DNA of 64,000 nucleotides, from the sequence record OR228459.1; one strand, given 5' to 3'. The notes beneath the pieces are model-generated. The model did not search any database, was not told the origin of the DNA, and saw only the letters and a list, made by a program, of their open reading frames with translations. A program made the translations under genes and the position numbers. The DNA comes from Klebsiella phage fENko-Kae01. Of the stretch, positions 1-64,000 are shown one piece after another (positions within the stretch are counted from its first letter, which is position 1; each line of letters opens with the position of its first letter).

Positions 1-93
1 GTTACTCCAGATGAACTACAATCTGGTTTTACTGAGACATTTGATGCCAAATACTTAGAAGTAGTTTTAGAAATTGTAAATAATTTCAAATAG
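1..93 (+). CDS. 3' end of an upstream ORF (partial, hypothetical)
   Basis: Open frame 1 from the window edge to TAG at 91-93. Confidence 0.3.
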   Translation, partial: VTPDELQSGFTETFDAKYLEVVLEIVNNFK

Positions 94-119
94 CCCCTAT
101 AAAGAGGATAAAAAAGAAT

Positions 120-524
120 ATGAGAGTCAAGGATGACATGATAGTAACGGTATACAAGTTCCCGAATCAGGGATTCTACCCTAATATTGATGGTGGATTT
201 GACATGTATATAGATATGTACACAGAAGTTGCTTTTTGTGAGGCATTACAGCAGTTGTACGTTAGTATAGAAGCGGTAAAGTACTTAAAATCTCAATACG
301 TAGCTGATATTCTCAAAGTTGAGAGTGAAGAAATGCTTTACAAGGATTACGTACAGATGTATAAAGACAAGTTGAATGCGAAGTTCCCGGATGCACCAGT
401 ACTAGCTACAATAGAGTTAGATGCTGTTGGTAGGCCGAAGCAGGAGCTACCGGATCATTTAAAGCCCACTGATAATTTCGCAAAATTGCGAACAGCGGGG
501 TTAAATTTCACAATTCAGAGATAA
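120..524 (+). CDS. hypothetical protein
   Basis: 134-aa ORF in the co-directional gene array; no recognisable motif. Confidence 0.5.
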   Translation: MRVKDDMIVTVYKFPNQGFYPNIDGGFDMYIDMYTEVAFCEALQQLYVSIEAVKYLKSQYVADILKVESEEMLYKDYVQMYKDKLNAKFPDAPVLATIELDAVGRPKQELPDHLKPTDNFAKLRTAGLNFTIQR

Positions 525-552
525 TAAATACTTCCAATGATACGGAGGTAAT

Positions 553-861
553 ATGTCTCAAATTTGTTATGTAATCACGAATCCTGCATGGCCTGAATGG
601 GTAAAAATTGGATTCACATCTAAATCGGAAATGAAAACACGTTTAAGTACTTATCAAACTGGAACACCTTTCCGGGATTTTGAAGTATATCATGAAGTAC
701 ACTTTGATGATGCTAAAGAAGCGGAGAAAGAGGTACATAAGCGTTTAAAGCAAATGAACGCTACAAGGAGTCCCGGTACGGAATGGTTTAAGATGCCGAA
801 GAAATTAGCTGCTAACATGATAGATGGAGTAGCAGACGACTTAGAGAATGGACTTCTATAA
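553..861 (+). CDS. T5orf172/MUG113-like (GIY-YIG-related) domain protein
   Basis: YVITNP..WVKIGFTS..RLSTYQTGTP..FEV fits the T5orf172 domain signature. RBS GGAGG lies 6 nt upstream. Confidence 0.5.
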   Translation: MSQICYVITNPAWPEWVKIGFTSKSEMKTRLSTYQTGTPFRDFEVYHEVHFDDAKEAEKEVHKRLKQMNATRSPGTEWFKMPKKLAANMIDGVADDLENGLL

Positions 862-867
862 TAAATA
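857..867 (+). promoter_or_regulatory. T4-late-like TATAA(T)AAATA motif upstream of the tail-fibre gene
   Basis: tataataaata about 35 nt upstream of the ATG at 901. Weak call. Confidence 0.2.
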
Positions 868-900
868 TCATTATAGTAATAAACATAAAAGGATTTATAA

Positions 901-2496
901 ATGAGTATTAGTTTTAATCATCCTAAGAATACGGTGACTAGTACTGGATCATTGAATTTAATTGTAAGTACTGGTAATCCTACATCACCACAGCCAATTA
1001 GATTAAATGCCACATCAGTAATTATGCCAGTACGTGCATTACCATCGGGTGAAGCAGGTGCAATGGTATTTGACACTGGTACTAAAACCATGAAGTATCA
1101 TAACGGTTTGAGTTGGGTTGAAATGTTAGGTCAAGACACTATTTTACAACCAATTTATACTGAAATAAACAATATTAATCAAAAGTTAGGCACTAAAGTA
1201 GATAGTGTAACATATAATTCTGGTTCTGTTCCACAGGCATCTATTAGTGGCACACAGTTAAGTATCACATTCCCTATTTCTAGTGGTGGTAGTACTGGCA
1301 ATAATGGTTTGTTCACTTCATCTAAACAAGGCAGTATTCAAATGTACGCATTGTCTGATGGTATGACTGCTGCTACTATACGTGAACAGATGAGTGGTAA
1401 GAGTGGTGGACAAAATGGAAGAAACGGTTCACAAAGTTCACCATTCATTTCTAATGATGGTTGGTGTTTTGCTGATGGAATGTGGTGGACATGGGAAGGT
1501 GAAAGTGGTACAATAACTCAACGAGTACCAAACTTGAATCAACAAGCATACCTTAAACCAATGTCAGTTAGTGGTGCGATCCAAATTGGTTCTGTTATTG
1601 CATCATCTGCTGCAATCGGTGGCACTTCGTTAACAATCGCACAGTTACCACCTCACAGCTTTAATGTTAGTGGACAAACTGATGCTGCTGGAGATCACGT
1701 TCATACTTTCCCACTATCAAACCAAAGATCAGGTACTGGTTGGGCTGATGGTGCGACACCAAACCGATATGATGGTGATGGTAGAACTAATAGTGGTGGG
1801 ATTCACATACATACATTCAACGGAACTACTAATACTTTGGGTTCTGGTCAGCCTCATAGTCACTCCATTAGTAACTTGGATGTAAACCACTTTAATGTAG
1901 CAGTAATTTATAATATTGCAACTCCTAGTTTTGCATTGAATGAATCTGCCGCTAATGGAAAATATGTACTAAAAACTGGTGATACTATGACTGGTTCACT
2001 AACAATTGCAACGGCTGCAACAATAAAAGGTGACGATTCGAACCTTACAATGTCATGGCGTAATAATTCTAATGCTGAACGTGCAATGATTTATCATAGT
2101 TCGACAAACAATACCCTACGATTCCGTACTAACGGGGGTACTGAAATGACATTGACACAAGCTGGTGCAATGACCACTGCAAGCGTAACTGCAAATTCAC
2201 TAAACGTCACTGCCAACAGTGCTGTTGTTGCTGGACGAAATATTGTTCGTTCTGTAAACGGAACAAATGCTGATGGTAATGGTAATGTTAATTTACCTAC
2301 AGGTGACAACATTACTGATATGAAGTTAGGTCGAAGAGAGATACAGGGTGTAGCTGAAAATATACAAAAGCCCGGCTATGTTATGATTGGGTGGCAACAT
2401 GGTAACAAAAAAGAACTTCGCGGTGGTGCATATTGGGCCGCCCCCCTATCTTTCTATAGAAACGGTCAATGGGTTCTTATTCCAAATGAATATTAA
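901..2496 (+). CDS. tail fibre protein with HxH phage-fibre repeats
   Basis: Ser/Thr/Gly/Asn-rich. Three HxH repeats: GDHVHTF, GGIHIHTF, GQPHSHSI. The C-terminal half is beta-rich. Confidence 0.65.
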   Translation: MSISFNHPKNTVTSTGSLNLIVSTGNPTSPQPIRLNATSVIMPVRALPSGEAGAMVFDTGTKTMKYHNGLSWVEMLGQDTILQPIYTEINNINQKLGTKVDSVTYNSGSVPQASISGTQLSITFPISSGGSTGNNGLFTSSKQGSIQMYALSDGMTAATIREQMSGKSGGQNGRNGSQSSPFISNDGWCFADGMWWTWEGESGTITQRVPNLNQQAYLKPMSVSGAIQIGSVIASSAAIGGTSLTIAQLPPHSFNVSGQTDAAGDHVHTFPLSNQRSGTGWADGATPNRYDGDGRTNSGGIHIHTFNGTTNTLGSGQPHSHSISNLDVNHFNVAVIYNIATPSFALNESAANGKYVLKTGDTMTGSLTIATAATIKGDDSNLTMSWRNNSNAERAMIYHSSTNNTLRFRTNGGTEMTLTQAGAMTTASVTANSLNVTANSAVVAGRNIVRSVNGTNADGNGNVNLPTGDNITDMKLGRREIQGVAENIQKPGYVMIGWQHGNKKELRGGAYWAAPLSFYRNGQWVLIPNEY

Positions 2497-2512
2497 ATAA
2501 GGAATATAAAAT

Positions 2513-3055
2513 ATGAAAATTTATAAAGATTGGAAAGTATATAAACCTTTAATTACTGAGCAAAATAAAAGTAATGTAGAAGCCGGGGTTATGTTTTTGT
2601 GTGATTCCGATGGTATTGACTGGTATGAATTGAGTAAAGAACTTGAACAACCACAACATCAAAATAATTATTTTATTTTAGTAGATGTTAAAACTAATAT
2701 GGTTAAATCATATTCTAAAGGATTCAAACCTTGGTATTTTGCTCCAATTTCTGCTCATTTTTGTATAACTGATAGTGCACCTGTTGATTTTGAAGAAAAT
2801 TACATACATTATCGTTTAGATAAAAATAAATTTGTTCCAGATAATTCATTAAAGATTGATAGTCTTAAATATTACATTGATGAAGAACTAATGTGGGCTT
2901 CGTCGCAAATTAGTTCACTTCAAGATATTGAAGAGTTTGGAACACCAACCAAAGAAGAACAAGAACGTTTGCTTGCATTGCGTAAGTACCGCTTTACATT
3001 AACTCGTGTAGTACCGGAAGATAACCCAGATATTGACCTTCCAGATCGTCCTTAA
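2513..3055 (+). CDS. hypothetical protein
   Basis: 180-aa ORF with AAGGA-type RBS context. Confidence 0.5.
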   Translation: MKIYKDWKVYKPLITEQNKSNVEAGVMFLCDSDGIDWYELSKELEQPQHQNNYFILVDVKTNMVKSYSKGFKPWYFAPISAHFCITDSAPVDFEENYIHYRLDKNKFVPDNSLKIDSLKYYIDEELMWASSQISSLQDIEEFGTPTKEEQERLLALRKYRFTLTRVVPEDNPDIDLPDRP

Positions 3056-3063
3056 AAAAAATC

Positions 3064-3094
3064 TTGGGACAAAAAAAGGATCATGTGATATAAT
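3064..3094 (+). promoter_or_regulatory. promoter, TTGGGACA-N12-TGTGATATAAT family (copy 1)
   Basis: ttgggaca at 3064-3071 and extended -10 tgtgatataat at 3084-3094. Confidence 0.6.
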
Positions 3095-3097
3095 AGA

Positions 3098-3134
3098 AGC
3101 ACGATGAGCAATGACGCTCACGTGCTTTTTTTTA
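3098..3134 (+). terminator. intrinsic terminator hairpin overlapping the promoter start site
   Basis: agcacg-a-tgagc [aatgac] gctca-cgtgct followed by T8. Confidence 0.6.
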
Positions 3135-3151
3135 TAAATGGAGAAAACAAC

Positions 3152-3448
3152 ATGGCTAAGAAAACTGAAAACAAAGTAGAAATCAAAGACCTAAACGACG
3201 AACAACGTAAGCGTCTTGGTGCTGGCCTAAACAATGCTGTAGTCCAACTAACCTATATGGAAGATACTAAAGCTGCTTATTCTGATTTCATCGATTCACT
3301 AGCTGATGAACTTGGTCTAGATGCATCAACCATCAAACAAGCGGCAACCCGTATGCATAAAGGTGATTTCTTCGATAAAGTCCGTAAACAAGATGAAATC
3401 GAAACTATCCTTCAAATTACTGGTAACCTACCAGAAGATGACGAGTAA
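3152..3448 (+). CDS. small dsDNA-binding protein, T4 DsbA-like (tentative)
   Basis: 98 aa from MAKK with GGAG 9 nt upstream. Basic/acidic helical protein about the size of T4 dsbA. The 3104 start in the ORF track lies inside the terminator hairpin. Confidence 0.4.
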   Translation: MAKKTENKVEIKDLNDEQRKRLGAGLNNAVVQLTYMEDTKAAYSDFIDSLADELGLDASTIKQAATRMHKGDFFDKVRKQDEIETILQITGNLPEDDE

Positions 3449-3458
3449 TATGTCATAT

Positions 3459-3484
3459 AGCCTCCTAGTATGGAGGCTTTTTAA
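3459..3484 (+). terminator. intrinsic terminator
   Basis: agcctcc-tagtatg-ggaggct followed by TTTTT. Confidence 0.7.
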
Positions 3485-3513
3485 TTGAAGTATGTTTATT
3501 ATAAGGAAATAAG

Positions 3514-6500
3514 ATGTATATAGATGGATTTATGGAACGTAAACGAACTGGTGATATTCTACATGTAGCAGAACGTATTAACGGTCGTCGTGTACTTCGT
3601 CAACTAGACCCTGTATATGAATACTATGTTGAATCACCAACGGGAACATTTAAAACCATTCACGGTACAATGGCTGAGAAATTAACCTTTGCTAACCAAC
3701 GTGATATGCGTAGTTCCCTTGAACTACATCAAGGTCGTCGAACCTACGAATCTGACTGTAACGTTACCTTTAAAACTCTTGCACAAGAGTACATGGGTAA
3801 AGGTTCACCAGATTTGAATATGGTATTCTTCGATATTGAAACCGACTTCCATAAGAAGCTCGGATATGCACCACCAAGTAACCCATTTAACCGTGTTACT
3901 GCAATTTCCCTTTATCAGAACTGGACAGGTAAAGATTATGTACTAACCTTACCACCTGATGATATGGAATTAGTTGAAGCACAGGATATCGTTAACCGAT
4001 TGAATGAAGAAACTAATGATCCTAACAGTGTAGTACTTCTTTACACTGAAGAAACAGAAATGTTCAATGACTTCTTTGATTTGATTGATGATGCTGATGT
4101 ACTTTCTGGCTGGAATAGTGAGTTCTTCGATATTCCATACATGGTTAACCGTACTGCAAAAATCTTCAATGCTGCAACTACGGCTCGTTGGTGTTTGTGG
4201 AATAAAAAACCTGTATCTCGTGAAGCAGATATGTTTGGTAAAACAATTGTCACTTATGACTTAATCGGTCGTGTTCACCTAGATTATCTAGCGTTGTATA
4301 AGAAACACGCAGGTCAAGTCGAACAATCGTACAAACTAGACTTCATCGCAGAGAAAGTTACAAAAGAAAATAAAGTAGCGTATGAAGGTTCTCTTGACAA
4401 ATTGTACAGAGAGGATTATATTACATTCCTACGTTATTCCAAACAGGATAGCATTCTTCTTAAAAAGATTGATGAGAAGTTAGACTACATCAACCTACAC
4501 AACCGACTAGCACACAAAGAATGTGTACTAATCAGTACTACAATGGGTTCTGTAGCACTAATTGACACAGCAATCATAAACCTTGCACACTCAAGAGGTG
4601 AAGTGGTATTTGATAAGAAGCCACAAGAAGATGATGTTACTGAACAAGATGATCGTTATGATTACCTCATTGAAGATGAGGATGATGGTTCAGATAATGA
4701 ACCAGTATCGGCAAAAGCTGCTGGTGCATGGGTACAAGATCCAGTACTAGGACTTGTAGACTACTTAGGATGTACTGACTTTAACTCACTATATCCAACA
4801 GTACTACGTACATTAGGCATGAGTACTGAATGTATTCTTGGACAAATTCGCCAAGATTATACAGATGCACATCTTGCAAAACGTGTAGAAGAACAACGTA
4901 TGCGTTCTAAGTCTAAGAAGTTCGAACCTAACTGGACAGAAGCATGGCACGGTCTATTTGCAAGTGTTGAATTCACGATGGTTCGTGAGCGTTCAGAGCA
5001 AACACTAATTGTTGATTTGGAAGATGGCACTAGTTTCAACGTGACAGGTGCAGAGCTTCATGATATCATTTATGCTGAAGACAGTACTATTGTACTTTCT
5101 GCTAATGGTACGTTGTTCGATAAAACTAAATCTGGGGTCATTCCAGAGATTCTAACTCAATGGTATTCTGAGCGTAAGTCTCAACAGAAGATGGTAATCG
5201 ACTTCAAACACATTTATACTGATGGTTGGGAAATGCCAGAGGACGCTATCGATAAGATAGAGGCTGCTATGGCTCGCTACAAGCGTTCTGAGACGATGTA
5301 TAGAACGAACCTACACGAAGACGATCCAGTTTATTTGATTCGTCAGGCGTTGGTACAGAGCGATTATGAGCAGGTTGGAAAGCTAATCACAGAGAATGGT
5401 CTTCTACTAGAAGATGGTCGTATCAAATGTACTAAAGAAGAGAAAAAATATTGTAAAACGCAATCTGCGTTCTGGAAGCAGAACCAACAGATTCGTAAGA
5501 TTCTTCTCAACTCTCTTTATGGTGCATTGCTCAACAAAGGTTCTAGATTCTTTGATAAACGTTTAGGTCAATCTGTAACCTTAACTGGTCGTAGTATGAC
5601 TAAACATATGGCATCCCGTATCAACGAAATTTGTACTGGTGAATACAATCACCAAGGCGGCGTTGTAATTTACGGCGACACCGACTCCGTTTACTTTAGT
5701 GTAGCTCACTACATGAAAGAACAGGGTCTACCATTTGATTTAACAAAAGAAGAAGTTGTTGATCTATATGTGAAAATTGGTGATGAAGTTGGTGCATCTT
5801 TCCCTTCCTTTATGGATGAATATTTCAATACTGGTATCGAGAAAGGTAAAATCGTAGGTGCAGATTTGGAAATGGTAGGCTCTCGTGGTCTATTCTTGAA
5901 GAAAAAGCGTTATGCGATCCTCAAATATTGGGAAGATGGATTCCGTAAAGACGAAGATGGATCACCGGGCGAAATCAAGGCTATGGGATTAGAAATCAAA
6001 CGTTCTGATACACCAAAGTATATCCAAGATTTCCTACAAGAAACTCTTATCGCATTGCTAGTTGGCGAAGGAGAAGAAGAACTACGTAATAGAGTTCGTG
6101 CATTCAAAACTATTTTCCGTGATAAGCCTATTCAGCAGAAAGGGCAACCACGTACAGTTAAAAACTATTCGAATCTAGAAGAAGAATATAAGAAAACTGG
6201 TAAATTATCAGTATCGCATGTTCTAGCTGCGATTCAATGGAACAAACTACGTGATATATATGAAGATCAATCAGTTCCAGAAGCAACTGACGGTACTAAA
6301 GTTATCGTTTGTAAGTTAAAGCCAAACCCAATGGGAATAAAAGCTGTCGGCTACCCAATTGATTGTGCTGAATACTTACCAGAATGGTTCTTGGAGCTAC
6401 CTTTTGATGAAGATGAGATGGAAAAAGCCGTTTTGACTAAGAAACTAGGTAATATTTTCGGTATTCTAAACATGGATATCGCAATCAACGAGAAGAGTAC

Positions 6501-6534
6501 ACTAGTAATGGATAGTGGATTCTTCGAATGGTAA
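3514..6534 (+). CDS. DNA polymerase, family B (T4 gp43-like)
   Basis: Exo I FFDIETD, motif A DFNSLYPT, KILLNSLYG, motif C YGDTDS. 1006 aa. Confidence 0.95.
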   Translation: MYIDGFMERKRTGDILHVAERINGRRVLRQLDPVYEYYVESPTGTFKTIHGTMAEKLTFANQRDMRSSLELHQGRRTYESDCNVTFKTLAQEYMGKGSPDLNMVFFDIETDFHKKLGYAPPSNPFNRVTAISLYQNWTGKDYVLTLPPDDMELVEAQDIVNRLNEETNDPNSVVLLYTEETEMFNDFFDLIDDADVLSGWNSEFFDIPYMVNRTAKIFNAATTARWCLWNKKPVSREADMFGKTIVTYDLIGRVHLDYLALYKKHAGQVEQSYKLDFIAEKVTKENKVAYEGSLDKLYREDYITFLRYSKQDSILLKKIDEKLDYINLHNRLAHKECVLISTTMGSVALIDTAIINLAHSRGEVVFDKKPQEDDVTEQDDRYDYLIEDEDDGSDNEPVSAKAAGAWVQDPVLGLVDYLGCTDFNSLYPTVLRTLGMSTECILGQIRQDYTDAHLAKRVEEQRMRSKSKKFEPNWTEAWHGLFASVEFTMVRERSEQTLIVDLEDGTSFNVTGAELHDIIYAEDSTIVLSANGTLFDKTKSGVIPEILTQWYSERKSQQKMVIDFKHIYTDGWEMPEDAIDKIEAAMARYKRSETMYRTNLHEDDPVYLIRQALVQSDYEQVGKLITENGLLLEDGRIKCTKEEKKYCKTQSAFWKQNQQIRKILLNSLYGALLNKGSRFFDKRLGQSVTLTGRSMTKHMASRINEICTGEYNHQGGVVIYGDTDSVYFSVAHYMKEQGLPFDLTKEEVVDLYVKIGDEVGASFPSFMDEYFNTGIEKGKIVGADLEMVGSRGLFLKKKRYAILKYWEDGFRKDEDGSPGEIKAMGLEIKRSDTPKYIQDFLQETLIALLVGEGEEELRNRVRAFKTIFRDKPIQQKGQPRTVKNYSNLEEEYKKTGKLSVSHVLAAIQWNKLRDIYEDQSVPEATDGTKVIVCKLKPNPMGIKAVGYPIDCAEYLPEWFLELPFDEDEMEKAVLTKKLGNIFGILNMDIAINEKSTLVMDSGFFEW

Positions 6535-7118
6535 TAGGAACAATAATGTCAGGAATTTTTCAACGCATTGGGGAGGCAATTGCCTCCCAAGGTAAAATCA
6601 CACTAGTTGCAGCACTAAATGATGAAGAAGCAAACATTCTCATGGGTGCTGGGTTCAAAAAAGCTGGTACAATGGATCTAAATGGTTCTTTAGTTGACCT
6701 TTACGAAGTAAAAGTACAACAAATAATCAACACTACTCAACCATATCAAATTGCACGTGATATTTTTGATAAGCCTCGGAAATATGAACAACAATGGCCT
6801 GAAAACTATCGCATGTACTCTATCGGCACTGGTACTGGTCAAGCTGCTCATTTAAATTTCAAAGGAAACACCACTTCTTTGATGGATGCTGCATATGATC
6901 CACTAAGTATTTTAGAAGATTATTTCTTCCCAAGAAAAGAGGAAGAAACTCATAGAGAATTCAAAATTGAAGTTGATGATATGGATGAAGAATCCAAAAA
7001 TGATTTCATTCAAAAAGTTAAAGATGAATTCCATAAATCAGGTCGCACATATTGCGATGATAGCTGGACTTCTTATAATGTAAATTACAGTGGCAACACT
7101 GACCACCGTAACTGGTAA
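6528..7118 (+). CDS. hypothetical protein
   Basis: 196-aa ORF overlapping the polymerase stop. Alternative start at 6546 with AGGA RBS. Confidence 0.5.
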   Translation: MVIGTIMSGIFQRIGEAIASQGKITLVAALNDEEANILMGAGFKKAGTMDLNGSLVDLYEVKVQQIINTTQPYQIARDIFDKPRKYEQQWPENYRMYSIGTGTGQAAHLNFKGNTTSLMDAAYDPLSILEDYFFPRKEEETHREFKIEVDDMDEESKNDFIQKVKDEFHKSGRTYCDDSWTSYNVNYSGNTDHRNW

Positions 7119-7134
7119 TAAAAATAAAAAAAAG

Positions 7135-7165
7135 TTGGGACGTACCGAGATTTATGTGATATAAT
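7135..7165 (+). promoter_or_regulatory. promoter, TTGGGAC...TGTGATATAAT family (copy 2)
   Basis: ttgggac at 7135-7141 and tgtgatataat at 7155-7165. Confidence 0.6.
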
Positions 7166-7176
7166 AGGTACGTCAC

Positions 7177-7205
7177 AACGTTAAAAATAAGAAACGTTAA
7201 CAAAA
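7177..7205 (+). promoter_or_regulatory. 5' leader direct repeat AACGTTAA...AACGTTAACAAA
   Basis: aacgttaa at 7177-7184 and again at 7193-7200 in the leader of the clamp gene. The same 12-mer AACGTTAACAAA occurs in the gp32 leader at 18000. Confidence 0.35.
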
Positions 7206-7224
7206 TGGAATTGGAGATTTAAAA

Positions 7225-7956
7225 ATGGATTTACGCAACGTTCTACGCGACCTAGTTAGCACTACTACTGGTATGGATTTCTCTTGTATCGCAGTTTCAC
7301 GAGAAGACCGTGGAGAAGGTAATCGTGTTTACATGGAAGCATATACAGATGATAAGACTCTAATCATGAGAGCCGAAACTAAAGAAGACGTACCAGAAGT
7401 TGAAGGTCGTTTTGGTCTAGGTAACCTCGGAATGCTTCAAGGTCTTATGAATCTAAAAACCTACAACTCCGAATCTGCTAAGATCGCAGTCAATGCAGCA
7501 AACGGTGTTGTTAAAAGTCTAGCATTTACATCTGATGATGCAAGTACTAACTTTATTGTTCAATCGGAAAAATTTATTCCTAACCAACCACGCTTTACTC
7601 CACAACCATATGATGTACAGGTTACACCTAGTGCTGCAAAGGTTGGCGAACTAAAGTCTTTCTCTAGTGTATTCAAATCTTTTTCTGCTTTAGTTACTCC
7701 TTATACTGAAGGTGATACACTATACTTCCACGTTGGTGAGAAGAATAAATCAAACCACTCCGGTGCATTAGCTTTCACCAAAACTGATGGTGAACTAAAA
7801 CTAGGATATGGTTATGCGATTGATCGTCTTCTTCAAGCACTAAATCGTGTGTCTAATGCTGAAGAAATTACCCTTGGTATTACAAAAACTGGTATGCTAA
7901 ACGTTACTGTTGACACTGGCATTACTGTGTTTAAATTCTTCATCCAAGGTAACTAA
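7225..7956 (+). CDS. sliding clamp (T4 gp45-like), tentative
   Basis: 243 aa, GGAG RBS, directly downstream of the polymerase. Size and a GNLGMLQGLMNL segment resemble gp45. Confidence 0.5.
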   Translation: MDLRNVLRDLVSTTTGMDFSCIAVSREDRGEGNRVYMEAYTDDKTLIMRAETKEDVPEVEGRFGLGNLGMLQGLMNLKTYNSESAKIAVNAANGVVKSLAFTSDDASTNFIVQSEKFIPNQPRFTPQPYDVQVTPSAAKVGELKSFSSVFKSFSALVTPYTEGDTLYFHVGEKNKSNHSGALAFTKTDGELKLGYGYAIDRLLQALNRVSNAEEITLGITKTGMLNVTVDTGITVFKFFIQGN

Positions 7957-8004
7957 TAAATCAAGGGGAACATAGTTCCCCTATTTTCGATGGAGATGTA
8001 ACAA

Positions 8005-9582
8005 ATGAGTACTCCACGCTTTATTGCTGATACCCACTTGGGTCACCGCAATATCTATAAGTATAGAAAAGTATTCGATAGTACTAAACATAATGACTTG
8101 TACTTTATTCGTATCCTGCAAGAAACTTGCAAGAAAAGAGATACTATGTTTTTCTTGGGTGATATTTGTTTTGACAAACAATATCTAGAAATTATAAAAG
8201 AACTTCCGGGACAAAAAATTCTTATTCCGGGAAATCACTGTATTTCACCCGATACTGAAGTATTAACACAAAACGGCTGGAAAGTAGCAGAAACTATCAC
8301 GTTTAGCGATATTATTGCTAGCACCAACTTACAAACAAACATTGTTTCATATGATTCACCAATCAATGTTGCTAGACATGAAAACATGAAAATGGTGAAA
8401 GTTTCAGGAAGTTATATTGATGAATTTGTTTCTAATACACATAATATGGTATATGAAAATACACTAACGTCTGTGTCATCATTATACGGTAAACATGATA
8501 GTAATAGTTTCAAATATTCATGTATGAATTCAAATACTGGAATTAATGAGAGTGATGATTGGATTTATTTGTTACAGTTTGTAATTGCAGATGGATGTTT
8601 GGTTAAGGGTGAAACCCCCAACAAAAAGAGAATTCAATTCAAATTGGCAAAACCTAAAAAAATTGAAAAGTTAAAATCAATTTTAGAAAAATTATCCATA
8701 TCATATACTATTCAAGAATGTAAAAAATCCAAATCAAACATTCTAACGCCATACTATATTAGAATTTATGGTGATGATGCAAGAACTATATGGGATAAAT
8801 TATCGGGTATAAAAACTCCACCTGACGAATGGAAATTTATGAACAAGTCACAAATGACGGTTTGGATAAATGCAATACATGATTCTGATGGTTATAAAGA
8901 AATTAATAATAGTTATTTAACAACTATAGATAAAAATTTTGTAAATATATTCCAACATGCTTGTGTGACGAATAATATAGCTTGTAAATATAGTGAATTA
9001 GTACCAACGAGTGGGTTTCGCAATGGTAAATTACAATATAAAATTGTATTCAAAACCATTGATGAGTATGTAAATAGTACAAAACGTGTTTACATAGATA
9101 TTACCGATATCATGTCAGATGTGGTTTCTATTCAAACCATCAATGGAACATTGATTACTCGCCGCAACGGAAAGGTTTCAATAACTGGTAATTGTACTGA
9201 ATATATTCCAATGAAAGAACTAGTAGATGTTTATGATGAAGTACATGCACTACTAAAATATAAAGAATTCTGGCTTTCTCATGCACCAATTGCTGATGTT
9301 GAATTACGTGGTAAAAGAAATATTCATGGACATGTTCATGCACAGTCTGTTCCTGATATTAAATATCTAAACACTTCTGTTGATAGTGAATTTATGAGAT
9401 TTCTACCTAGAACACTTCATGAAGTTCGTCAAGCATTTGAAACAATGGAACAACTCGGTTCACATTATGGTGGATTAGAAGACCGCGATGATGCATTAGA
9501 AGTTATCATGTCAAATCCTATTTCAAAAGCGGCTTACGTGTGGTCTAAGAAAGAAGCAGAAAAGATTATGGTTTTTCAATAA
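8005..9582 (+). CDS. calcineurin-like metallophosphoesterase interrupted by an intein
   Basis: N-extein has IADTHLGH, FLGDICFD, IPGNH. C-extein has LSHAPI and GHVHAQ. A 318-aa insertion separates them. Confidence 0.7.
   Translation: MSTPRFIADTHLGHRNIYKYRKVFDSTKHNDLYFIRILQETCKKRDTMFFLGDICFDKQYLEIIKELPGQKILIPGNHCISPDTEVLTQNGWKVAETITFSDIIASTNLQTNIVSYDSPINVARHENMKMVKVSGSYIDEFVSNTHNMVYENTLTSVSSLYGKHDSNSFKYSCMNSNTGINESDDWIYLLQFVIADGCLVKGETPNKKRIQFKLAKPKKIEKLKSILEKLSISYTIQECKKSKSNILTPYYIRIYGDDARTIWDKLSGIKTPPDEWKFMNKSQMTVWINAIHDSDGYKEINNSYLTTIDKNFVNIFQHACVTNNIACKYSELVPTSGFRNGKLQYKIVFKTIDEYVNSTKRVYIDITDIMSDVVSIQTINGTLITRRNGKVSITGNCTEYIPMKELVDVYDEVHALLKYKEFWLSHAPIADVELRGKRNIHGHVHAQSVPDIKYLNTSVDSEFMRFLPRTLHEVRQAFETMEQLGSHYGGLEDRDDALEVIMSNPISKAAYVWSKKEAEKIMVFQ
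8239..9192 (+). mobile_element. intein with LAGLIDADG homing endonuclease domain (Cys1 ... GN/Cys+1)
   Basis: Begins CISPDTEVLT (block A). LAGLIDADG-like LLQFVIADGCL and WINAIHDSDGYK. Ends VSITGN with C+1. Confidence 0.65.
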
Positions 9583-9592
9583 GGATATTAAA

Positions 9593-9796
9593 ATGCCATT
9601 ATATACATACAAATGTCAAAATGAAGAATGTGAACATTCTGAAGATAAAATTGTCAAAATTTCAAATCGTGACGATGAGCGGAAATGTCCATCATGTGAA
9701 GATGGATTATTAAAGCGTGAAGAATTTACGGCTGGTGATAAAGGTGCATCATTCCGTTTCAAAGGAAACTGGTTCAATACTACAGGGAGATACTAA
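9593..9796 (+). CDS. FmdB-family zinc-ribbon protein
   Basis: YTYKCQNEECEH ... CPSCED gives a CxxC...CxxC pattern. Confidence 0.55.
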   Translation: MPLYTYKCQNEECEHSEDKIVKISNRDDERKCPSCEDGLLKREEFTAGDKGASFRFKGNWFNTTGRY

Positions 9797-10086
9797 TGAG
9801 TACTTTAAAAATGATTAATGACTACGTTCTAGTGGAACTAGTTGAAAACCACACTACCACTGCTGGTGGTATTATTCTAACCAACGTTGAGCCACCTTGC
9901 ATTGGTCGTGTTGTTTCAGTTGGCCCCGGACGTATCCTAAATAACGGTGAAAGGGCTGAACACAACATTGAAGTTGGTGAAGAAATTGTATTTGGTAAAT
10001 CTTCCTTGAATCAGCCTCTAGAACACGAAAAAGTAACATATTATGTTATGAAAATTGATGAGGTATTTGGTAAAAGAAATGGCTAA
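9796..10086 (+). CDS. co-chaperonin GroES / gp31 analogue (copy 1)
   Basis: YVLVEL..TTAGGIILT..GRVVSVGPG..VGEEIVF matches the Cpn10 pattern. 96 aa. Confidence 0.75.
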   Translation: MSTLKMINDYVLVELVENHTTTAGGIILTNVEPPCIGRVVSVGPGRILNNGERAEHNIEVGEEIVFGKSSLNQPLEHEKVTYYVMKIDEVFGKRNG

Positions 10087-10780
10087 GAAGTTACCATTCT
10101 GGATGATCCCCGCTCATTGGGGATTATCTGGTAAAGCAAAAGAAATTGCTAAGATTAACTACTTTTATGAAGGGTATGAAGCTGATGTACGATGTGCACC
10201 ACTTGTGTACTTAACTGAGTATGAAGTTGATAAAGCAATTGTTGATATTGAAAAGAAATATAACAAACTTTCTGAATTAGAATATGATTTGAAGATGCTC
10301 GACATTGAGTTGAAGCATAAACGTATTACTGAACATGAACGTGATGAACAAGCACTCGACAAGCGTTTCCAACATAATGCAATTCGCGAAAAGGAGTATG
10401 ATGCTGCTAAAGTTGAATTAATGGAAGACGGTGATGAGAAGCGTTTAGCTGCAATTGAATACGCATTTAAATATCATGAGATTACTGAACGAGAGTACAG
10501 TAAAGAACTCTTTACCATGCGTAAAGAACCTTGGATGGATTTTGATGTAGAATTCAATCAAGAAACTAATAAGGTTGAATTCATATTTGATTACAATGAA
10601 TACTTTTGGAAGAAATTAAAGGCCGAAGGTCATCCGGGTAATGATGAATATGAAATCATTGAGAACTTTATTAAAGATTGGGGAAGGAAGTTAGACGATG
10701 AAGAGTACACTGATGATGAAGATGTGAACTTAACACGTATGACTGATGAGTTACCTGATAATATCAAATTTTACAAATAA
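10055..10780 (+). CDS. hypothetical acidic protein
   Basis: ORF overlapping the GroES end. Alternative start at 10079 (ATGGCTAA overlap). Confidence 0.5.
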   Translation: MMRYLVKEMAKKLPFWMIPAHWGLSGKAKEIAKINYFYEGYEADVRCAPLVYLTEYEVDKAIVDIEKKYNKLSELEYDLKMLDIELKHKRITEHERDEQALDKRFQHNAIREKEYDAAKVELMEDGDEKRLAAIEYAFKYHEITEREYSKELFTMRKEPWMDFDVEFNQETNKVEFIFDYNEYFWKKLKAEGHPGNDEYEIIENFIKDWGRKLDDEEYTDDEDVNLTRMTDELPDNIKFYK

Positions 10781-10811
10781 AAAAAAGGAGAACGAAAGTT
10801 CTCCTTTTTTA
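10779..10811. terminator. bidirectional intrinsic terminator
   Basis: A-run, aggagaac-gaaa-gttctcct, T-run. Serves + genes from the left and - genes from the right. Confidence 0.75.
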
Positions 10812-10822
10812 TTAAGTTTTTA

Positions 10823-11476
10823 TTAACCAAGTAGTGCTGGGATAGATTTGTAAATCTTGATAGCAAAGTTACCAGCGGCAGCAGCAGCGGAACCTTTAAG
10901 AATTACTTCTTTACCAGTTTTATCCATTAGTGGAACACCAGCTAGATCATCTAGAAGTAGACGACCTTCGTCAATTGCAGTAGATGGCACACCTTGGAAA
11001 GAAATTGAATCACGGTCAAACACGTCTGCACGTTCAACTAGGAAAGTGATAACATCAGCAGAAGCGATGTTAGCAGCAGCATCAACACCATCAACTACGT
11101 TTTTGAGACCATTAGCAGCAACGCCTTTAGCGATATCAGAAGTAGCGATAATAACTGCACGTTGCTGAACAACATCAACGATGCGTTTAACGTTAGTTTG
11201 AGCAGCATATGCTTCAGTGTAGTCTTCTTCAACGGTTGCTTCAACGAATTCAGAACCGTCAACGCGAACAACACCTTTGTCATTTAGGAACTCAACGATT
11301 TCGTCTTTGTTCTGGGTGTTTAGAAAATGTTGTAGACCAACATAAGAACATACTGCACCAGTTACTACTAGAGCAATGTCACCAGTAGTATCGATTGCAA
11401 TAGTTGCTAGTGCGTTTTTACCTTGGAAATAACCAAGTACGCTATCTTGGGAGAAACCATTAATACGTTCTAACAT
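10823..11476 (-). CDS. hypothetical protein, paralogue A of an antisense pair
   Basis: Start at ATG 11476 with AAGGAGA RBS. ITFLVERADV aligns with ITFMIERQDV in the upstream gene. Ala/Val/Gly-rich, no TM segment. Confidence 0.55.
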   Translation of the reverse strand: MLERINGFSQDSVLGYFQGKNALATIAIDTTGDIALVVTGAVCSYVGLQHFLNTQNKDEIVEFLNDKGVVRVDGSEFVEATVEEDYTEAYAAQTNVKRIVDVVQQRAVIIATSDIAKGVAANGLKNVVDGVDAAANIASADVITFLVERADVFDRDSISFQGVPSTAIDEGRLLLDDLAGVPLMDKTGKEVILKGSAAAAAGNFAIKIYKSIPALLG

Positions 11477-11489
11477 ATCATTCTCCTTA

Positions 11490-12053
11490 TTATAGTAGTA
11501 CTGGAAGTGCAGCAAATACTTTAATAGCTACTGGAAGTGCAGCAGCAGGAGTACCATCTTTCTTACGGAAAGCACCAGCTTGACCTAGAGCAGCAGATAG
11601 TTCAGCACATGGCTCAACAGGAACTGGATAGTTAGAACCCGGACGAACTGCTTGTGCAGTTAGAACATCTTGACGCTCGATCATAAAAGTAATACCGAAA
11701 GAATCAGCAGTTAGAGTTCCAGATTTACCGAAAGCAATTACGTTACCTTCAATTTTCTCAAAGTCAGCAGCGGTTGGATCAACACTTCCTTTAGCTAGCA
11801 TAGAAGTAGCAACTTCAACAGAACGTTGTGCTAGAATTTGTGCAATCATAAATTGGTTGTACTCAGCAGCAGATAGTGCAGTTTGTGCAGCATTATCACC
11901 AATTTCAGTACCATCAGGTAGTACAGCAGTTTCGCCAATTTCTACATCAGCAGGTAGAGAAACAACAACAGTAACGAAACCGTTATTACCACCCCAATAT
12001 TCGCGACTGTTAGCTGACATGCCATAGTTGCGATCAAAAGAATTAAGACTCAT
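11490..12053 (-). CDS. hypothetical protein, paralogue B of an antisense pair
   Basis: Start at ATG 12053 with AAGGAGA RBS. Similar to 10823-11476. Confidence 0.55.
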   Translation of the reverse strand: MSLNSFDRNYGMSANSREYWGGNNGFVTVVVSLPADVEIGETAVLPDGTEIGDNAAQTALSAAEYNQFMIAQILAQRSVEVATSMLAKGSVDPTAADFEKIEGNVIAFGKSGTLTADSFGITFMIERQDVLTAQAVRPGSNYPVPVEPCAELSAALGQAGAFRKKDGTPAAALPVAIKVFAALPVLL

Positions 12054-12177
12054 AAAAATCTCCTTGTCTAATTTGTTGCAGGATTGTCCCTGCTTAAAGT
12101 TATTTATCAATTCTGAACGTTCATCTTTCGATAAATGGATAAAATTGATTTGTTTCTGTGATATTATTTATCAAATC

Positions 12178-12207
12178 TTGGGACAAACCAGAAAAATGTG
12201 CTATAAT
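12178..12207 (+). promoter_or_regulatory. promoter, TTGGGACA...TGTGCTATAAT family (copy 3)
   Basis: ttgggaca at 12178-12185 and tgtgctataat at 12197-12207. Confidence 0.6.
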
Positions 12208-12220
12208 AGAGGGGAAATAA

Positions 12221-13227
<1,007 letters not shown>

Positions 13228-13228
<1 letters not shown>

Positions 13229-13737
13229 TGGCAGTACTAAACAAATTAACAGATTATTCTTTTATCTTAGAAACTGATGCAGGTGAACAACTAGGTATTA
13301 TCGTTGATTACAGTGCAGGAACAACCGAACGTACTGGACTTGAGCTTTTTAATAATGATGGGGTATATCCTTTTAATTCTTTAAATGAACTTGAAGAAAT
13401 GATTGGTGAACCATTCAAAGTTAAAGAGAAAGAACAGACTGACATTACTACCAGTACTAAAGAAATTGATGGTTATCCTGTAAACGACACTGATACTATT
13501 ATTGGTGTTGCAGTTAACGAAGAAACAGGTTATCCAGTGTTTAGAAAAAGTGAACGTTCTAAGAAACTATTCTATCCGGGCTGGTGGGTTGTACAAACTG
13601 CTGAAGGTGATCATCTAGCACGTTTAACTCTAAGTGTTGACATTTACAATGAGCGTAAAGATACTGGCAAGATTTTCGGGCCATTTAAAACGTATATGGA
13701 ATGTAACTATCAGTTAAAATCTCTATCACAAAAATAA
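13228..13737 (+). CDS. hypothetical protein
   Basis: 169-aa ORF, ATGA-coupled to rnh. Confidence 0.5.
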
Positions 13738-13760
13738 GGATGCCTCGGCATCCTTATTTA
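13733..13760 (+). terminator. intrinsic terminator
   Basis: aaggatgcc-tcg-ggcatcctt followed by attta. Confidence 0.6.
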
Positions 13761-13817
13761 GTTTCACATGTAATAGTTGCATTTGAAACTATTCTTTAAG
13801 TACAAAGAATAATCTTT

Positions 13818-13825
13818 TATAAATA
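13818..13825 (+). promoter_or_regulatory. T4-late-like TATAAATA box upstream of the terminase gene
   Basis: tataaata about 47 nt upstream of ATG 13872. Confidence 0.3.
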
Positions 13826-13859
13826 AAAGTAAGCTAAAAGTTAAAGATTTTTATTTTAA

Positions 13860-16490
<2,631 letters not shown>

Positions 16491-16502
16491 ATAGATTTAT
16501 AA

Positions 16503-17863
<1,361 letters not shown>

Positions 17864-17911
17864 TTACGAAAGTATGACAACAAGAAGTCATTAAAAAATC
17901 TTGAAAATTAT

Positions 17912-17942
17912 TTGGGACATTTTGAGAAAAATGTGATATAAT
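17912..17942 (+). promoter_or_regulatory. promoter family copy 5 (tandem with copy 4)
   Basis: ttgggaca at 17912-17919 and tgtgatataat at 17932-17942. Confidence 0.6.
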
Positions 17943-18059
17943 AATTATACCGGGACACATTGATGTAGAACGGTAATCTACGGAAGACAATGAATGTCTA
18001 ACGTTAACAAAGAAGCAAATTAAAATCGAAACAAAGAAACAAACGTAAAGGAATACAAT
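17943..18059 (+). promoter_or_regulatory. long structured and A-rich 5' leader of the gp32-like gene; candidate autoregulatory operator
   Basis: Nested hairpins cattg..gtaga-acggtaa-tctac..caatg, then the AACGTTAACAAA 12-mer, then about 50 nt of A-rich unstructured sequence before the RBS. Confidence 0.35.
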
Positions 18060-19112
18060 ATGAAAACTCTAGCTGAAATTCGTGCTCAACTAAAAGCAGA
18101 CGCAGAACGCTCCGAAGCAATCAAGAATGGTACTTTCACAGGTAATCGTCAACCAGACGCATTCTTAGCTTTTTGGAACATTCCAGAGAACACACCACTA
18201 AACCTACGCTTCCTACCAGATGCAGATGAAAACAACCCATTCTTCTGGCGTGAGCGTGACATGATTACTCTTGAGTTCAACGGCGTTGTTGGTATGCATA
18301 CTGATAAAGTTCGTGTTCAAGTACCATGTAATGAAATGTGGGTTCCAAAGTCTTGCCCTGTACTAAACGAACTACGTAAGTGGTACGAAAGTGCAAAAGA
18401 AACTGGCAACGATGAACTAAAACAACTAGCTAGTAAATACTGGAAGAAAAAATCTTATCTACTACAGTGCTTCATTGCACCAGATTCAGTAGCAGTTAAA
18501 GATGATATGGCTCCAGAGAATCCAATTCGTCGCGTACTAGTCAATAAGGAAATTTTTGATAAAATCAAATCTATCCTAATGAATCCCGGTATCAAAGAAC
18601 TACCTACTCACTACGAAGAAGGTCGTGATTTTGGTGTCGTTAAGACTCGTAACGGCGGTGGTTTCAACAAATATGACATGTCTCAATTCTCCATGTCCGA
18701 ACGTCCACTAAATGCCGAAGAACGTGCTGCTATTGAAAAATACGGCCTATTCGACCTAGGTGAATTCATGCCTAAGCAACCAACACCAGAAGAGTTGCAA
18801 GCAATCGCTGAAATGTTCGAAGCATCAGTTGATGGCAAACCATATGACCCTGCACGTTGGGCTTTCGCTTACCGTCCAGCAGGTGTTCAAAAACCAAACG
18901 GTAACACTCCAGCTACCACCGCAGCAGTAACCCAAACAGTTACTACAGCTACGCTAACTCAGCCTCTAGTTGAAGCACAACAAGCACCTGTTACTCCAGC
19001 GGCACAACCAACCCAAACTGCTCCAGTAGTTAACACTACTCCAGCAGCAGCAACTAAACCAGCGGTATCTGCTTCTGATCTAGTAGCTCGTCTAAAAGGT
19101 GGCAACAAGTAA
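18060..19112 (+). CDS. single-stranded DNA-binding protein (T4 gp32-like)
   Basis: LRFLPDADENNPFF resembles T4 IRFLPSKNDEQAPF. Cys/His Zn site (CNE..CPV). The C-terminal tail is P/T/A/Q-rich rather than acidic. Confidence 0.75.
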   Translation: MKTLAEIRAQLKADAERSEAIKNGTFTGNRQPDAFLAFWNIPENTPLNLRFLPDADENNPFFWRERDMITLEFNGVVGMHTDKVRVQVPCNEMWVPKSCPVLNELRKWYESAKETGNDELKQLASKYWKKKSYLLQCFIAPDSVAVKDDMAPENPIRRVLVNKEIFDKIKSILMNPGIKELPTHYEEGRDFGVVKTRNGGGFNKYDMSQFSMSERPLNAEERAAIEKYGLFDLGEFMPKQPTPEELQAIAEMFEASVDGKPYDPARWAFAYRPAGVQKPNGNTPATTAAVTQTVTTATLTQPLVEAQQAPVTPAAQPTQTAPVVNTTPAAATKPAVSASDLVARLKGGNK

Positions 19113-19120
19113 TTTTCATA

Positions 19121-19147
19121 GGGGCTAAGGATTGGCCCCATTTTATT
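19121..19147 (+). terminator. intrinsic terminator
   Basis: ggggct-aaggatt-ggcccc followed by attttattt. Confidence 0.55.
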
Positions 19148-19161
19148 TCAAGGAGTGAAAT

Positions 19162-20283
19162 ATGAAACTATCGTCTGGTTTTTCTAATATTCTAAAAAAT
19201 AGTACTGCATCAGTTAAGAAGAATTCTGGTGTCAGCGTTGGATTCCATGATCCTGATACATGGGTAAGTACTGGTAACTTTGCATTGAACTATCGCATTA
19301 GCGGTGATTTCAACAAGGGTATTCCTCTTGGTAAAGTAACTATGTTTGCTGGTGAATCTGGTAGTGGTAAATCATTCATCGTAAGTGGTAATATTGCACG
19401 TGAAGCACAACAACAAGGTATCTTTGTTGTACTAATCGATTCTGAGAACGCTCTAGATTCTGATTGGCTACATGCTCTAGGTGTAGATACTTCTGAAGAC
19501 AAACTTCTAAAAATGAACATGGGTATGATTGGTGATGTTGCTAAATTTACTTATGAGTTCATTGAAGGTTATCGTAAGGAATATGAAAACGTACCACGTG
19601 AAGAACGTATGAAAGTACTATTCATCATTGACTCAATCGGTATGCTTAATACTGAAATCGCAAATGACCAGATGAAAGCTGGTACAATGAAAGGCGATAT
19701 GGGTCACAAACCAAAACAACTTAAAGCGTATATTACAAACTGCGTAAACTCTCTAGGCTCACTAAACATTGGTATGGTTTGTGTAAACCACAGTTATGAG
19801 TCACAAGATATGTTTAACCCTGATCCAAAAATCAGTGGTGGTAGTGGTCTTGTTTATGCTTCATCTATCGTAGTAGCTATGGGTAAACTAAAGCTAAAAG
19901 AAGACGAAGATGGCAACAAAACTTCTGACGTAAGCGGTATTCGTTCTAAGTGTAAAGTAATGAAAACTCGTTATAACAAACCTTTCGAAGATGTAGAGAT
20001 TAAAATCCCTTATGAAAGAGGTATGAACCCACGTAGCGGTCTACTTGATATGTTTGAAAAATATGGGTTAGTTACTAAATCTGGTAACCGTCTACTATAT
20101 GTAGATATTGATACTGGCGAGCAAATTCTTCAATATGCAAAAGCATGGCGAGCTAATGAAAACAGTTGTTTAGATCTAGTCATGAATCAGTTTAATCGTC
20201 ACCCTCTAATCAGTCCACTAACTGAAGAAGAAAAAGGTGATGAAGAATTCGGTACTGATATCGAAGGAACTGAAGGAGAATAA
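19162..20283 (+). CDS. uvsX: UvsX-like RecA-family recombinase
   Basis: Walker A FAGESGSGKSF. RecA-like core of 373 aa. Confidence 0.85.
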   Translation: MKLSSGFSNILKNSTASVKKNSGVSVGFHDPDTWVSTGNFALNYRISGDFNKGIPLGKVTMFAGESGSGKSFIVSGNIAREAQQQGIFVVLIDSENALDSDWLHALGVDTSEDKLLKMNMGMIGDVAKFTYEFIEGYRKEYENVPREERMKVLFIIDSIGMLNTEIANDQMKAGTMKGDMGHKPKQLKAYITNCVNSLGSLNIGMVCVNHSYESQDMFNPDPKISGGSGLVYASSIVVAMGKLKLKEDEDGNKTSDVSGIRSKCKVMKTRYNKPFEDVEIKIPYERGMNPRSGLLDMFEKYGLVTKSGNRLLYVDIDTGEQILQYAKAWRANENSCLDLVMNQFNRHPLISPLTEEEKGDEEFGTDIEGTEGE

Positions 20284-20285
20284 TA

Positions 20286-20747
20286 ATGCGGCCTTGGCAT
20301 TGGGTTATCAAAGATGACAAAACCAAGATTGTTGATATGATTGAGTACTATGATGGTGAGCTTGAAGAGGCTCGCCGTGAAGTAAAACAAATCGGTGTTA
20401 TTGAGAAGTTAGCCCAGCAATTACCAGCTTGGCACGAAACCCGATTCAGTCAGTTACAACAACTAGAAGCTGTACTTGAAGTATTGGAAATTGAAATGAA
20501 ACAGTTGGAAGGTGAAAAGTTCAAGCATTTTCTTGAACATTATAAACGCCAATTATCTAGCTCGGACTGTAAACGCTATGTTGAAGGTGATAAAGAAGTT
20601 GCAGAATTAGCAGAGCTTATTAACGAAGTAGCATATATTCGTAACCAGTACACAAGTATTGTAAAGTCATTAGAAATGAAAGCGTTCCAGTTAAACAACA
20701 TTGTTAAACTACGGTGTGCTGGTATAGAAGACAGTCGTTTAGATTGA
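20286..20747 (+). CDS. UvsY-like recombination mediator (tentative)
   Basis: 153-aa coiled-coil protein immediately after uvsX. The C-terminal KSLEMKAFQLNNIVKLRCAGIE resembles T4 UvsY KSRGFAIKHIQDMRAFEAG. Confidence 0.4.
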   Translation: MRPWHWVIKDDKTKIVDMIEYYDGELEEARREVKQIGVIEKLAQQLPAWHETRFSQLQQLEAVLEVLEIEMKQLEGEKFKHFLEHYKRQLSSSDCKRYVEGDKEVAELAELINEVAYIRNQYTSIVKSLEMKAFQLNNIVKLRCAGIEDSRLD

Positions 20748-20762
20748 AAAAGAGTAAATATT

Positions 20763-20791
20763 AGGACAGTTTATAAACTGTCCTTTTTTAT
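20763..20791 (+). terminator. intrinsic terminator
   Basis: aggacagttt-ata-aactgtcct followed by tttttt. Confidence 0.7.
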
Positions 20792-20806
20792 TACATGGAA
20801 TAATAT

Positions 20807-21760
20807 ATGCCTAAACGAAAAACACACGAAGAATTCTTACAAGAAAGTATTGCCATTTATGGTGATCAATTCCAATACTGTTCAATATACAAAAACACGG
20901 ATACACCAATGGATTTTATATGTAAATTTCATGGTGAATTTTCACAAATTCCAAAAATACACTTACGTGGTAATGGTTGTCCAAAATGTACTGGTAATGT
21001 TAAACTAACAACAAACGAGTTTATACGGATATCGAATATGATTCATGGTTGTGAATATGACTATACAAAAACTCAATATAGAAACCGAGATACTGATGTA
21101 GTTATAACATGTTCAAAACATGGGGATTTTAATATGAATCCACGTGTACATATGAACGGTGGAAAATGCACACTTTGTACTGGACGTAAAAAATTAACAA
21201 CTGAATCCTTTATTGAAAAATCCAAACAAATTCATGGTGATGGTGTATATTCATATGATAAAGTTGTATATGGTAAAAACAATAAAGAAAAAGTTGAGAT
21301 TATTTGTAATAAGCATGGTTCGTTTTTACAACGACCTAATGATCACTTATCTGGTAAGGGTTGTAAACGATGCTCCGATGAATCGGTTGTATCTAAGGCA
21401 GTATCAGAAATTACCAATTGGTTAACTGAAAATGATATTGTTCATGTTCGTGAATATATATTTGACAACTGTTCTAATATTAATAAGTTGAGATTTGATT
21501 TTTATATACCTCATTTGAATATGTGCATTGAATATGATGGAATACAACATTTCAAATCATTTGAACATTGGGGTGGTGATGAAAAATTAAAACAAATACA
21601 AATAAATGATGAAATAAAAAATTTATACTGCATTGATAATGGTATACAACTTGTGCGTATTAAGTACACGCAAAACCATATAAAATGCATTGAAAAGGTA
21701 ATAAAAAAATATGATCAAGATGGAAGAATTTCTACAGAAAGTGGTTGTAAACGATACTGA
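20807..21760 (+). CDS. putative free-standing homing-type endonuclease: three Zn-ribbon repeats plus a C-terminal Vsr/DUF559-like PD-(D/E)xK domain
   Basis: Three repeats of about 60 aa with pattern T.EEFI...IHG..Y.Y...KHG.F...P..H..G.GCxxC. The C-terminus has RFDFYIP...CIEYDGIQH...GIQLVRI. Confidence 0.5.
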   Translation: MPKRKTHEEFLQESIAIYGDQFQYCSIYKNTDTPMDFICKFHGEFSQIPKIHLRGNGCPKCTGNVKLTTNEFIRISNMIHGCEYDYTKTQYRNRDTDVVITCSKHGDFNMNPRVHMNGGKCTLCTGRKKLTTESFIEKSKQIHGDGVYSYDKVVYGKNNKEKVEIICNKHGSFLQRPNDHLSGKGCKRCSDESVVSKAVSEITNWLTENDIVHVREYIFDNCSNINKLRFDFYIPHLNMCIEYDGIQHFKSFEHWGGDEKLKQIQINDEIKNLYCIDNGIQLVRIKYTQNHIKCIEKVIKKYDQDGRISTESGCKRY

Positions 21761-22529
21761 GACTACTGGTGTGGATGAAGATGATGATATTATTGAATTC
21801 AGTGCTTCGTTTCCAATGTCAGCACAGGATGGGATTGATGATATTATTAACTACACAAATCGTTATAAACCACTAAAACCAGTACCAGCAATTGCATCTT
21901 CAGTACATTTCATTACTGACGACGATCTTGTAGATTGTGGTAGTTACAAAGATGATATTGAAAATATTGACGCACTCTTTACTTCACGTGAATTCTATGT
22001 GGGTCATAACGTTGATTTTGACCGTGATATGTATATTCAGAATCACCGCAAAAGTACTGGTATCGTACCAGAATATATGATCGACAATACTAAGTGGATT
22101 TGCACCTTACGTTTAGCAAAAAAACTTTTTGCCGAAGATATGGAATATGAAAACTTTAAACTAAGTTATCTATGGTTCAAGTATGGTTTGAATAAAACAG
22201 TTGATCGTCCAATCAATGCTCACGCAGCAAAGGATGACGTGTACATGTGCTTCAAAGTACTCGTCAAGCTAGTTGAGATTTGTATTGAACGTGGTGTAAT
22301 TGATCCAAACCAAGATATTGGTGAACAAATTATTGCATTCTGCAATAAACCTTATCGTTATCAGATTATGCCTATTGGTAAACACAAAGGAGAAAAAATG
22401 AAAGATGTTCCCTTGAACTACTTGAACTGGATGATAACTAATAGTGACATTCTAAATGCTGATTTGCCTAACTACGATGTAGACTTGGCTTACACTATCG
22501 AATGTGAGTATTCAGAAAGAACCAATTGA
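21711..22529 (+). CDS. DEDD 3'-5' exonuclease (DexA/DnaQ-like)
   Basis: Exo I motif VVVNDTETTG. Later HNVDFD and H..AKDD motifs. Confidence 0.6.
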   Translation: MIKMEEFLQKVVVNDTETTGVDEDDDIIEFSASFPMSAQDGIDDIINYTNRYKPLKPVPAIASSVHFITDDDLVDCGSYKDDIENIDALFTSREFYVGHNVDFDRDMYIQNHRKSTGIVPEYMIDNTKWICTLRLAKKLFAEDMEYENFKLSYLWFKYGLNKTVDRPINAHAAKDDVYMCFKVLVKLVEICIERGVIDPNQDIGEQIIAFCNKPYRYQIMPIGKHKGEKMKDVPLNYLNWMITNSDILNADLPNYDVDLAYTIECEYSERTN

Positions 22530-22546
22530 TTTAAAAGGACTCAAGG

Positions 22547-24031
22547 ATGAGTGGAGTTTGTAGACTTATACTTCAGGATGAAGTAAACTGTAAATTCGAG
22601 GGGCTTGACCCCTCAATTAGAAACAAAATGATTAGTGAAGTTTCTTACGTACTTCCTTACGCTCGATATACTCCTGCTGGACGTATGGGCCGCTGGGACG
22701 GTAAAGTAAACTTCATGAATATGGGCGGTAGTACTTATTATCATATGTTAGATAAATTACTACCCATCTTGGATAAACATAATGTGTTGATTGATGTTAT
22801 TGATGAACGCATTACATATGATTTTGATTTTGACCCAATCGATGAAAATCTTTTCGATTATGTTGAATTTCCAGTGGGACACCACATGGAAGGTAAAAAA
22901 ATCATTCTACGTGAGCACCAAGTAAATGCGGTTAATGCATGTTTGAAAAACCAACATGGATTACTACTTGCAAGTACGAGTTCAGGTAAAACTCTAATCA
23001 CTGCGGCACTATCTAAATGTGTAGAGAAATATGGTCGTAGTATTATCATCGTACCAAGTACTGATCTAGTACAGCAAACATATAATGACTACGCTATGGT
23101 TGGATTAGATGCTGGTGTATTTTATGGTGATAAAAAAGAACTAGGACATACCCATACTATTACGACTTGGCAATCCCTAAACTCTTTGTGGAAAAAAACA
23201 AAGAAAGATGAGATTCCAATGACTGAGCAGGACATTCACGACTTCATTGATGGTGTGGTGTGTGTTATGGTTGATGAGGCCCATACAAGTGCTGCTGATG
23301 CACTACAGGCTGTTTTAGGACAGGTAATGTGTCGTATTCCATTACGTTGGGGTTTAACTGGTACAATCCCAAAAGATCCAGTTCTAGCAGCGAAAATCAA
23401 GTGCAATGTCGGTGACATAATATATACGATCACTGCGAAAGAATTACAAGACAAGAATATCTTGAGTACTTGTAATGTGAACTGTATCAAATTGAAAAGT
23501 TCATTGAAGTTTGCAACCTATCCAGAAGAAATGAAGTTCTTAGTAACTGACCGGGATAGGATGAAGTACATTGCCACATTGATTGCAGCTATTGCAGAGA
23601 GTGGAAATACATTAGTGTTAGTTGACAGGTTGGAAGCTGGTGAATTACTTTGTGAGTACTTAGGAATTCCCAAATCTGAATTTGTTCGTGGTAATACGAA
23701 GAAGAAAGACCGTGAAGCCTCTTATGGTGAAATCCGTTGGGCTGATAACAAAATTCTAATTGCTACATACGGTGTTGCAAGTACTGGTATTAGTATCAGT
23801 CGCTTGTATAACGTTGTATTGATTGAACCGGGTAAATCATTCGTTCGTACAATTCAGAGTATTGGGCGTGGACTACGCCGAGCAGAAGACAAAGATCACG
23901 TTGAAATATATGATATTTCGGGTTCGAACAAATATTCAGCAAAACACTCAAGGGAGAGAATCGCATACTACAAAGAGGTGGAATATCCTTATAATCAGGT
24001 AGTTGTTGAAGATTGGCAAAACTTGGGATGA
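22547..24031 (+). CDS. uvsW: UvsW-like SF2 helicase
   Basis: N-terminus GRWDGKVNFMN resembles T4 UvsW GNWDGRIRLLD. Walker A STSSGKT, DEAH box MVDEAHT, helicase C region. Confidence 0.7.
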   Translation: MSGVCRLILQDEVNCKFEGLDPSIRNKMISEVSYVLPYARYTPAGRMGRWDGKVNFMNMGGSTYYHMLDKLLPILDKHNVLIDVIDERITYDFDFDPIDENLFDYVEFPVGHHMEGKKIILREHQVNAVNACLKNQHGLLLASTSSGKTLITAALSKCVEKYGRSIIIVPSTDLVQQTYNDYAMVGLDAGVFYGDKKELGHTHTITTWQSLNSLWKKTKKDEIPMTEQDIHDFIDGVVCVMVDEAHTSAADALQAVLGQVMCRIPLRWGLTGTIPKDPVLAAKIKCNVGDIIYTITAKELQDKNILSTCNVNCIKLKSSLKFATYPEEMKFLVTDRDRMKYIATLIAAIAESGNTLVLVDRLEAGELLCEYLGIPKSEFVRGNTKKKDREASYGEIRWADNKILIATYGVASTGISISRLYNVVLIEPGKSFVRTIQSIGRGLRRAEDKDHVEIYDISGSNKYSAKHSRERIAYYKEVEYPYNQVVVEDWQNLG

Positions 24032-24054
24032 AACCGAAAAAAATGTGATATAAT
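24023..24054 (+). promoter_or_regulatory. promoter family copy 6 (TTGGGATG variant)
   Basis: ttgggatg overlaps the uvsW stop codon. tgtgatataat at 24044-24054. Confidence 0.5.
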
Positions 24055-24086
24055 ATAACTGTAACTAACAAAAGGAATAAAGAAAA

Positions 24087-24521
24087 ATGGAACTTCGATC
24101 TTGTATCGCTTTTATTGGTGATCATGCAACGCTTGAAAAGATCGATTCCTTGATTAACGAGGAATCTTTGATTGACGACATGGTATTTTCTGTAGATTTT
24201 ATTGCAGAGCTTGAAACTAACGATACTTATGTTTACCGTTGCTATTCTGATAGCGATTCATGGATTAATATCTATGAAATCCAAAATAGATTTACTGAAA
24301 TTCTTGGTAAATCAAAATATGACATAATTTATGCTAGTACTGATTCTAAGACATTTGTAGACGTAGTGAGTATTTCTGGAAATTTTGATGCTTACATTGA
24401 CACAGACACCGATAAGATTCAGGAAGTATGTGATACGTATGGGTTGGAGTTCTTTGGGTCTGATGAGGAAGATGATTATCAGATTGACGATTACTACAAC
24501 GACGACGATGATTACTACTAA
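24087..24521 (+). CDS. hypothetical highly acidic protein
   Basis: C-terminus is DDYQIDDYYNDDDDYY. Confidence 0.5.
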   Translation: MELRSCIAFIGDHATLEKIDSLINEESLIDDMVFSVDFIAELETNDTYVYRCYSDSDSWINIYEIQNRFTEILGKSKYDIIYASTDSKTFVDVVSISGNFDAYIDTDTDKIQEVCDTYGLEFFGSDEEDDYQIDDYYNDDDDYY

Positions 24522-24531
24522 GGAGGGAATC

Positions 24532-25029
24532 ATGCAAATTTTAACTCCAGAAAACTATGCATATGAAATGGATTTGGTGTCCGATGAGATACCAGAAGAA
24601 ATGTATTGTGTACTAGATTTGAGTGATCACGGTGATTCTGATTTTTACTTCAGACCAATCAACCATACAGTATCATTCAATAGTTTGAGTGCTGATTTAC
24701 AAATTGGTGATAAAGTTATTCAAGTACCCCTAGGTTGGCAAATACTTCTAGGTGATGAGGATACTGGAATGGCTGAGATGTGTACTATTGAAAATCTTTT
24801 GAATATGAAAGAACCACAAGCATATGTATACAATCCAATACGTTCTATGTATCCTAGATACGAAGACGTAAAAGTACTAAGAGTATTCACACTAACTACT
24901 AAGTGGCAGATGCCGATGGTTCAACGCAAGAATTTACTTGCAGTACCATTGACAAAAGGGTATAATCCCAAATGCGTCTTTTTTGCCGACGAAAACGAAA
25001 AAATACCTGATTTATATTTGGGAGCTTGA
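24532..25029 (+). CDS. hypothetical protein
   Basis: Start MQILTPEN with GGAGGG RBS. The longer track ORF from 24385 is read-through from the previous gene region. Confidence 0.5.
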   Translation: MQILTPENYAYEMDLVSDEIPEEMYCVLDLSDHGDSDFYFRPINHTVSFNSLSADLQIGDKVIQVPLGWQILLGDEDTGMAEMCTIENLLNMKEPQAYVYNPIRSMYPRYEDVKVLRVFTLTTKWQMPMVQRKNLLAVPLTKGYNPKCVFFADENEKIPDLYLGA

Positions 25030-25877
25030 TAATGTTTGATTTCAGTAATACAAAAGAATCTACTCCAGTAGAAGACTATGAGGTTGAAAAGAAAGTAGAT
25101 CTTGATATGAACCTTCTACTTGAGAAGATTGACACTGCACAGTACGAGTATTTTGAAACACTAAGTGATAATGAAAAGAAAAGTTTTCAACCTTATGTGA
25201 TTCAGCGTTGGATTAGTTCACTTGATGATTCTATGCAAGTAACATACTCAGCTAAAAGTGTTGAAGCTATATTTGGTAAATGGGCTAAAGGTGGCAAAGA
25301 CGCACTAAATGAATTACGTACTGAATTTATCAATAACGGTATTGAATGTATTGGTGTTGCAAAATATCAACACGCACAATATGACTGGCGTATAAAATTT
25401 GCAGTGAAGAACAAAGCAGCAGCCGAGAAACTTATTCAGGCTATGCAAGAGTTCAGTATTACTGGATATGAAATTGTATCATTGGTTGACAGTACTACTT
25501 ACAAACATCTTCTAATTATGTTGAATGACATGGTTAACGAAGGTATGTGGGAAATGCAGAATACACCAGATTTAGTTTACCAACTTCTATGTTCTGTATC
25601 TTCTATTGTAGGTGGACGCAAACAAGCACACACTTGGTTGCCTTTCCCTAAAGGCTTAAAGAATGTAAATAAAAACTTATTTGAACTCATCAAGAAAACA
25701 CAGCCAATGTTAACGGCAGCACAACTTTCCGAAGTTGAGTACAAAATTCTTTTATTGGGTTATGATAAGAAATCATTTGAGGCACTTCTTGAGGACTTTG
25801 GTTTTCAAGATAGTGATAAGAAAGACTATCTAAAACAATTCAAGGCAGAGTGTGAGAAATATGGCAAAACTAGCTAA
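25026..25877 (+). CDS. hypothetical protein
   Basis: 283 aa with ATGA overlap to the upstream gene. Confidence 0.5.
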   Translation: MIMFDFSNTKESTPVEDYEVEKKVDLDMNLLLEKIDTAQYEYFETLSDNEKKSFQPYVIQRWISSLDDSMQVTYSAKSVEAIFGKWAKGGKDALNELRTEFINNGIECIGVAKYQHAQYDWRIKFAVKNKAAAEKLIQAMQEFSITGYEIVSLVDSTTYKHLLIMLNDMVNEGMWEMQNTPDLVYQLLCSVSSIVGGRKQAHTWLPFPKGLKNVNKNLFELIKKTQPMLTAAQLSEVEYKILLLGYDKKSFEALLEDFGFQDSDKKDYLKQFKAECEKYGKTS

Positions 25878-26571
25878 AAAAGCACCCACGTATAAATGTG
25901 GGTTTTGCAATAAAGAGTTTAAAAGAGAAGAAACAGTTTTAACACATAAATGTGAAAAACGTGAAAGATATAATAATCGTGACTCCCGCCAGATGCGGGA
26001 GGCATTTCGTATCTATATGCTGTTCATGAACAAACATAAACTAAGTATGGGTAAGAATGAAGAACCATTAATGCACTTTATTAAATCAAAGTACTTTAAT
26101 GATTTTTATAAATTTGCTGATTATATACTATCTAATGATATTTTGAACAAAGAGCAATTTGTTGAAACTATTATGACTAGTGGTAAACCAGTATATGAAT
26201 GGATGACTCATAAAACACTAGAAGAATGGGTTATTAAATGTATTCGTGAAGAACATCCACGTAGAGCAATAGAGAGATCTATTCCAGCATTAGTTGAATG
26301 GGCTGAAATTGTTGATAGTGATTGGACGAACTTCTTTCGTGAAGTAAGTTCAGTACGTGCTATTCAATGGTTTGAATGTGGTAAAATATCACCGTGGCTC
26401 ATCTACATTGCCCCCACTGCATCCGGTAATGCCCTCTTCTCCAGATTATCGACTTCTGAATTAGAATATCTAATTCGGTTCATCGATCCTACTTTTTATC
26501 AAATGAAACAAATAAAATACAAAGAAGATTGTGATTATATCAGGCAACTTCTTATTGAGGCTGGATTATGA
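25852..26571 (+). CDS. hypothetical protein with N-terminal C2H2-like zinc finger
   Basis: YKCGFCNKEFKREETVLTHKC. Confidence 0.5.
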   Translation: MRNMAKLAKKAPTYKCGFCNKEFKREETVLTHKCEKRERYNNRDSRQMREAFRIYMLFMNKHKLSMGKNEEPLMHFIKSKYFNDFYKFADYILSNDILNKEQFVETIMTSGKPVYEWMTHKTLEEWVIKCIREEHPRRAIERSIPALVEWAEIVDSDWTNFFREVSSVRAIQWFECGKISPWLIYIAPTASGNALFSRLSTSELEYLIRFIDPTFYQMKQIKYKEDCDYIRQLLIEAGL

Positions 26572-26924
26572 GTAATATATATAAAGGGCAGGATAACCCT
26601 AAACCTACAATCTATAACACAAAAGTAAATGAAACAGAAAGTCCAAAGAAAAGTACAACATCGCCGCAGATTAAACTTCTTCGCGAAGCACACGTTACCG
26701 AAATCACACTTGGAGACCAAACACTCAGAGTAATGGATGCTGGTCATATTCAGGGTGTTATTAATATGATTGAGAAACATCATAGTAGTATTGAGCAATT
26801 AAACAAAACTGTTAATAACTTGAATAGGACTATCCGCACGTTGAATGGTCAAATACAAGACATGAATCGTGAAATTGATCAACTAAAAGGGATATTGAAA
26901 ATAAATGGAAACAACTACTTATAA
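26568..26924 (+). CDS. hypothetical coiled-coil protein
   Basis: 118 aa with heptad-like C-terminus. Confidence 0.45.
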   Translation: MSNIYKGQDNPKPTIYNTKVNETESPKKSTTSPQIKLLREAHVTEITLGDQTLRVMDAGHIQGVINMIEKHHSSIEQLNKTVNNLNRTIRTLNGQIQDMNREIDQLKGILKINGNNYL

Positions 26925-27537
26925 GAAAGCTAGAACTGACGTTGATATAGACGTTCGCAATTCCAAAGAAGTAATTGAACAATTACCATGTGTGAGAAGT
27001 GTTGAAATCATTAATGAAGATGGTTTTCTAGTACATAAGAGTGGGATTCATTTTGATAACATACCAGTAGACCCTATTACTGGATATGCGAGCATACCAT
27101 ATAAAGAAGCCGAAAGATTAGGATATCAAAAGGTTGATATACTGTCTCAATCGGCTTATATGTATGTTCGTGATCGTGAACATTTAAAAGAATTAATGGC
27201 ACGTGAGCCAGATTGGTCATTATTATTAGTTCCAGAAATTGTTGAACAATTATCTCAGATTAAAAAACATATTTCATTATTACAAATATGGAAACCAAGT
27301 TCTGTTGACGAATTAGCTATGTTTATTGCTATGATTCGTCCGGGCAAACGCCAATGTCAGAGCATGAATAGTTGGGATGAAGTTAGGGCTACGATTTGGG
27401 ATTATAGTACAATAGGGCTTGACGGGGAAGGTAAGAAACAACGTTATTTCAAAAAACCACATGCTTATGCATACAGTCTAATGATTGTTGTGCAATTAAA
27501 TGCTTTAGTTGAGCATCTTATGTCTTCCTCTTCTTGA
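26905..27537 (+). CDS. miniature Pol III alpha (C-family polymerase) palm-core-like protein, 210 aa
   Basis: Ordered motifs DVDIDVRNSKEVIEQL, HKSGIHF, QKVDILS, AMIRPGK, KKPHAYAYSLM. They correspond to DnaE PDIDVDF..RDxVIxYV, KHAGGVVI, KFDFLGL, ALFRPGP, NKSHSAAYAL. Confidence 0.45.
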   Translation: METTTYKKARTDVDIDVRNSKEVIEQLPCVRSVEIINEDGFLVHKSGIHFDNIPVDPITGYASIPYKEAERLGYQKVDILSQSAYMYVRDREHLKELMAREPDWSLLLVPEIVEQLSQIKKHISLLQIWKPSSVDELAMFIAMIRPGKRQCQSMNSWDEVRATIWDYSTIGLDGEGKKQRYFKKPHAYAYSLMIVVQLNALVEHLMSSSS

Positions 27538-27886
27538 GGGTAATATTTCTTCGTTTGATTCGTTTAGTTGGCAAATCACTAAGTGATATTGCCGGGCCTG
27601 ATATAAAGGTGACACTATCGGTATTAAAACGTTGAGTATAATTTTCGTAAGTCTCCATCTCTTCTTGCATAAAGAGGCAGATGGGGATTGACCGATTGCT
27701 TTGCCACCACCAAGTATCAGCTAGATCTAGCAGATCTTTTTGATGGGATTCTTCCATTAGATGGAAACAGTATAAAGTTGTATATTGTTTACTCTTAATC
27801 TTTATAATCCCATAATAGATATTCCCGTCATGTTCCAGTACTGTAACATACGGTGGGTAAGTTTTACACATTAATAGGACTCCCAT
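27518..27886 (-). CDS. possible antisense small basic protein (doubtful)
   Basis: Only ORF covering the 400-nt gap in + coding. No obvious SD at the first ATG. A TATAAATA motif on the - strand lies at 27915-27922. Confidence 0.25.
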   Translation of the reverse strand: MGVLLMCKTYPPYVTVLEHDGNIYYGIIKIKSKQYTTLYCFHLMEESHQKDLLDLADTWWWQSNRSIPICLFMQEEMETYENYTQRFNTDSVTFISGPAISLSDLPTKRIKRRNITLKKRKT

Positions 27887-27933
27887 AAATATTATATAGT
27901 TTAAAAGTACATAGTATTTATAGAGGTAAACTA

Positions 27934-28905
27934 ATGGCACATTACGGCGTTTATACGTACCCGACTAATAATGAAGTAGCACTTGGCAACTTCAACTTAC
28001 CTTTCAATCAAGAAAAGGTTGTAATTTATCGTGGTGCAAACAATTCATTATCCTTTTCAGTACATAACGCTGATGGTAAGTATACCTTACTACGAGACGA
28101 TGAATATTTAATTTTTGCAATTTTTGATGCTCGAAACAATACAAAGATTTATGATGTATTGCTAGAGAAAATATTACCCTCATGGGTATCTGAAGCTGGT
28201 CAAGCAAGGCCAACATTAAGTAATAAGAAAAAAGTGTATTACGGTTGCGTAGTCCCTGCTGGCGTTATTCAAGATTTAAGCCCCGGTTCGAAGTATCGTT
28301 GGACAATTCACAAAGTTCGTCTAAATGGTGATCTTGTCGAACCAACAGAATTTCTGTATACTGGATTAGGTTTTGAAGCTAGTGCAGAATTGATTATTAG
28401 TGATCAAGCTGCACCGGTATTTGTTGCATCCCAAGAGATTAGTGCGGCGAAGAATTCTTCATGGCTACCGATTGCACACAAATCAGAGCAACCCATTGCA
28501 AATGGGGTAAAAGGGGATTACGAAGTATTACACTCTTCAGCTATACGTGCTGGTTGCCAGTACGGTTTGGTTGAGGGCTTAAGTACTATCGCATTCTATT
28601 TTCAAAACTTTATCGGTCGAATTCAACTTCAAGGTTGTTTGGCTAATAATTCTCCAAATGATAACGAGGAATACAAGTGGTTCATCATTAAGCTAGATGG
28701 AAAAGAGTACATCGAAAGTGGCTGGGATGAACATGGTGCACCAAAATCTATTGATGGAATCCAAGCCTTTAACTTCAAGGGGAATTATATGTGGGTACGT
28801 GCGGTTTGCTGCATCCCGCCGTTAGTACGACACTATGAACCAAACGAGGTGGTCAAGTATTACGAACCGTTGAAGACTGTCCCTAAAATTTTAATCAGAC
28901 GATAA
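27934..28905 (+). CDS. hypothetical protein
   Basis: 323 aa, beta-rich, possibly structural. Confidence 0.5.
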   Translation: MAHYGVYTYPTNNEVALGNFNLPFNQEKVVIYRGANNSLSFSVHNADGKYTLLRDDEYLIFAIFDARNNTKIYDVLLEKILPSWVSEAGQARPTLSNKKKVYYGCVVPAGVIQDLSPGSKYRWTIHKVRLNGDLVEPTEFLYTGLGFEASAELIISDQAAPVFVASQEISAAKNSSWLPIAHKSEQPIANGVKGDYEVLHSSAIRAGCQYGLVEGLSTIAFYFQNFIGRIQLQGCLANNSPNDNEEYKWFIIKLDGKEYIESGWDEHGAPKSIDGIQAFNFKGNYMWVRAVCCIPPLVRHYEPNEVVKYYEPLKTVPKILIRR

Positions 28906-28907
28906 AG

Positions 28908-28938
28908 TTGGGATGAACCTGAAAAAATGTGATATAAT
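28908..28938 (+). promoter_or_regulatory. promoter family copy 7 (TTGGGATG variant)
   Basis: ttgggatg at 28908-28915 and tgtgatataat at 28928-28938. Confidence 0.55.
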
Positions 28939-28962
28939 CAACCTATATGCGAGGATGAAATT

Positions 28963-30021
28963 ATGAATCAGGTTCAAATTATTGTGGCAAACTTGATGCA
29001 AGATCCTGTACCAGCAATGGGAGCATGGAAGCATCATAATTGCCCTGCATGTGTATTCAAAGGTCAACCACGCCCTGATACACGTGGACGTGGGAACCAC
29101 GTCTTTAATAATGATGGTGGAATAGGTTATAACTGTTTCAACTGTGGTATTAAAGTAAACTGGCAACCCGGAAGGTATATGAGCAACGATATGGAAACGT
29201 TGCTCATTTCGTATGGTGCGTCAGATAAAGATATTGCCTTTATTAAACTTTTCATTGATGAAATGGTTAAGAGTGGAGAATACGAGGTTGAGGAATCCGC
29301 CTCGAATAAGTTATTCCAGCGAATAACAAAACGCGAGTTACCACCTGATGCAAAGAGTTTTGCAGAGTGGGCGAGTACTCCAGATATTGAACGCTTACAG
29401 CCTAAGTTCATTAGTGTTCTAGAAGCTGTTAATATGCGTAATCCATATCTACTGGACTTAGATATCTACTGGAGTCCATCAAAAGAACATCGTATGTATG
29501 ATAGGTTTATTATACCTTATTATATGCACGGTGAAGTAATAGGTTACACTGCTAGACACAAAGATATGGATAGTGATTATCGCTATGTCAATCAAGTAAG
29601 TACTAGCCTTCTTTATAACTTTGATTTGCTCAATGATGAAAGAATTAAAGTTATATTTGTGGCAGAAGGCCCGATTGATGCTGCCTTAATGTGCGGTGTA
29701 TCTGCCAATAACTATTACCTCACAACTGCTCAAATAGAACTATTGAAAGCAGCACAACAAAGAGGTAAAAAAATAGTTATAGTACCAGACCGTGACAAAG
29801 ATGGTTTGAAAGCGATTGACCAAGCAAAGGAACATGGATTTGCAGTATCGTTCCCTGATTATGGTACAGTCAGACAACCTGACGGAAGGGGAATCCGTCA
29901 CATAAAAGATTTAGATGAAGCATGTGCTAAGTATGGTAGGTTATTCTGTGTGCAGTTAATACACGCTAGCATAGTAGAAGACCCATTTTACATTGAAGTA
30001 CAAAAGGGCAAATGGATTTGA
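28963..30021 (+). CDS. DNA primase (T4 gp61-like; Zn ribbon plus TOPRIM)
   Basis: CPACVF..CFNCG zinc ribbon. TOPRIM motifs FVAEGPIDA and VPDRDKDG. Confidence 0.85.
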   Translation: MNQVQIIVANLMQDPVPAMGAWKHHNCPACVFKGQPRPDTRGRGNHVFNNDGGIGYNCFNCGIKVNWQPGRYMSNDMETLLISYGASDKDIAFIKLFIDEMVKSGEYEVEESASNKLFQRITKRELPPDAKSFAEWASTPDIERLQPKFISVLEAVNMRNPYLLDLDIYWSPSKEHRMYDRFIIPYYMHGEVIGYTARHKDMDSDYRYVNQVSTSLLYNFDLLNDERIKVIFVAEGPIDAALMCGVSANNYYLTTAQIELLKAAQQRGKKIVIVPDRDKDGLKAIDQAKEHGFAVSFPDYGTVRQPDGRGIRHIKDLDEACAKYGRLFCVQLIHASIVEDPFYIEVQKGKWI

Positions 30022-30032
30022 GGAAAGAATAA

Positions 30033-31577
30033 ATGGCTTTAGTAAACACGGACGTTAAACAATATGGAATTAACTATCAAGAGTATCTACTTTCACAGGT
30101 TCTAAGCAATCCAGACATTTTTGTACGTTGTAAGGGTATTCTTAAACCTGATTATTTTGATAAGGAATTTCATAGCAGTATTACTTTTGTGCATGAGCAC
30201 TCACAAAAATATAATACCACTCCTACCTTAGATGATATTGAGTTTAAAGGTGGTTATCGTTATCGACATACACCTGTGGATGCATTAGGTGAGCAAGCAG
30301 TACTGGATGATATTGGTCAGTTTTGTCGTCACAAAGCACTAGCTCTAGCAATTCAACAAGGTATGGAATTAGTAAATCAGAAGAAGTATGGTGGAATTGA
30401 AGAACTTATTCGTGAAGCAATGCTAGTAAGTGTTCAAAACGAATTAGGTCTAGACATTTATGAAAACCCAGAAGAAGTAATCCGTTCATTGAATATGAAT
30501 CAAGGTTCATTCAAGACTGGTTGGGAAACATTAGATTTTAAACTATACGGTGGATTCGGTCGTCAAGAACTAGAAATCTTCGCTGCGGCATCAGGTGGTG
30601 GTAAATCTGTAGTACTACAAAACTTAGCAGTTAACTTCTCCAAACAAGGTAAAGTTGGTGCTTATATATCTCTAGAGCTAGCAGAAGAACTTGTTGCAGT
30701 TCGTATCTATTCAATGATGGTGAACAAAGATAACAAGTCTATTAAATCTTCACCCGAAAATGCAAGTATTCAGATTAAACTAGAAGAGAAGACAAATGGT
30801 TCTTTACGTATTCATCGTATGCCAGAATCGGTTACTACCGTAAATGATATTGAAAGTTATCTTCGTGAACTACAAATTAAAACTGGTCTAAAGTTAGATT
30901 ATGTTTGCGTGGACTATCTTGATCTATTAACATCAGACCGTTGTGGCCCAAATGATAAATCTAATGCGTTCGTTAAAGATAAGTTTGTATCAGAAGAATT
31001 ACGTGCACTTGCTATGAAAATGGATATCACAGTCGTCACTGCTTGTCAGTTTAACCGTAGTGGTATTAGTGAAGAGAAGAAAAGCCAATCACAAATCGCT
31101 GGTGGTATTTCTAAAATCTACACAGCAGATAACGTAATCTATATTGAAGCTCGCCGCGAAACTGGTGAAATGTGGTTCGACTTCCAGAAAACTCGTAACA
31201 GTGGTGCAGTAGGATCTCGTCTACGTATGTCATATAATACTGACAGTCTACGTGTACTTGACCATAGCATTACAGTACAGCAAATGGAAATCGATGGTTC
31301 TGGTTTCAAACACTCAGATGGTTCTAACCCTGCGAAAGTAGGTGGTGGAAACGTCACTGGAGCACCCGGAGTGCCACTACAGCAATCTCCAATGCAGATG
31401 CTACATAGTCACTTCCAAAGCTGTCAAGCAGCTTCTACGGCGGCTCCAGATGCCCCTGTACCCCAATCTCCCGGTATTCAAGATACTTCTAAATCATCTA
31501 GTATAAATACTACAAATGACGCTAGCATTAACAATGAAAACATGTTAGCCATCAGGAGTTTATTGAATAGGAAATAA
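30033..31577 (+). CDS. replicative DnaB-family helicase (T4 gp41-like)
   Basis: Walker A AAASGGGKSV, RecA-like core, low-complexity C-terminal extension. Confidence 0.85.
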   Translation: MALVNTDVKQYGINYQEYLLSQVLSNPDIFVRCKGILKPDYFDKEFHSSITFVHEHSQKYNTTPTLDDIEFKGGYRYRHTPVDALGEQAVLDDIGQFCRHKALALAIQQGMELVNQKKYGGIEELIREAMLVSVQNELGLDIYENPEEVIRSLNMNQGSFKTGWETLDFKLYGGFGRQELEIFAAASGGGKSVVLQNLAVNFSKQGKVGAYISLELAEELVAVRIYSMMVNKDNKSIKSSPENASIQIKLEEKTNGSLRIHRMPESVTTVNDIESYLRELQIKTGLKLDYVCVDYLDLLTSDRCGPNDKSNAFVKDKFVSEELRALAMKMDITVVTACQFNRSGISEEKKSQSQIAGGISKIYTADNVIYIEARRETGEMWFDFQKTRNSGAVGSRLRMSYNTDSLRVLDHSITVQQMEIDGSGFKHSDGSNPAKVGGGNVTGAPGVPLQQSPMQMLHSHFQSCQAASTAAPDAPVPQSPGIQDTSKSSSINTTNDASINNENMLAIRSLLNRK

Positions 31578-31580
31578 TAC

Positions 31581-31862
31581 ATGTCGAGTGATAAGAAAAC
31601 ACTTCTTGATAGTATCTTTAACTATACGCCAGAAAAAAGTAAATTACAGAATTTTAGTACTAAAGCAGATCATGCGATTAATTCTGTAATTAATTTGCTT
31701 GAGTATATTGATACTGAATTTGGACAAGACGATGCAGACGATCTTAAAAAGCGATTGTTTCTAAGTATTAAAAACAGGGATTATAAAAAATTCCAACGTG
31801 GATTAGATAACATAGCTCTTGATGAAAAACGACAATCCAAGGGAGGACGATTAGATGAGTAA
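31581..31862 (+). CDS. hypothetical protein
   Basis: 93 aa. Confidence 0.45.
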   Translation: MSSDKKTLLDSIFNYTPEKSKLQNFSTKADHAINSVINLLEYIDTEFGQDDADDLKKRLFLSIKNRDYKKFQRGLDNIALDEKRQSKGGRLDE

Positions 31863-32019
31863 GAAACTCAAAGAAAATGCTTCTTCTGGTGCGACGAGTG
31901 CAGGGAGTATTGCATCTGTTAGTACTGGATTACATTTTCCACTAATGAAACGTTTACCGAAGACAATACTCTTTGGTGGCTATACTGAAGTGAATATGGA
32001 GAAAAAAGATAAGAAATGA
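31855..32019 (+). CDS. small ORF (54 aa) with strong RBS, not in the ORF track
   Basis: GGGAGG 8 nt upstream of ATG 31855. Its stop TGA overlaps the ATG of the next gene (ATGA). Confidence 0.4.
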   Translation: MSKKLKENASSGATSAGSIASVSTGLHFPLMKRLPKTILFGGYTEVNMEKKDKK

Positions 32020-32417
32020 AACCATACACATTCTACACGATAAACACGATTGTAGATATTGGTGATGGTAGTACTCCCGCAATTATTGATGGAAAGTTTA
32101 CTGGTGCGATGAATCTAACACGGATTGTACAATCTGTGATGGAATATGACTATCCAATGATGGTCAGCATAGTAAGGAATGAAGTTGATTTGTCCAAGGG
32201 TAACAATTCTGATTTCTACGCATTACCTGCATCATGGGGTAAATGTATTGTTAGTACTTTAAAATTTGCATTACCTGTTGATGTGCATATACAATTGACT
32301 GGAATACCATTAGTACTCCCCACTGTAGTTAATAAAACGAGAATCACAAGATTTAATCTAGCATCAAGTACTCGTAATACAAGCATAACTAAACAAACTT
32401 TTTCTATGAGTAAATAA
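32016..32417 (+). CDS. hypothetical protein
   Basis: 133 aa. Confidence 0.5.
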   Translation: MKPYTFYTINTIVDIGDGSTPAIIDGKFTGAMNLTRIVQSVMEYDYPMMVSIVRNEVDLSKGNNSDFYALPASWGKCIVSTLKFALPVDVHIQLTGIPLVLPTVVNKTRITRFNLASSTRNTSITKQTFSMSK

Positions 32418-32444
32418 CGGAAAGGTTTTCTTTTTGGAGATACA

Positions 32445-33380
32445 ATGGATATTCAACAAACTGCAACGGAATTGCAAAAGTTCGCAGATGCGAATGGTTT
32501 GCAGATGGATGTATCTACAGTTTTAGATAGTATGGATGCAGGGGATTTTGTTGCCCTAAACCAAGCTATGGATAATTCTGATAATCATTCCATTCTTAAA
32601 ATTTTACAAAAATATAAATCTCGTATATTCGAGAGTTATCAATATTTTAGTGGTATGTTACTAACTGAAGATGAAAGTATAAATTTAGTTAATGACATGA
32701 CACCAGATGAATTGATTGAACATTACCGTACTATGGAAGGTATGATTCATGAAGTTGATCACTTAACTTTACAAGAAATTCGCACTTTAGTTTATGAAGA
32801 TTTAACTACACAGTTACGTGCTAATCAGATTGTTGGTCGTAATACTACTACACAGCAACAGCAAGTAAATCCTCAAACACAAGCTAAAGTTAAACAAGCT
32901 AATATTCAGCGTAATGCGAATAATAGTTCGTTTAAAGTTTCAGTACCGGGCAATCAACAAGGTACGCAGGAAATTGAGCCAGTGGTCGGTATTGATCCGG
33001 GGCCAACTCCACAACAAACATTGGTTGTAACCAAAGATCAAAATAAACCTAATGAACTAAGTGTTTATGGTTTAGATGATGTTGAAACTGTACAAAATCA
33101 AGGTACTACCACAATCAGTGAAGAATTATCGCCCCAAGAAGCCAATGATGAAGTAATGGGGCCACCATCTGGTAGAGATAATATTGGTGGAGGCCCAACA
33201 ACCTTTACTAATACTGCTGCTGGTATGGGAGCAATTCGACAAGCGATTGACGATGCTGTATCATCTGAAGTTGAAAATACTGATGGTGAACAAAGTCCAT
33301 TGGGTAATGATGCTACCGAAGCTGGTAATGATATGATTGACCAGATTATTGACTTCTGCACTAGAATGAGAGGTAGATAA
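32445..33380 (+). CDS. hypothetical Q/N/T-rich protein
   Basis: 311 aa with GGAG RBS. Confidence 0.5.
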   Translation: MDIQQTATELQKFADANGLQMDVSTVLDSMDAGDFVALNQAMDNSDNHSILKILQKYKSRIFESYQYFSGMLLTEDESINLVNDMTPDELIEHYRTMEGMIHEVDHLTLQEIRTLVYEDLTTQLRANQIVGRNTTTQQQQVNPQTQAKVKQANIQRNANNSSFKVSVPGNQQGTQEIEPVVGIDPGPTPQQTLVVTKDQNKPNELSVYGLDDVETVQNQGTTTISEELSPQEANDEVMGPPSGRDNIGGGPTTFTNTAAGMGAIRQAIDDAVSSEVENTDGEQSPLGNDATEAGNDMIDQIIDFCTRMRGR

Positions 33381-33601
33381 TGAGAATAGCCAAAAGTGAA
33401 TTTGGCGTTTCGGTAATGGTATCTAATGAAGAATATCGTGTTATTCGTAAAATAAAATCATTGGGCCGTGTCAATCGTGACATGGTTCCTGATTACTATC
33501 AGGAAATTGCTGATAAATTAGTATCTCGTGGAGTTCTAAATAGAATAGAAATTGGCGAGAAAGAATACTATGAACCAGTGAGGATAAAGAAAAATGATTG
33601 A
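33380..33601 (+). CDS. hypothetical protein
   Basis: 73 aa with ATGA coupling. Confidence 0.4.
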   Translation: MRIAKSEFGVSVMVSNEEYRVIRKIKSLGRVNRDMVPDYYQEIADKLVSRGVLNRIEIGEKEYYEPVRIKKND

Positions 33602-34334
33602 TAGAAACGAAGTTAACAACATTATGGATATGCTTGGTTCTCTAGATGAAATCGAAGCAGGAACTAATGCACCCGTAGCGTCACAAGAATCTTTTAATGC
33701 AACTCGTGATCTTCTAAGTGGACTAAATGATATTGGTCTAGCGTATGGTAACTTATTAACACCAGAAAATGCAGTACCAGATCAAATAAGTGAATCTCAA
33801 TTATATGAGAACTATGACGATTTCGAAGCACAAGAAAGATTAAACCACATTTATGGACAAGACCCTAATGGCGTTATTAATTACGAACAGGGTAAACCAC
33901 AAACTAAATCAGTACAACAAACTTTTAAACCAAGTATTGGTTCACCTAAAACTGCATGGTCATTGGTGGAAGAAGTTGCTCCCGGAACAAAGAGTACTAA
34001 AGTCTATAGTATTCAATCCAACCATAGTGGACAAAAGATTATGGATGGTATCATGATGTACGAAGCAGCCTTGACTCTAACTAATCTTCTAAATGAAGGT
34101 CGTAAGATTAATGATACTAAGATGCTAGGCATTATTAGTTCAGGATTGCAGTACACTAATGTTGTAAACGAAGGCATTAAAGCCGCTCGCGAACGACAAA
34201 AAGTACTTAAAGAATCTCGTTATGATGATGCGAAAGACCTTGATATTATTATTGCAGAAAAGAAAGCGGAAGCGTACAAGTTAAAAGAACGAGTACTTAC
34301 CTTTTTGCAAAAAGAAGGTTACATTAGTAAATAA
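33594..34334 (+). CDS. hypothetical protein
   Basis: 246 aa. Confidence 0.5.
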   Translation: MIDRNEVNNIMDMLGSLDEIEAGTNAPVASQESFNATRDLLSGLNDIGLAYGNLLTPENAVPDQISESQLYENYDDFEAQERLNHIYGQDPNGVINYEQGKPQTKSVQQTFKPSIGSPKTAWSLVEEVAPGTKSTKVYSIQSNHSGQKIMDGIMMYEAALTLTNLLNEGRKINDTKMLGIISSGLQYTNVVNEGIKAARERQKVLKESRYDDAKDLDIIIAEKKAEAYKLKERVLTFLQKEGYISK

Positions 34335-34365
34335 ATTAGAATTTAATCTTATAAGGAAATAAGGA

Positions 34366-34986
34366 ATGTCTAAACAATTCAAAAAAATGATGGAAGCCGA
34401 GTCGAAAGCAGAAGCTCTAACTCTTGTTAAACTAACCGAATCTAACATTGAGAAAGCAGAAATTGTACTCGCAGTTAAAGGTGAAATCGTGGATAAACTT
34501 CAACGCCAAGCTGAAGTAATTAACAACATGGGTGTTGACGTACTAGGCCCACTACTTGATCGTATTAAAGCAGAACATGGTATTGAGAGTGCTGATGCAT
34601 TTCGCAATAATATCAGTGGACTACTTGAACAAGCCGTTAAAACTCTAATGGATGTTAAAGACAAGATCAGTACTGAAACTCTAAAACTAACTGGTGATAT
34701 TACTAATGCACCAGACGTTTCTGATATTGGCGGTGAAGATGTATCTCTAGATATTGATACCCCTGATTTTGATTTCGAAGGTGATGCTGAATTCAGCGAT
34801 GATCTAGTAGAACCAGTTCCAGCAGAACGTGAAATGCGTGAAAGTGTTAAACCACGTATTGGGTTAAAACTTGAAAGCAACAAAGGCACTATCGGTACTA
34901 AATTCTTCGAATCTAAGACTGAAGCTAAAAAGTGGCTAACTGAAAACCAAAATAAAGTAAAACGTGTAATTGGTTTCACCAAATAA
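34366..34986 (+). CDS. hypothetical acidic coiled-coil protein (scaffold-like?)
   Basis: 206 aa, AAGGAA RBS, Asp/Glu-rich C-terminal half. Confidence 0.5.
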   Translation: MSKQFKKMMEAESKAEALTLVKLTESNIEKAEIVLAVKGEIVDKLQRQAEVINNMGVDVLGPLLDRIKAEHGIESADAFRNNISGLLEQAVKTLMDVKDKISTETLKLTGDITNAPDVSDIGGEDVSLDIDTPDFDFEGDAEFSDDLVEPVPAEREMRESVKPRIGLKLESNKGTIGTKFFESKTEAKKWLTENQNKVKRVIGFTK

Positions 34987-34998
34987 GAGAGGTGCTAA

Positions 34999-35328
34999 AT
35001 GAGATTCAGTGATTTAACTGAAGAAGCACCCGCAAAAGATATTCGCAACATGATTACCAGTGTTGCGTTATCTCTAGTAGCTAGTGGGCGTGAAAATGTT
35101 AGTGTGCAATCTCTAATTGCAGAAATTAAAAAACGTACTAACATTGATGTTCCTTATAATGTTATGATGGATATCTTAAACTCTTTGCCATTTGTACAGG
35201 ATGCCAATTCTGATATGGTACAATTTGCTGGTGCTGATGAAAGCAGTAGTGAAGAGGGTGAAAGCTCAGAAGACATTGTAAGCGATATGGCTACAAAAGC
35301 TGCAACCAGCAGCATGAACCAAAAATAA
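34999..35328 (+). CDS. hypothetical protein
   Basis: 109 aa with GAGAGG RBS. Confidence 0.45.
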   Translation: MRFSDLTEEAPAKDIRNMITSVALSLVASGRENVSVQSLIAEIKKRTNIDVPYNVMMDILNSLPFVQDANSDMVQFAGADESSSEEGESSEDIVSDMATKAATSSMNQK

Positions 35329-35359
35329 TTGAGACAAAACAGAATAAATGTGCTATAAT
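35329..35359 (+). promoter_or_regulatory. promoter family copy 8 (TTGAGACA...TGTGCTATAAT)
   Basis: ttgagaca at 35329-35336 and tgtgctataat at 35349-35359. Confidence 0.55.
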
Positions 35360-35372
35360 AGGAGTACAACGG

Positions 35373-36080
35373 ATGTACACACCACCTATGATTGAACGGT
35401 ACACTTATCTCGGTTATGATCGTATCGAAGGCGGCCCAGAAGGTCGCCTTTATGCTACCCCTACCGGGAATCTACCGTCAGTTACTACCATCTTGAGTGC
35501 TACCTCAGATGATGAAGGACTAAAACAGTGGCGAGCATTCGTCGGTGAACAAAAAGCAAATGAAATAACATTGGAAGCAACAACTATCGGTACGTTCATG
35601 CATGAGAATTTAGAACGCCGTTTGATTGGAGAAGAAGATCATTTGGGCGGTATGCCAATTCGAGTGTTAGCTCGTAACATGGCAGACGTTATTCAGCGTG
35701 AAGCATGGCCTAAAATCAATGAAGTATGGGGGCAAGAAGTTCCTTTATTTTATGAAGGTCTTTGGGCTGGAACTACTGACTTAGTAGGAATGCACGATGG
35801 TATACCAACGATAATGGATTACAAAAACTCTCGTAAACCTAAGAAATGGGATAAGATTGAGAACTACAGATTACAGACCGCAGCATATGCATTAGCACAT
35901 AATCAAATGTTCGGTACTGATATACAACGTGGAGTAATCTTTATCTGTGTTCGAGAAGACCCAAACAATCTTCAGTACCAAGAATTCGTAATTGAAGGAC
36001 AGGACTTTGAAGATGCGAAAAAAGGTTGGATTGAAAGAGTAGAGCAATACTATATTATGAGAGGCGATATTACAAAATGA
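35373..36080 (+). CDS. PD-(D/E)xK nuclease (RecB/Cas4-like phage exonuclease fold)
   Basis: TPTGNLPSVTTIL, GTTDLVG, MDYK, RLQTAAYALAH (QxxxY). Confidence 0.5.
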   Translation: MYTPPMIERYTYLGYDRIEGGPEGRLYATPTGNLPSVTTILSATSDDEGLKQWRAFVGEQKANEITLEATTIGTFMHENLERRLIGEEDHLGGMPIRVLARNMADVIQREAWPKINEVWGQEVPLFYEGLWAGTTDLVGMHDGIPTIMDYKNSRKPKKWDKIENYRLQTAAYALAHNQMFGTDIQRGVIFICVREDPNNLQYQEFVIEGQDFEDAKKGWIERVEQYYIMRGDITK

Positions 36081-36634
36081 ACAGAGCTATGAAAGAAGAT
36101 ATTTTTACAATTAAAGCAATCGAAAGTAAAGGTTATAAAATGGAAGAACTAATTGTTCTATCCGATGAAGAACTTGATGAATTACCAATTTCTCAACGTC
36201 TAATCGATGGCATTAAAACTGTTAAAGCACGTGGAGGAAAAACGGCTGATCAAATCGCAGAAGAGATTGCCGATTTAATGACGAAAGACGTCACTAGTAC
36301 TGAAGAAGTTGATGTTCCTGAAGTCGTTGAAGTTTACGAAACTCTATCTCCAGAACACATTGCTATTCAAGAAGAAATCATTGAAGAAGCTCTTGAAGAA
36401 GAAATTGCTGAAGATGAAGTTCAAATTGTTCGTGTTGAATCTGCACCAGAAGATATTAAAACTGTAGAAGAAGTTCTAGAGACTAAATCTTATAAATCAT
36501 TCCAACCATACATCAAACTACTACAATCTGAAGTTCCTAAAGTTATTTTGGATGCAGTTGATAGTACGCTAATTTCAGAACTAATTGAAAAGCGTATCAC
36601 TGCTGTTAAACAAGCAGCGAAAAAAACTAAATAA
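36077..36634 (+). CDS. hypothetical acidic protein
   Basis: 185 aa, E-rich. Confidence 0.5.
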   Translation: MNRAMKEDIFTIKAIESKGYKMEELIVLSDEELDELPISQRLIDGIKTVKARGGKTADQIAEEIADLMTKDVTSTEEVDVPEVVEVYETLSPEHIAIQEEIIEEALEEEIAEDEVQIVRVESAPEDIKTVEEVLETKSYKSFQPYIKLLQSEVPKVILDAVDSTLISELIEKRITAVKQAAKKTK

Positions 36635-36662
36635 TCCTATACTATATTAGGAGAATTTAGGT

Positions 36663-37235
36663 ATGGCACAAAAACAAATTGCCTTACAACAAGTACGTTC
36701 GGGTAAACAGCGTGATTTACCCGATGCTCTTGCGAAAGGCCAGATTGGATTCAGTACTGACGTGGGTCGTTTATTCATTGGACTACCGAGTAGTTCAGAA
36801 CCAGCATCATTAGTTGCTGGTCGTAACTGGACTAATGCACCAAACAGCGGGAAAGAAAACGTAGAAATCATTACTGAATTTACACCTTGGGAAATTATTA
36901 ACAGTGTGGTTAATAAACCTAATGTATTAACACTTCCAGCTAACCAAAAAACTACTACAACTATTCGTACATCGTCTCGCGTATTCCTTGAGTATGTTGC
37001 ATACGATAATGATAAATTGTTAGAAACTGGTTCAGTTCAATTGGTAGCAGTTGATACAACGAATGTATTAATCTCTCAACAAAACAACACTAACAAATCT
37101 GATGGTATCGTTGCGATAGATTTTGAACAACCATCATATGACGTAGGTACTAAACGTTTAACTATTACTATTAACAATCGAAGTAGTACCGCAATAACAC
37201 TTGAATTTATTATAAGAGGGTGGGATAAGCAATAA
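36663..37235 (+). CDS. hypothetical protein
   Basis: 190 aa with AGGAGA RBS. Confidence 0.5.
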   Translation: MAQKQIALQQVRSGKQRDLPDALAKGQIGFSTDVGRLFIGLPSSSEPASLVAGRNWTNAPNSGKENVEIITEFTPWEIINSVVNKPNVLTLPANQKTTTTIRTSSRVFLEYVAYDNDKLLETGSVQLVAVDTTNVLISQQNNTNKSDGIVAIDFEQPSYDVGTKRLTITINNRSSTAITLEFIIRGWDKQ

Positions 37236-37256
37236 AGGCGAATCCCGCCTTTTATT
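37234..37256 (+). terminator. intrinsic terminator
   Basis: aaggcg-aatcc-cgcctt followed by ttattt. Confidence 0.55.
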
Positions 37257-37262
37257 TCCCCT

Positions 37263-37270
37263 TATAAATA
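37263..37270 (+). promoter_or_regulatory. TATAAATA box upstream of nrdA
   Basis: tataaata 34 nt upstream of ATG 37304. Confidence 0.25.
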
Positions 37271-37303
37271 TAAAACTGAAAATAATTAACACAAGGAAGT
37301 CAA

Positions 37304-39649
37304 ATGATCAACGTTACGAAACGTAATGGTGCTAAGGAAGCACTTAATCTTGAAAAAATTCACCAAATTCTATTTTTCGCTTGCGAAGGACTAACTGGAG
37401 TGTCCGTATCAGAAATTGAGGTTCGAGCACAGTTACAGTTCTATGAAGGTATCGAAACTAATGCAATTCATGATATTCTAATTAAAGCTGCTTCTGAACT
37501 AATTACAGTTGATACCCCTAACTATCAATATGTAGCAGGTCGTCTAATTAACTATTCACTACGTAAGAAAGTGTATGGTAATTATGAACCACCAAAATTC
37601 GCTGCACATGTTCAAGATCTAATCGATCGTGATGTATATGACAAAGAAATTCTTGAAAAATATACGCTAACTGAAATCGAAGAACTAGGTAAGTACATCA
37701 AACATAAACGTGATGATAGATTCACTTTCGTTGCAATGAAGCAATGGGAAGGGAAATATCTTTGTAAGCACCGTGTTACTAAGCAAATTTACGAAACCCC
37801 ACAAATGGCTTACATGATGATTGCAGCAATCGTCTTTATGGAGTACAATCGTGATGTTCGTATGAGCTATGTAAAACGTTTTTATGATGCAATCAGTAAT
37901 TTTGATATTAGTCTTCCAACACCAATCATGGCTGGTCTTCGTACTAATACACGTCAGTTTAGTTCATGTGTGGTTCTAAACGTGGGTGATAGCCTCGATA
38001 GTATCGGTGCTTCCAACCATGCTATTTTACGTTATATCTCACGTAAAGCTGGTCTAGGAATTAACTACGGTCGTGTTCGTGCAATCGATTCAGAAATACG
38101 TGGTGGTGATGCGGTACATACAGGTTTAATTCCTTTCATTACTGCAAGTACTAAAACTGTTAAATCATGCTCTCAAGGCGGTGTACGTGGTGGTGCAGCA
38201 ACTATTCACTTCCCACTTTGGCATCTAGAATTTGAAAATCTTGTAGTACTTAAGAACAACAAAGGAACCGAGTTTAACCGTGTTCGTCAAAGTGACTACT
38301 GCTTCCAAATCAACAAAACTTTATACGAGCGTCTAACCAAAAAAGGTGATATTACTTTCTTCTCACCTAGTGACGTACCCGGTCTATATGATGCATTCTG
38401 CTCAGACCAAAAAGAATTCGCACGTTTGTATAAGAAGTATGAAGCAGACCCTACTATTCGTAAGAAAGTACTACCAGCGATTGACGTATTCACTGTTCTA
38501 ATGCAACAACGTGCAGAGACAGGACGTATCTACGTTCAGAACATTGATTTGACTAACGAACACTCACCATTCGATCCTAAAGTGGCACCAGTTGAGCAAA
38601 GTAATCTTTGCCAAGAAATTGCATTACCTTCAGTTCCATTTGATGATGTAAACAGTGGTGAAGATGGTCTAATCAGCCTTTGCACACTAAGTGCAATTAA
38701 TTGGGGCAACTTTGACAAACCTGAAGATATGGAAAATGCTTGCGATCTAGCTGTTCGTGCGTTAGACTCTCTACTTGATTATCAGGACTACCCTGTAATC
38801 CACGCAGAACGAGCTACACGAGCTTATCGACCACTAGGTGTAGGTATCATCAACTTGGCATATTTCCTTGCTAAACGTGGCCTACGTTACGATGATGGTG
38901 CATTGGAAACAGTAAACACATGGGCTGAAGCATGGTCTTATTACCTACTTAAATCTTCCGTTCAACTAGCGAAAGAAAAAGGTAAATGTGAATGGTTTGA
39001 TAATCTAAAATATGCACAAGGTATTCTACCAATTGACACTTATAAAAAGTCCGTCGATGATCTAGTAGGTACTGAACTAAAAATGGATTGGGATTCCCTA
39101 CGTGCTGATATTGCACAATACGGTATTCGTAATGCTACTACTATGGCTCTAATGCCAGCAGAAACCAGTGCTCAAATTAGTAACAGTACTAATGGTATTG
39201 AACCACCACGTAGTCTAGTATCCGTTAAAGCATCTAAAGATGGTATTCTAAAACAAGTTGTTCCTGAAATTGGTAAATTGAAGAACAAATACACCCTACT
39301 ATGGGATCAAAAGAACAACGAAGGTTATATTAAAATTTGTGGTGTACTACAAAAATATATTGACCAAAGTATCAGTGCAAATACCAGTTATAACCCAGAA
39401 CACTTCCCAGATAAGAAACTATCAATGAAAGTACTTCTAGGTGAACTACTAATGTGCTATAAGTATGGGCTTAAAAACCTATACTATATGAACACCAACG
39501 ATGGTAGTGGTGAAATTGATATTGAACTACTAGAGAAGTCTCAGTCAGAACAAAAGGCTGAAGCGGAAGAACTAGTACCAACAGGTGGATTCATTCTACC
39601 AAACCTATCAATGCTACCAGATGATGATTGCGATAGTTGCAAAATCTAA
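37304..39649 (+). CDS. nrdA: ribonucleotide reductase class Ia alpha subunit
   Basis: N-terminal ATP cone (VTKRNGAKEALNLEKI) and catalytic core. C-terminal CxxC (CDSC). Confidence 0.9.
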   Translation: MINVTKRNGAKEALNLEKIHQILFFACEGLTGVSVSEIEVRAQLQFYEGIETNAIHDILIKAASELITVDTPNYQYVAGRLINYSLRKKVYGNYEPPKFAAHVQDLIDRDVYDKEILEKYTLTEIEELGKYIKHKRDDRFTFVAMKQWEGKYLCKHRVTKQIYETPQMAYMMIAAIVFMEYNRDVRMSYVKRFYDAISNFDISLPTPIMAGLRTNTRQFSSCVVLNVGDSLDSIGASNHAILRYISRKAGLGINYGRVRAIDSEIRGGDAVHTGLIPFITASTKTVKSCSQGGVRGGAATIHFPLWHLEFENLVVLKNNKGTEFNRVRQSDYCFQINKTLYERLTKKGDITFFSPSDVPGLYDAFCSDQKEFARLYKKYEADPTIRKKVLPAIDVFTVLMQQRAETGRIYVQNIDLTNEHSPFDPKVAPVEQSNLCQEIALPSVPFDDVNSGEDGLISLCTLSAINWGNFDKPEDMENACDLAVRALDSLLDYQDYPVIHAERATRAYRPLGVGIINLAYFLAKRGLRYDDGALETVNTWAEAWSYYLLKSSVQLAKEKGKCEWFDNLKYAQGILPIDTYKKSVDDLVGTELKMDWDSLRADIAQYGIRNATTMALMPAETSAQISNSTNGIEPPRSLVSVKASKDGILKQVVPEIGKLKNKYTLLWDQKNNEGYIKICGVLQKYIDQSISANTSYNPEHFPDKKLSMKVLLGELLMCYKYGLKNLYYMNTNDGSGEIDIELLEKSQSEQKAEAEELVPTGGFILPNLSMLPDDDCDSCKI

Positions 39650-39652
39650 TTA

Positions 39653-39686
39653 AAAAGAGTCCCACATGAAGTGGGACTTTTCTTTC
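39653..39686 (+). terminator. intrinsic terminator
   Basis: agtcccac-atgaa-gtgggact followed by TTTTCTTT. Confidence 0.7.
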
Positions 39687-39712
39687 ACAGAAATAAACAA
39701 AAGGAATTGTAA

Positions 39713-40837
39713 ATGTCAGTATTTAAAATTAACGAGAAATCACACTTAGAAAAGCATATGTTTTTTGATGAGTCTGTTGATATTCAACGTTTTGAATCCG
39801 TAAAGTATCCAGCATTGGAAAAATTAACAGAACAGCAAAAGAGTTTCTTCTGGACACCAGAAGAAGTAGATGTGACTCGTGATAAAATTGACTTCTCCGG
39901 TTTGAGTGATAATGAGAAACATATCTTCACATCGAACCTTAAACGTCAAATCCTTCTAGATTCAGTACAAGGACGTGGCCCAAACTTAATGCTACTACCT
40001 TATGCATCCCTACCTGAACTAGAAAACTTTATTGAAACTTGGGCTTTCTTTGAAGGTGCTATCCATAGTCGTTCATATACGCATATTATTCGTAACGTAT
40101 ATCCAAACCCATCCGAAGTGTTTGATACTATGCTCGACATTCCTGAGATTACTTCTTGTGCTGCTGATATTGCAAAGTACTATGATGATCTTGATGTAGC
40201 TGGCACTTACTATAAGATGCTAGGACTCGGTACTCATATTATCAATGGTGAAACTGTTGAAGTTAGCGAGTATGAACTCAAGAAGAAACTATGGCTATGC
40301 TTGAACAGCATTAACGTACTAGAAGGTATTCGCTTCTATGTATCCTTTGCATGTTCATGGGCTTTTGCAGAAAACAAACTAATGGAAGGGAATGCTAAAA
40401 TCATCCGTCTAATTTGTCGTGATGAGAACCTTCATTTAGCAGCTACCCAAATGATTCTTCGCCTACTCAAGAAAGAAGATCCAGACTTCGCTAAAATTGC
40501 AGAAGAATGCCATGAAGAAGTACAAACAATGTTCATGGATGCAATTCGTCAAGAAGAAGAATGGGCTGACTATCTATTCAAAGATGGTTCTATTATTGGA
40601 TTGAACGCTCAAATTCTAAAAGATTATATTCGTTGGATTGGTTCTAAACGTATGATTGCAATTGGCGTTAAATGTCCATTCAGTGTATCCAAAAACAATC
40701 CACTACCTTGGACTGTAGAATGGATCAGTAGTGCTGATGTACAAGTGGCACCACAAGAAACTGAAATAAGTTCTTATATTATTGGTGGTATCACTAATGA
40801 TATTGAAGAAAATGATTTTTCAGATTACGATTTATAA
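39713..40837 (+). CDS. nrdB: ribonucleotide reductase class Ia beta subunit
   Basis: FEGAIHSRSYTHII di-iron/tyrosyl-radical region. 374 aa. Confidence 0.9.
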   Translation: MSVFKINEKSHLEKHMFFDESVDIQRFESVKYPALEKLTEQQKSFFWTPEEVDVTRDKIDFSGLSDNEKHIFTSNLKRQILLDSVQGRGPNLMLLPYASLPELENFIETWAFFEGAIHSRSYTHIIRNVYPNPSEVFDTMLDIPEITSCAADIAKYYDDLDVAGTYYKMLGLGTHIINGETVEVSEYELKKKLWLCLNSINVLEGIRFYVSFACSWAFAENKLMEGNAKIIRLICRDENLHLAATQMILRLLKKEDPDFAKIAEECHEEVQTMFMDAIRQEEEWADYLFKDGSIIGLNAQILKDYIRWIGSKRMIAIGVKCPFSVSKNNPLPWTVEWISSADVQVAPQETEISSYIIGGITNDIEENDFSDYDL

Positions 40838-40841
40838 TACT

Positions 40842-40866
40842 TAGGGACACAATGTGTCCCTTTTTC
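40842..40866 (+). terminator. intrinsic terminator
   Basis: gggacac-aat-gtgtccc followed by TTTTT. Confidence 0.7.
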
Positions 40867-40867
40867 A

Positions 40868-41062
40868 TTGGAGTTATATATGAGCGACGTTTTTTCTTTT
40901 ATGAGAGATGTTGAGTACGTAATAGTACTAGAAGGTTCTATTCAATTAACAGGTATGGTTGAAGAAACTTATGATAACGGTATTCAGTTACATGATGGAA
41001 CCTGCATCCCACAGGATAAAATTTTATTTTTCAAAGCAAATCTTGGGACAAATCCCGAATAA
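40868..41062 (+). CDS. small hypothetical protein whose 3' end overlaps the next promoter
   Basis: Likely start at 40880 with GGAG RBS. The last codons encode ttgggacaaatcccgaataa, which is the -35 region. Confidence 0.3.
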   Translation: MELYMSDVFSFMRDVEYVIVLEGSIQLTGMVEETYDNGIQLHDGTCIPQDKILFFKANLGTNPE

Positions 41063-41073
41063 TGTGATATAAT
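41043..41073 (+). promoter_or_regulatory. promoter family copy 9
   Basis: ttgggaca at 41043-41050 and tgtgatataat at 41063-41073. Confidence 0.6.
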
Positions 41074-41101
41074 AAACACATCAATAACACAGGAGAAAAA
41101 A

Positions 41102-41335
41102 ATGGATAAGAACGCACTAAACGAAATGGTAGAAGAAAGCATTGAAACCGCTGGTAAAGAAGTTGGATACACTCTAAGCGAAGAAGAACTAGAATATTCT
41201 AAAAAAATCATTGCTCAACTATCTGGCTATTACGCTCGTAAAGATGCTAAGAAAGTAGAATATCGCAAAATCAAACAGCGTCGTCGTGCTGCAAACAAAA
41301 CTGCAAAAGCATCTCGTCGTAAGAACCGCAAATAA
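41102..41335 (+). CDS. hypothetical protein with basic C-terminus
   Basis: 77 aa with AGGAGA RBS. Confidence 0.5.
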   Translation: MDKNALNEMVEESIETAGKEVGYTLSEEELEYSKKIIAQLSGYYARKDAKKVEYRKIKQRRRAANKTAKASRRKNRK

Positions 41336-41341
41336 GAGGTA

Positions 41342-41737
41342 TTGATGAATTTCACTTTTGAACAAATTCAAGAGACTTTTCCTAAACACGCCAACCGCAC
41401 TAAGCGGTTGCGTAAGAAGTTACATGTAGATGACTTCGCGGAAATTATGTTTTCGTTTACATTAAAAATTCCAGTATTTGATTTATCACCCAAACTACAG
41501 GATGCTTGTTTGGATATCATGTGTGAACATGATGCTGGATGTTTTATCTTTTCTGATAGTTCATCTGCATCATTCAGTGTATTGTCTGGATTATTAAAGA
41601 AAAGTGTAAAAAATCAAGAAGAAATTATTTCGTACATTACGAATTTGATTTCAAAACTTTCAGAAGTAGAAAAAGAATTTAGGAATATTGACGCAGTACA
41701 TGTAACATATGGTGATGCGTATTATGGAGAATGGTAA
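41342..41737 (+). CDS. hypothetical protein
   Basis: 131 aa with GAGG RBS. Confidence 0.5.
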   Translation: MMNFTFEQIQETFPKHANRTKRLRKKLHVDDFAEIMFSFTLKIPVFDLSPKLQDACLDIMCEHDAGCFIFSDSSSASFSVLSGLLKKSVKNQEEIISYITNLISKLSEVEKEFRNIDAVHVTYGDAYYGEW

Positions 41738-42429
41738 TGAATGTACAAACCCAAATTGCACAAGTAGCTAATTTTATGAAAGCTGCTGGTCAAGAAATCA
41801 ATATTACACCAACAGCAGTAAGTCTAGGTGTTGCAAATCTACGTTATAATCTAATCATTGAAGAGATCGCAGGTAGGAATGAATTTCAATACTGTTCCGA
41901 ACGTGACGACATTGTTGGTATGCTAGATGGTCTATGTGATATTCTTTATGTTGTATATGGTGCAGCACTAACTTTTGGTGTTAAAATTAAAAGTACTGAA
42001 GTAGCTCATGGCATCGCGGCTGGTAAATTAGCTCCTGCACATATTTCAATTGACGCAGCTAAGAATATGATTTTCGATAGTGATCAATTTGTAGTAGGAT
42101 ACAAAACAGGAAATCTACATCTAGTAGAACAATCATTAACGAACATTGTTAATGTTGTTTATGAGTATGCTCGTGTGATTAATGTTGATTTATCTGGTGC
42201 ATTCAATGAAGTTCATCAATCTAACATGAGCAAGTTCAGCCCTACTAAAGAACACGCAGAAGAAAGTGCAGCGACTCGTCTAATTAAAGGTGATGAGAAA
42301 TATCGCAATATTTATGTTGACAGTGTAACTATTGATGGTGAAACATTGTGGATGATCAAACGCACTGAAGATAACAAGATTCTAAAAAGTCTTAATTTCT
42401 TTGAGCCTGATCTAAAAAAATATGTATAA
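41731..42429 (+). CDS. MazG-like all-alpha NTP pyrophosphohydrolase (tentative)
   Basis: LIIEEIAGRNE...DIVGMLDGLCDILYVVYGAA resembles the MazG/HisE EExxE...D motif. Confidence 0.35.
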   Translation: MVMNVQTQIAQVANFMKAAGQEINITPTAVSLGVANLRYNLIIEEIAGRNEFQYCSERDDIVGMLDGLCDILYVVYGAALTFGVKIKSTEVAHGIAAGKLAPAHISIDAAKNMIFDSDQFVVGYKTGNLHLVEQSLTNIVNVVYEYARVINVDLSGAFNEVHQSNMSKFSPTKEHAEESAATRLIKGDEKYRNIYVDSVTIDGETLWMIKRTEDNKILKSLNFFEPDLKKYV

Positions 42430-42430
42430 A

Positions 42431-42456
42431 GAAAAAGGAGGCTTTTGCCTCCTTTA
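42431..42456. terminator. bidirectional intrinsic terminator
   Basis: aaggaggc-tttt-gcctcctt with an A-run upstream and T-rich sequence downstream on both strands. Confidence 0.7.
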
Positions 42457-42462
42457 ATTATG

Positions 42463-43866
<1,404 letters not shown>

Positions 43867-43913
43867 TTATTTTGTTTTTGTTATGTAACTATTTAGCAAC
43901 AAAATATGATTTT

Positions 43914-43944
43914 TTGGGACAAATCGGAAATGATGTGATATAAT
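43914..43944 (+). promoter_or_regulatory. promoter family copy 10
   Basis: ttgggaca at 43914-43921 and tgtgatataat at 43934-43944. Confidence 0.6.
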
Positions 43945-43974
43945 ATAAAAACATACAACTAACGAGGAACATAT

Positions 43975-44388
43975 ATGTTGGATATTGTTGTAAATCTTAT
44001 AGGTATAATATTCTTTACAATATTAGCGGCTTCTGGCTTTACACTAACTGCACAAATATTTTTGTGGGTGAGTGTCTTTGTTTTTTCTGTTCTAACATTC
44101 ATCGCATGGATTACGGTAGAACATAACAAAAATCTTTATAAAAGTGGAAAAAGATTATCAAAAGATTTTATTCAAATGATACCACTTTTAGCAAATACAG
44201 ATTTTGATACAAAATGTGCACACATTTTCTGTGCAAGTATTATTATTGCAATCATTGCATTTTACTTACTACATGTTGTATTTCTATCAATTGCAGTTAT
44301 AGCAGTAATGATTTTACGCATTGTAGTACTACAGAATATAAAGGAGTTTATTCGTAATGTCGAAAATGATCCTAGCCACGAACAGTAA
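43975..44388 (+). CDS. small polytopic membrane protein
   Basis: Four hydrophobic segments in 137 aa. RBS ACGAGGAA. Confidence 0.5.
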   Translation: MLDIVVNLIGIIFFTILAASGFTLTAQIFLWVSVFVFSVLTFIAWITVEHNKNLYKSGKRLSKDFIQMIPLLANTDFDTKCAHIFCASIIIAIIAFYLLHVVFLSIAVIAVMILRIVVLQNIKEFIRNVENDPSHEQ

Positions 44389-44860
44389 TGGTGGAATTGG
44401 TATAAACAATACGATTCCTTGGCATAGTTCAGCAGATTTTAAACACTTCAAAGAAGAGACTATGGATAAAATCGTTATTATGGGTTTTAACACTTGGAAG
44501 TCTCTACCTAAACGCCCACTACCCGGACGATTAAACATCGTCCTTCTTTCTCGCGAGTACAGTAAAGAGAACCGTGATGATGTTGACAAAGACACTTCGG
44601 TACTCTTTCTTGATATCGAAAATTTAGAAAGTATTATTGCTAATAACCCCGATTGTGTTGTCATCGGTGGAGCTAAAATTTATGAAGAAGCAATAAAGTA
44701 TGTTGATACAATTGTACTAAGTATAATTGAGGGGGAGCATGAGTGTGATACCTTTTTTAATATTCACACCCATGCAAGGGAAGAGAATGTTCATTTAGAA
44801 TTGGGTTTGGTTAAAATGTTAGATGATGGAACTATGGTAGAATATTGGAATACTATATAA
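44357..44860 (+). CDS. frd: dihydrofolate reductase
   Basis: MILATNSNGGIG..IPW, VIMGFNTW, LPGR.NIVLS are DHFR motifs. Confidence 0.85.
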   Translation: MSKMILATNSNGGIGINNTIPWHSSADFKHFKEETMDKIVIMGFNTWKSLPKRPLPGRLNIVLLSREYSKENRDDVDKDTSVLFLDIENLESIIANNPDCVVIGGAKIYEEAIKYVDTIVLSIIEGEHECDTFFNIHTHAREENVHLELGLVKMLDDGTMVEYWNTI

Positions 44861-44874
44861 TTGGGGTATAAAGG

Positions 44875-45309
44875 ATGTATACGATTTACACTGATGGATC
44901 ATGTTTAGGCAATCCGGGGCCGGGTGGTGTTGGGATTGTAGTACTTAAAGATGGAGAGGAAATTGGTCGCTTCTCTTTTGGTGAGAAGCACACCACTAAC
45001 AACCGAATGGAACTACTTGCAGCCATGAGTGGAATTGCATACGTTAAAGAAACTTTTGGTTATGATAGTAAGATAAAGGTAATAACTGATTCTCAATATG
45101 TCGTGAACGGAATGACACAATGGAGACATGGTTGGAAGAAAACAAATTGGAAAGGTTGTAAAAAGAATCTAGATTTGTGGAAAGAGATTGATGTTTTGGG
45201 GGATGATTGTGAATTTGGATGGGTTCGCGGTCATAACAAAGACCATTACAATGAAATAGCTGATGACTTAGCACAAGCAGCAGCACATGAGGCGAAGGAG
45301 ACGCAATGA
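44875..45309 (+). CDS. rnhA: ribonuclease HI (bacterial rnhA-type)
   Basis: YTDGSCLGNPGPGG, TTNNRMEL, TDSQYV, G..WK, GH.G...NE..D.LA. Confidence 0.85.
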   Translation: MYTIYTDGSCLGNPGPGGVGIVVLKDGEEIGRFSFGEKHTTNNRMELLAAMSGIAYVKETFGYDSKIKVITDSQYVVNGMTQWRHGWKKTNWKGCKKNLDLWKEIDVLGDDCEFGWVRGHNKDHYNEIADDLAQAAAHEAKETQ

Positions 45310-46652
45310 GTAATATCACGCTTACGGACAAGCAACAAGAAGTATATGATGATTTCATAGACCGAGTACACAACTTTCCGGGTCGTTCCGAATGTGTTCT
45401 AGTTGGTTATGCTGGTACTGGTAAAACAACACTAGTAGCTGAAATTGTCGAAAGTTTATATAGAGGCTATAATATAGCTGTAACATCACCAACACATAAA
45501 GCAAACTCGGTCATCCGAAAAATGCTTACACAAAATGTTGGCCTAAGTGCACAAGATGCACAAGTAAGTACTATCCATTCTTTTTTAGGATTGAAACTAG
45601 TTTATGAAAAAAATCGTCAAGTACTAAAGCATGATCCACAATCGAAAAATAGTACATCTATGGTTGATGTTCTTATCGTCGATGAATGTTCTATGATTTC
45701 TGAAGAATTGTATCAGCATATCGTTGACCAGATGTATCGTGTTCGACGTGCTATTTTGTTCGTGGGAGATTCCTGTCAGTTACCACCCGTTGAAGCGGAA
45801 GGTACTATTGGTGAATCTAAACTAAGTCCGACCTTTAATGTACCAGTAAAATATGAACTTACTGAAGTACTTCGTCAAGCGTTGGATAATCCAATTATTA
45901 GTATCGCAACTGCGATTCGTGAGTGTATTGGAACTAATGGTGATCCATTGTCAATCCTTGATACAACTTACGGACTTGATACCATCATCCCAATAGATGA
46001 TGAACAAGTATTCTTGGATGTATATAAAGAAATGATTCTTGAGCATAAGGGTTCGTCTAAGAAAATCTTTGATTTTGTTCAAGAAAATAAGATTATTGCG
46101 TACACAAACTATCGTGTTAGCCTTTCTAATATTTATATCCGAAGCGAATTATTTGATAAACATCAAGACGTTGAATTCGTAAAAGGTGAACCAATTGTCT
46201 TTGATACTGTTACTGAGAACTGCCCCTATGCGAATCAGGAAATTATTCAATGTCCTGAAGTACGCAAAGAGAGTTTCTTGGGGATTGATTGTTGGCAATT
46301 CAAACTACCTAATGGTAACTATATTCTAGGTGTTGGGCCAGAGTCAAAACAAGGTCTCGACGACTACTTAGATGATTTGGTGAAGAAGATTGAAAAGAAA
46401 GATATGAATCCTCTAACCAAACGTGCATATCAATGGCAAGACTATTACATTATCAAAAACAAAATCAACATCATTAACTATCCATATGCTACGACAGCAC
46501 ATAAATCACAAGGTAGTACTTTTGATAATATTTGGTTTGATACTGATTTCATCGAACGCATTCGTAATAATGATACCAAATGTCGTATCATTTATACTGC
46601 GATGACTCGCCCACGATACAATGTTATGTTCCGTAAAAATGGAATGTTCTAA
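45306..46652 (+). CDS. dda: Dda-like SF1B DNA helicase
   Basis: GYAGTGKTT, SPTHKA, IVDECSM, TEVLRQ, TAHKSQGSTFD, YTAMTR. Collinear with T4 Dda. Confidence 0.85.
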   Translation: MSNITLTDKQQEVYDDFIDRVHNFPGRSECVLVGYAGTGKTTLVAEIVESLYRGYNIAVTSPTHKANSVIRKMLTQNVGLSAQDAQVSTIHSFLGLKLVYEKNRQVLKHDPQSKNSTSMVDVLIVDECSMISEELYQHIVDQMYRVRRAILFVGDSCQLPPVEAEGTIGESKLSPTFNVPVKYELTEVLRQALDNPIISIATAIRECIGTNGDPLSILDTTYGLDTIIPIDDEQVFLDVYKEMILEHKGSSKKIFDFVQENKIIAYTNYRVSLSNIYIRSELFDKHQDVEFVKGEPIVFDTVTENCPYANQEIIQCPEVRKESFLGIDCWQFKLPNGNYILGVGPESKQGLDDYLDDLVKKIEKKDMNPLTKRAYQWQDYYIIKNKINIINYPYATTAHKSQGSTFDNIWFDTDFIERIRNNDTKCRIIYTAMTRPRYNVMFRKNGMF

Positions 46653-46855
46653 TGAAAGATAAAGAAGAATATGAATATCAAGCTCATAAATTCGTGTTCA
46701 GTAAAACCGTTGGTAAACAGTACTGCGTATATTGTGGTTTAGTGAATACCAATAATGATTTCACGAAATGGGCGGTAGGAAAAGGGTGTTTGAATGCTTT
46801 ACACCCTTCATATAAAAGTGTTAAACGGAAATACACTAATCGTTTTGATTTTTAA
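46652..46855 (+). CDS. small Zn-ribbon protein
   Basis: CVYCG...GC. 67 aa, ATGA-coupled. Confidence 0.45.
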   Translation: MKDKEEYEYQAHKFVFSKTVGKQYCVYCGLVNTNNDFTKWAVGKGCLNALHPSYKSVKRKYTNRFDF

Positions 46856-46893
46856 AAATAAATAAGAAAAAGTGTTCTTTATGGAGAAATAAG

Positions 46894-47433
46894 ATGAACA
46901 ATTTATTCAAAGCATTTACAATCAAGGTTCCCGGTCAAGATCTAGATGATAAGCGTTTCTTCGAGTATGAAGATTTCGATTCATCCGATATGACCACACC
47001 AACTGACGAACAAGTGCTAGCGAAAGCTATCGCTTATACTCGTATGCAACAAATCAAGCGTAAGCTATCAGAACTAACTGTACCAATTTATTGCACTGTT
47101 GAATTTGCAACAGAAGGTACAGCAAGTACTGTTCCATCAGATGCTACTATTACTGTTGGTTACATTAGCTACGAGCCATTTGTTAGTACTGCTGACCCGA
47201 TTCCAGATGAAGAATCTGCACAAATTACTGCTGCTGAAGAGGCAATCAAGAAAATCATTGATGATGCAATGGGTAGTGAACTAGTTCAAGAAATGGCTGC
47301 TGTACAGAAAATCACATCACGTACTATTACGCCTCTACTAACTAAGGAAGAAAGTTATCGTGATGTATATATGGATTACATTGATGTACCTTCCGTCACC
47401 GTATCCAGTACTGTAGCATTCGTTAAACTATAA
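46894..47433 (+). CDS. hypothetical acidic protein
   Basis: 179 aa. Confidence 0.5.
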   Translation: MNNLFKAFTIKVPGQDLDDKRFFEYEDFDSSDMTTPTDEQVLAKAIAYTRMQQIKRKLSELTVPIYCTVEFATEGTASTVPSDATITVGYISYEPFVSTADPIPDEESAQITAAEEAIKKIIDDAMGSELVQEMAAVQKITSRTITPLLTKEESYRDVYMDYIDVPSVTVSSTVAFVKL

Positions 47434-47443
47434 TATTTTTAGC

Positions 47444-47656
47444 ATGGAGTCTATTGACATGGAACAGAAAGCCTTTTATAATCGTATGTATGAAAACCGT
47501 GAAGCATTTGAAAAAGTGATTTACGAGTTGGAACAAATGATTGACCAAGCACCTAATGCTCGCACACGCACCCAAGCTGAGTTGGCTAAGAACCAACTTA
47601 TTCAGGTACAAATGATTGCTGATGCATTTCGTGAATATAGTAACAAAAAGGGTTGA
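47444..47656 (+). CDS. hypothetical protein
   Basis: 70 aa, helical. Confidence 0.45.
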   Translation: MESIDMEQKAFYNRMYENREAFEKVIYELEQMIDQAPNARTRTQAELAKNQLIQVQMIADAFREYSNKKG

Positions 47657-47681
47657 CAGCCCTTTTTAAATGACATATAAT
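47653..47681 (+). promoter_or_regulatory. perfect sigma70 consensus promoter: TTGACA, 17 bp, TATAAT
   Basis: ttgaca at 47653-47658, a 17-nt spacer, tataat at 47676-47681. Distinct from the TTGGGACA family. Confidence 0.6.
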
Positions 47682-47715
47682 ATACATAACTTAATACGAC
47701 TGGAGTCTATAATAC

Positions 47716-48222
47716 ATGAAAGAAATTATTGCCAATAAAGAAATCAAAGCTAAAACTGTTCGTCTAGTCACTGGCAGTGGTAGTGATGTAGTGGCAATTT
47801 CAGAAGCACTTAACCGTGCTGACGCATTGGGTCTTGACCTCATTCAAGTGAATGATGGTGATGTGCCTGTGGTTAAAATTGTGGATTTGAACAAACACAA
47901 GTTCGAACTCAAACAAGCAGAAAAAGAAGCACAACGTAAGCAGCGTCAGAACGTAACGCAAGTTAAAGAAGTTCAGTTCTCTTTCAAAACACAAGAGAAT
48001 GATCTTAAAGTAAAAGCGAAATCTGCTTCCAAATTCCTTTCAGAAGGAAAACATGTTCGTGTCGTAATGGCAGTTGAAGGGCGTATCGCTGGTAACCAAG
48101 CACTACTAGAACAGAATACATCCTTCTTGAAACAATTCGTAAATCGTCTCGGTGATGTAGAATTTGTTCAAAATGTTGAAGTACAGGGCAAAAAAGCCAC
48201 GTGTGTAATCAAGAACAAATAA
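47716..48222 (+). CDS. translation initiation factor IF-3 homologue
   Basis: Collinear with bacterial IF3. N-domain is KAKTVRLVTGSGSDVVAISEAL..A..LGLDLIQV. C-domain is VKEVQFSFKTQENDLKVKAKSASKFL..GKHVRVVM. Confidence 0.75.
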   Translation: MKEIIANKEIKAKTVRLVTGSGSDVVAISEALNRADALGLDLIQVNDGDVPVVKIVDLNKHKFELKQAEKEAQRKQRQNVTQVKEVQFSFKTQENDLKVKAKSASKFLSEGKHVRVVMAVEGRIAGNQALLEQNTSFLKQFVNRLGDVEFVQNVEVQGKKATCVIKNK

Positions 48223-48234
48223 CGAGGTATTAAT

Positions 48235-48786
48235 ATGAAACAACTTGAAGTACAGGAAGTATTCTCCCTAGATTCATATAGTGTTATCAAAGCATCTTAT
48301 GGGGAATCTAATTATTACATCGCTGGTAAACATGACATTACTGACTACGTTAATGCTGTAGCACGTGGTTCACAAGAGCGTAATGTCAATAAGAATGTAC
48401 TTGAAGAAGGTTTACGTTTATTCTTCAGGCATAATCCCGAAAAAGATGTACTTAATGTACCCACATTCGACCTAGTACTGTATGATGACCCAAACACTTC
48501 TGCTGAATATGTTATGGAAATGTGTATGGATCTATTTCATTACAATGAGGAACAGGCAGAAGCAGTTGTTAAAGCTCTAAACGGTAAAGAACATTGCTAT
48601 GCAGTTGGCTCTTTCACTGAAGAAATGTGTATTACTTATGCATCAATGTTCATGAATGGAAATCAGCAGCTAAATCAAAATCTTGGGGTTGACTATATCC
48701 CCAATCCAATTAAGCCTCAAAGCTATGAAGCAGCGATGGCAACGTTAGAAAACTTAATCCGTCGCGATTACCCTAACGATATCTAA
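48235..48786 (+). CDS. ClpS-like adaptor domain protein
   Basis: FDLVLYDDPNTSAEYVMEMCMDLFHYNEEQAEAVVKALNGKEHCYAVGSFTEEMC resembles ClpS [20 protein letters not shown]...AICGVFTAEVAE. Confidence 0.55.
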   Translation: MKQLEVQEVFSLDSYSVIKASYGESNYYIAGKHDITDYVNAVARGSQERNVNKNVLEEGLRLFFRHNPEKDVLNVPTFDLVLYDDPNTSAEYVMEMCMDLFHYNEEQAEAVVKALNGKEHCYAVGSFTEEMCITYASMFMNGNQQLNQNLGVDYIPNPIKPQSYEAAMATLENLIRRDYPNDI

Positions 48787-48794
48787 TCAAATAA

Positions 48795-50948
<2,154 letters not shown>

Positions 50949-53585
50949 ATGCCTAGTAAATCAAAAGCACAAGCAAGATTCTTCGCGGCAGCAGCACACA
51001 ACCCTGACTTTGCTAAAAAAGCAGGGATTTCATCTAGTGCAGCCAAAGAATGGAATCAGGCAGATAAAAAAGCAGGAACTCTCAAGAAAGGTTCCAAAAA
51101 ACCAGAACGTGTTAAAGAAGAAATCCTCGACGAAGAAATTCTAGATGAAGCGAGTGGTGTTGGTAATTTTCCAGTACCACCATCTTCAATGAAGTTAATT
51201 AGAAAATATGCTTCATCTATTCTTTTAACATATGCATATAAATCCTATCAGAAATATGCTAACAGTACTGACGATGATGAATTGGATAAGCTAGCAGCTA
51301 AGAAGATTTTACCATTCTTACAACGTTTCCAGAAGAAATTCGATGCTTCAGTACTAAATGATGCAAGTATGAAGCGTTATGTTAACCAAAGTATTAGTGT
51401 ACCATTAGATCACGAAGCTGTGTTTAATGAGTTGCCTAAATCTTTGCAAACAGAAAAAGTTCATGCTATTATTAATAAAATGCGTCTATTCATTACATTC
51501 GATGCACGATATGGCAGTAGGGCTGGTGGTCATGCTAGACAGATCAATGCAAACACAACAGAAATTGTATTGGCACTACATCCAAGTTATTATGAATTTA
51601 GCGTTGCTGGTGGTACTGATAGTCTAGAAAATACTATGCACCAATTACAATATTTCATGAGCGGAATTGACCATGAAGTACAACATGCTTTTCAACAGAT
51701 TGTAACTGCTCAAGTAAGTTCTGAAAATGATAAGAATAGAGAACAGAAACAAGGTTATGGTAGTATGGACGATGCATATTTTGCAAGTGGTGTTGAATTT
51801 GGCCCACAAACACAAGATATGATTAACATTGCCAATCACTGGCTTGAAATTCAAAATGATGAAGGGAAACTATCCGGTAAGCCAAATGTGGATATTTCAA
51901 ACGCGATTAAGTACGTTATGAATCGCATGAAAACAACACAGGGTCGTATCTATAAAGCATTAATGAATTATAAAGAAGATGGTAGAGCCAAAAAACACTT
52001 AGCATTAATTTATAAAGGTATTGCTAAAGAGTACGAAAATATTTTAAATCAAGAAGAACACGGTGATTTAGATTTAGAACCAAAAGAAGTTGATGGTGGT
52101 GATGCAGAAAATCGCGTATACCATTCAAATACAAATGGCCCAGATGATGAAGCTGATCCAAATAATCCGATGGTTAAGATTTATCGCAAGTTAGAACGCT
52201 ACGGCATGTTGCCATATAGTATAGAAGAGAAACGTGAACATGGTAAAAGAGTTGATATAACTCAAAACCCATATAACGACCCATCTAATATGGTTTATGC
52301 AACAACTGATGGCGGTATTGTGCGTTTCTGGCATCGCAATAACGTAATTGAAATTCAAGCGTGGTCTGATGGTAAAAACCCTTCAGATGGAAATATGGTT
52401 TCAGTTAATATTCCTGAAGATAAAGTATCTATTGTCATTGATAATTCAAATATGTTTGATAATTTTAAATCCATTGAGAACTTCACAAAAACTGCGGAAC
52501 AAGATATGAATGCAGTTACTATGTCTATCGATGAAATAGCAGATCAATTCCAATCATGGTACGATAATGCGGCTTTCTGGTATGATGATACTGAAGGTAA
52601 AGGTTTAAACTTTGAATTAGATGAAGGAACAGTGTTCTTTAATTTAAAAGGAACACGTTATTCAATGTATATTCAAGAAGCATTAAAAGATGCAGCAGTA
52701 CTTTACAATACTACAACAGAAGAAGAAATTGGATACATTAAGTACTCAGATCTTGAAGAGGTAATGACTTCTATTTTCTCTTTATATTTCCAAGGAACAG
52801 AACGTCAATTCAACAGGCTAATTAAAAATCTAGGAACAAGCTCAGGATATATTGATATGAAATCTTTAGATGAAACATGGAAATATGTTGTTGATAGTTC
52901 CAAGAAGCCAGTAGAAGAATCGTCTATGCGTGGTTTCATGGATTTAGTACAAGATGCGGAAATTGCAGATAGTATTGATCAAGCTGATAAAATGACACTT
53001 TCAAATCTAGAGCGTCGTAAAGCTAAAAAAAGTAATGATAATATCAATCAATTAGGAGAAGAAGAACAATTAGATGAAATGCCACAGCGTTTTGATTCAT
53101 TCCAAGATCAAAATCCTGATGAATTTGTTGATAAAACCGCTGAACTAACTGGTAAGAGTAATTTAGTTCCTTTTTCCGAGCATCCAAACTTTACCGTAAT
53201 GCGTAATAAGAACTATACTGGTTTTATTGCATTTGATAAAGAAGGTAAGCAAATTGCTGTAGTTAGTGGTTATCTATCACAAGATGCTGTACTAGGTGTT
53301 AAGAATGTATTTGAAGTAGCTGCGACCGCATCTAAGACTTCAGTTAAAGGTGTTATGTATCAAATCTTCATGGATATGATTAACGCTGGTATTTCAGTAC
53401 TAAGCGACACTTTACATTCTGATAGTGCTATTAAATTCTGGACTCGCTTAATCAGTTCACATAATGTATATGTTGTGGGTGATGGTGAAGTTCTAGCAAA
53501 AGCAACACCAGAAAAAGTACACAAGTACTGGAGTGATGATGAGAACAGCCCAAGTGCTGAACTTCAACTTCTCTTAACGAAGTGA
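50949..53585 (+). CDS. large HExxH-motif protein, paralogue 2 (878 aa)
   Basis: IDHEVQHAFQ, then YFASGVEFGPQTQDMINIA, aligning with the previous gene. Has an extra C-terminal region of about 350 aa. Confidence 0.55.
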   Translation: MPSKSKAQARFFAAAAHNPDFAKKAGISSSAAKEWNQADKKAGTLKKGSKKPERVKEEILDEEILDEASGVGNFPVPPSSMKLIRKYASSILLTYAYKSYQKYANSTDDDELDKLAAKKILPFLQRFQKKFDASVLNDASMKRYVNQSISVPLDHEAVFNELPKSLQTEKVHAIINKMRLFITFDARYGSRAGGHARQINANTTEIVLALHPSYYEFSVAGGTDSLENTMHQLQYFMSGIDHEVQHAFQQIVTAQVSSENDKNREQKQGYGSMDDAYFASGVEFGPQTQDMINIANHWLEIQNDEGKLSGKPNVDISNAIKYVMNRMKTTQGRIYKALMNYKEDGRAKKHLALIYKGIAKEYENILNQEEHGDLDLEPKEVDGGDAENRVYHSNTNGPDDEADPNNPMVKIYRKLERYGMLPYSIEEKREHGKRVDITQNPYNDPSNMVYATTDGGIVRFWHRNNVIEIQAWSDGKNPSDGNMVSVNIPEDKVSIVIDNSNMFDNFKSIENFTKTAEQDMNAVTMSIDEIADQFQSWYDNAAFWYDDTEGKGLNFELDEGTVFFNLKGTRYSMYIQEALKDAAVLYNTTTEEEIGYIKYSDLEEVMTSIFSLYFQGTERQFNRLIKNLGTSSGYIDMKSLDETWKYVVDSSKKPVEESSMRGFMDLVQDAEIADSIDQADKMTLSNLERRKAKKSNDNINQLGEEEQLDEMPQRFDSFQDQNPDEFVDKTAELTGKSNLVPFSEHPNFTVMRNKNYTGFIAFDKEGKQIAVVSGYLSQDAVLGVKNVFEVAATASKTSVKGVMYQIFMDMINAGISVLSDTLHSDSAIKFWTRLISSHNVYVVGDGEVLAKATPEKVHKYWSDDENSPSAELQLLLTK

Positions 53586-53605
53586 AAATCTGAAAGATAA
53601 ATAAA

Positions 53606-53641
53606 ATCGGAAGCATCCTGTGATGTTTCCGATATTTTTTT
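53606..53641 (+). terminator. intrinsic terminator abutting the next promoter
   Basis: atcggaa-(gcatcctgtgatgt)-ttccgat followed by T8. Confidence 0.7.
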
Positions 53642-53670
53642 GAGACAAAGAAGCAAAAATGTGATATAAT
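53640..53670 (+). promoter_or_regulatory. promoter family copy 11 (TTGAGACA variant)
   Basis: ttgagaca at 53640-53647 and tgtgatataat at 53660-53670. Confidence 0.55.
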
Positions 53671-53707
53671 ATTAGAGCTAAGAAACAAAGAGACAAGGAC
53701 AGCAAAA

Positions 53708-55681
53708 ATGGCAAAAGAAAAGAAATCCTCATCCGTGCTTTCTGAACATGACGTTCAGCGACTTAACGATTATCAACATGCTCGCATTCGTACTGAAATG
53801 TACTTAGGTTCACGTTCTGTTCACGAACACCAAGTGGTGCTTTTCAGCGAAGAAGGCTATAACGTCCAGAACCTAGAATGGGTTCCAGCACTTGTTACAG
53901 CATTTCGTGAGATTATTGATAACTCTTTAGATGAGTTCAAAAAGGCTGGTACAAAAGATCCAGTACTTAAAATTCAATACAATGAAGAAGACCTATCATT
54001 TGAAATCAGTGATAATGGTCGTGGGATTCCAATTGACTATGTACCAGAGTTTGATGTACATCTATGTACAATGGTACTAACCGAGACTAAAACAGGTCGT
54101 AACTTCGATGACTCAAAACGCGAAGGTACTATCGGTCAAAACGGTCTAGGGGGTTCAATTACGATGTGTGTGAGTTCTAAAGCAGAAATCGAAATCCATC
54201 GTAAAGGTCGCCCATACAAAACTGTTTCATCCAATGACGGTTATGATGGCGTATATAAGTTCACCCAGAAGTTCAAAGAAGGTACTCTACTATTCCCTGA
54301 ACTAGATATTCAAGAACCTACTATTCGCAAAGTACAAGCAGATAAAACAGGTACTTCTATTAGCTTTACGCTAAGTCCTGAAGTATTCAAGAATCGTAAA
54401 CTTCCTATGGAACTTGTTTACAGTATTCTAAAAGAAATTGCTTCTGCTAACCCATCATATAAAATCATTCTTAATGGTAAGAAGATTGCCACTAAGACTA
54501 GCCCAGAGAAAACACTCTTTGGTGTAAACAAAATGATGAATCTACATGTCGTAGATGAAAGCATTGGCTTTGACAGTACTTTCTACATTGTTCCAAATGC
54601 TGTTACTGGTATGAATACAAACTTCCATATGCAAGGTATTGTAAATAATGCTCCAGCATTTGATGGTGGTACTCACCTCGAAACGTTCAAGAAACATTTT
54701 GCACTAGGTGTAAGTACTGCACTAGAAAAAGAATCTAAAAAGCGTAAGATGAATCCTAACCGGGCAGATATCGAAGAAGGTTTGATGATTTATAATGTGA
54801 CAACAATGAATGCTCCTTCATTCAACTCACAAATTAAATCCAAACTAACGAACGAAAACGTAGTACGTCCAGTACAGAAAGCGATGACACCAGAGTTCTT
54901 TGAAGAACTAGTTAAGAAGAATCGTGATTGGGTGGAAGAGATTTTCGAACGTACCGCTGCTCGTACAAACAAAAAAGACGCAGAAGAAGATCGTCGTTTA
55001 GCCAAGAAACTACTAAAGGCTAAAGTTGCAAAACTTCTCGATGCTACTGGTACTGATCGCAGTTCCTGTATCCTTCTAATTGCAGAAGGTGATTCCGCAG
55101 TAAGTAACATGTCTGCTGCTCGTGATTCAAAAGTACATGGCATTCTACCGTTACGTGGTAAAATTAAAAACGTAAACGGTACTGAGAAAACTAAAGACCT
55201 AATGGACAGTGATGCACTAAAAGATATTATGGCTTCACTAAACCTTGTACCCGGACAGAAAGCAATACGTTCAGAATTGAACTACGGTAAACTTTATATC
55301 TGTGCCGACGAAGATGAGGATGGTAAAAACATTGGTGCATTAGTTTGTAACTTCCTATTTAAATTCTGGCCTGAACTATTCGAAGATCCAGAAAATCCAT
55401 TTGTTTATATCTTTAAAACTCCATTTATTATTTTGGAGAAAGGTAAAGAAAGTCGTTATTACTATGGTCACAACGTAGATGAATACGTACCAGAAGAATG
55501 GAAAGGATGGAAAGCAACACGTGCTAAAGGTTTGGGTACTCTAGAAAAGAGTAACTTCCGTGATGCTTTAACTAACGGCGTAGCAATCGCGATTATTGAC
55601 GATGGCAATCTAGGTACAACCCTAGACCTAATCTTTAACAAAGAACGTGCTGATGACCGTAAAGAATGGATGAAAGACTAA
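53708..55681 (+). CDS. type II DNA topoisomerase, large ATPase/Toprim subunit (T4 gp39-like, GyrB-like)
   Basis: GHKL N-box EIIDNSLDE, GLGG, Toprim LIAEGDSA, DEDEDG. Confidence 0.85.
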   Translation: MAKEKKSSSVLSEHDVQRLNDYQHARIRTEMYLGSRSVHEHQVVLFSEEGYNVQNLEWVPALVTAFREIIDNSLDEFKKAGTKDPVLKIQYNEEDLSFEISDNGRGIPIDYVPEFDVHLCTMVLTETKTGRNFDDSKREGTIGQNGLGGSITMCVSSKAEIEIHRKGRPYKTVSSNDGYDGVYKFTQKFKEGTLLFPELDIQEPTIRKVQADKTGTSISFTLSPEVFKNRKLPMELVYSILKEIASANPSYKIILNGKKIATKTSPEKTLFGVNKMMNLHVVDESIGFDSTFYIVPNAVTGMNTNFHMQGIVNNAPAFDGGTHLETFKKHFALGVSTALEKESKKRKMNPNRADIEEGLMIYNVTTMNAPSFNSQIKSKLTNENVVRPVQKAMTPEFFEELVKKNRDWVEEIFERTAARTNKKDAEEDRRLAKKLLKAKVAKLLDATGTDRSSCILLIAEGDSAVSNMSAARDSKVHGILPLRGKIKNVNGTEKTKDLMDSDALKDIMASLNLVPGQKAIRSELNYGKLYICADEDEDGKNIGALVCNFLFKFWPELFEDPENPFVYIFKTPFIILEKGKESRYYYGHNVDEYVPEEWKGWKATRAKGLGTLEKSNFRDALTNGVAIAIIDDGNLGTTLDLIFNKERADDRKEWMKD

Positions 55682-55733
55682 GATAAGAAAAGGGGTACTT
55701 GGATGTACCCCGAAATAACAAAGAGGCAAAGGA

Positions 55734-57152
55734 ATGGCTAAATCTACAAAGAAACAATCGTCTAATGCAATTGAAAATGCAACACTAACACTACTAAAAT
55801 ATAATAGTTCTGACTACATCAACCAATCGTCATTGGAATATGCTGTCAGTACTCTTGATCGGGGTATTCCCGGAATTGATGGCTTGAAAAGCTCTCAACG
55901 TAAAGCGATTTTTACGCTCAGTAAAATCTCAGGTGAGATTAAAACCGTATCAGCAGCAGGTCGCATGATTAGTGACGGTATCTACCTTCACGGTGATGCA
56001 TCAGCATCCGGTACGCTACAAAACCTCGCAAGTCCCGTAGCAAACAACTATCCACTAATCGGCAAACGTGGTGGTTTCGGTACACAAGTCAATACCACTC
56101 CAGCTAGTGCTCGTTACACTTACGTTAAACGTACCGCAGTAACTGAAGCGTTGGTTTTACGTGATATGGATATTGTACCAATGCAGGAAAACTACGATGG
56201 TACAACAATGGAACCAACTCACTTCCTACCAATTATACCATTATCTTTATTCGGAAACGATAGTATGTCGGTTGGTTATAAGAGTTTGATTCTACCTTAC
56301 AAGATTGAAGAAATTATTGATAACTGCATTCGTGTTATCAATAAGAAAGAACTAAAAGAAATGACTCCATGCTTTACCTACCTAGGTGCAAGCGACGTAG
56401 TTGGAAAACTCGATGAGAATAAGTATGAGTTTTATGGACGTGCAGAAGTAATTGATGCAAGTACTGTAAAAATTCTAGGTCTACCACCTCGTGTAAAAAT
56501 CGAAGCATTCATTGAAAAACTCATCGCAATGCAAGACAGTGGTGAGATTCGTGACTACGATAATGACAGTACTGATACTATCGACATTACAATTAAACTA
56601 CCACGTGGTACATGTGCCAAGTGGACGGAAAAGGATGTTATAAAGTACTTTGGACTTTCTAGTAAGCTAACACAATCTCTAGTTGTGTTAGGAGAAAACG
56701 GTTTAGTTAAAGTGTATAGTAGTACATCTGACTTAATTCGTGATTTCGTAAACTTCCGTTTCAAATATTACGTGAAGCGTTATGAGAATCTATTAGCGAA
56801 AGCAGAAGCAGAAGTACGTTATAAAGCACTAGTAGCTAAATGTTTTGAGAACGAAATGGTTACGAAGATTAAAGATTTTCAAAACCGCCAAGAACTAGTT
56901 GAGTTTGTTACATCATTAAATGATGACATTGGTGCAACCGATGAGAATATTCAAAACATCGTAAACTACGCATCATATCGTTGGACACAAGAGAACTATG
57001 ATAAGACACTAGAAGAAATTCAAGCAGCTTTAGCCTTGATGAGTCAATATCAAGAACTACTTGATGACAAAGAACAAATTTGGCAAATTTATGCATCCGA
57101 ACTTCGTGAACTACGTAAGATGGATTGCACACCAAAAGCTGAAAAAGACTAA
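55734..57152 (+). CDS. type II DNA topoisomerase, DNA-cleavage subunit (T4 gp52-like, GyrA-like)
   Basis: GLKSSQRKA. Active-site region ARYTYV. GyrA N-terminal-like. Confidence 0.8.
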   Translation: MAKSTKKQSSNAIENATLTLLKYNSSDYINQSSLEYAVSTLDRGIPGIDGLKSSQRKAIFTLSKISGEIKTVSAAGRMISDGIYLHGDASASGTLQNLASPVANNYPLIGKRGGFGTQVNTTPASARYTYVKRTAVTEALVLRDMDIVPMQENYDGTTMEPTHFLPIIPLSLFGNDSMSVGYKSLILPYKIEEIIDNCIRVINKKELKEMTPCFTYLGASDVVGKLDENKYEFYGRAEVIDASTVKILGLPPRVKIEAFIEKLIAMQDSGEIRDYDNDSTDTIDITIKLPRGTCAKWTEKDVIKYFGLSSKLTQSLVVLGENGLVKVYSSTSDLIRDFVNFRFKYYVKRYENLLAKAEAEVRYKALVAKCFENEMVTKIKDFQNRQELVEFVTSLNDDIGATDENIQNIVNYASYRWTQENYDKTLEEIQAALALMSQYQELLDDKEQIWQIYASELRELRKMDCTPKAEKD

Positions 57153-57156
57153 TTAT

Positions 57157-57182
57157 TAAAGGATGCCTAGTGCATCCTTTAC
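57157..57182 (+). terminator. intrinsic terminator
   Basis: aaggatgc-ctagt-gcatcctt followed by tactatt. Same stem sequence as the terminator at 13736. Confidence 0.55.
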
Positions 57183-57185
57183 TAT

Positions 57186-57193
57186 TATAAATA
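57186..57193 (+). promoter_or_regulatory. T4-late-like TATAAATA box
   Basis: tataaata 33 nt upstream of ATG 57226. Confidence 0.3.
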
Positions 57194-57225
57194 CGTTAGC
57201 TTTTAAATATTTTGGAGAATTAAAT

Positions 57226-59610
57226 ATGGCAAATTTTCAGCCTCGCTGGGACTTGAAAGCTGATACAACTGTGATTTCGGAAGGTGAGCAAACTTATGTT
57301 CGCATTCAATTAAGAAAAAATGATGACGGTACTAGCCTTGAGTATAAATTAAAAGATGAACAGTACTTAGAATTAACCTATACTATTTCTGGAAGCGGAG
57401 AAACATTAGACGAACGTGATTTTGAACTTTATGTTGGTGAAGATATAAGTAAGCTAGTTAATATTAAAGATGGTACAACGGGCATTAGAACAATCTTTGG
57501 TCAGCATGTAGTTAAATTGTCTAAAAAACAATTCAATCTTGCTAGTAATACTCAAATAATTGATGTATACTATATGAAGTTAGTTTGTGTTGATGACGGT
57601 ATTTGGGATGGCCCTGAAAAACTTCAATTCACATTAAACACAATGGATGAGGTAACATTAACAGATGACCAAATTTCAAACCAAGAATCAGCAGGTACTA
57701 TTGGTAATAATCGAGTTGAAATAAATTATAATGACAGTAATGAAATATGGGTTACACCAAGTGTGATTGCACGTGGAGAAAAGTACACGATTGGTGCGTT
57801 AGGATATGGTTCAGATAGTCGTTTATTCGTTGATTCATTTGGACGTACTCGTATTTTTGATGATGAAATTGATATCAATGAATATCCCAATGATAGCTCG
57901 AATCGAGTATTTTATCCTACATATAAAATTGAAAGAATTTCAATGAATAGTATACCTACTGAACATATAACAGGTAGCGGTACTATTTTAGTTCCACAAA
58001 CTTCAGATTTAATTGAAGAAACTGACATTGTTATTATGGATACATTGGGTAATTTTGTGAGTACTGGATTGAAGTTTAATGCAAATGGTCAAATATTACA
58101 AACTATGATATATGAATCAGACCCAATTGATGCTTATTTCAGGGCGACGATTGTACCATTAACTTCCTACTATAAATCACCATCTGATGCATTTTATGTT
58201 GGTAAAAGATTCAAAGCATATCAAATGTGGGTTTGTCCAGATGATCACACATACATTAAGGGTAATGTACAACCGGGACATTTGTACCAATTAAAAGATA
58301 ACGTTATCTATCCGTATGTTATTAAATCAGAATATATCAATGGTGTAGAATATGCATTATTCGAAGAAGAAATGTGGAATGATTTAGGTGTATATTCGGT
58401 TAAACTTGGTGGTGATATTATTAATCAAACACGCCTATTCCGTATATTAGTAAATGCTAGTACAGGTGGTGGTATCGATTTTGAAACTGATGCCAACTTA
58501 GGTAGAATTCATGTTGGTGAGTACTTTGGTCATACAGTTTATCCTGTCATCAAAGCAAGTGGTACTTTTGTTACCTACCGAGTAGACTATGATTCATCGC
58601 CTGATGACATTAGAAAGTACGGTATTGATTTAACGGCTGATGGATTTATGGTCGGTACTGCATATGCTAGAAGTAATGATTTCTCAGCTAACGATGATAT
58701 TAAACTTGAATTTGATGTTATAGCAAACGAAAAGAGTGGTACAACTGTTACTAAACGATTCAACATTACAATTATTCGTGGTTTTGGACAGAACTTTCTA
58801 ACTGCACACATTGCACCAAGTAAGACTTTCGAACGTGCATGGTTTGCTAGCATTGCAACATCAAACTATTATTTAAACAAAACTTACTACCGGGAAAGTG
58901 ATGATAGATATGGAATACAAAAGATTCCACGTCTGCTATTGAAAGAAAACTTTGTCTCCCAGAACTTTAATTTTGTTTCCATTAAAGAAACTAAAAAGTT
59001 GTTATCAAAGACTATTGTTGACCCAGATTTTGGTGCTCCAGTACCGAATGGTGTCTTCTCATTAGTAATGGGTAATTATAAGATAACATCTGCACTTGAC
59101 AATCTCGGAAATGTGGTGTATGATTTACTCTACCGTGAACTTCATCCATCAGGTACACGTGTTGATGTGAGCATGAATCCTCATGTTTATACGACAACGA
59201 ACAATGATGTGTTTGCTGAAATATTTGGTTTGCGTCAGAATGTATTCAAGGCGGTTGGGGAAGATGTAACAAACCTATACACTGACCCTGATGACTTCCG
59301 TGATCGTGCATTGGTAGTTCCTCCAATAGCTGGATTATCAGATGAAATGACTGATACAGTCCCACGTTTCATGAATCACCCGTATGAAGAATATGGTTTA
59401 AAACCACAATTCATGCCTATACTACCTGTTGCGTATTTCAAACCCGGTCAAGCAGAAGCATTCTTTACTAAACTTGTGCAAAGTAATGAGCACAGTACTT
59501 TAGTAAATACCGAGTTCGAAGTACATGGTGTGGAATTTACTTTCCACACTTCTGAATATGAATTATATGTGAAAGATAAATTTATTATTCCATTAGTAGG
59601 TAAGCAATAA
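57226..59610 (+). CDS. large hypothetical protein (795 aa), possibly virion-associated
   Basis: True start MANFQPRW with GGAG RBS. The 57163 start in the ORF track lies inside the terminator hairpin. Beta-rich. Confidence 0.55.
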   Translation: MANFQPRWDLKADTTVISEGEQTYVRIQLRKNDDGTSLEYKLKDEQYLELTYTISGSGETLDERDFELYVGEDISKLVNIKDGTTGIRTIFGQHVVKLSKKQFNLASNTQIIDVYYMKLVCVDDGIWDGPEKLQFTLNTMDEVTLTDDQISNQESAGTIGNNRVEINYNDSNEIWVTPSVIARGEKYTIGALGYGSDSRLFVDSFGRTRIFDDEIDINEYPNDSSNRVFYPTYKIERISMNSIPTEHITGSGTILVPQTSDLIEETDIVIMDTLGNFVSTGLKFNANGQILQTMIYESDPIDAYFRATIVPLTSYYKSPSDAFYVGKRFKAYQMWVCPDDHTYIKGNVQPGHLYQLKDNVIYPYVIKSEYINGVEYALFEEEMWNDLGVYSVKLGGDIINQTRLFRILVNASTGGGIDFETDANLGRIHVGEYFGHTVYPVIKASGTFVTYRVDYDSSPDDIRKYGIDLTADGFMVGTAYARSNDFSANDDIKLEFDVIANEKSGTTVTKRFNITIIRGFGQNFLTAHIAPSKTFERAWFASIATSNYYLNKTYYRESDDRYGIQKIPRLLLKENFVSQNFNFVSIKETKKLLSKTIVDPDFGAPVPNGVFSLVMGNYKITSALDNLGNVVYDLLYRELHPSGTRVDVSMNPHVYTTTNNDVFAEIFGLRQNVFKAVGEDVTNLYTDPDDFRDRALVVPPIAGLSDEMTDTVPRFMNHPYEEYGLKPQFMPILPVAYFKPGQAEAFFTKLVQSNEHSTLVNTEFEVHGVEFTFHTSEYELYVKDKFIIPLVGKQ

Positions 59611-59619
59611 GGAGATTGT

Positions 59620-59928
59620 ATGTTTGATCCATTTTTTGACCCATCGGGTATGACTGATAAGGAATTACAACAAAAAATCTTTGATATGAGTAATCGTATA
59701 ACACAAGCACGTAATGCTGGAATGCCATCAGACATGATAGTACGTATGTACCTTGTTATTGATGCATGTGATGAAGAAATGTTATTTCGTGCATCTAGAA
59801 AGGAATACGAACAACTCGAAGATGAAGATACATGTGTATTCGATACCGAGTCTTACTTGAATAAAGAAGAGGATAAGAATAAAAAACATGAAAGTCCAAG
59901 GAAACAGATATATAAATCAGGATGGTGA
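59620..59928 (+). CDS. hypothetical protein
   Basis: 102 aa with GGAG RBS. Confidence 0.45.
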   Translation: MFDPFFDPSGMTDKELQQKIFDMSNRITQARNAGMPSDMIVRMYLVIDACDEEMLFRASRKEYEQLEDEDTCVFDTESYLNKEEDKNKKHESPRKQIYKSGW

Positions 59929-60406
59929 GGTATACTGCAATTTAAATGCAGTAGTCTACGCTATGAATTGTGGTTCAGATTTGCAATATCTCAAATTAAT
60001 GGAGATGGATGAATTTGAACGTGAAAAATTCAATGATAACTGTAAGAAGTTTGGATTAGAATATCGTATGCTCGATTACACAATCGAGCACGATAAGAAT
60101 CATGAGCTATGGCGATATGACCCAGCTTATGATAATATAAATTTAGAAGAGTACTTTCTAAACTTGTGTGAAACTGATGCACAAAAGCAGAGAGTACTGG
60201 AAGAACTTAGCTTATATGAACAATACAACATGACTAAGCTACTACGCTGCATGATGTGGTTAGTTGATTACCTTGAAGAACATAATATCTTTTGGGGTTT
60301 AGGTCGTGGTAGTTCAGTGAGTAGTTATTGCTTATTTTTACTAGGATTGCATTTGGTTGACAGTCTTAAATATGAGCTTGATGTAAATGAGTTCTTGAAA
60401 TGGTAA
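59888..60406 (+). CDS. hypothetical protein
   Basis: 172 aa in a different frame, overlapping the previous ORF by 41 nt. Start uncertain. Confidence 0.4.
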   Translation: MKVQGNRYINQDGEVYCNLNAVVYAMNCGSDLQYLKLMEMDEFEREKFNDNCKKFGLEYRMLDYTIEHDKNHELWRYDPAYDNINLEEYFLNLCETDAQKQRVLEELSLYEQYNMTKLLRCMMWLVDYLEEHNIFWGLGRGSSVSSYCLFLLGLHLVDSLKYELDVNEFLKW

Positions 60407-60436
60407 ACTAACTGTGCTAATATAAGGATATATTTT

Positions 60437-60829
60437 ATGGCAAAACACACCTCTTATCGTGGTCAGACCATTGATATGGATATGATGAAATATCAAAATC
60501 AGACTGCGACTGCTCTTGGCAATGCAAACATGAATGCACGTGGTGATAAAATCGGTCAAGGTGGCACTGTCATCAAGACTCGTGAAGAACTACTTGCTGA
60601 ACGTGAACGTCAAATGCAACTACCAGATTTCATTCCAGAACATACTAGCCACTCAGTAGCAGTACAAACTGCTGATGAAGGATTTGATGATTCTATGTTC
60701 GAACTACCAGAACAAGAACCGGTAGCTGCACCTGTACAGCCTGTACAGGAAGCTAAAGAAGAACCAGCTAAAGAAGCAGTGGAGAAAGTTTCCCCACGCA
60801 GAGTACGTACTAAGAAAGACGGAGAGTAA
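60437..60829 (+). CDS. hypothetical protein
   Basis: 130 aa with AGGA RBS. Confidence 0.5.
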   Translation: MAKHTSYRGQTIDMDMMKYQNQTATALGNANMNARGDKIGQGGTVIKTREELLAERERQMQLPDFIPEHTSHSVAVQTADEGFDDSMFELPEQEPVAAPVQPVQEAKEEPAKEAVEKVSPRRVRTKKDGE

Positions 60830-60834
60830 TAATC

Positions 60835-61158
60835 ATGGAGTCAAAAGTTATTACAGCTTTTAAAGGTAAAGTTTTAGTTACCAATTTAGACAGTGGTGAA
60901 CAAAAAACTGCTGGTGGTATTATTCTATCAGATGATGATGGTAAACTACGTGGTATCCATAGCCGTTGGGCTAAAGTATATAGCGTTGGTGAAGATATCA
61001 CTGATATTAAAGAAGGTGAATGGATTCTAGTTGAACATGGTCGTTGGTCACGTACCATTACAGTAGATGGTATTCAAATGAACCTAGTAGATTATCCAAA
61101 AGGTGTACTATGTTCATCCCCAGAACGTCCAGAAGGTTATGTTGGACTAGGAAAATAA
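60835..61158 (+). CDS. second GroES/gp31-like co-chaperonin
   Basis: KVLVT..EQKTAGGIILS..VYSVGEDI..GEWILVEH matches the Cpn10-like mobile-loop pattern. Confidence 0.5.
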   Translation: MESKVITAFKGKVLVTNLDSGEQKTAGGIILSDDDGKLRGIHSRWAKVYSVGEDITDIKEGEWILVEHGRWSRTITVDGIQMNLVDYPKGVLCSSPERPEGYVGLGK

Positions 61159-61163
61159 TTCAA

Positions 61164-61192
61164 ATGCCCGAAGTTTTTCGGGCTTTATTTTT
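61164..61192 (+). terminator. intrinsic terminator
   Basis: gcccgaa-gttt-ttcgggc followed by tttattttt. Confidence 0.7.
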
Positions 61193-61203
61193 GAAGGTAC
61201 TTT

Positions 61204-61479
61204 ATGATCACAGAAGACGGTAAAGTAGATTTTAATTTTGTTAAGTTAGAATCGAAAAACGGTAAGTTCTATTTTGAACATCCAAAAAATAAAAAATTAG
61301 TTTATGAAGTTAATCACGATCAATTCCGAACGTTATTCGTGAAAATGGCACAAGATAATGCTCGTGGTATTGAGTTACCAAATCGTTCTAATTCTTTTGA
61401 GTACTTAATGAGTCAATTAGAAATGAACGAAGATCTATTTCAAGCAATGTTATACCCAAATGAAGATTGGACAATTTAG
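61204..61479 (+). CDS. hypothetical protein
   Basis: 91 aa. Confidence 0.45.
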   Translation: MITEDGKVDFNFVKLESKNGKFYFEHPKNKKLVYEVNHDQFRTLFVKMAQDNARGIELPNRSNSFEYLMSQLEMNEDLFQAMLYPNEDWTI

Positions 61480-61488
61480 GAGTTAATT

Positions 61489-62445
61489 ATGAGTAATGCA
61501 CTATGGACAGAAAAGTATCGCCCACAAGATATGGAAAACTACGTATTCAAAAACCCAGCTTTTAAAGAAAAGATGGATGAATGGATTCGTACTGGTGATA
61601 TTCCACACATTGGCTTTTTTGGGCCAGCAGGTACAGGTAAAACATCTGCAATCGGTGTTCTAATTAACGGCCTAGAAAAGAATGGTCACATTGATCGTTT
61701 TGACGTTATGGTACTTAACATGTCCGATGAAGGTATCGACGCAGTTCGTGAAAAGATTGACCAAGCAGCACGTCTAGCACCTAATGGTAAGTACCGCATC
61801 TTTGTACTAGAAGAAATGGAACAGATGCACCAAAAAGCACAAGGTTCCCTAAAACGTACAATGGAAGACTATGCCGAAAATGCTCGTTTCATTCTAACAT
61901 CAAACGAACCTCACAAGATTCTAAAACCAATCCTATCGCGTGTTCAAACTATCATGATTGAGAAGCACGACCGCGAGGCGTATATGACTCGTGTAATCAA
62001 TATTCTACTAGCTGAAAACGTAGACTTGAGTACTGATGAATCTATCGAACTTGTTGAAAAATACATCAATGCAACCTATCCTGATTTCCGTAAAACACTA
62101 AACACGTTGCAAAGCAGTATCGTTGATGGTAAACTACTAAAACTTGAGGATAGCATTGATAGCACAGCGAACTACCGTTCACTCATCATTGATGCACTAA
62201 AGAACAACAACATTCGTGAGATGCGTGAACTCATTGTTCAAAACATTCCAGAAGATGAAATGGATGGGTTCTTTACATATCTTTCACAGAATGTTAAAAT
62301 GTTCTCAGATGACGAAATCACTCGTATGAAGATTATCGTTAAAATTCGTGATGCAATGGTGAAACAAGCGTCTGTATCAGACCGTGAACTCAACCTAAGT
62401 GCATTGCTATGTGAAATCGACCTAATCTGCACAGGAAACTGGTAA
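61489..62445 (+). CDS. clamp loader AAA+ subunit (T4 gp44-like / RFC small-subunit-like)
   Basis: FFGPAGTGKTS, VLEEMEQ (DExx), SRVQTI (SRC-like), YPDFRKTLNTL (cf. T4 gp44 FPDFRKTIGEL). Confidence 0.85.
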   Translation: MSNALWTEKYRPQDMENYVFKNPAFKEKMDEWIRTGDIPHIGFFGPAGTGKTSAIGVLINGLEKNGHIDRFDVMVLNMSDEGIDAVREKIDQAARLAPNGKYRIFVLEEMEQMHQKAQGSLKRTMEDYAENARFILTSNEPHKILKPILSRVQTIMIEKHDREAYMTRVINILLAENVDLSTDESIELVEKYINATYPDFRKTLNTLQSSIVDGKLLKLEDSIDSTANYRSLIIDALKNNNIREMRELIVQNIPEDEMDGFFTYLSQNVKMFSDDEITRMKIIVKIRDAMVKQASVSDRELNLSALLCEIDLICTGNW

Positions 62446-63065
62446 TGACTAAACAAAAAGTTGTCGTATTTGATTGTGATGAAATTTTACTAGACCACTT
62501 AGGTGGTCTTCGTGAATATGTTAAAGACCACTTTGATATTGTCACAAAAACGGAATACCCTACTGAATATTGCCTAGAAGAATGGCTAGGACTTGACGCC
62601 GTACAAGTACAAGAAGTAATCAAACAATTCAATCAGACAGCTTATGAGTTTGGATTGCTAAAACCTCTAGAGGGTGCACAATCCCTTCTTTGTGCATTGC
62701 GTCATACATACCCAGATGTAGTATTCGCAGTACTAACAAAGTCTGGTACATTCGGTCATGGTGAAGTACTTCGCCATGTTAATATTCATAATGTATACCC
62801 TAATATCTTCGATGAGATTCACATTGTAGAAATGTATGAATCAAAACGTGGTGTTCTATCTAAACTCAAACAACAATATGATGTTGTATGTTTAGTAGAC
62901 GATTACATTATGAATATCGAAACAGCATTGGCATTGGAAATTCCCGGTATCATGTTGAAACGCCCACACAATGAAAAGTACAAAGTTCGTACAGATTTCA
63001 CTTTTGTTGAAAATTGGGCTGGAATTATACATAGTGTAATTACTTTGATGAATAAAGGGGAGTAA
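62445..63065 (+). CDS. HAD-superfamily 5'(3')-deoxyribonucleotidase-like hydrolase
   Basis: Motif I VVFDCDEILLD. Motif IV VCLVDDY. Confidence 0.5.
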   Translation: MTKQKVVVFDCDEILLDHLGGLREYVKDHFDIVTKTEYPTEYCLEEWLGLDAVQVQEVIKQFNQTAYEFGLLKPLEGAQSLLCALRHTYPDVVFAVLTKSGTFGHGEVLRHVNIHNVYPNIFDEIHIVEMYESKRGVLSKLKQQYDVVCLVDDYIMNIETALALEIPGIMLKRPHNEKYKVRTDFTFVENWAGIIHSVITLMNKGE

Positions 63066-63076
63066 TCCCCTTTTGT
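63055..63076 (+). terminator. intrinsic terminator
   Basis: aagggg-agtaat-cccctt followed by ttgttgtttt. Confidence 0.5.
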
Positions 63077-63131
63077 TGTTTTCATATTCAGTAAATAAGA
63101 ATATAATTATGTAACATAAAGGAACATAAAC

Positions 63132-63704
63132 ATGGAAGAAAATTCAGCTATTCAAAACTTGTATGATCAAGATGGTCTTCTAGATATCCTTATTGGTGTT
63201 GAGAAGTACTTTGACGATATGGACTTGTTTGCTTATAAGAACTGGATTTACGGTGAACTAGTAGAGGGGCCATTCGTTAGTAAGTATTGGGTTGAAGTAA
63301 CTTTCAAATACGACCACGACACATTCCCAGACCCAATGGGTACTAAGGTTCTAGAGCAGCAAGGTACTAAAATTTCTATTAAGCGTGATTTTGAAAATAC
63401 TCCTATTGCTTTCCCACGTAACCGTAATGATATGGAAGTTGTAGGTACACAAAGCGGTTCGGTCTCTTTACCAAAAGATGAACGAATTCCAATTATACTT
63501 TATAAATTTCAAATTCCTCGTCGCATTGTCAATCCAGAAAGTTTTGATGAGTACAAACTACTTGCGAGTACTTTTAATAAAAATGCAGAAATGGATGAAG
63601 GTGAAGAACAACCAGCACCAGATATGAGCATGGAAGATGATCAAGAAGTCCAGCAGATGGATGATCAATTCGGCTTAGACGATGAAAACCAAGGAGGTAT
63701 GTAA
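63132..63704 (+). CDS. hypothetical protein with acidic C-terminus
   Basis: 190 aa. Confidence 0.5.
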   Translation: MEENSAIQNLYDQDGLLDILIGVEKYFDDMDLFAYKNWIYGELVEGPFVSKYWVEVTFKYDHDTFPDPMGTKVLEQQGTKISIKRDFENTPIAFPRNRNDMEVVGTQSGSVSLPKDERIPIILYKFQIPRRIVNPESFDEYKLLASTFNKNAEMDEGEEQPAPDMSMEDDQEVQQMDDQFGLDDENQGGM

Positions 63705-64000
63705 TGAAGCAACTTAATGAGAGAGCATTACGCCCCGACATTTTAAAAGATTTAATTCACCCAATCGTTAGTGTGGATGAATACACTTCTAAGATTGGAG
63801 AGAACAATGTAGTAGTAGCTTTTCAAGTACTAGATAATTTTGATGCAGCTTATGACCTAAGCTCCTTTATCGAAAAATCACCTATTGGAGTAATAGATAC
63901 TGAAGCAAGTGAAACTCCAAACGTTGATGGTCGATATGTAGTTTTTTCTGAATTCGAACGTAACGGTGAGTTTCCAGAGAAGCTACTAAAGCTATTAAAA
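63704..64000 (+). CDS. hypothetical protein, 5' partial (runs off the window)
   Basis: ATG at 63704 overlaps the preceding stop (TAATG). Open to the window end. Confidence 0.4.
   Translation, partial: MKQLNERALRPDILKDLIHPIVSVDEYTSKIGENNVVVAFQVLDNFDAAYDLSSFIEKSPIGVIDTEASETPNVDGRYVVFSEFERNGEFPEKLLKLLK

Follow-up and report, generated by a model that had tools for sequence, protein, structure and literature searches.

The window analysed here, a stretch of 64,000 nucleotides from the genome of Klebsiella jumbo phage fENko-Kae01 (OR228459.1), contains a real and previously unannotated intein that interrupts the active site of a putative metallophosphoesterase. We read the segment at 8239-9192 as a class 1 intein that contains a LAGLIDADG homing endonuclease and would splice between H78 and a cysteine, and we put the probability of this reading at about 85%. 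The lines of evidence are intein-free orthologues, the residues at the splice junctions, the predicted fold, profile matches and homologous inteins at the same site. The intein is ordinary for its kind, because it belongs to a large family with one experimentally tested member.

The open reading frame at 8005-9582 (+ strand) encodes a precursor of 525 aa, identical to "hypothetical protein ENKO_296" of fENko-Kae01. It consists of a calcineurin-like metallophosphoesterase of about 207 aa and an insert of 318 aa, which follows directly behind the G-N-H of motif III (Table 1). The N-extein holds motif I (D9-T-H11, 8029-8037), motif II (G52-D-I-C-F-D, 8158-8175) and motif III (G76-N-H78, 8230-8238), with H78 as the -1 residue, while the C-extein, opened by the Cys+1 nucleophile (TGT, 9193-9195), holds motif IV (H426 in SHAP, 9277-9288) and motif V (G442-H-V-H445, 9328-9339). 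All five calcineurin-like motifs (DxH, GDxxD, GNH[DE], H, GHxH) are present, with Cys replacing D/E after GNH. A preliminary description of this DNA had reported an insert at the GNH of a small metallophosphoesterase, ending in ITGN before Cys+1, with D-x-H, GDxxD and GNH upstream and SHAP and GHVH downstream; the insert and each of these elements were found at the positions given there. The Pfam model Metallophos (PF00149) matched the precursor with 25.2 bits against a cut-off of 21.5, and the predicted spliced sequence matched phrog_547, "phosphoesterase" (E 7e-50). By these matches the host protein is a putative phage calcineurin-like metallophosphoesterase of phrog_547.

Table 1. Positions in the window of the intein, its exteins, its conserved blocks and the flanking patch
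Feature	Position	Strand	Basis or remark
N-extein, aa 1-78	8005-8238	+	Open reading frame; Pfam Metallophos; 100% identity to Munch residues 1-78
Window-specific nucleotide differences flanking the intein on either side	8064-11775		28 differences; 0 at 3127-8063 and 0 at 11776-13793
Intein, 318 aa, Cys1 to Asn318	8239-9192	+	954-bp gap against the intein-free allele; AlphaFold; structure match; GC
Block A, CISPDTEVLT, with Cys1 as predicted N-terminal nucleophile	8239-8268	+	Cys1 codon TGT at 8239; T10 invariant in the family
Block B core, S65-N-T-H68 (T/SxxH)	8431-8442	+	H68 in 87/87 relatives; aligned with VSPNH in the AceL NrdHF intein
LAGLIDADG motif 1, LLQFVIADGCL, residues 111-121, predicted catalytic Asp118	8569-8601	+	PF14528; helix 106-118, then strand
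LAGLIDADG motif 2, WINAIHDSDGYK, residues 209-220, predicted catalytic Asp217-Gly218	8863-8898	+	Helix 203-215; conservation
Block F region, VVSIQTINGTLITRRNGK	9121-9174	+	Ser297 at the F:4-equivalent position; T304, R308 and G311 conserved
Block G, VSITGN: Thr316 (G:5), Gly317 (G:6, penultimate), Asn318 (G:7, expected to cyclise)	9175-9192	+	Family alignment
C-extein, aa 397-525 and stop codon	9193-9582	+	One difference from Munch, V512E

The insert is a precise, in-frame element of 954 bp, because four near-identical phages carry the gene without it. In the Salmonella phages Munch, 7t3, SE_PL and PHA46, which share 97.7-99.5% nucleotide identity with the window across the region, the gene encodes 207 aa and reads GNH/CTEY (here and below, a slash marks the insertion point), so that the intein is polymorphic for presence and absence among near-identical phages. 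The Munch protein aligned residue for residue as far as H78 and again from C397 onward, with exactly 318 residues between them left unmatched; this alignment with an intein-free homologue, which had been proposed as a means to define the junction, thus places it at H78 on one side of the insert and C397 on the other. At the DNA level the alignment to Munch showed a clean 954-bp insertion between matching exteins, and the alignments to PHA46 and SE_PL showed the same absence of 954 bp (318 codons). The empty site in Munch and PHA46 reads ...CCGGGAAATCAC/TGTACTGAATATATTCC..., and since the four nucleotides TGTA stand at both ends of the insert, the boundary is ambiguous by 4 nt from the DNA alone. 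The exteins are 99.5% identical to these functional-looking intein-free alleles, the changes in the N-extein all being synonymous, and after splicing the predicted product would match the protein of Munch at all but one residue. Exact identity of the spliced product with a database protein was considered and rejected: one protein listed at 100% (P0159) is not string-identical, and that of Munch is one residue off.

The frame of the insert is unbroken by stop codons or frame changes, and the Hint block A that had been noticed directly after GNH, CISPDTEV, is present and starts with Cys1. Conservation was assessed in an alignment of 87 relatives, for which the value of 87/87 at Cys1 is trivial, a Cys start having been the criterion for choosing them; outside this selection, some relatives appear to begin with Ser. 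In block B, position 65 is Ser in 46 and Thr in 39 of the aligned relatives. Toward the C-terminus, T304 (77/87), R308 (81/87) and G311 (84/87) are conserved in block F, and residue 297, which we infer by pattern alignment to be the equivalent of F:4, is Cys in 49, Ala in 17, Gly in 12 and Ser in 8 of the relatives. No His was found in the last 35 residues of the intein, block F region included. Block G is nearly uniform, with Asn at position 318 in 87/87, Gly at 317 in 85/87 and Thr (61) or Ser (21) at 316. The +1 residue is Cys in 62 relatives, Ser in 22 and Thr in 3; the window intein has Cys+1 after N318. The penultimate His (G:6), which is typical of class 1 but not obligatory, is absent, and Gly317 stands in its place.

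An AlphaFold model of the intein (pLDDT 96.5, pTM 0.93) has the predicted fold of a Hint domain with a LAGLIDADG endonuclease. Foldseek returned the yeast VMA1 intein PI-SceI (1vde, 1ef0, 1lws) as the best solved match (E 9e-13, TM 0.61 on the query), followed by I-DmoI, PI-TkoII and the AceL NrdHF intein. PI-SceI has the same architecture, a Hint domain with an inserted LAGLIDADG endonuclease, but it shares only 11-12% identity with the window intein, is longer (about 454 aa), has an extra DNA-recognition region, keeps the canonical penultimate His and sits in another host protein in another domain of life. The intein sequence alone matched the AceL NrdHF intein (E 0.007), and the family profile matched solved inteins with E values from 8e-14 to 5e-4, among them AceL NrdHF (8e-14), Spl DnaX (1e-6) and PI-MtuI (1e-4). 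The Hint and intein models of Pfam and NCBIfam gave no match on the ENKO_296 protein; one of them, PF14890, matched 7 of 82 relatives.

The endonuclease domain was detected by PF14528 above its cut-off (E 6e-8 on the precursor). Both LAGLIDADG motifs singled out in the preliminary description, LLQFVIADGCL and WINAIHDSDGYK, are present and retain their acidic residues: D118 (in IADG), D217 (in DSDG) and G218 are each conserved in at least 90% of relatives, and both helices end in an acidic residue, in the pattern of monomeric two-motif enzymes. For the endonuclease fold, Foldseek matched I-DmoI (E about 6e-8, TM 0.62-0.65 on the target) and I-SceI.

The intein belongs to a family with 1601 cluster representatives (clusters at 50% identity) at E ≤ 1e-3, and 110 at E ≤ 1e-30. 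About 95 of roughly 120 parsed members sit after the GNH or GNH[DE] of a metallophosphoesterase, 36 in the register GNH/, which is that of the window, and 59 in the register GNH[DE]/, with a few at GHxH or elsewhere; no correlation was found between register and the residue at the F:4-equivalent position. Pfam identified Metallophos in 57 and Metallophos_2 in 22 of 82 relatives. Those relatives traced to a source come from phage genomes or metagenomic contigs, and the [TS]-G-N C-terminus of the family is found in the window intein as T316-G317-N318. Homologues at the very same site were found in 83 Rheinheimera Barba phages, where the intein ends VTGN/C, and in metagenomic jumbo-phage contigs (P0002, P0003, P0013 and locus L008). 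They share with the window intein an orthologous or homologous extein, the GNH/C insertion point, the length and the TGN/C end, but are only 34-62% identical to it; L008 shares synteny with the window and has an intein in TerL as well. None of these same-site inteins is annotated as such in its source record.

The experimentally tested member is the RDF intein of mycobacteriophage Bethlehem (gp51 in Kelley et al. 2016, mBio, PMC5050341; gp52, "phosphoesterase", in AY500153). It matched the family profile with an hhalign probability of 99.6% (E 1.5e-24, 296 columns), a relation seen by profile comparison only, as BLASTP between the two inteins fell short of significance (E 0.035). Residues G316 and R157 of the Bethlehem intein agree with the published numbering (PMC5050341). 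Like the window intein, it interrupts a calcineurin-like metallophosphoesterase of a phage at motif III, G-N-H-(D), is about 317 aa long, starts with Cys1, embeds a LAGLIDADG endonuclease and ends in T-G-N with a penultimate Gly. It differs in its register (GNHD/C against GNH/C), in having Ser at +1 (LTGN/S) instead of Cys, and in its host, an actinobacteriophage RDF protein as opposed to an enzyme of a jumbo enterobacterial phage. Two further differences weigh against the splicing reading: the identity is only about 17%, and the F:4-equivalent residue is Cys in the Bethlehem intein but Ser (Ser297) in the window intein, the latter state being found in 8 of the 87 relatives.

The preliminary description had taken the penultimate Gly and the GNH-C extein junction, in place of the usual GNH-D/E, as grounds for doubting splicing and enzyme activity. 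Both features are real, and both proved to be ordinary. A penultimate Gly is the rule in the family. The Bethlehem RDF intein, which has Gly there, splices to completion, whereas its G316H variant is slower; the endonuclease of the Bethlehem intein is also reported to be toxic (PMC5050341). Other inteins with a non-His penultimate residue, for example that in ClpP of Chlamydomonas eugametos (Gly) and some archaeal ones, likewise keep the C-terminal Asn. The effects of restoring His vary among them and a block F His compensates in some (PMC5050341), whereas the window intein has no block F His. As to GNH-C, it is the native junction of the intein-free alleles; among the 120 extein homologues with the best scores, all too short to hold an intein, 84 have it as well.

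The intein is probably splicing-competent. From its residues we infer the class 1 route: the gene would be translated as the 525-aa precursor, with its active site split by the intein, and Cys1, aided by His68 of block B, would turn the H78-C1 peptide bond into a thioester. Cys+1 would then accept the N-extein by trans-thioesterification, cyclisation of Asn318 would release the intein, and an S-to-N shift would yield the 207-aa enzyme reading ...PGNH-CTEY..., as in the intein-free relatives. C-terminal chemistry that proceeds with neither a penultimate nor a block F His would be normal for the T-G-N intein family. In co-infection, the endonuclease probably cuts intein-free alleles at ...GGAAATCAC/TGTACTGAA..., and repair would copy in the intein together with flanking donor sequence.

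The composition and surroundings of the insert are consistent with such mobility. The intein has a GC content of 29.8%, against 36.2% for the window, which places it in the lowest 2.2% of 954-bp windows. Window-specific differences are clustered on both sides of it (Table 1), and in the upstream stretch aligned with PHA46 (2880-8242), four of the six differences fall no more than 175 bp from the insertion point (binomial P = 1.6e-5). This patch may have arrived with the intein as a tract of co-conversion or recombination, and the intein was probably mobile recently. Identity to its nearest known relative, in a metagenomic phage, is 59.6%, and 63-76% for the neighbouring genes; the intein is thus about as diverged as its neighbours, which also fits long vertical residence, and recent homing is therefore not proven. 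The searches did not find a donor allele: the intein DNA had no match among 50,697 phage records by blastn in "distant" mode; tblastn matched only the Barba phages (35% identity) and, weakly, inteins whose host proteins are others, namely a primase/helicase, an RNA ligase and a thymidylate synthase; the single locus from an IMG/VR scan was 34% identical; and the best non-self match in a search of 5.8 billion proteins was 62%.

A broader proposal, which we regard as unlikely though arguable, is that the window intein represents an abundant and largely unannotated lineage of at least 1,600 clusters (50% identity) that deserves recognition as a distinct variant. Such a lineage would be a specialist of metallophosphoesterase motif III, with two registers offset by one residue, and would be marked by C-terminal chemistry that dispenses with His in blocks F and G and by Cys, Ala, Gly or Ser at F:4, where class 1 inteins have Asp. 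As part of the same proposal, the GNH-C that most intein-free enzymes of this phosphoesterase family have instead of GNH-D/E may be an evolutionary trace left by inteins that repeatedly occupied the site, or may have had to be there first, since an intein in the GNH/ register can splice only with Cys, Ser or Thr at that active-site position.

We consider it improbable that splicing is conditional, with the intein serving as a post-translational switch (for instance a redox-dependent one using Cys1 and Cys+1) for the timing of phosphoesterase activity in infection. Because the insertion lies in a catalytic motif, the precursor is expected to lack activity; variation at the penultimate residue has been proposed by Kelley et al. 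to tune the splicing rate of phage inteins (PMC5050341); and an intein divergence similar to that of neighbouring genes in the related metagenomic phage suggests long retention. Against such a switch, the closest relatives do well without the intein, and conservation of homing sites alone explains insertion into conserved motifs.

It is also quite improbable that the intein is decaying, so that it no longer splices or only cleaves and the phosphoesterase gene is effectively knocked out. Consistent with decay, the intein has neither the penultimate nor the block F His and has Ser297 instead of Asp or Cys at F:4, standard intein HMMs miss the protein, and the phosphoesterase is probably dispensable because the phage carries hundreds of accessory genes (PMC11218385). 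The residues missing here, however, are missing family-wide, and a remote family member, the Bethlehem RDF intein, splices (PMC5050341). In addition, the 525-codon frame is intact, all family-invariant residues and both endonuclease aspartates are present, and the exteins show the near-identity to functional-looking alleles described above.

Splicing by another route, through a class 3-like internal nucleophile or some other variant, seems highly improbable. Class 3 was considered because of the similarity to the AceL NrdHF split intein (6zgq), the closest solved Hint domain by sequence, and because of the T-x-N end; moreover, the family consensus of Cys at the F:4-equivalent position and Thr at G:5 supplies two of the three residues of the WCT signature (Trp at B:12, Cys at F:4, Thr at G:5; PMC5050341), and TerL of the same phage holds an intein of the Ala1/WCT type. 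AceL NrdHF is likewise of phage or metagenome origin, but it uses an internal Cys nucleophile, is naturally split and has no endonuclease. The window intein departs from class 3 in three of four features, Cys1 (a trivial count in the selected relatives, while others outside that set appear to begin with Ser), Met70 at B:12, where Trp occurs in 0/87 relatives, and Ser297, with only Thr316 fitting; the Bethlehem RDF intein is treated as class 1 by its authors (PMC5050341).

The reading of the segment as no intein at all, but as a native domain of the enzyme or as an intron-borne or free-standing endonuclease gene reading through, has in its favour that Pfam detects the LAGLIDADG domain and no intein model in the precursor, yet it is effectively refuted by the orthologues that lack exactly these 318 codons, by the profile matches, by Hint blocks A, B, F and G with the predicted Hint fold, contrary to the native domain devoid of Hint blocks that the preliminary description had envisaged, and by the continuous frame, with an Rfam search of 7800-9800 at E ≤ 1 yielding two chance snoRNA-like matches and no group I or II intron.

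The genome paper of fENko-Kae01 makes no mention of inteins or homing endonucleases (PMC11218385), and ENKO_296 can be re-annotated from "hypothetical protein" to a metallophosphoesterase interrupted by an intein, as can its homologues in Barba phages and metagenomes. The finding leaves the current understanding of inteins unchanged. It adds an example from an enterobacterial jumbo phage to the family of the mycobacteriophage RDF intein, and the T-G-N, His-less C-terminus appears as a conserved trait over about 1,600 sequence clusters and not as a quirk of one phage; this compact C-terminal module may interest protein engineers. With the empty site preserved in four phages that are 97.7-99.5% identical, fENko-Kae01 provides a natural experiment in which homing and co-conversion would be measurable in mixed infections.

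The insert at 8239-9192 had been read in the preliminary description as an intein lodged in a small metallophosphoesterase; this interpretation is correct, and its coordinates and phosphoesterase motifs proved right to the base. In the host ORF, Pfam detected Metallophos (25.2 bits, cut-off 21.5) and LAGLIDADG_3 (E 2e-7), and no Hint model was matched. The insert shows no sign of a group I or group II intron; its GC content is 29.8% versus 36.2% window-wide, which places it in the bottom 2.2% of 954-bp windows. The ORF product is 100% identical to fENko-Kae01 protein ENKO_296 (GenBank OR228459.1), deposited as hypothetical, and none of the terms intein, homing, LAGLIDADG, phosphoesterase or endonuclease occurs in the genome paper of that phage (PMC11218385).

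Features of the window and of two related loci (a slash marks a splice junction)
Feature	Location	Strand	Details
Phosphoesterase ORF with insert	8005..9582	+	525 aa
Metallophosphoesterase motifs I-III	ORF residues 1-78	+	D9-x-H11, G52-D53, G76-N77-H78
Metallophosphoesterase motifs IV and V	ORF residues 397-525	+	H426 in SHAP, G442-H-V-H445
Intein	8239-9192	+	318 residues; starts CISPDTEVLT, ends VSITGN, then Cys
Window-specific nucleotide differences, both sides of intein	8064-11775		n=28; background ~99.5% identical
LAGLIDADG intein in TerL	14130-15116	+	329 aa; TerL ORF 13872-16490
Free-standing HNH homing-endonuclease gene	20807-21760	+	317 aa; phrog_559, E 5e-72; low GC
Same-site intein host protein, Rheinheimera phage Barba (also in 82 sister records)	L002 3001-4470		489 aa; GNH/CIAEDTEV...VVVTGN/CS
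Phosphoesterase with intein (P0003), metagenomic jumbo phage	L008 4830-6395		Logan SRR21707705 contig, 76 kb
TerL with LAGLIDADG intein, same contig	L008 11332 onward		

The window's first 25 kb shares 97.7-99.5% nucleotide identity with the Salmonella phages Munch, 7t3, SE_PL and PHA46, all four of which have a 207-aa phosphoesterase gene at the same place. Alignment with such intein-free homologues, proposed earlier for defining the junction, locates it in the protein: the Munch protein matches residues 1-78 of the window ORF without mismatch, breaks there and picks up again at C397, the C-extein showing a single difference (V512E). In DNA the intein-free site reads GGAAATCAC-TGTACTGAA. Against this the window contains an additional 954 bases, and TGTA occurs at both ends, so the insertion is clean and in frame, its boundary being ambiguous by 4 nt from DNA alone. 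The break points were unchanged when the window was aligned to PHA46 and SE_PL with blastn.

The intein is present in fENko-Kae01 and one distant relative and missing from the four closest relatives, a sporadic distribution as expected of a homing element. Positions at which the window differs while PHA46 and SE_PL share the same base were scored as window-specific; there are none at 3127-8063 (4.9 kb upstream) and none after 11775 until 13794. Of the six differences from PHA46 in the aligned stretch upstream of the intein (2880-8242), four fall no farther than 175 bp from the insertion site (binomial P = 1.6e-5). The N-extein protein is identical, which makes these four synonymous. The patch at 8064-11775 may thus be donor-derived, a co-conversion or recombination tract that arrived with the intein; a search for the donor allele did not find one. 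Alternatively, the intein may have resided vertically for long and then been precisely lost in the relatives. The metagenomic contig L008 shares synteny with the window (DNA polymerase, 243-aa protein, phosphoesterase with intein, Zn ribbon, Cpn10, ... TerL), at identities of 59.6% for the intein, 69% and 59.5% for the exteins, 76% for DNA polymerase and 63% for Cpn10.

Another intein of the window, probably the one that the preliminary description counted first, interrupts the large terminase directly behind its Walker A motif, ARQMGK; GC falls to 0.279 there. PHA46 TerL is intein-free and reads ARQMGK/TTVAAAY, so this insertion too is precise. The TerL intein has Ala1, ...CEDHLW (Trp at B:12), VPCRCLQV (block F Cys) and the end LIPTHN/TT (Thr at G:5), and judged by eye it appears to carry the class 3 WCT signature. 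The HNH gene is a third homing-type element within 25 kb that the closest relatives do not have; in Munch it is missing and the flanking genes are just 45 bp apart, with a terminator in the spacer.

Several comparisons support reading the phosphoesterase insert as an intein that contains a homing endonuclease. Over its first 75 residues the insert aligns with the AceL NrdHF intein (6zgq; E 0.007), block B included, and an exhaustive profile-free search returned 1601 cluster representatives at E<=1e-3, 110 of them at E<=1e-30. In an alignment of 87 relatives, restricted to those starting with Cys, T10, H68 and N318 are unchanged throughout, and T6, G13, D118, D217, G218, R308, G311 and G317 are at least 90% conserved. 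The family profile built from this alignment matched solved inteins (AceL NrdHF, 8e-14; Spl DnaX, 1e-6; PI-MtuI, 1e-4; DnaE intein, 3e-4), and its extein columns matched SbcD, Mre11, MJ0936 and calcineurin. An AlphaFold2 model fed with the family alignment reached pLDDT 96.5 and pTM 0.93. Its top Foldseek match in the PDB was PI-SceI (E 9e-13, TM 0.61), followed by I-DmoI and I-SceI, both for the endonuclease half, and then by PI-TkoII and the AceL NrdHF intein. Each of the two LAGLIDADG helices ends in a conserved acidic residue (D118, D217), so the endonuclease looks intact.

Splicing would follow the class 1 route: an N-S acyl shift at Cys1 assisted by His68, trans-thioesterification by Cys+1, succinimide formation by Asn318 and a final S-N shift completing ligation. 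The outcome would be a 207-aa enzyme whose active site is whole again only once spliced. Cys1, together with Met at B:12 and Ser at the F:4-equivalent position, makes a class 3 route unlikely.

The penultimate Gly had been noted as a reason to test splicing competence. The residue is there, and it is typical of the family: this position is Gly in 85 of the 87 aligned relatives (Gln in one, His in one), and nearly all full-length members among the best 150 representatives, unfiltered, end in [TS]-G-N with C, S or T as the next residue. A precedent exists in a calcineurin-like metallophosphoesterase, the RDF of mycobacteriophage Bethlehem, whose parental intein splices completely, whereas its G316H variant builds up precursor and splices slowly; an R157W mutant was used owing to endonuclease toxicity (Kelley et al. 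2016, PMC5050341). The retrieved gene reads ...EGNHD/CSWTN...VWCLRVPNGRFFIEDGGKIHLTGN/SRARD, with G at intein residue 316 and R at 157, in agreement with the published numbering. This remote relative, ~17% identical to the window intein, thus splices well with Gly at the penultimate position; BLASTP alone did not pick up the relationship, and the family profile aligned to it over 296 columns (hhalign, probability 99.6%, E 1.5e-24). The last 35 aligned columns contain no His in 56 of 82 family members, the window intein included, and the F:4-equivalent residue varies among the 87 aligned relatives (Cys 49, Ala 17, Gly 12, Ser 8; here Ser297). On these alignments, the His-less C-terminal module is thus the family norm and no defect of the window copy. 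R308, K312 and T316 are conserved candidates to replace the missing His in Asn cyclisation.

The GNH-C junction was likewise correctly seen, and it is common in homologues of the enzyme. Munch, intein-free, has GNHC, and in the 120 top homologues found for the spliced sequence (P0159-P0278), none long enough for an intein, GNH is followed by Cys in 84 and by Asp in 34, the two kinds being intermixed along the similarity ranking. Judging from these homologues, the Cys is the enzyme's native residue. The +1 nucleophile required by the intein is this same Cys (codon 9193-9195), at the canonical D/E active-site position. The spliced sequence matches phrog_547, "phosphoesterase" (E 7e-50), and, given the prevalence of GNH-C, the predicted product would be an ordinary member.

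Across ~120 parsed representatives, the family is inserted after GNH[DE] in 59, after GNH in 36, after motif V (GHxH) in three and elsewhere in a few. Pfam found Metallophos in 57, Metallophos_2 in 22 and Intein_splicing in just 7 of 82 aligned relatives, the last explaining why these inteins were left unannotated. The closest relatives of the window intein are metagenomic (51-62% identity). A same-site homologue is found among cultured phages in 83 records of Rheinheimera Barba phages (34-35% identity, ending VTGN/C), labelled "putative serine/threonine protein phosphatase" or "hypothetical protein", with no intein annotation in the records examined. Among P0011, P0148, P0153, P0156, P0138, P0140 and P0152, some members use the motif V site (GHVH/C...) and others, with penultimate Gln, lie in unrelated exteins (...NPGH/C...ITQN/SH). 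Members at such sites indicate that the lineage has moved between sites. The element at 8239-9192, unannotated so far, is a new representative of a known type; a remote relative of it has already been characterised.

Follow-up and report, generated by a model that had tools for sequence, protein, structure and literature searches.

What is a 210-residue phage protein that carries, in order, the catalytic motifs of bacterial DNA polymerase III alpha (Pol III alpha), and how could it work with so little else of that enzyme? The question is raised by an open reading frame (ORF) of Klebsiella phage fENko-Kae01 (OR228459.1). The window, which is the whole stretch of 64,000 nucleotides analysed here, is 99.6% identical to the Salmonella jumbo phages 7t3, Munch, SE_PL and PHA46 and belongs to a Rak2/121Q-like jumbo phage. 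The original prediction, made from the letters alone, took the ORF for a free-standing mini palm core of the C family of polymerases, of an unfamiliar kind. We argue that Rak2/121Q-like ("group 2.2") jumbo phages very probably divide a minimal nucleotidyltransferase of the C family (Pol III alpha-like) between two genes, the ORF encoding its C-terminal subunit. This subunit, hereafter the C unit, is the Mg2+-binding half of the palm together with a reduced fingers core. The ORF and its motifs are as follows.

26905–27537, plus strand: C unit of a split minimal Pol III alpha, 210 aa, from the ATG at 26905 to the TGA at 27535–27537.
26938–26952, plus strand: D12-V-D14-I-D16, the catalytic beta-strand DxDxD, counterpart of P-D-x-D-x-D-F in DnaE (D401/D403/D405 in E. 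coli).
27034–27045, plus strand: H44-K-S-G47, on a beta-hairpin, at the position of the thumb region of DnaE, which is larger by roughly 90 residues.
27130–27138, plus strand: K76-V-D78, the strand of the third catalytic carboxylate, counterpart of the K-x-D of KFDFLGL.
27337–27348, plus strand: R145-P-G-K148, a fingers motif, counterpart of ALYRPGP of DnaE and aligned with LFRPGP of E. coli alpha.
27451–27474, plus strand: K183-K-P-H186-A-Y-A-Y190, a fingers motif, counterpart of FNKSHSAAYA of DnaE and aligned with FNKSHAAGY and FNKSHSAAYALV.

The limits and the length of the ORF are exactly those first given. Its five segments, DVDIDV (D12–V17), HKSGIHF (H44–F50), QKVDILS (Q75–S81), AMIRPGK (A142–K148) and KKPHAYAYSLM (K183–M193), occur in the order of DnaE and PolC, as had been claimed, and we matched the DnaE motifs in M. 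tuberculosis DnaE1 and E. coli alpha. The estimated spans were also about right, since 178 residues separate D12 from Y190 here and about 363 separate D401 from Y764 in E. coli alpha. The three catalytic acids are present on their two palm strands (PDxDxDF ... KxD). The assignment of all five motifs to the palm is correct for DxDxD and KxD, but motifs 4 and 5 belong to the fingers (PF17657, which matches residues 124–156 with 12.3 bits, under its cut-off of 22, E 0.11).

These residues are strongly conserved. The C unit has 522 relatives in a library of 1.84 billion proteins, 142 of them with E ≤1e-30, and the catalytic residues are near-invariant down to about 35% identity. In 101 divergent cluster representatives, D12 and D14 are each kept in 99, D16 in 95 (with Glu in two more), and K76 and D78 in all of them, so that the conservation of the three Asp that the original prediction called for is indeed found. 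H44 is kept in 98, G47 in 97, R145 in 98, P146 in 100, K148 in 90, K183 in 91 (Arg in six more), H186 in 96 and Y190 in 87 (Phe in eight more). An alignment of 74 homologues shows D12, D14, D16, H44, G47, D78, R145, P146, K148 and H186 to be invariant.

Taken alone, the C unit remains below every curated sequence threshold: PF07733 gives no match to the 210-aa ORF at E up to 10, and phmmer with the single sequence against the PDB returns only noise, such as dynein and PrfA. Single-sequence searches are therefore uninformative, and profiles and structure are needed. A profile of 22 homologues matches only Pol III alpha chains in the PDB, though with an E-value of no better than 0.064. On M. tuberculosis DnaE1 the profile picks out four collinear stretches, namely PDIDIDF (412–424), aligned with the DxDxD strand, GLLKMDFLGL (within 568–672), aligned with the K-x-D strand, ALYRPGP, and FNKSHAAGY (773–788). 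On E. coli alpha, the DxDxD strand aligns with PDFDVDF, with an offset of two residues in register between the two HMMER alignments, and the fingers motifs align with LFRPGP (ending at 644) and FNKSHSAAYALV (756–767). The predicted model of the C unit has a confident fold on its own, with hairpin strands at residues 30–37 and 40–49, and it resembles the palm and fingers of solved Pol III alpha and PolC cores (Foldseek E no better than 8e-3, TM <0.5); the fingers core aligns structurally despite the sub-threshold score with PF17657. Profiles and predicted structure together support the homology of the C unit to the catalytic core of Pol III alpha and PolC.

Could the 210-aa protein then be a self-sufficient mini palm that carries out nucleotidyl transfer by itself? 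It has all three acidic residues and the finger motifs, highly conserved, its isolated chain is predicted to fold with confidence, and it is a stand-alone protein of about 190–215 aa in 520 of its 522 relatives. However, it begins only 11 residues before the DxD strand and is devoid of the helix and the G-S loop with which Pol-beta-like nucleotidyltransferases all bind the NTP. The GS motif is absent from this ORF and is found in a separate ORF of the window, which we call the N unit.

59888–60406, plus strand: 172-aa ORF of the N unit, which in the split minimal Pol III alpha is the half of the palm that binds the NTP.
60296–60328, plus strand: GS motif G137-L-G-R-G-S-S-V-S-S-Y147 of the N unit, counterpart of GPGRGSGAGSL of E. 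coli alpha (359–369).

The N unit gene lies 32.35 kb downstream of the C unit gene on the same strand, so that the gene order is C then N. Its product matches PF07733 above the cut-off (34.9 bits against 23.9, E 1.7e-8), residues 96–171 covering positions 20–95 of the profile, and corresponds to PHROG 11127, "DNA polymerase" (E 4e-82). The GS motif, which was aligned with that of E. coli alpha, is seen in 17 divergent homologues, and the fused alignment shows no variation at G137, G139, R140, G141, S142, S143, V144, S146 and Y147. The two units occur in the same genomes, the C unit in 95 phage records and the N unit in about 95, with their genes from 4.5 kb (RsoM2USA) to about 224 kb (Phosso) apart. 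The piece that the C unit lacks is thus encoded separately in the same genomes, is collinear with the C unit on DnaE and, as described below, is covalently joined to it in two natural proteins. We consider self-sufficiency very unlikely, and the idea of a free-standing core has to be given up in favour of a core divided between two genes.

Taken in that order, the N and C units match a single uninterrupted stretch of DnaE; the break is located in the loop between ...ERFLN and PDxDxDF. When the two sequences are fused in silico, the alignments with Pfam and with E. coli alpha cross the junction without interruption, and the fusion scores 40.1 bits with PF07733, above threshold. The split point is identical in all 78 IMG/VR loci. 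Nature also provides unsplit forms: a single-chain protein of 375 aa (P0266) matches the in-silico fusion over its whole length (34% identity, E 3e-53), the alignment passing through the junction without a gap, and reaches 59.6 bits with PF07733, and a second one of 336 aa (P0361) is encoded by a gene that is translationally coupled to a gene for a PF03090 Replicase protein. A search of IMG/VR for close relatives of these two proteins found none. Seven IMG/VR matches that seemed to span the N/C junction were discarded as unsplit forms: they have a stop codon at the junction, followed by the unrelated 130-aa neighbour gene.

A predicted structure of the N+C fusion superposes on Pol III alpha. 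This model is no proof of an interface, since the fusion is artificial and covalent, the alignment of the N half is shallow (five N homologues only, and a modest quality of that half), and the GS loop and the junction have pLDDT values of 47–57, residues 1–70 being unreliable. From the collinearity, the fusion model and the natural single-chain relatives, we infer that the two units would rebuild one active enzyme.

How the halves might come together was considered at the level of the genes and of the proteins. Joining by readthrough or frameshifting was rejected, the C unit gene being 32 kb upstream of the N unit gene, which is the wrong order. The upstream ORF that overlaps the C unit gene (26568–26924) does not supply the missing N half either, since it encodes a coiled-coil protein, its PHROG is labelled as a virion structural protein, and it has no Pol III signal. 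A third idea is post-translational joining through a split intein, as in cyanobacterial DnaE, to give one polypeptide. Trans-spliced split DnaE is a classic case, and inteins are common in these phages, with examples in a phosphoesterase gene of the window and in the PolB of MIJ3. Against this, the homology to Pol III extends to residue 171 of the 172 of the N unit and starts again at about residue 8 of the C unit, the N units stop within 45 aa of the GS motif in 78 of 78 IMG/VR loci, and a C-terminal ...HN with Cys, Ser or Thr after it is missing. Since homology reaches both ends at the split, neither an IntN (about 100 aa) nor an IntC (about 35 aa) could be accommodated; trans-splicing is effectively refuted by the sequence, and we give it next to no credence. 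As the phage halves have no intein sequences, any assembly must be non-covalent.

It might also be thought that the ORF is a decaying, functionless remnant of what was once a full-length phage DnaE. It is far shorter than any cellular homologue, and the authors who described CBB called the N-terminal fragment "truncated". But remnants are not expected to be represented by hundreds of relatives with near-invariant catalytic residues, by a split point that never moves in the IMG/VR loci, and by tightly conserved neighbour genes. The conservation of residues, split point and neighbours is the signature of long-term purifying selection, which effectively refutes the status of pseudogene and leaves this explanation extremely improbable.

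The split enzyme is therefore best seen in its replication context, for which the following genes matter.

3514–6534, plus strand: family B DNA polymerase, 1006 aa, which includes a 3'-5' exonuclease domain (PF00136, E 1.8e-22; PF03104, E 6.4e-19).
21711–22529, plus strand: stand-alone DnaQ/epsilon-like 3'-5' exonuclease, 272 aa (PF00929, E 5.7e-14; phrog_192, "DNA polymerase exonuclease subunit").
25852–26571, plus strand: phrog_11058, 239 aa, with a C2H2-like zinc finger at the N-terminus of its product; the gene precedes that of the C unit.
27518–27940, minus strand: 140-aa ORF with a basic C-terminal tail, phrog_11637, which converges on the C unit and shares 20 nt with its 3' end.
28963–30021 and 30033–31577, plus strand: primase and DnaB-like helicase (ORFs; annotation of PHA46), 1.4 kb downstream of the C unit.
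60437–60829, plus strand: 130-aa ORF of unassigned function, phrog_14844, directly 3' of the N unit.

The family B polymerase is presumably the main replicase of the phage. Genes similar to that of the DnaQ-like exonuclease have been reported in CBB, RsoM2USA, XacN1 and Atu_ph07. The C unit gene is flanked by genes for a UvsW helicase, primase and DnaB, and a primase gene is found at most 3 kb downstream of it in 57 of 80 IMG/VR loci. Scans for promoters and terminators around the C unit gave nothing relevant above shuffled expectation.

The phrog_11058, phrog_11637 and phrog_14844 proteins are listed as context and are at most candidate members of the system. Their positions are nevertheless tightly conserved in IMG/VR. 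In 75 of 77 loci the gene of the zinc-finger protein precedes that of the C unit in the same orientation; the protein has a homologue in a PA5oct-like phage (29% identity, E 1e-40) and only weak matches to C2H2 zinc fingers in Pfam. The 140-aa ORF follows the C unit, in the opposite orientation, in each of the 78 loci with enough sequence; it has a homologue in a PA5oct-like phage (E 2e-25) and a weak one after an unsplit gene (E 1e-5). The 130-aa ORF follows the N unit on the same strand in 75 of 78 loci, within 300 nt in 69 of them, and has no match in Pfam or the PDB. PDB sequence searches with the three proteins returned nothing.

All this agrees with a family that is already described. 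Iyer, Anantharaman, Krishnan, Burroughs and Aravind (2021, Viruses 13:63, PMC7824862) reported a "minimal, split DNA polymerase III alpha" in group 2.2 jumbo phages, with an N-terminal unit for NTP binding and a C-terminal one for the binding of Mg2+ and the template, encoded by distant genes. According to these authors, phages like Rak2, PA5oct and Atu_ph07 have the split Pol III in addition to a family B polymerase, the remaining Pol III domains are not found in group 2.2 phages, the enzyme may have an auxiliary role, for example in primer extension, one-strand synthesis or repair, and such phage forms could resemble an ancestral state. Our phage has the three traits of that family, a stand-alone C unit, a distant N gene in the same genome and an accompanying family B polymerase, and the ORF itself does not differ in any respect from the split form of Iyer et al. 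(PHROGs 11778 for the C unit and 11127 for the N unit, both labelled "DNA polymerase"). The protein is 100% identical in Salmonella phages SE_PL, 7t3 and PHA46, and GenBank labels of the C unit include "DNA polymerase", "DNA polymerase III alpha" and "DnaE-like DNA polymerase III alpha"; the impression that the protein was of a new kind was thus mistaken. In several GenBank records the C unit is still called "putative membrane protein" or "hypothetical protein". The papers on PaBG, PA5oct and MIJ3 do not discuss the C unit protein, and we found no biochemical or structural work on the split family in the literature. The split mini-Pol III is a real, remarkable and already described feature. 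What is new here is the existence of two rare unsplit relatives of a family that Iyer et al. describe as split, the exact split point on E. coli alpha, the structure-based confirmation, the three tightly conserved neighbour genes, and the DnaQ-like exonuclease in the same genomes.

Compared to bacterial Pol III alpha and PolC (PF07733 palm and PF17657 fingers; PDB 2HNH, 2HPI, 3E0D, 3F2B and 5LEW), which are single chains of about 1,000–1,450 aa, the phage form has two chains that add up to 382 aa. It occurs in viruses only, and its C unit alone fails the Pfam thresholds. The predicted lack of PHP, clamp-binding and OB domains is borne out by Pfam, profiles and structure, and the list can be extended: neither ORF has a Pfam match for PHP, thumb, beta-clamp-binding/HhH or OB fold, and the tau-binding region is missing as well. 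The segment from DxDxD to KxD has 62 residues in the C unit and about 150 in E. coli alpha, which leaves no thumb, and that from RPG to KxH has about 40 instead of about 118, which makes the fingers reduced.

In cyanobacteria too, the C-family catalytic subunit is made from two far-apart genes (dnaE-n and dnaE-c). There, both halves are large, the split falls in the fingers, and the halves are spliced together by the intein parts attached to them. In the phage enzyme, by contrast, the split interrupts the palm a single loop ahead of the catalytic strand, and intein sequences are absent.

As for the mechanism, we propose that the N and C proteins would associate non-covalently to form one Pol-beta-like active site, in which the N unit would position the triphosphate of the dNTP, D12, D14 (and possibly D16) and D78 of the C unit would hold two Mg2+ ions, and R145, K183, H186 and Y190 of the fingers would close over the nascent base pair. 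The outcome would be the template-directed addition of a dNTP to a 3'-OH. It may be instead that the N and C proteins form one enzyme which is not a templated DNA polymerase, for example a terminal transferase or tailing enzyme, a primer-independent synthase, or an enzyme that makes a nucleotide signal against host defence; we regard this as unlikely.

If the enzyme is a templated polymerase, as we propose, it is probably poorly processive on its own, because it has no PHP, thumb, clamp-binding or OB domain. Its most likely role would be that of an auxiliary polymerase beside the family B replicase, e.g. in primer extension, one-strand synthesis or repair, since the C unit belongs to a conserved block that adjoins the primase and DnaB helicase genes. 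Besides the low scores of the C unit alone and the limits of the fusion model, two observations go against our explanation: we found no thumb, clamp-binding motif or OB fold to hold the primer-template, and a complete family B polymerase with proofreading is already present in the phage.

The Firmicutes replisome, in which DnaE extends RNA primers before hand-off to PolC, offers a likeness that would be purely one of function: an auxiliary C-family polymerase works there beside a main replicase. The phage C unit is likewise linked to primase and helicase genes, and one unsplit relative is coupled to a primase-like Replicase, but the main replicase of the phage is of family B, not PolC. A bolder version of our explanation, which we find rather doubtful, is that the mini-Pol III is the catalytic core of a multi-subunit polymerase whose DNA-holding parts are supplied in trans by its neighbours, and that it extends primers made by the primase and hands them off to the family B replicase. 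The parts supplied in trans (thumb, clamp or processivity contacts) would then be the 130-aa protein, the 140-aa protein with the basic tail and the C2H2 protein. Were this true, the phage would have a counterpart of the division of labour between DnaE and PolC or between Pol alpha and Pol delta, and the single-chain relatives would be the simplest self-contained C-family replicases known.

Last, we consider what the split enzyme means, although no part of these implications is new as a prediction. With 382 residues in two chains, it is the smallest known C-family polymerase core, about one third of DnaE, and a split, self-assembling minimal polymerase could serve as a scaffold for engineering. 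If it is active, it would provide a minimal parts list for a class otherwise known only from large multidomain bacterial enzymes, it would put the ancestral-state idea of Iyer et al. (2021) to the test, and it would place a bacterial-type Pol III module beside a family B replicase of the archaeo-eukaryotic type in one replisome.

The C unit is encoded by an ORF of a Rak2/121Q-like jumbo myovirus, and all five segments listed in the original prediction are located in its product: D12-V-D-I-D16-V, H44-K-S-G-I-H-F, Q75-K-V-D78-I-L-S, A142-M-I-R-P-G-K148 and K183-K-P-H-A-Y-A-Y-S-L-M193. Over the 3 kb tested, the window shares 99.6% identity with Salmonella phages 7t3, SE_PL, Munch and PHA46, whose records contain proteins that are 100% identical to the C unit. 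The gene sits inside the replication module; four small ORFs and a C2H2 zinc-finger protein, all upstream of the C unit, lie between it and the UvsW-type helicase. The N unit, discussed below, is encoded further downstream.

22547..24031: UvsW-type helicase, upstream of the C unit
25852..26571, + strand: 239-aa protein (phrog_11058) whose N-terminal part holds a C2H2-like zinc finger, upstream of the C unit
26568..26924, + strand: 118-aa coiled-coil ORF (phrog_14909, labelled virion structural protein), 20-nt overlap with the C-unit start
26905..27537, + strand: C unit, ATG to TGA, 210 aa
27518..27940, - strand: 140-aa ORF (phrog_11637), convergent with the C unit, 20-nt overlap with its 3' end
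28963..30021: primase, downstream of the C unit
30033..31577: DnaB-like helicase, downstream of the C unit
59888..60406, + strand: N unit, 172 aa
60437..60829, + strand: 130-aa ORF (phrog_14844), directly after the N unit

The C unit is labelled "putative membrane protein" or "hypothetical protein" in 7t3, GAP32 (JN882285), pEa_SNUABM_12/47/50, CBB (KU574722) and Muenster, while newer GenBank records of related phages name it DNA polymerase; this inconsistency merits correction.

Searches with the single C-unit sequence say little: Pfam returns a sub-threshold match to PF17657 (Pol III alpha fingers, 12.3 bits for a cut-off of 22, residues 124-156), and a phmmer search of the PDB returns nothing but noise. 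Profile, structure and conservation tests are stronger. The only PDB matches of a profile of 22 homologues are Pol III alpha chains, and on M. tuberculosis DnaE1 this profile lands on four collinear stretches (PDIDIDF, GLLKMDFLGL, ALYRPGP and FNKSHAAGY), which are the DnaE motifs named in the original prediction. The predicted structural similarity is also found: the ten best Foldseek matches in the PDB are all Pol III alpha, and structure comparison scores are 9.6 for PolC 3f2b (186 of 210 residues aligned), 9.1 for Taq Pol III alpha 2hpi, 8.3 and 8.0 for M. tuberculosis DnaE1, 7.0 and 6.9 for E. coli alpha and 6.7 for PolC 9qpc, the next match being an unrelated protein at 4.2. No variation is seen among 74 homologues at D12, D14, D16, H44, G47, D78, R145, P146, K148 or H186. 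An exhaustive search of 1.84 billion proteins, clustered at 50% identity, supplied 101 full-length cluster representatives: K76 and D78 are present in all, P146 in 100, D12 and D14 in 99 each, R145 in 98, H186 in 96 and D16 in 95 (plus two Glu), so that the catalytic Asp are conserved as anticipated; the motif residues are under strong selection. Since profile search, structure comparison and residue conservation agree, the likeness of the C unit to Pol III alpha is confirmed, except that segments 4 and 5, which had been assigned to the palm, belong to the fingers.

A Pol-beta-like nucleotidyltransferase domain requires a helix and a Gly-Ser loop before the DxD strand, for binding the incoming nucleotide. 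Only 11 residues precede this strand in the C unit. The idea of a free-standing palm core is not supported: the missing helix and loop are supplied by a separate protein, the 172-aa N unit, to which a second small "DNA polymerase" of the PHA46 annotation maps. The N unit (C-terminal half WGLGRGSSVSSYCLFLLGLHLVDSLKYELDVNEFLKW) passes PF07733 (Pol III alpha palm/NTPase) with 34.9 bits, compared to a curated threshold of 23.9, over profile positions 20-95. The C unit alone, in which this domain had been expected, fails the threshold, but an in-silico N+C fusion gives one alignment that crosses the junction into the first 25 C-unit residues (profile 20-118, 40.1 bits). A profile of fused sequences matches E. 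coli alpha (E 1.1e-7) in one unbroken stretch, fusion 98-202 corresponding to alpha 320-421; it reads GlGRGssvssY...LdvneFlkw, then the junction, then metttykkartDiDiDv, and the GS motif faces GPGRGSGAGSL of E. coli alpha. Because this alignment is uninterrupted, we place the split in the loop that connects the final helix of the NTP-binding half to the catalytic strand. Two HMMER alignments place DxDxD on PDxDxDF two residues apart, which is immaterial since each of the three Asp is conserved.

Readthrough or frameshifting cannot join the halves, since the C-unit gene precedes the N-unit gene in the window; nor is there space for split-intein halves, because polymerase homology extends to the ends of both proteins. 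In IMG/VR, 78/78 N units end within 45 residues after the GS motif, and seven matches that apparently span the junction all have a stop codon there (7/7).

By tblastn, 95 phage records contain the C unit, and about 95 of these also contain the N unit; the few extra N-unit matches, all weak, are to phage DnaE or PolC of full length. The distance between the two genes differs widely among phage groups: about 4.5 kb in RsoM2USA, 15 kb in XacN1, 31-34 kb in Rak2-like phages (32.35 kb in the window), 44 kb in PA5oct, 182 kb in Atu_ph07 and 224 kb in Phosso.

Among the best 150 of 522 C-unit relatives from the exhaustive search, all except two are about 100-230 aa (mostly full-length, about 190-215 aa, the remainder being fragments). 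The two exceptions are natural single-chain mini-Pol III alpha proteins. The first, P0266, is a complete ORF of 375 aa on a 2.4-kb metagenomic scaffold (L005, 1066-2193), which scores 59.6 bits on PF07733 and aligns end to end with the fusion (34% identity, E 3e-53, junction ungapped). The second, P0361 (336 aa), lies on an 8-kb metagenomic contig (L006, 3171-4181), where its start and the stop of a 552-aa PF03090 Replicase + HTH protein overlap (translational coupling); this arrangement points to a small replicon that has a primase-like initiator and a minimal polymerase of its own. IMG/VR yielded no close relatives of either protein. These natural fusions provide independent evidence that the two halves may act as one enzyme, and place it in a replication context.

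Several neighbours are tightly linked to the two genes, and generic synteny does not explain this, since N and C units are never less than 3 kb apart in 160 IMG/VR loci. The phrog_14844 ORF directly follows the N unit in 75/78 divergent IMG/VR loci, of which just 4/78 retain the upstream neighbour; it has no Pfam or PDB match, consists of about 55 conserved N-terminal residues (..MQGK.VDM..NE..PAVGN..VNARGD.LG.GG..) and an acidic, Pro-rich tail, and is a candidate accessory factor. The phrog_11637 ORF, also without Pfam or PDB match, has a basic tail (...TKRIKRRNITLKKRKT) and follows the C unit in 78/78 loci; it is conserved at the same place in PA5oct-like phages (E 2e-25), and a homologue is weakly matched after the unsplit gene on L005. 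The phrog_11058 protein precedes the C unit in 75/77 loci and occurs in PA5oct-like phages (E 1e-40), and a primase lies less than 3 kb downstream of the C unit in 57/80. Unlike these, the phrog_14909 ORF adjoins the C unit in just 2/80. By their linkage, the phrog_14844, phrog_11637 and phrog_11058 products are candidates for the missing DNA-holding functions.

As predicted for the C unit, Pfam and the alignment to E. coli alpha reveal no PHP, clamp-binding or OB domain in either unit. The DxDxD-to-KxD stretch is just 62 residues long, compared to about 150 in E. coli alpha, so that there is no thumb, and the RPG-to-KxH stretch is likewise shorter (about 40 residues, compared to about 118). 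The C unit alone, below both Pfam thresholds and devoid of GS motif, PHP domain, thumb, clamp-binding region and OB fold, is not a canonical DnaE/PolC, whereas the window proteins agree with the split minimal Pol III alpha family on every testable feature. This family, which had been called unfamiliar, is already on record: Iyer et al. 2021 (PMC7824862) described a minimal, split Pol III alpha of group 2.2 jumbo phages that accompanies a family B polymerase, an earlier CBB genome paper called the 172-aa N fragment a "truncated" Pol III alpha, PHROGs places both halves in families labelled "DNA polymerase", and several GenBank records label the C unit DNA polymerase, Pol III alpha or DnaE-like. 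Our literature search found no biochemical or structural study of the family. The split mini-Pol III is thus real and striking, and already known as a computational prediction. We add the exact split point on E. coli alpha, structure-based support from models for the C unit and the N+C pair, two unsplit relatives, one of which is coupled to a Replicase, and the very tight gene linkages around both units.

Other genes of the window were noted.

3514..6534: complete proofreading family B polymerase
8005..9582, + strand: calcineurin-like metallophosphoesterase (PF00149), interrupted by an intein that contains a LAGLIDADG homing endonuclease (PF14528); 525 aa, compared to 207 aa for the uninterrupted PHA46 homologue
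20807..21760, + strand: 317-aa ORF that contains repeats of a treble-clef zinc-finger unit (DUF4379); its neighbours are a 153-aa ORF and the DnaQ-like exonuclease
21711..22529, + strand: stand-alone DnaQ/epsilon-like 3'-5' exonuclease (PF00929) that has a QSregVF_b / ExoX-like domain at its C-terminus; located 4.4 kb upstream of the C unit

The DUF4379 ORF is probably a mobile, homing-endonuclease-like insertion, since it is missing at the equivalent place in the otherwise near-identical PHA46. Genes similar to that of the exonuclease are reported in CBB, RsoM2USA, XacN1 and Atu_ph07, all mini-Pol III carriers; this exonuclease could be the proofreader of mini-Pol III, although PolB has its own exonuclease domain.

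We propose that the N and C units associate non-covalently to form a single Pol-beta-like active site. In this site, the dNTP triphosphate would be bound by the GS loop of the N unit and two Mg2+ ions by D12/D14(/D16) and D78, and the reduced fingers would close over the nascent pair with R145, K183, H186 and Y190, resulting in template-directed extension of a 3'-OH. The main rival, that the N + C enzyme is instead a non-templated nucleotidyltransferase, seems improbable to us, considering that the similarity is specifically with the C family, that the finger motifs are conserved and that the context is one of primase, helicase and replicase genes. The mini enzyme alone should be weakly processive. 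Because a complete family B polymerase with proofreading is encoded by the same phage, mini-Pol III, an unusual object whose identification is not new, is in our analysis most readily understood as an auxiliary polymerase that would serve in primer extension, in the synthesis of one strand or in repair, the role that Iyer et al. 2021 (PMC7824862) proposed.
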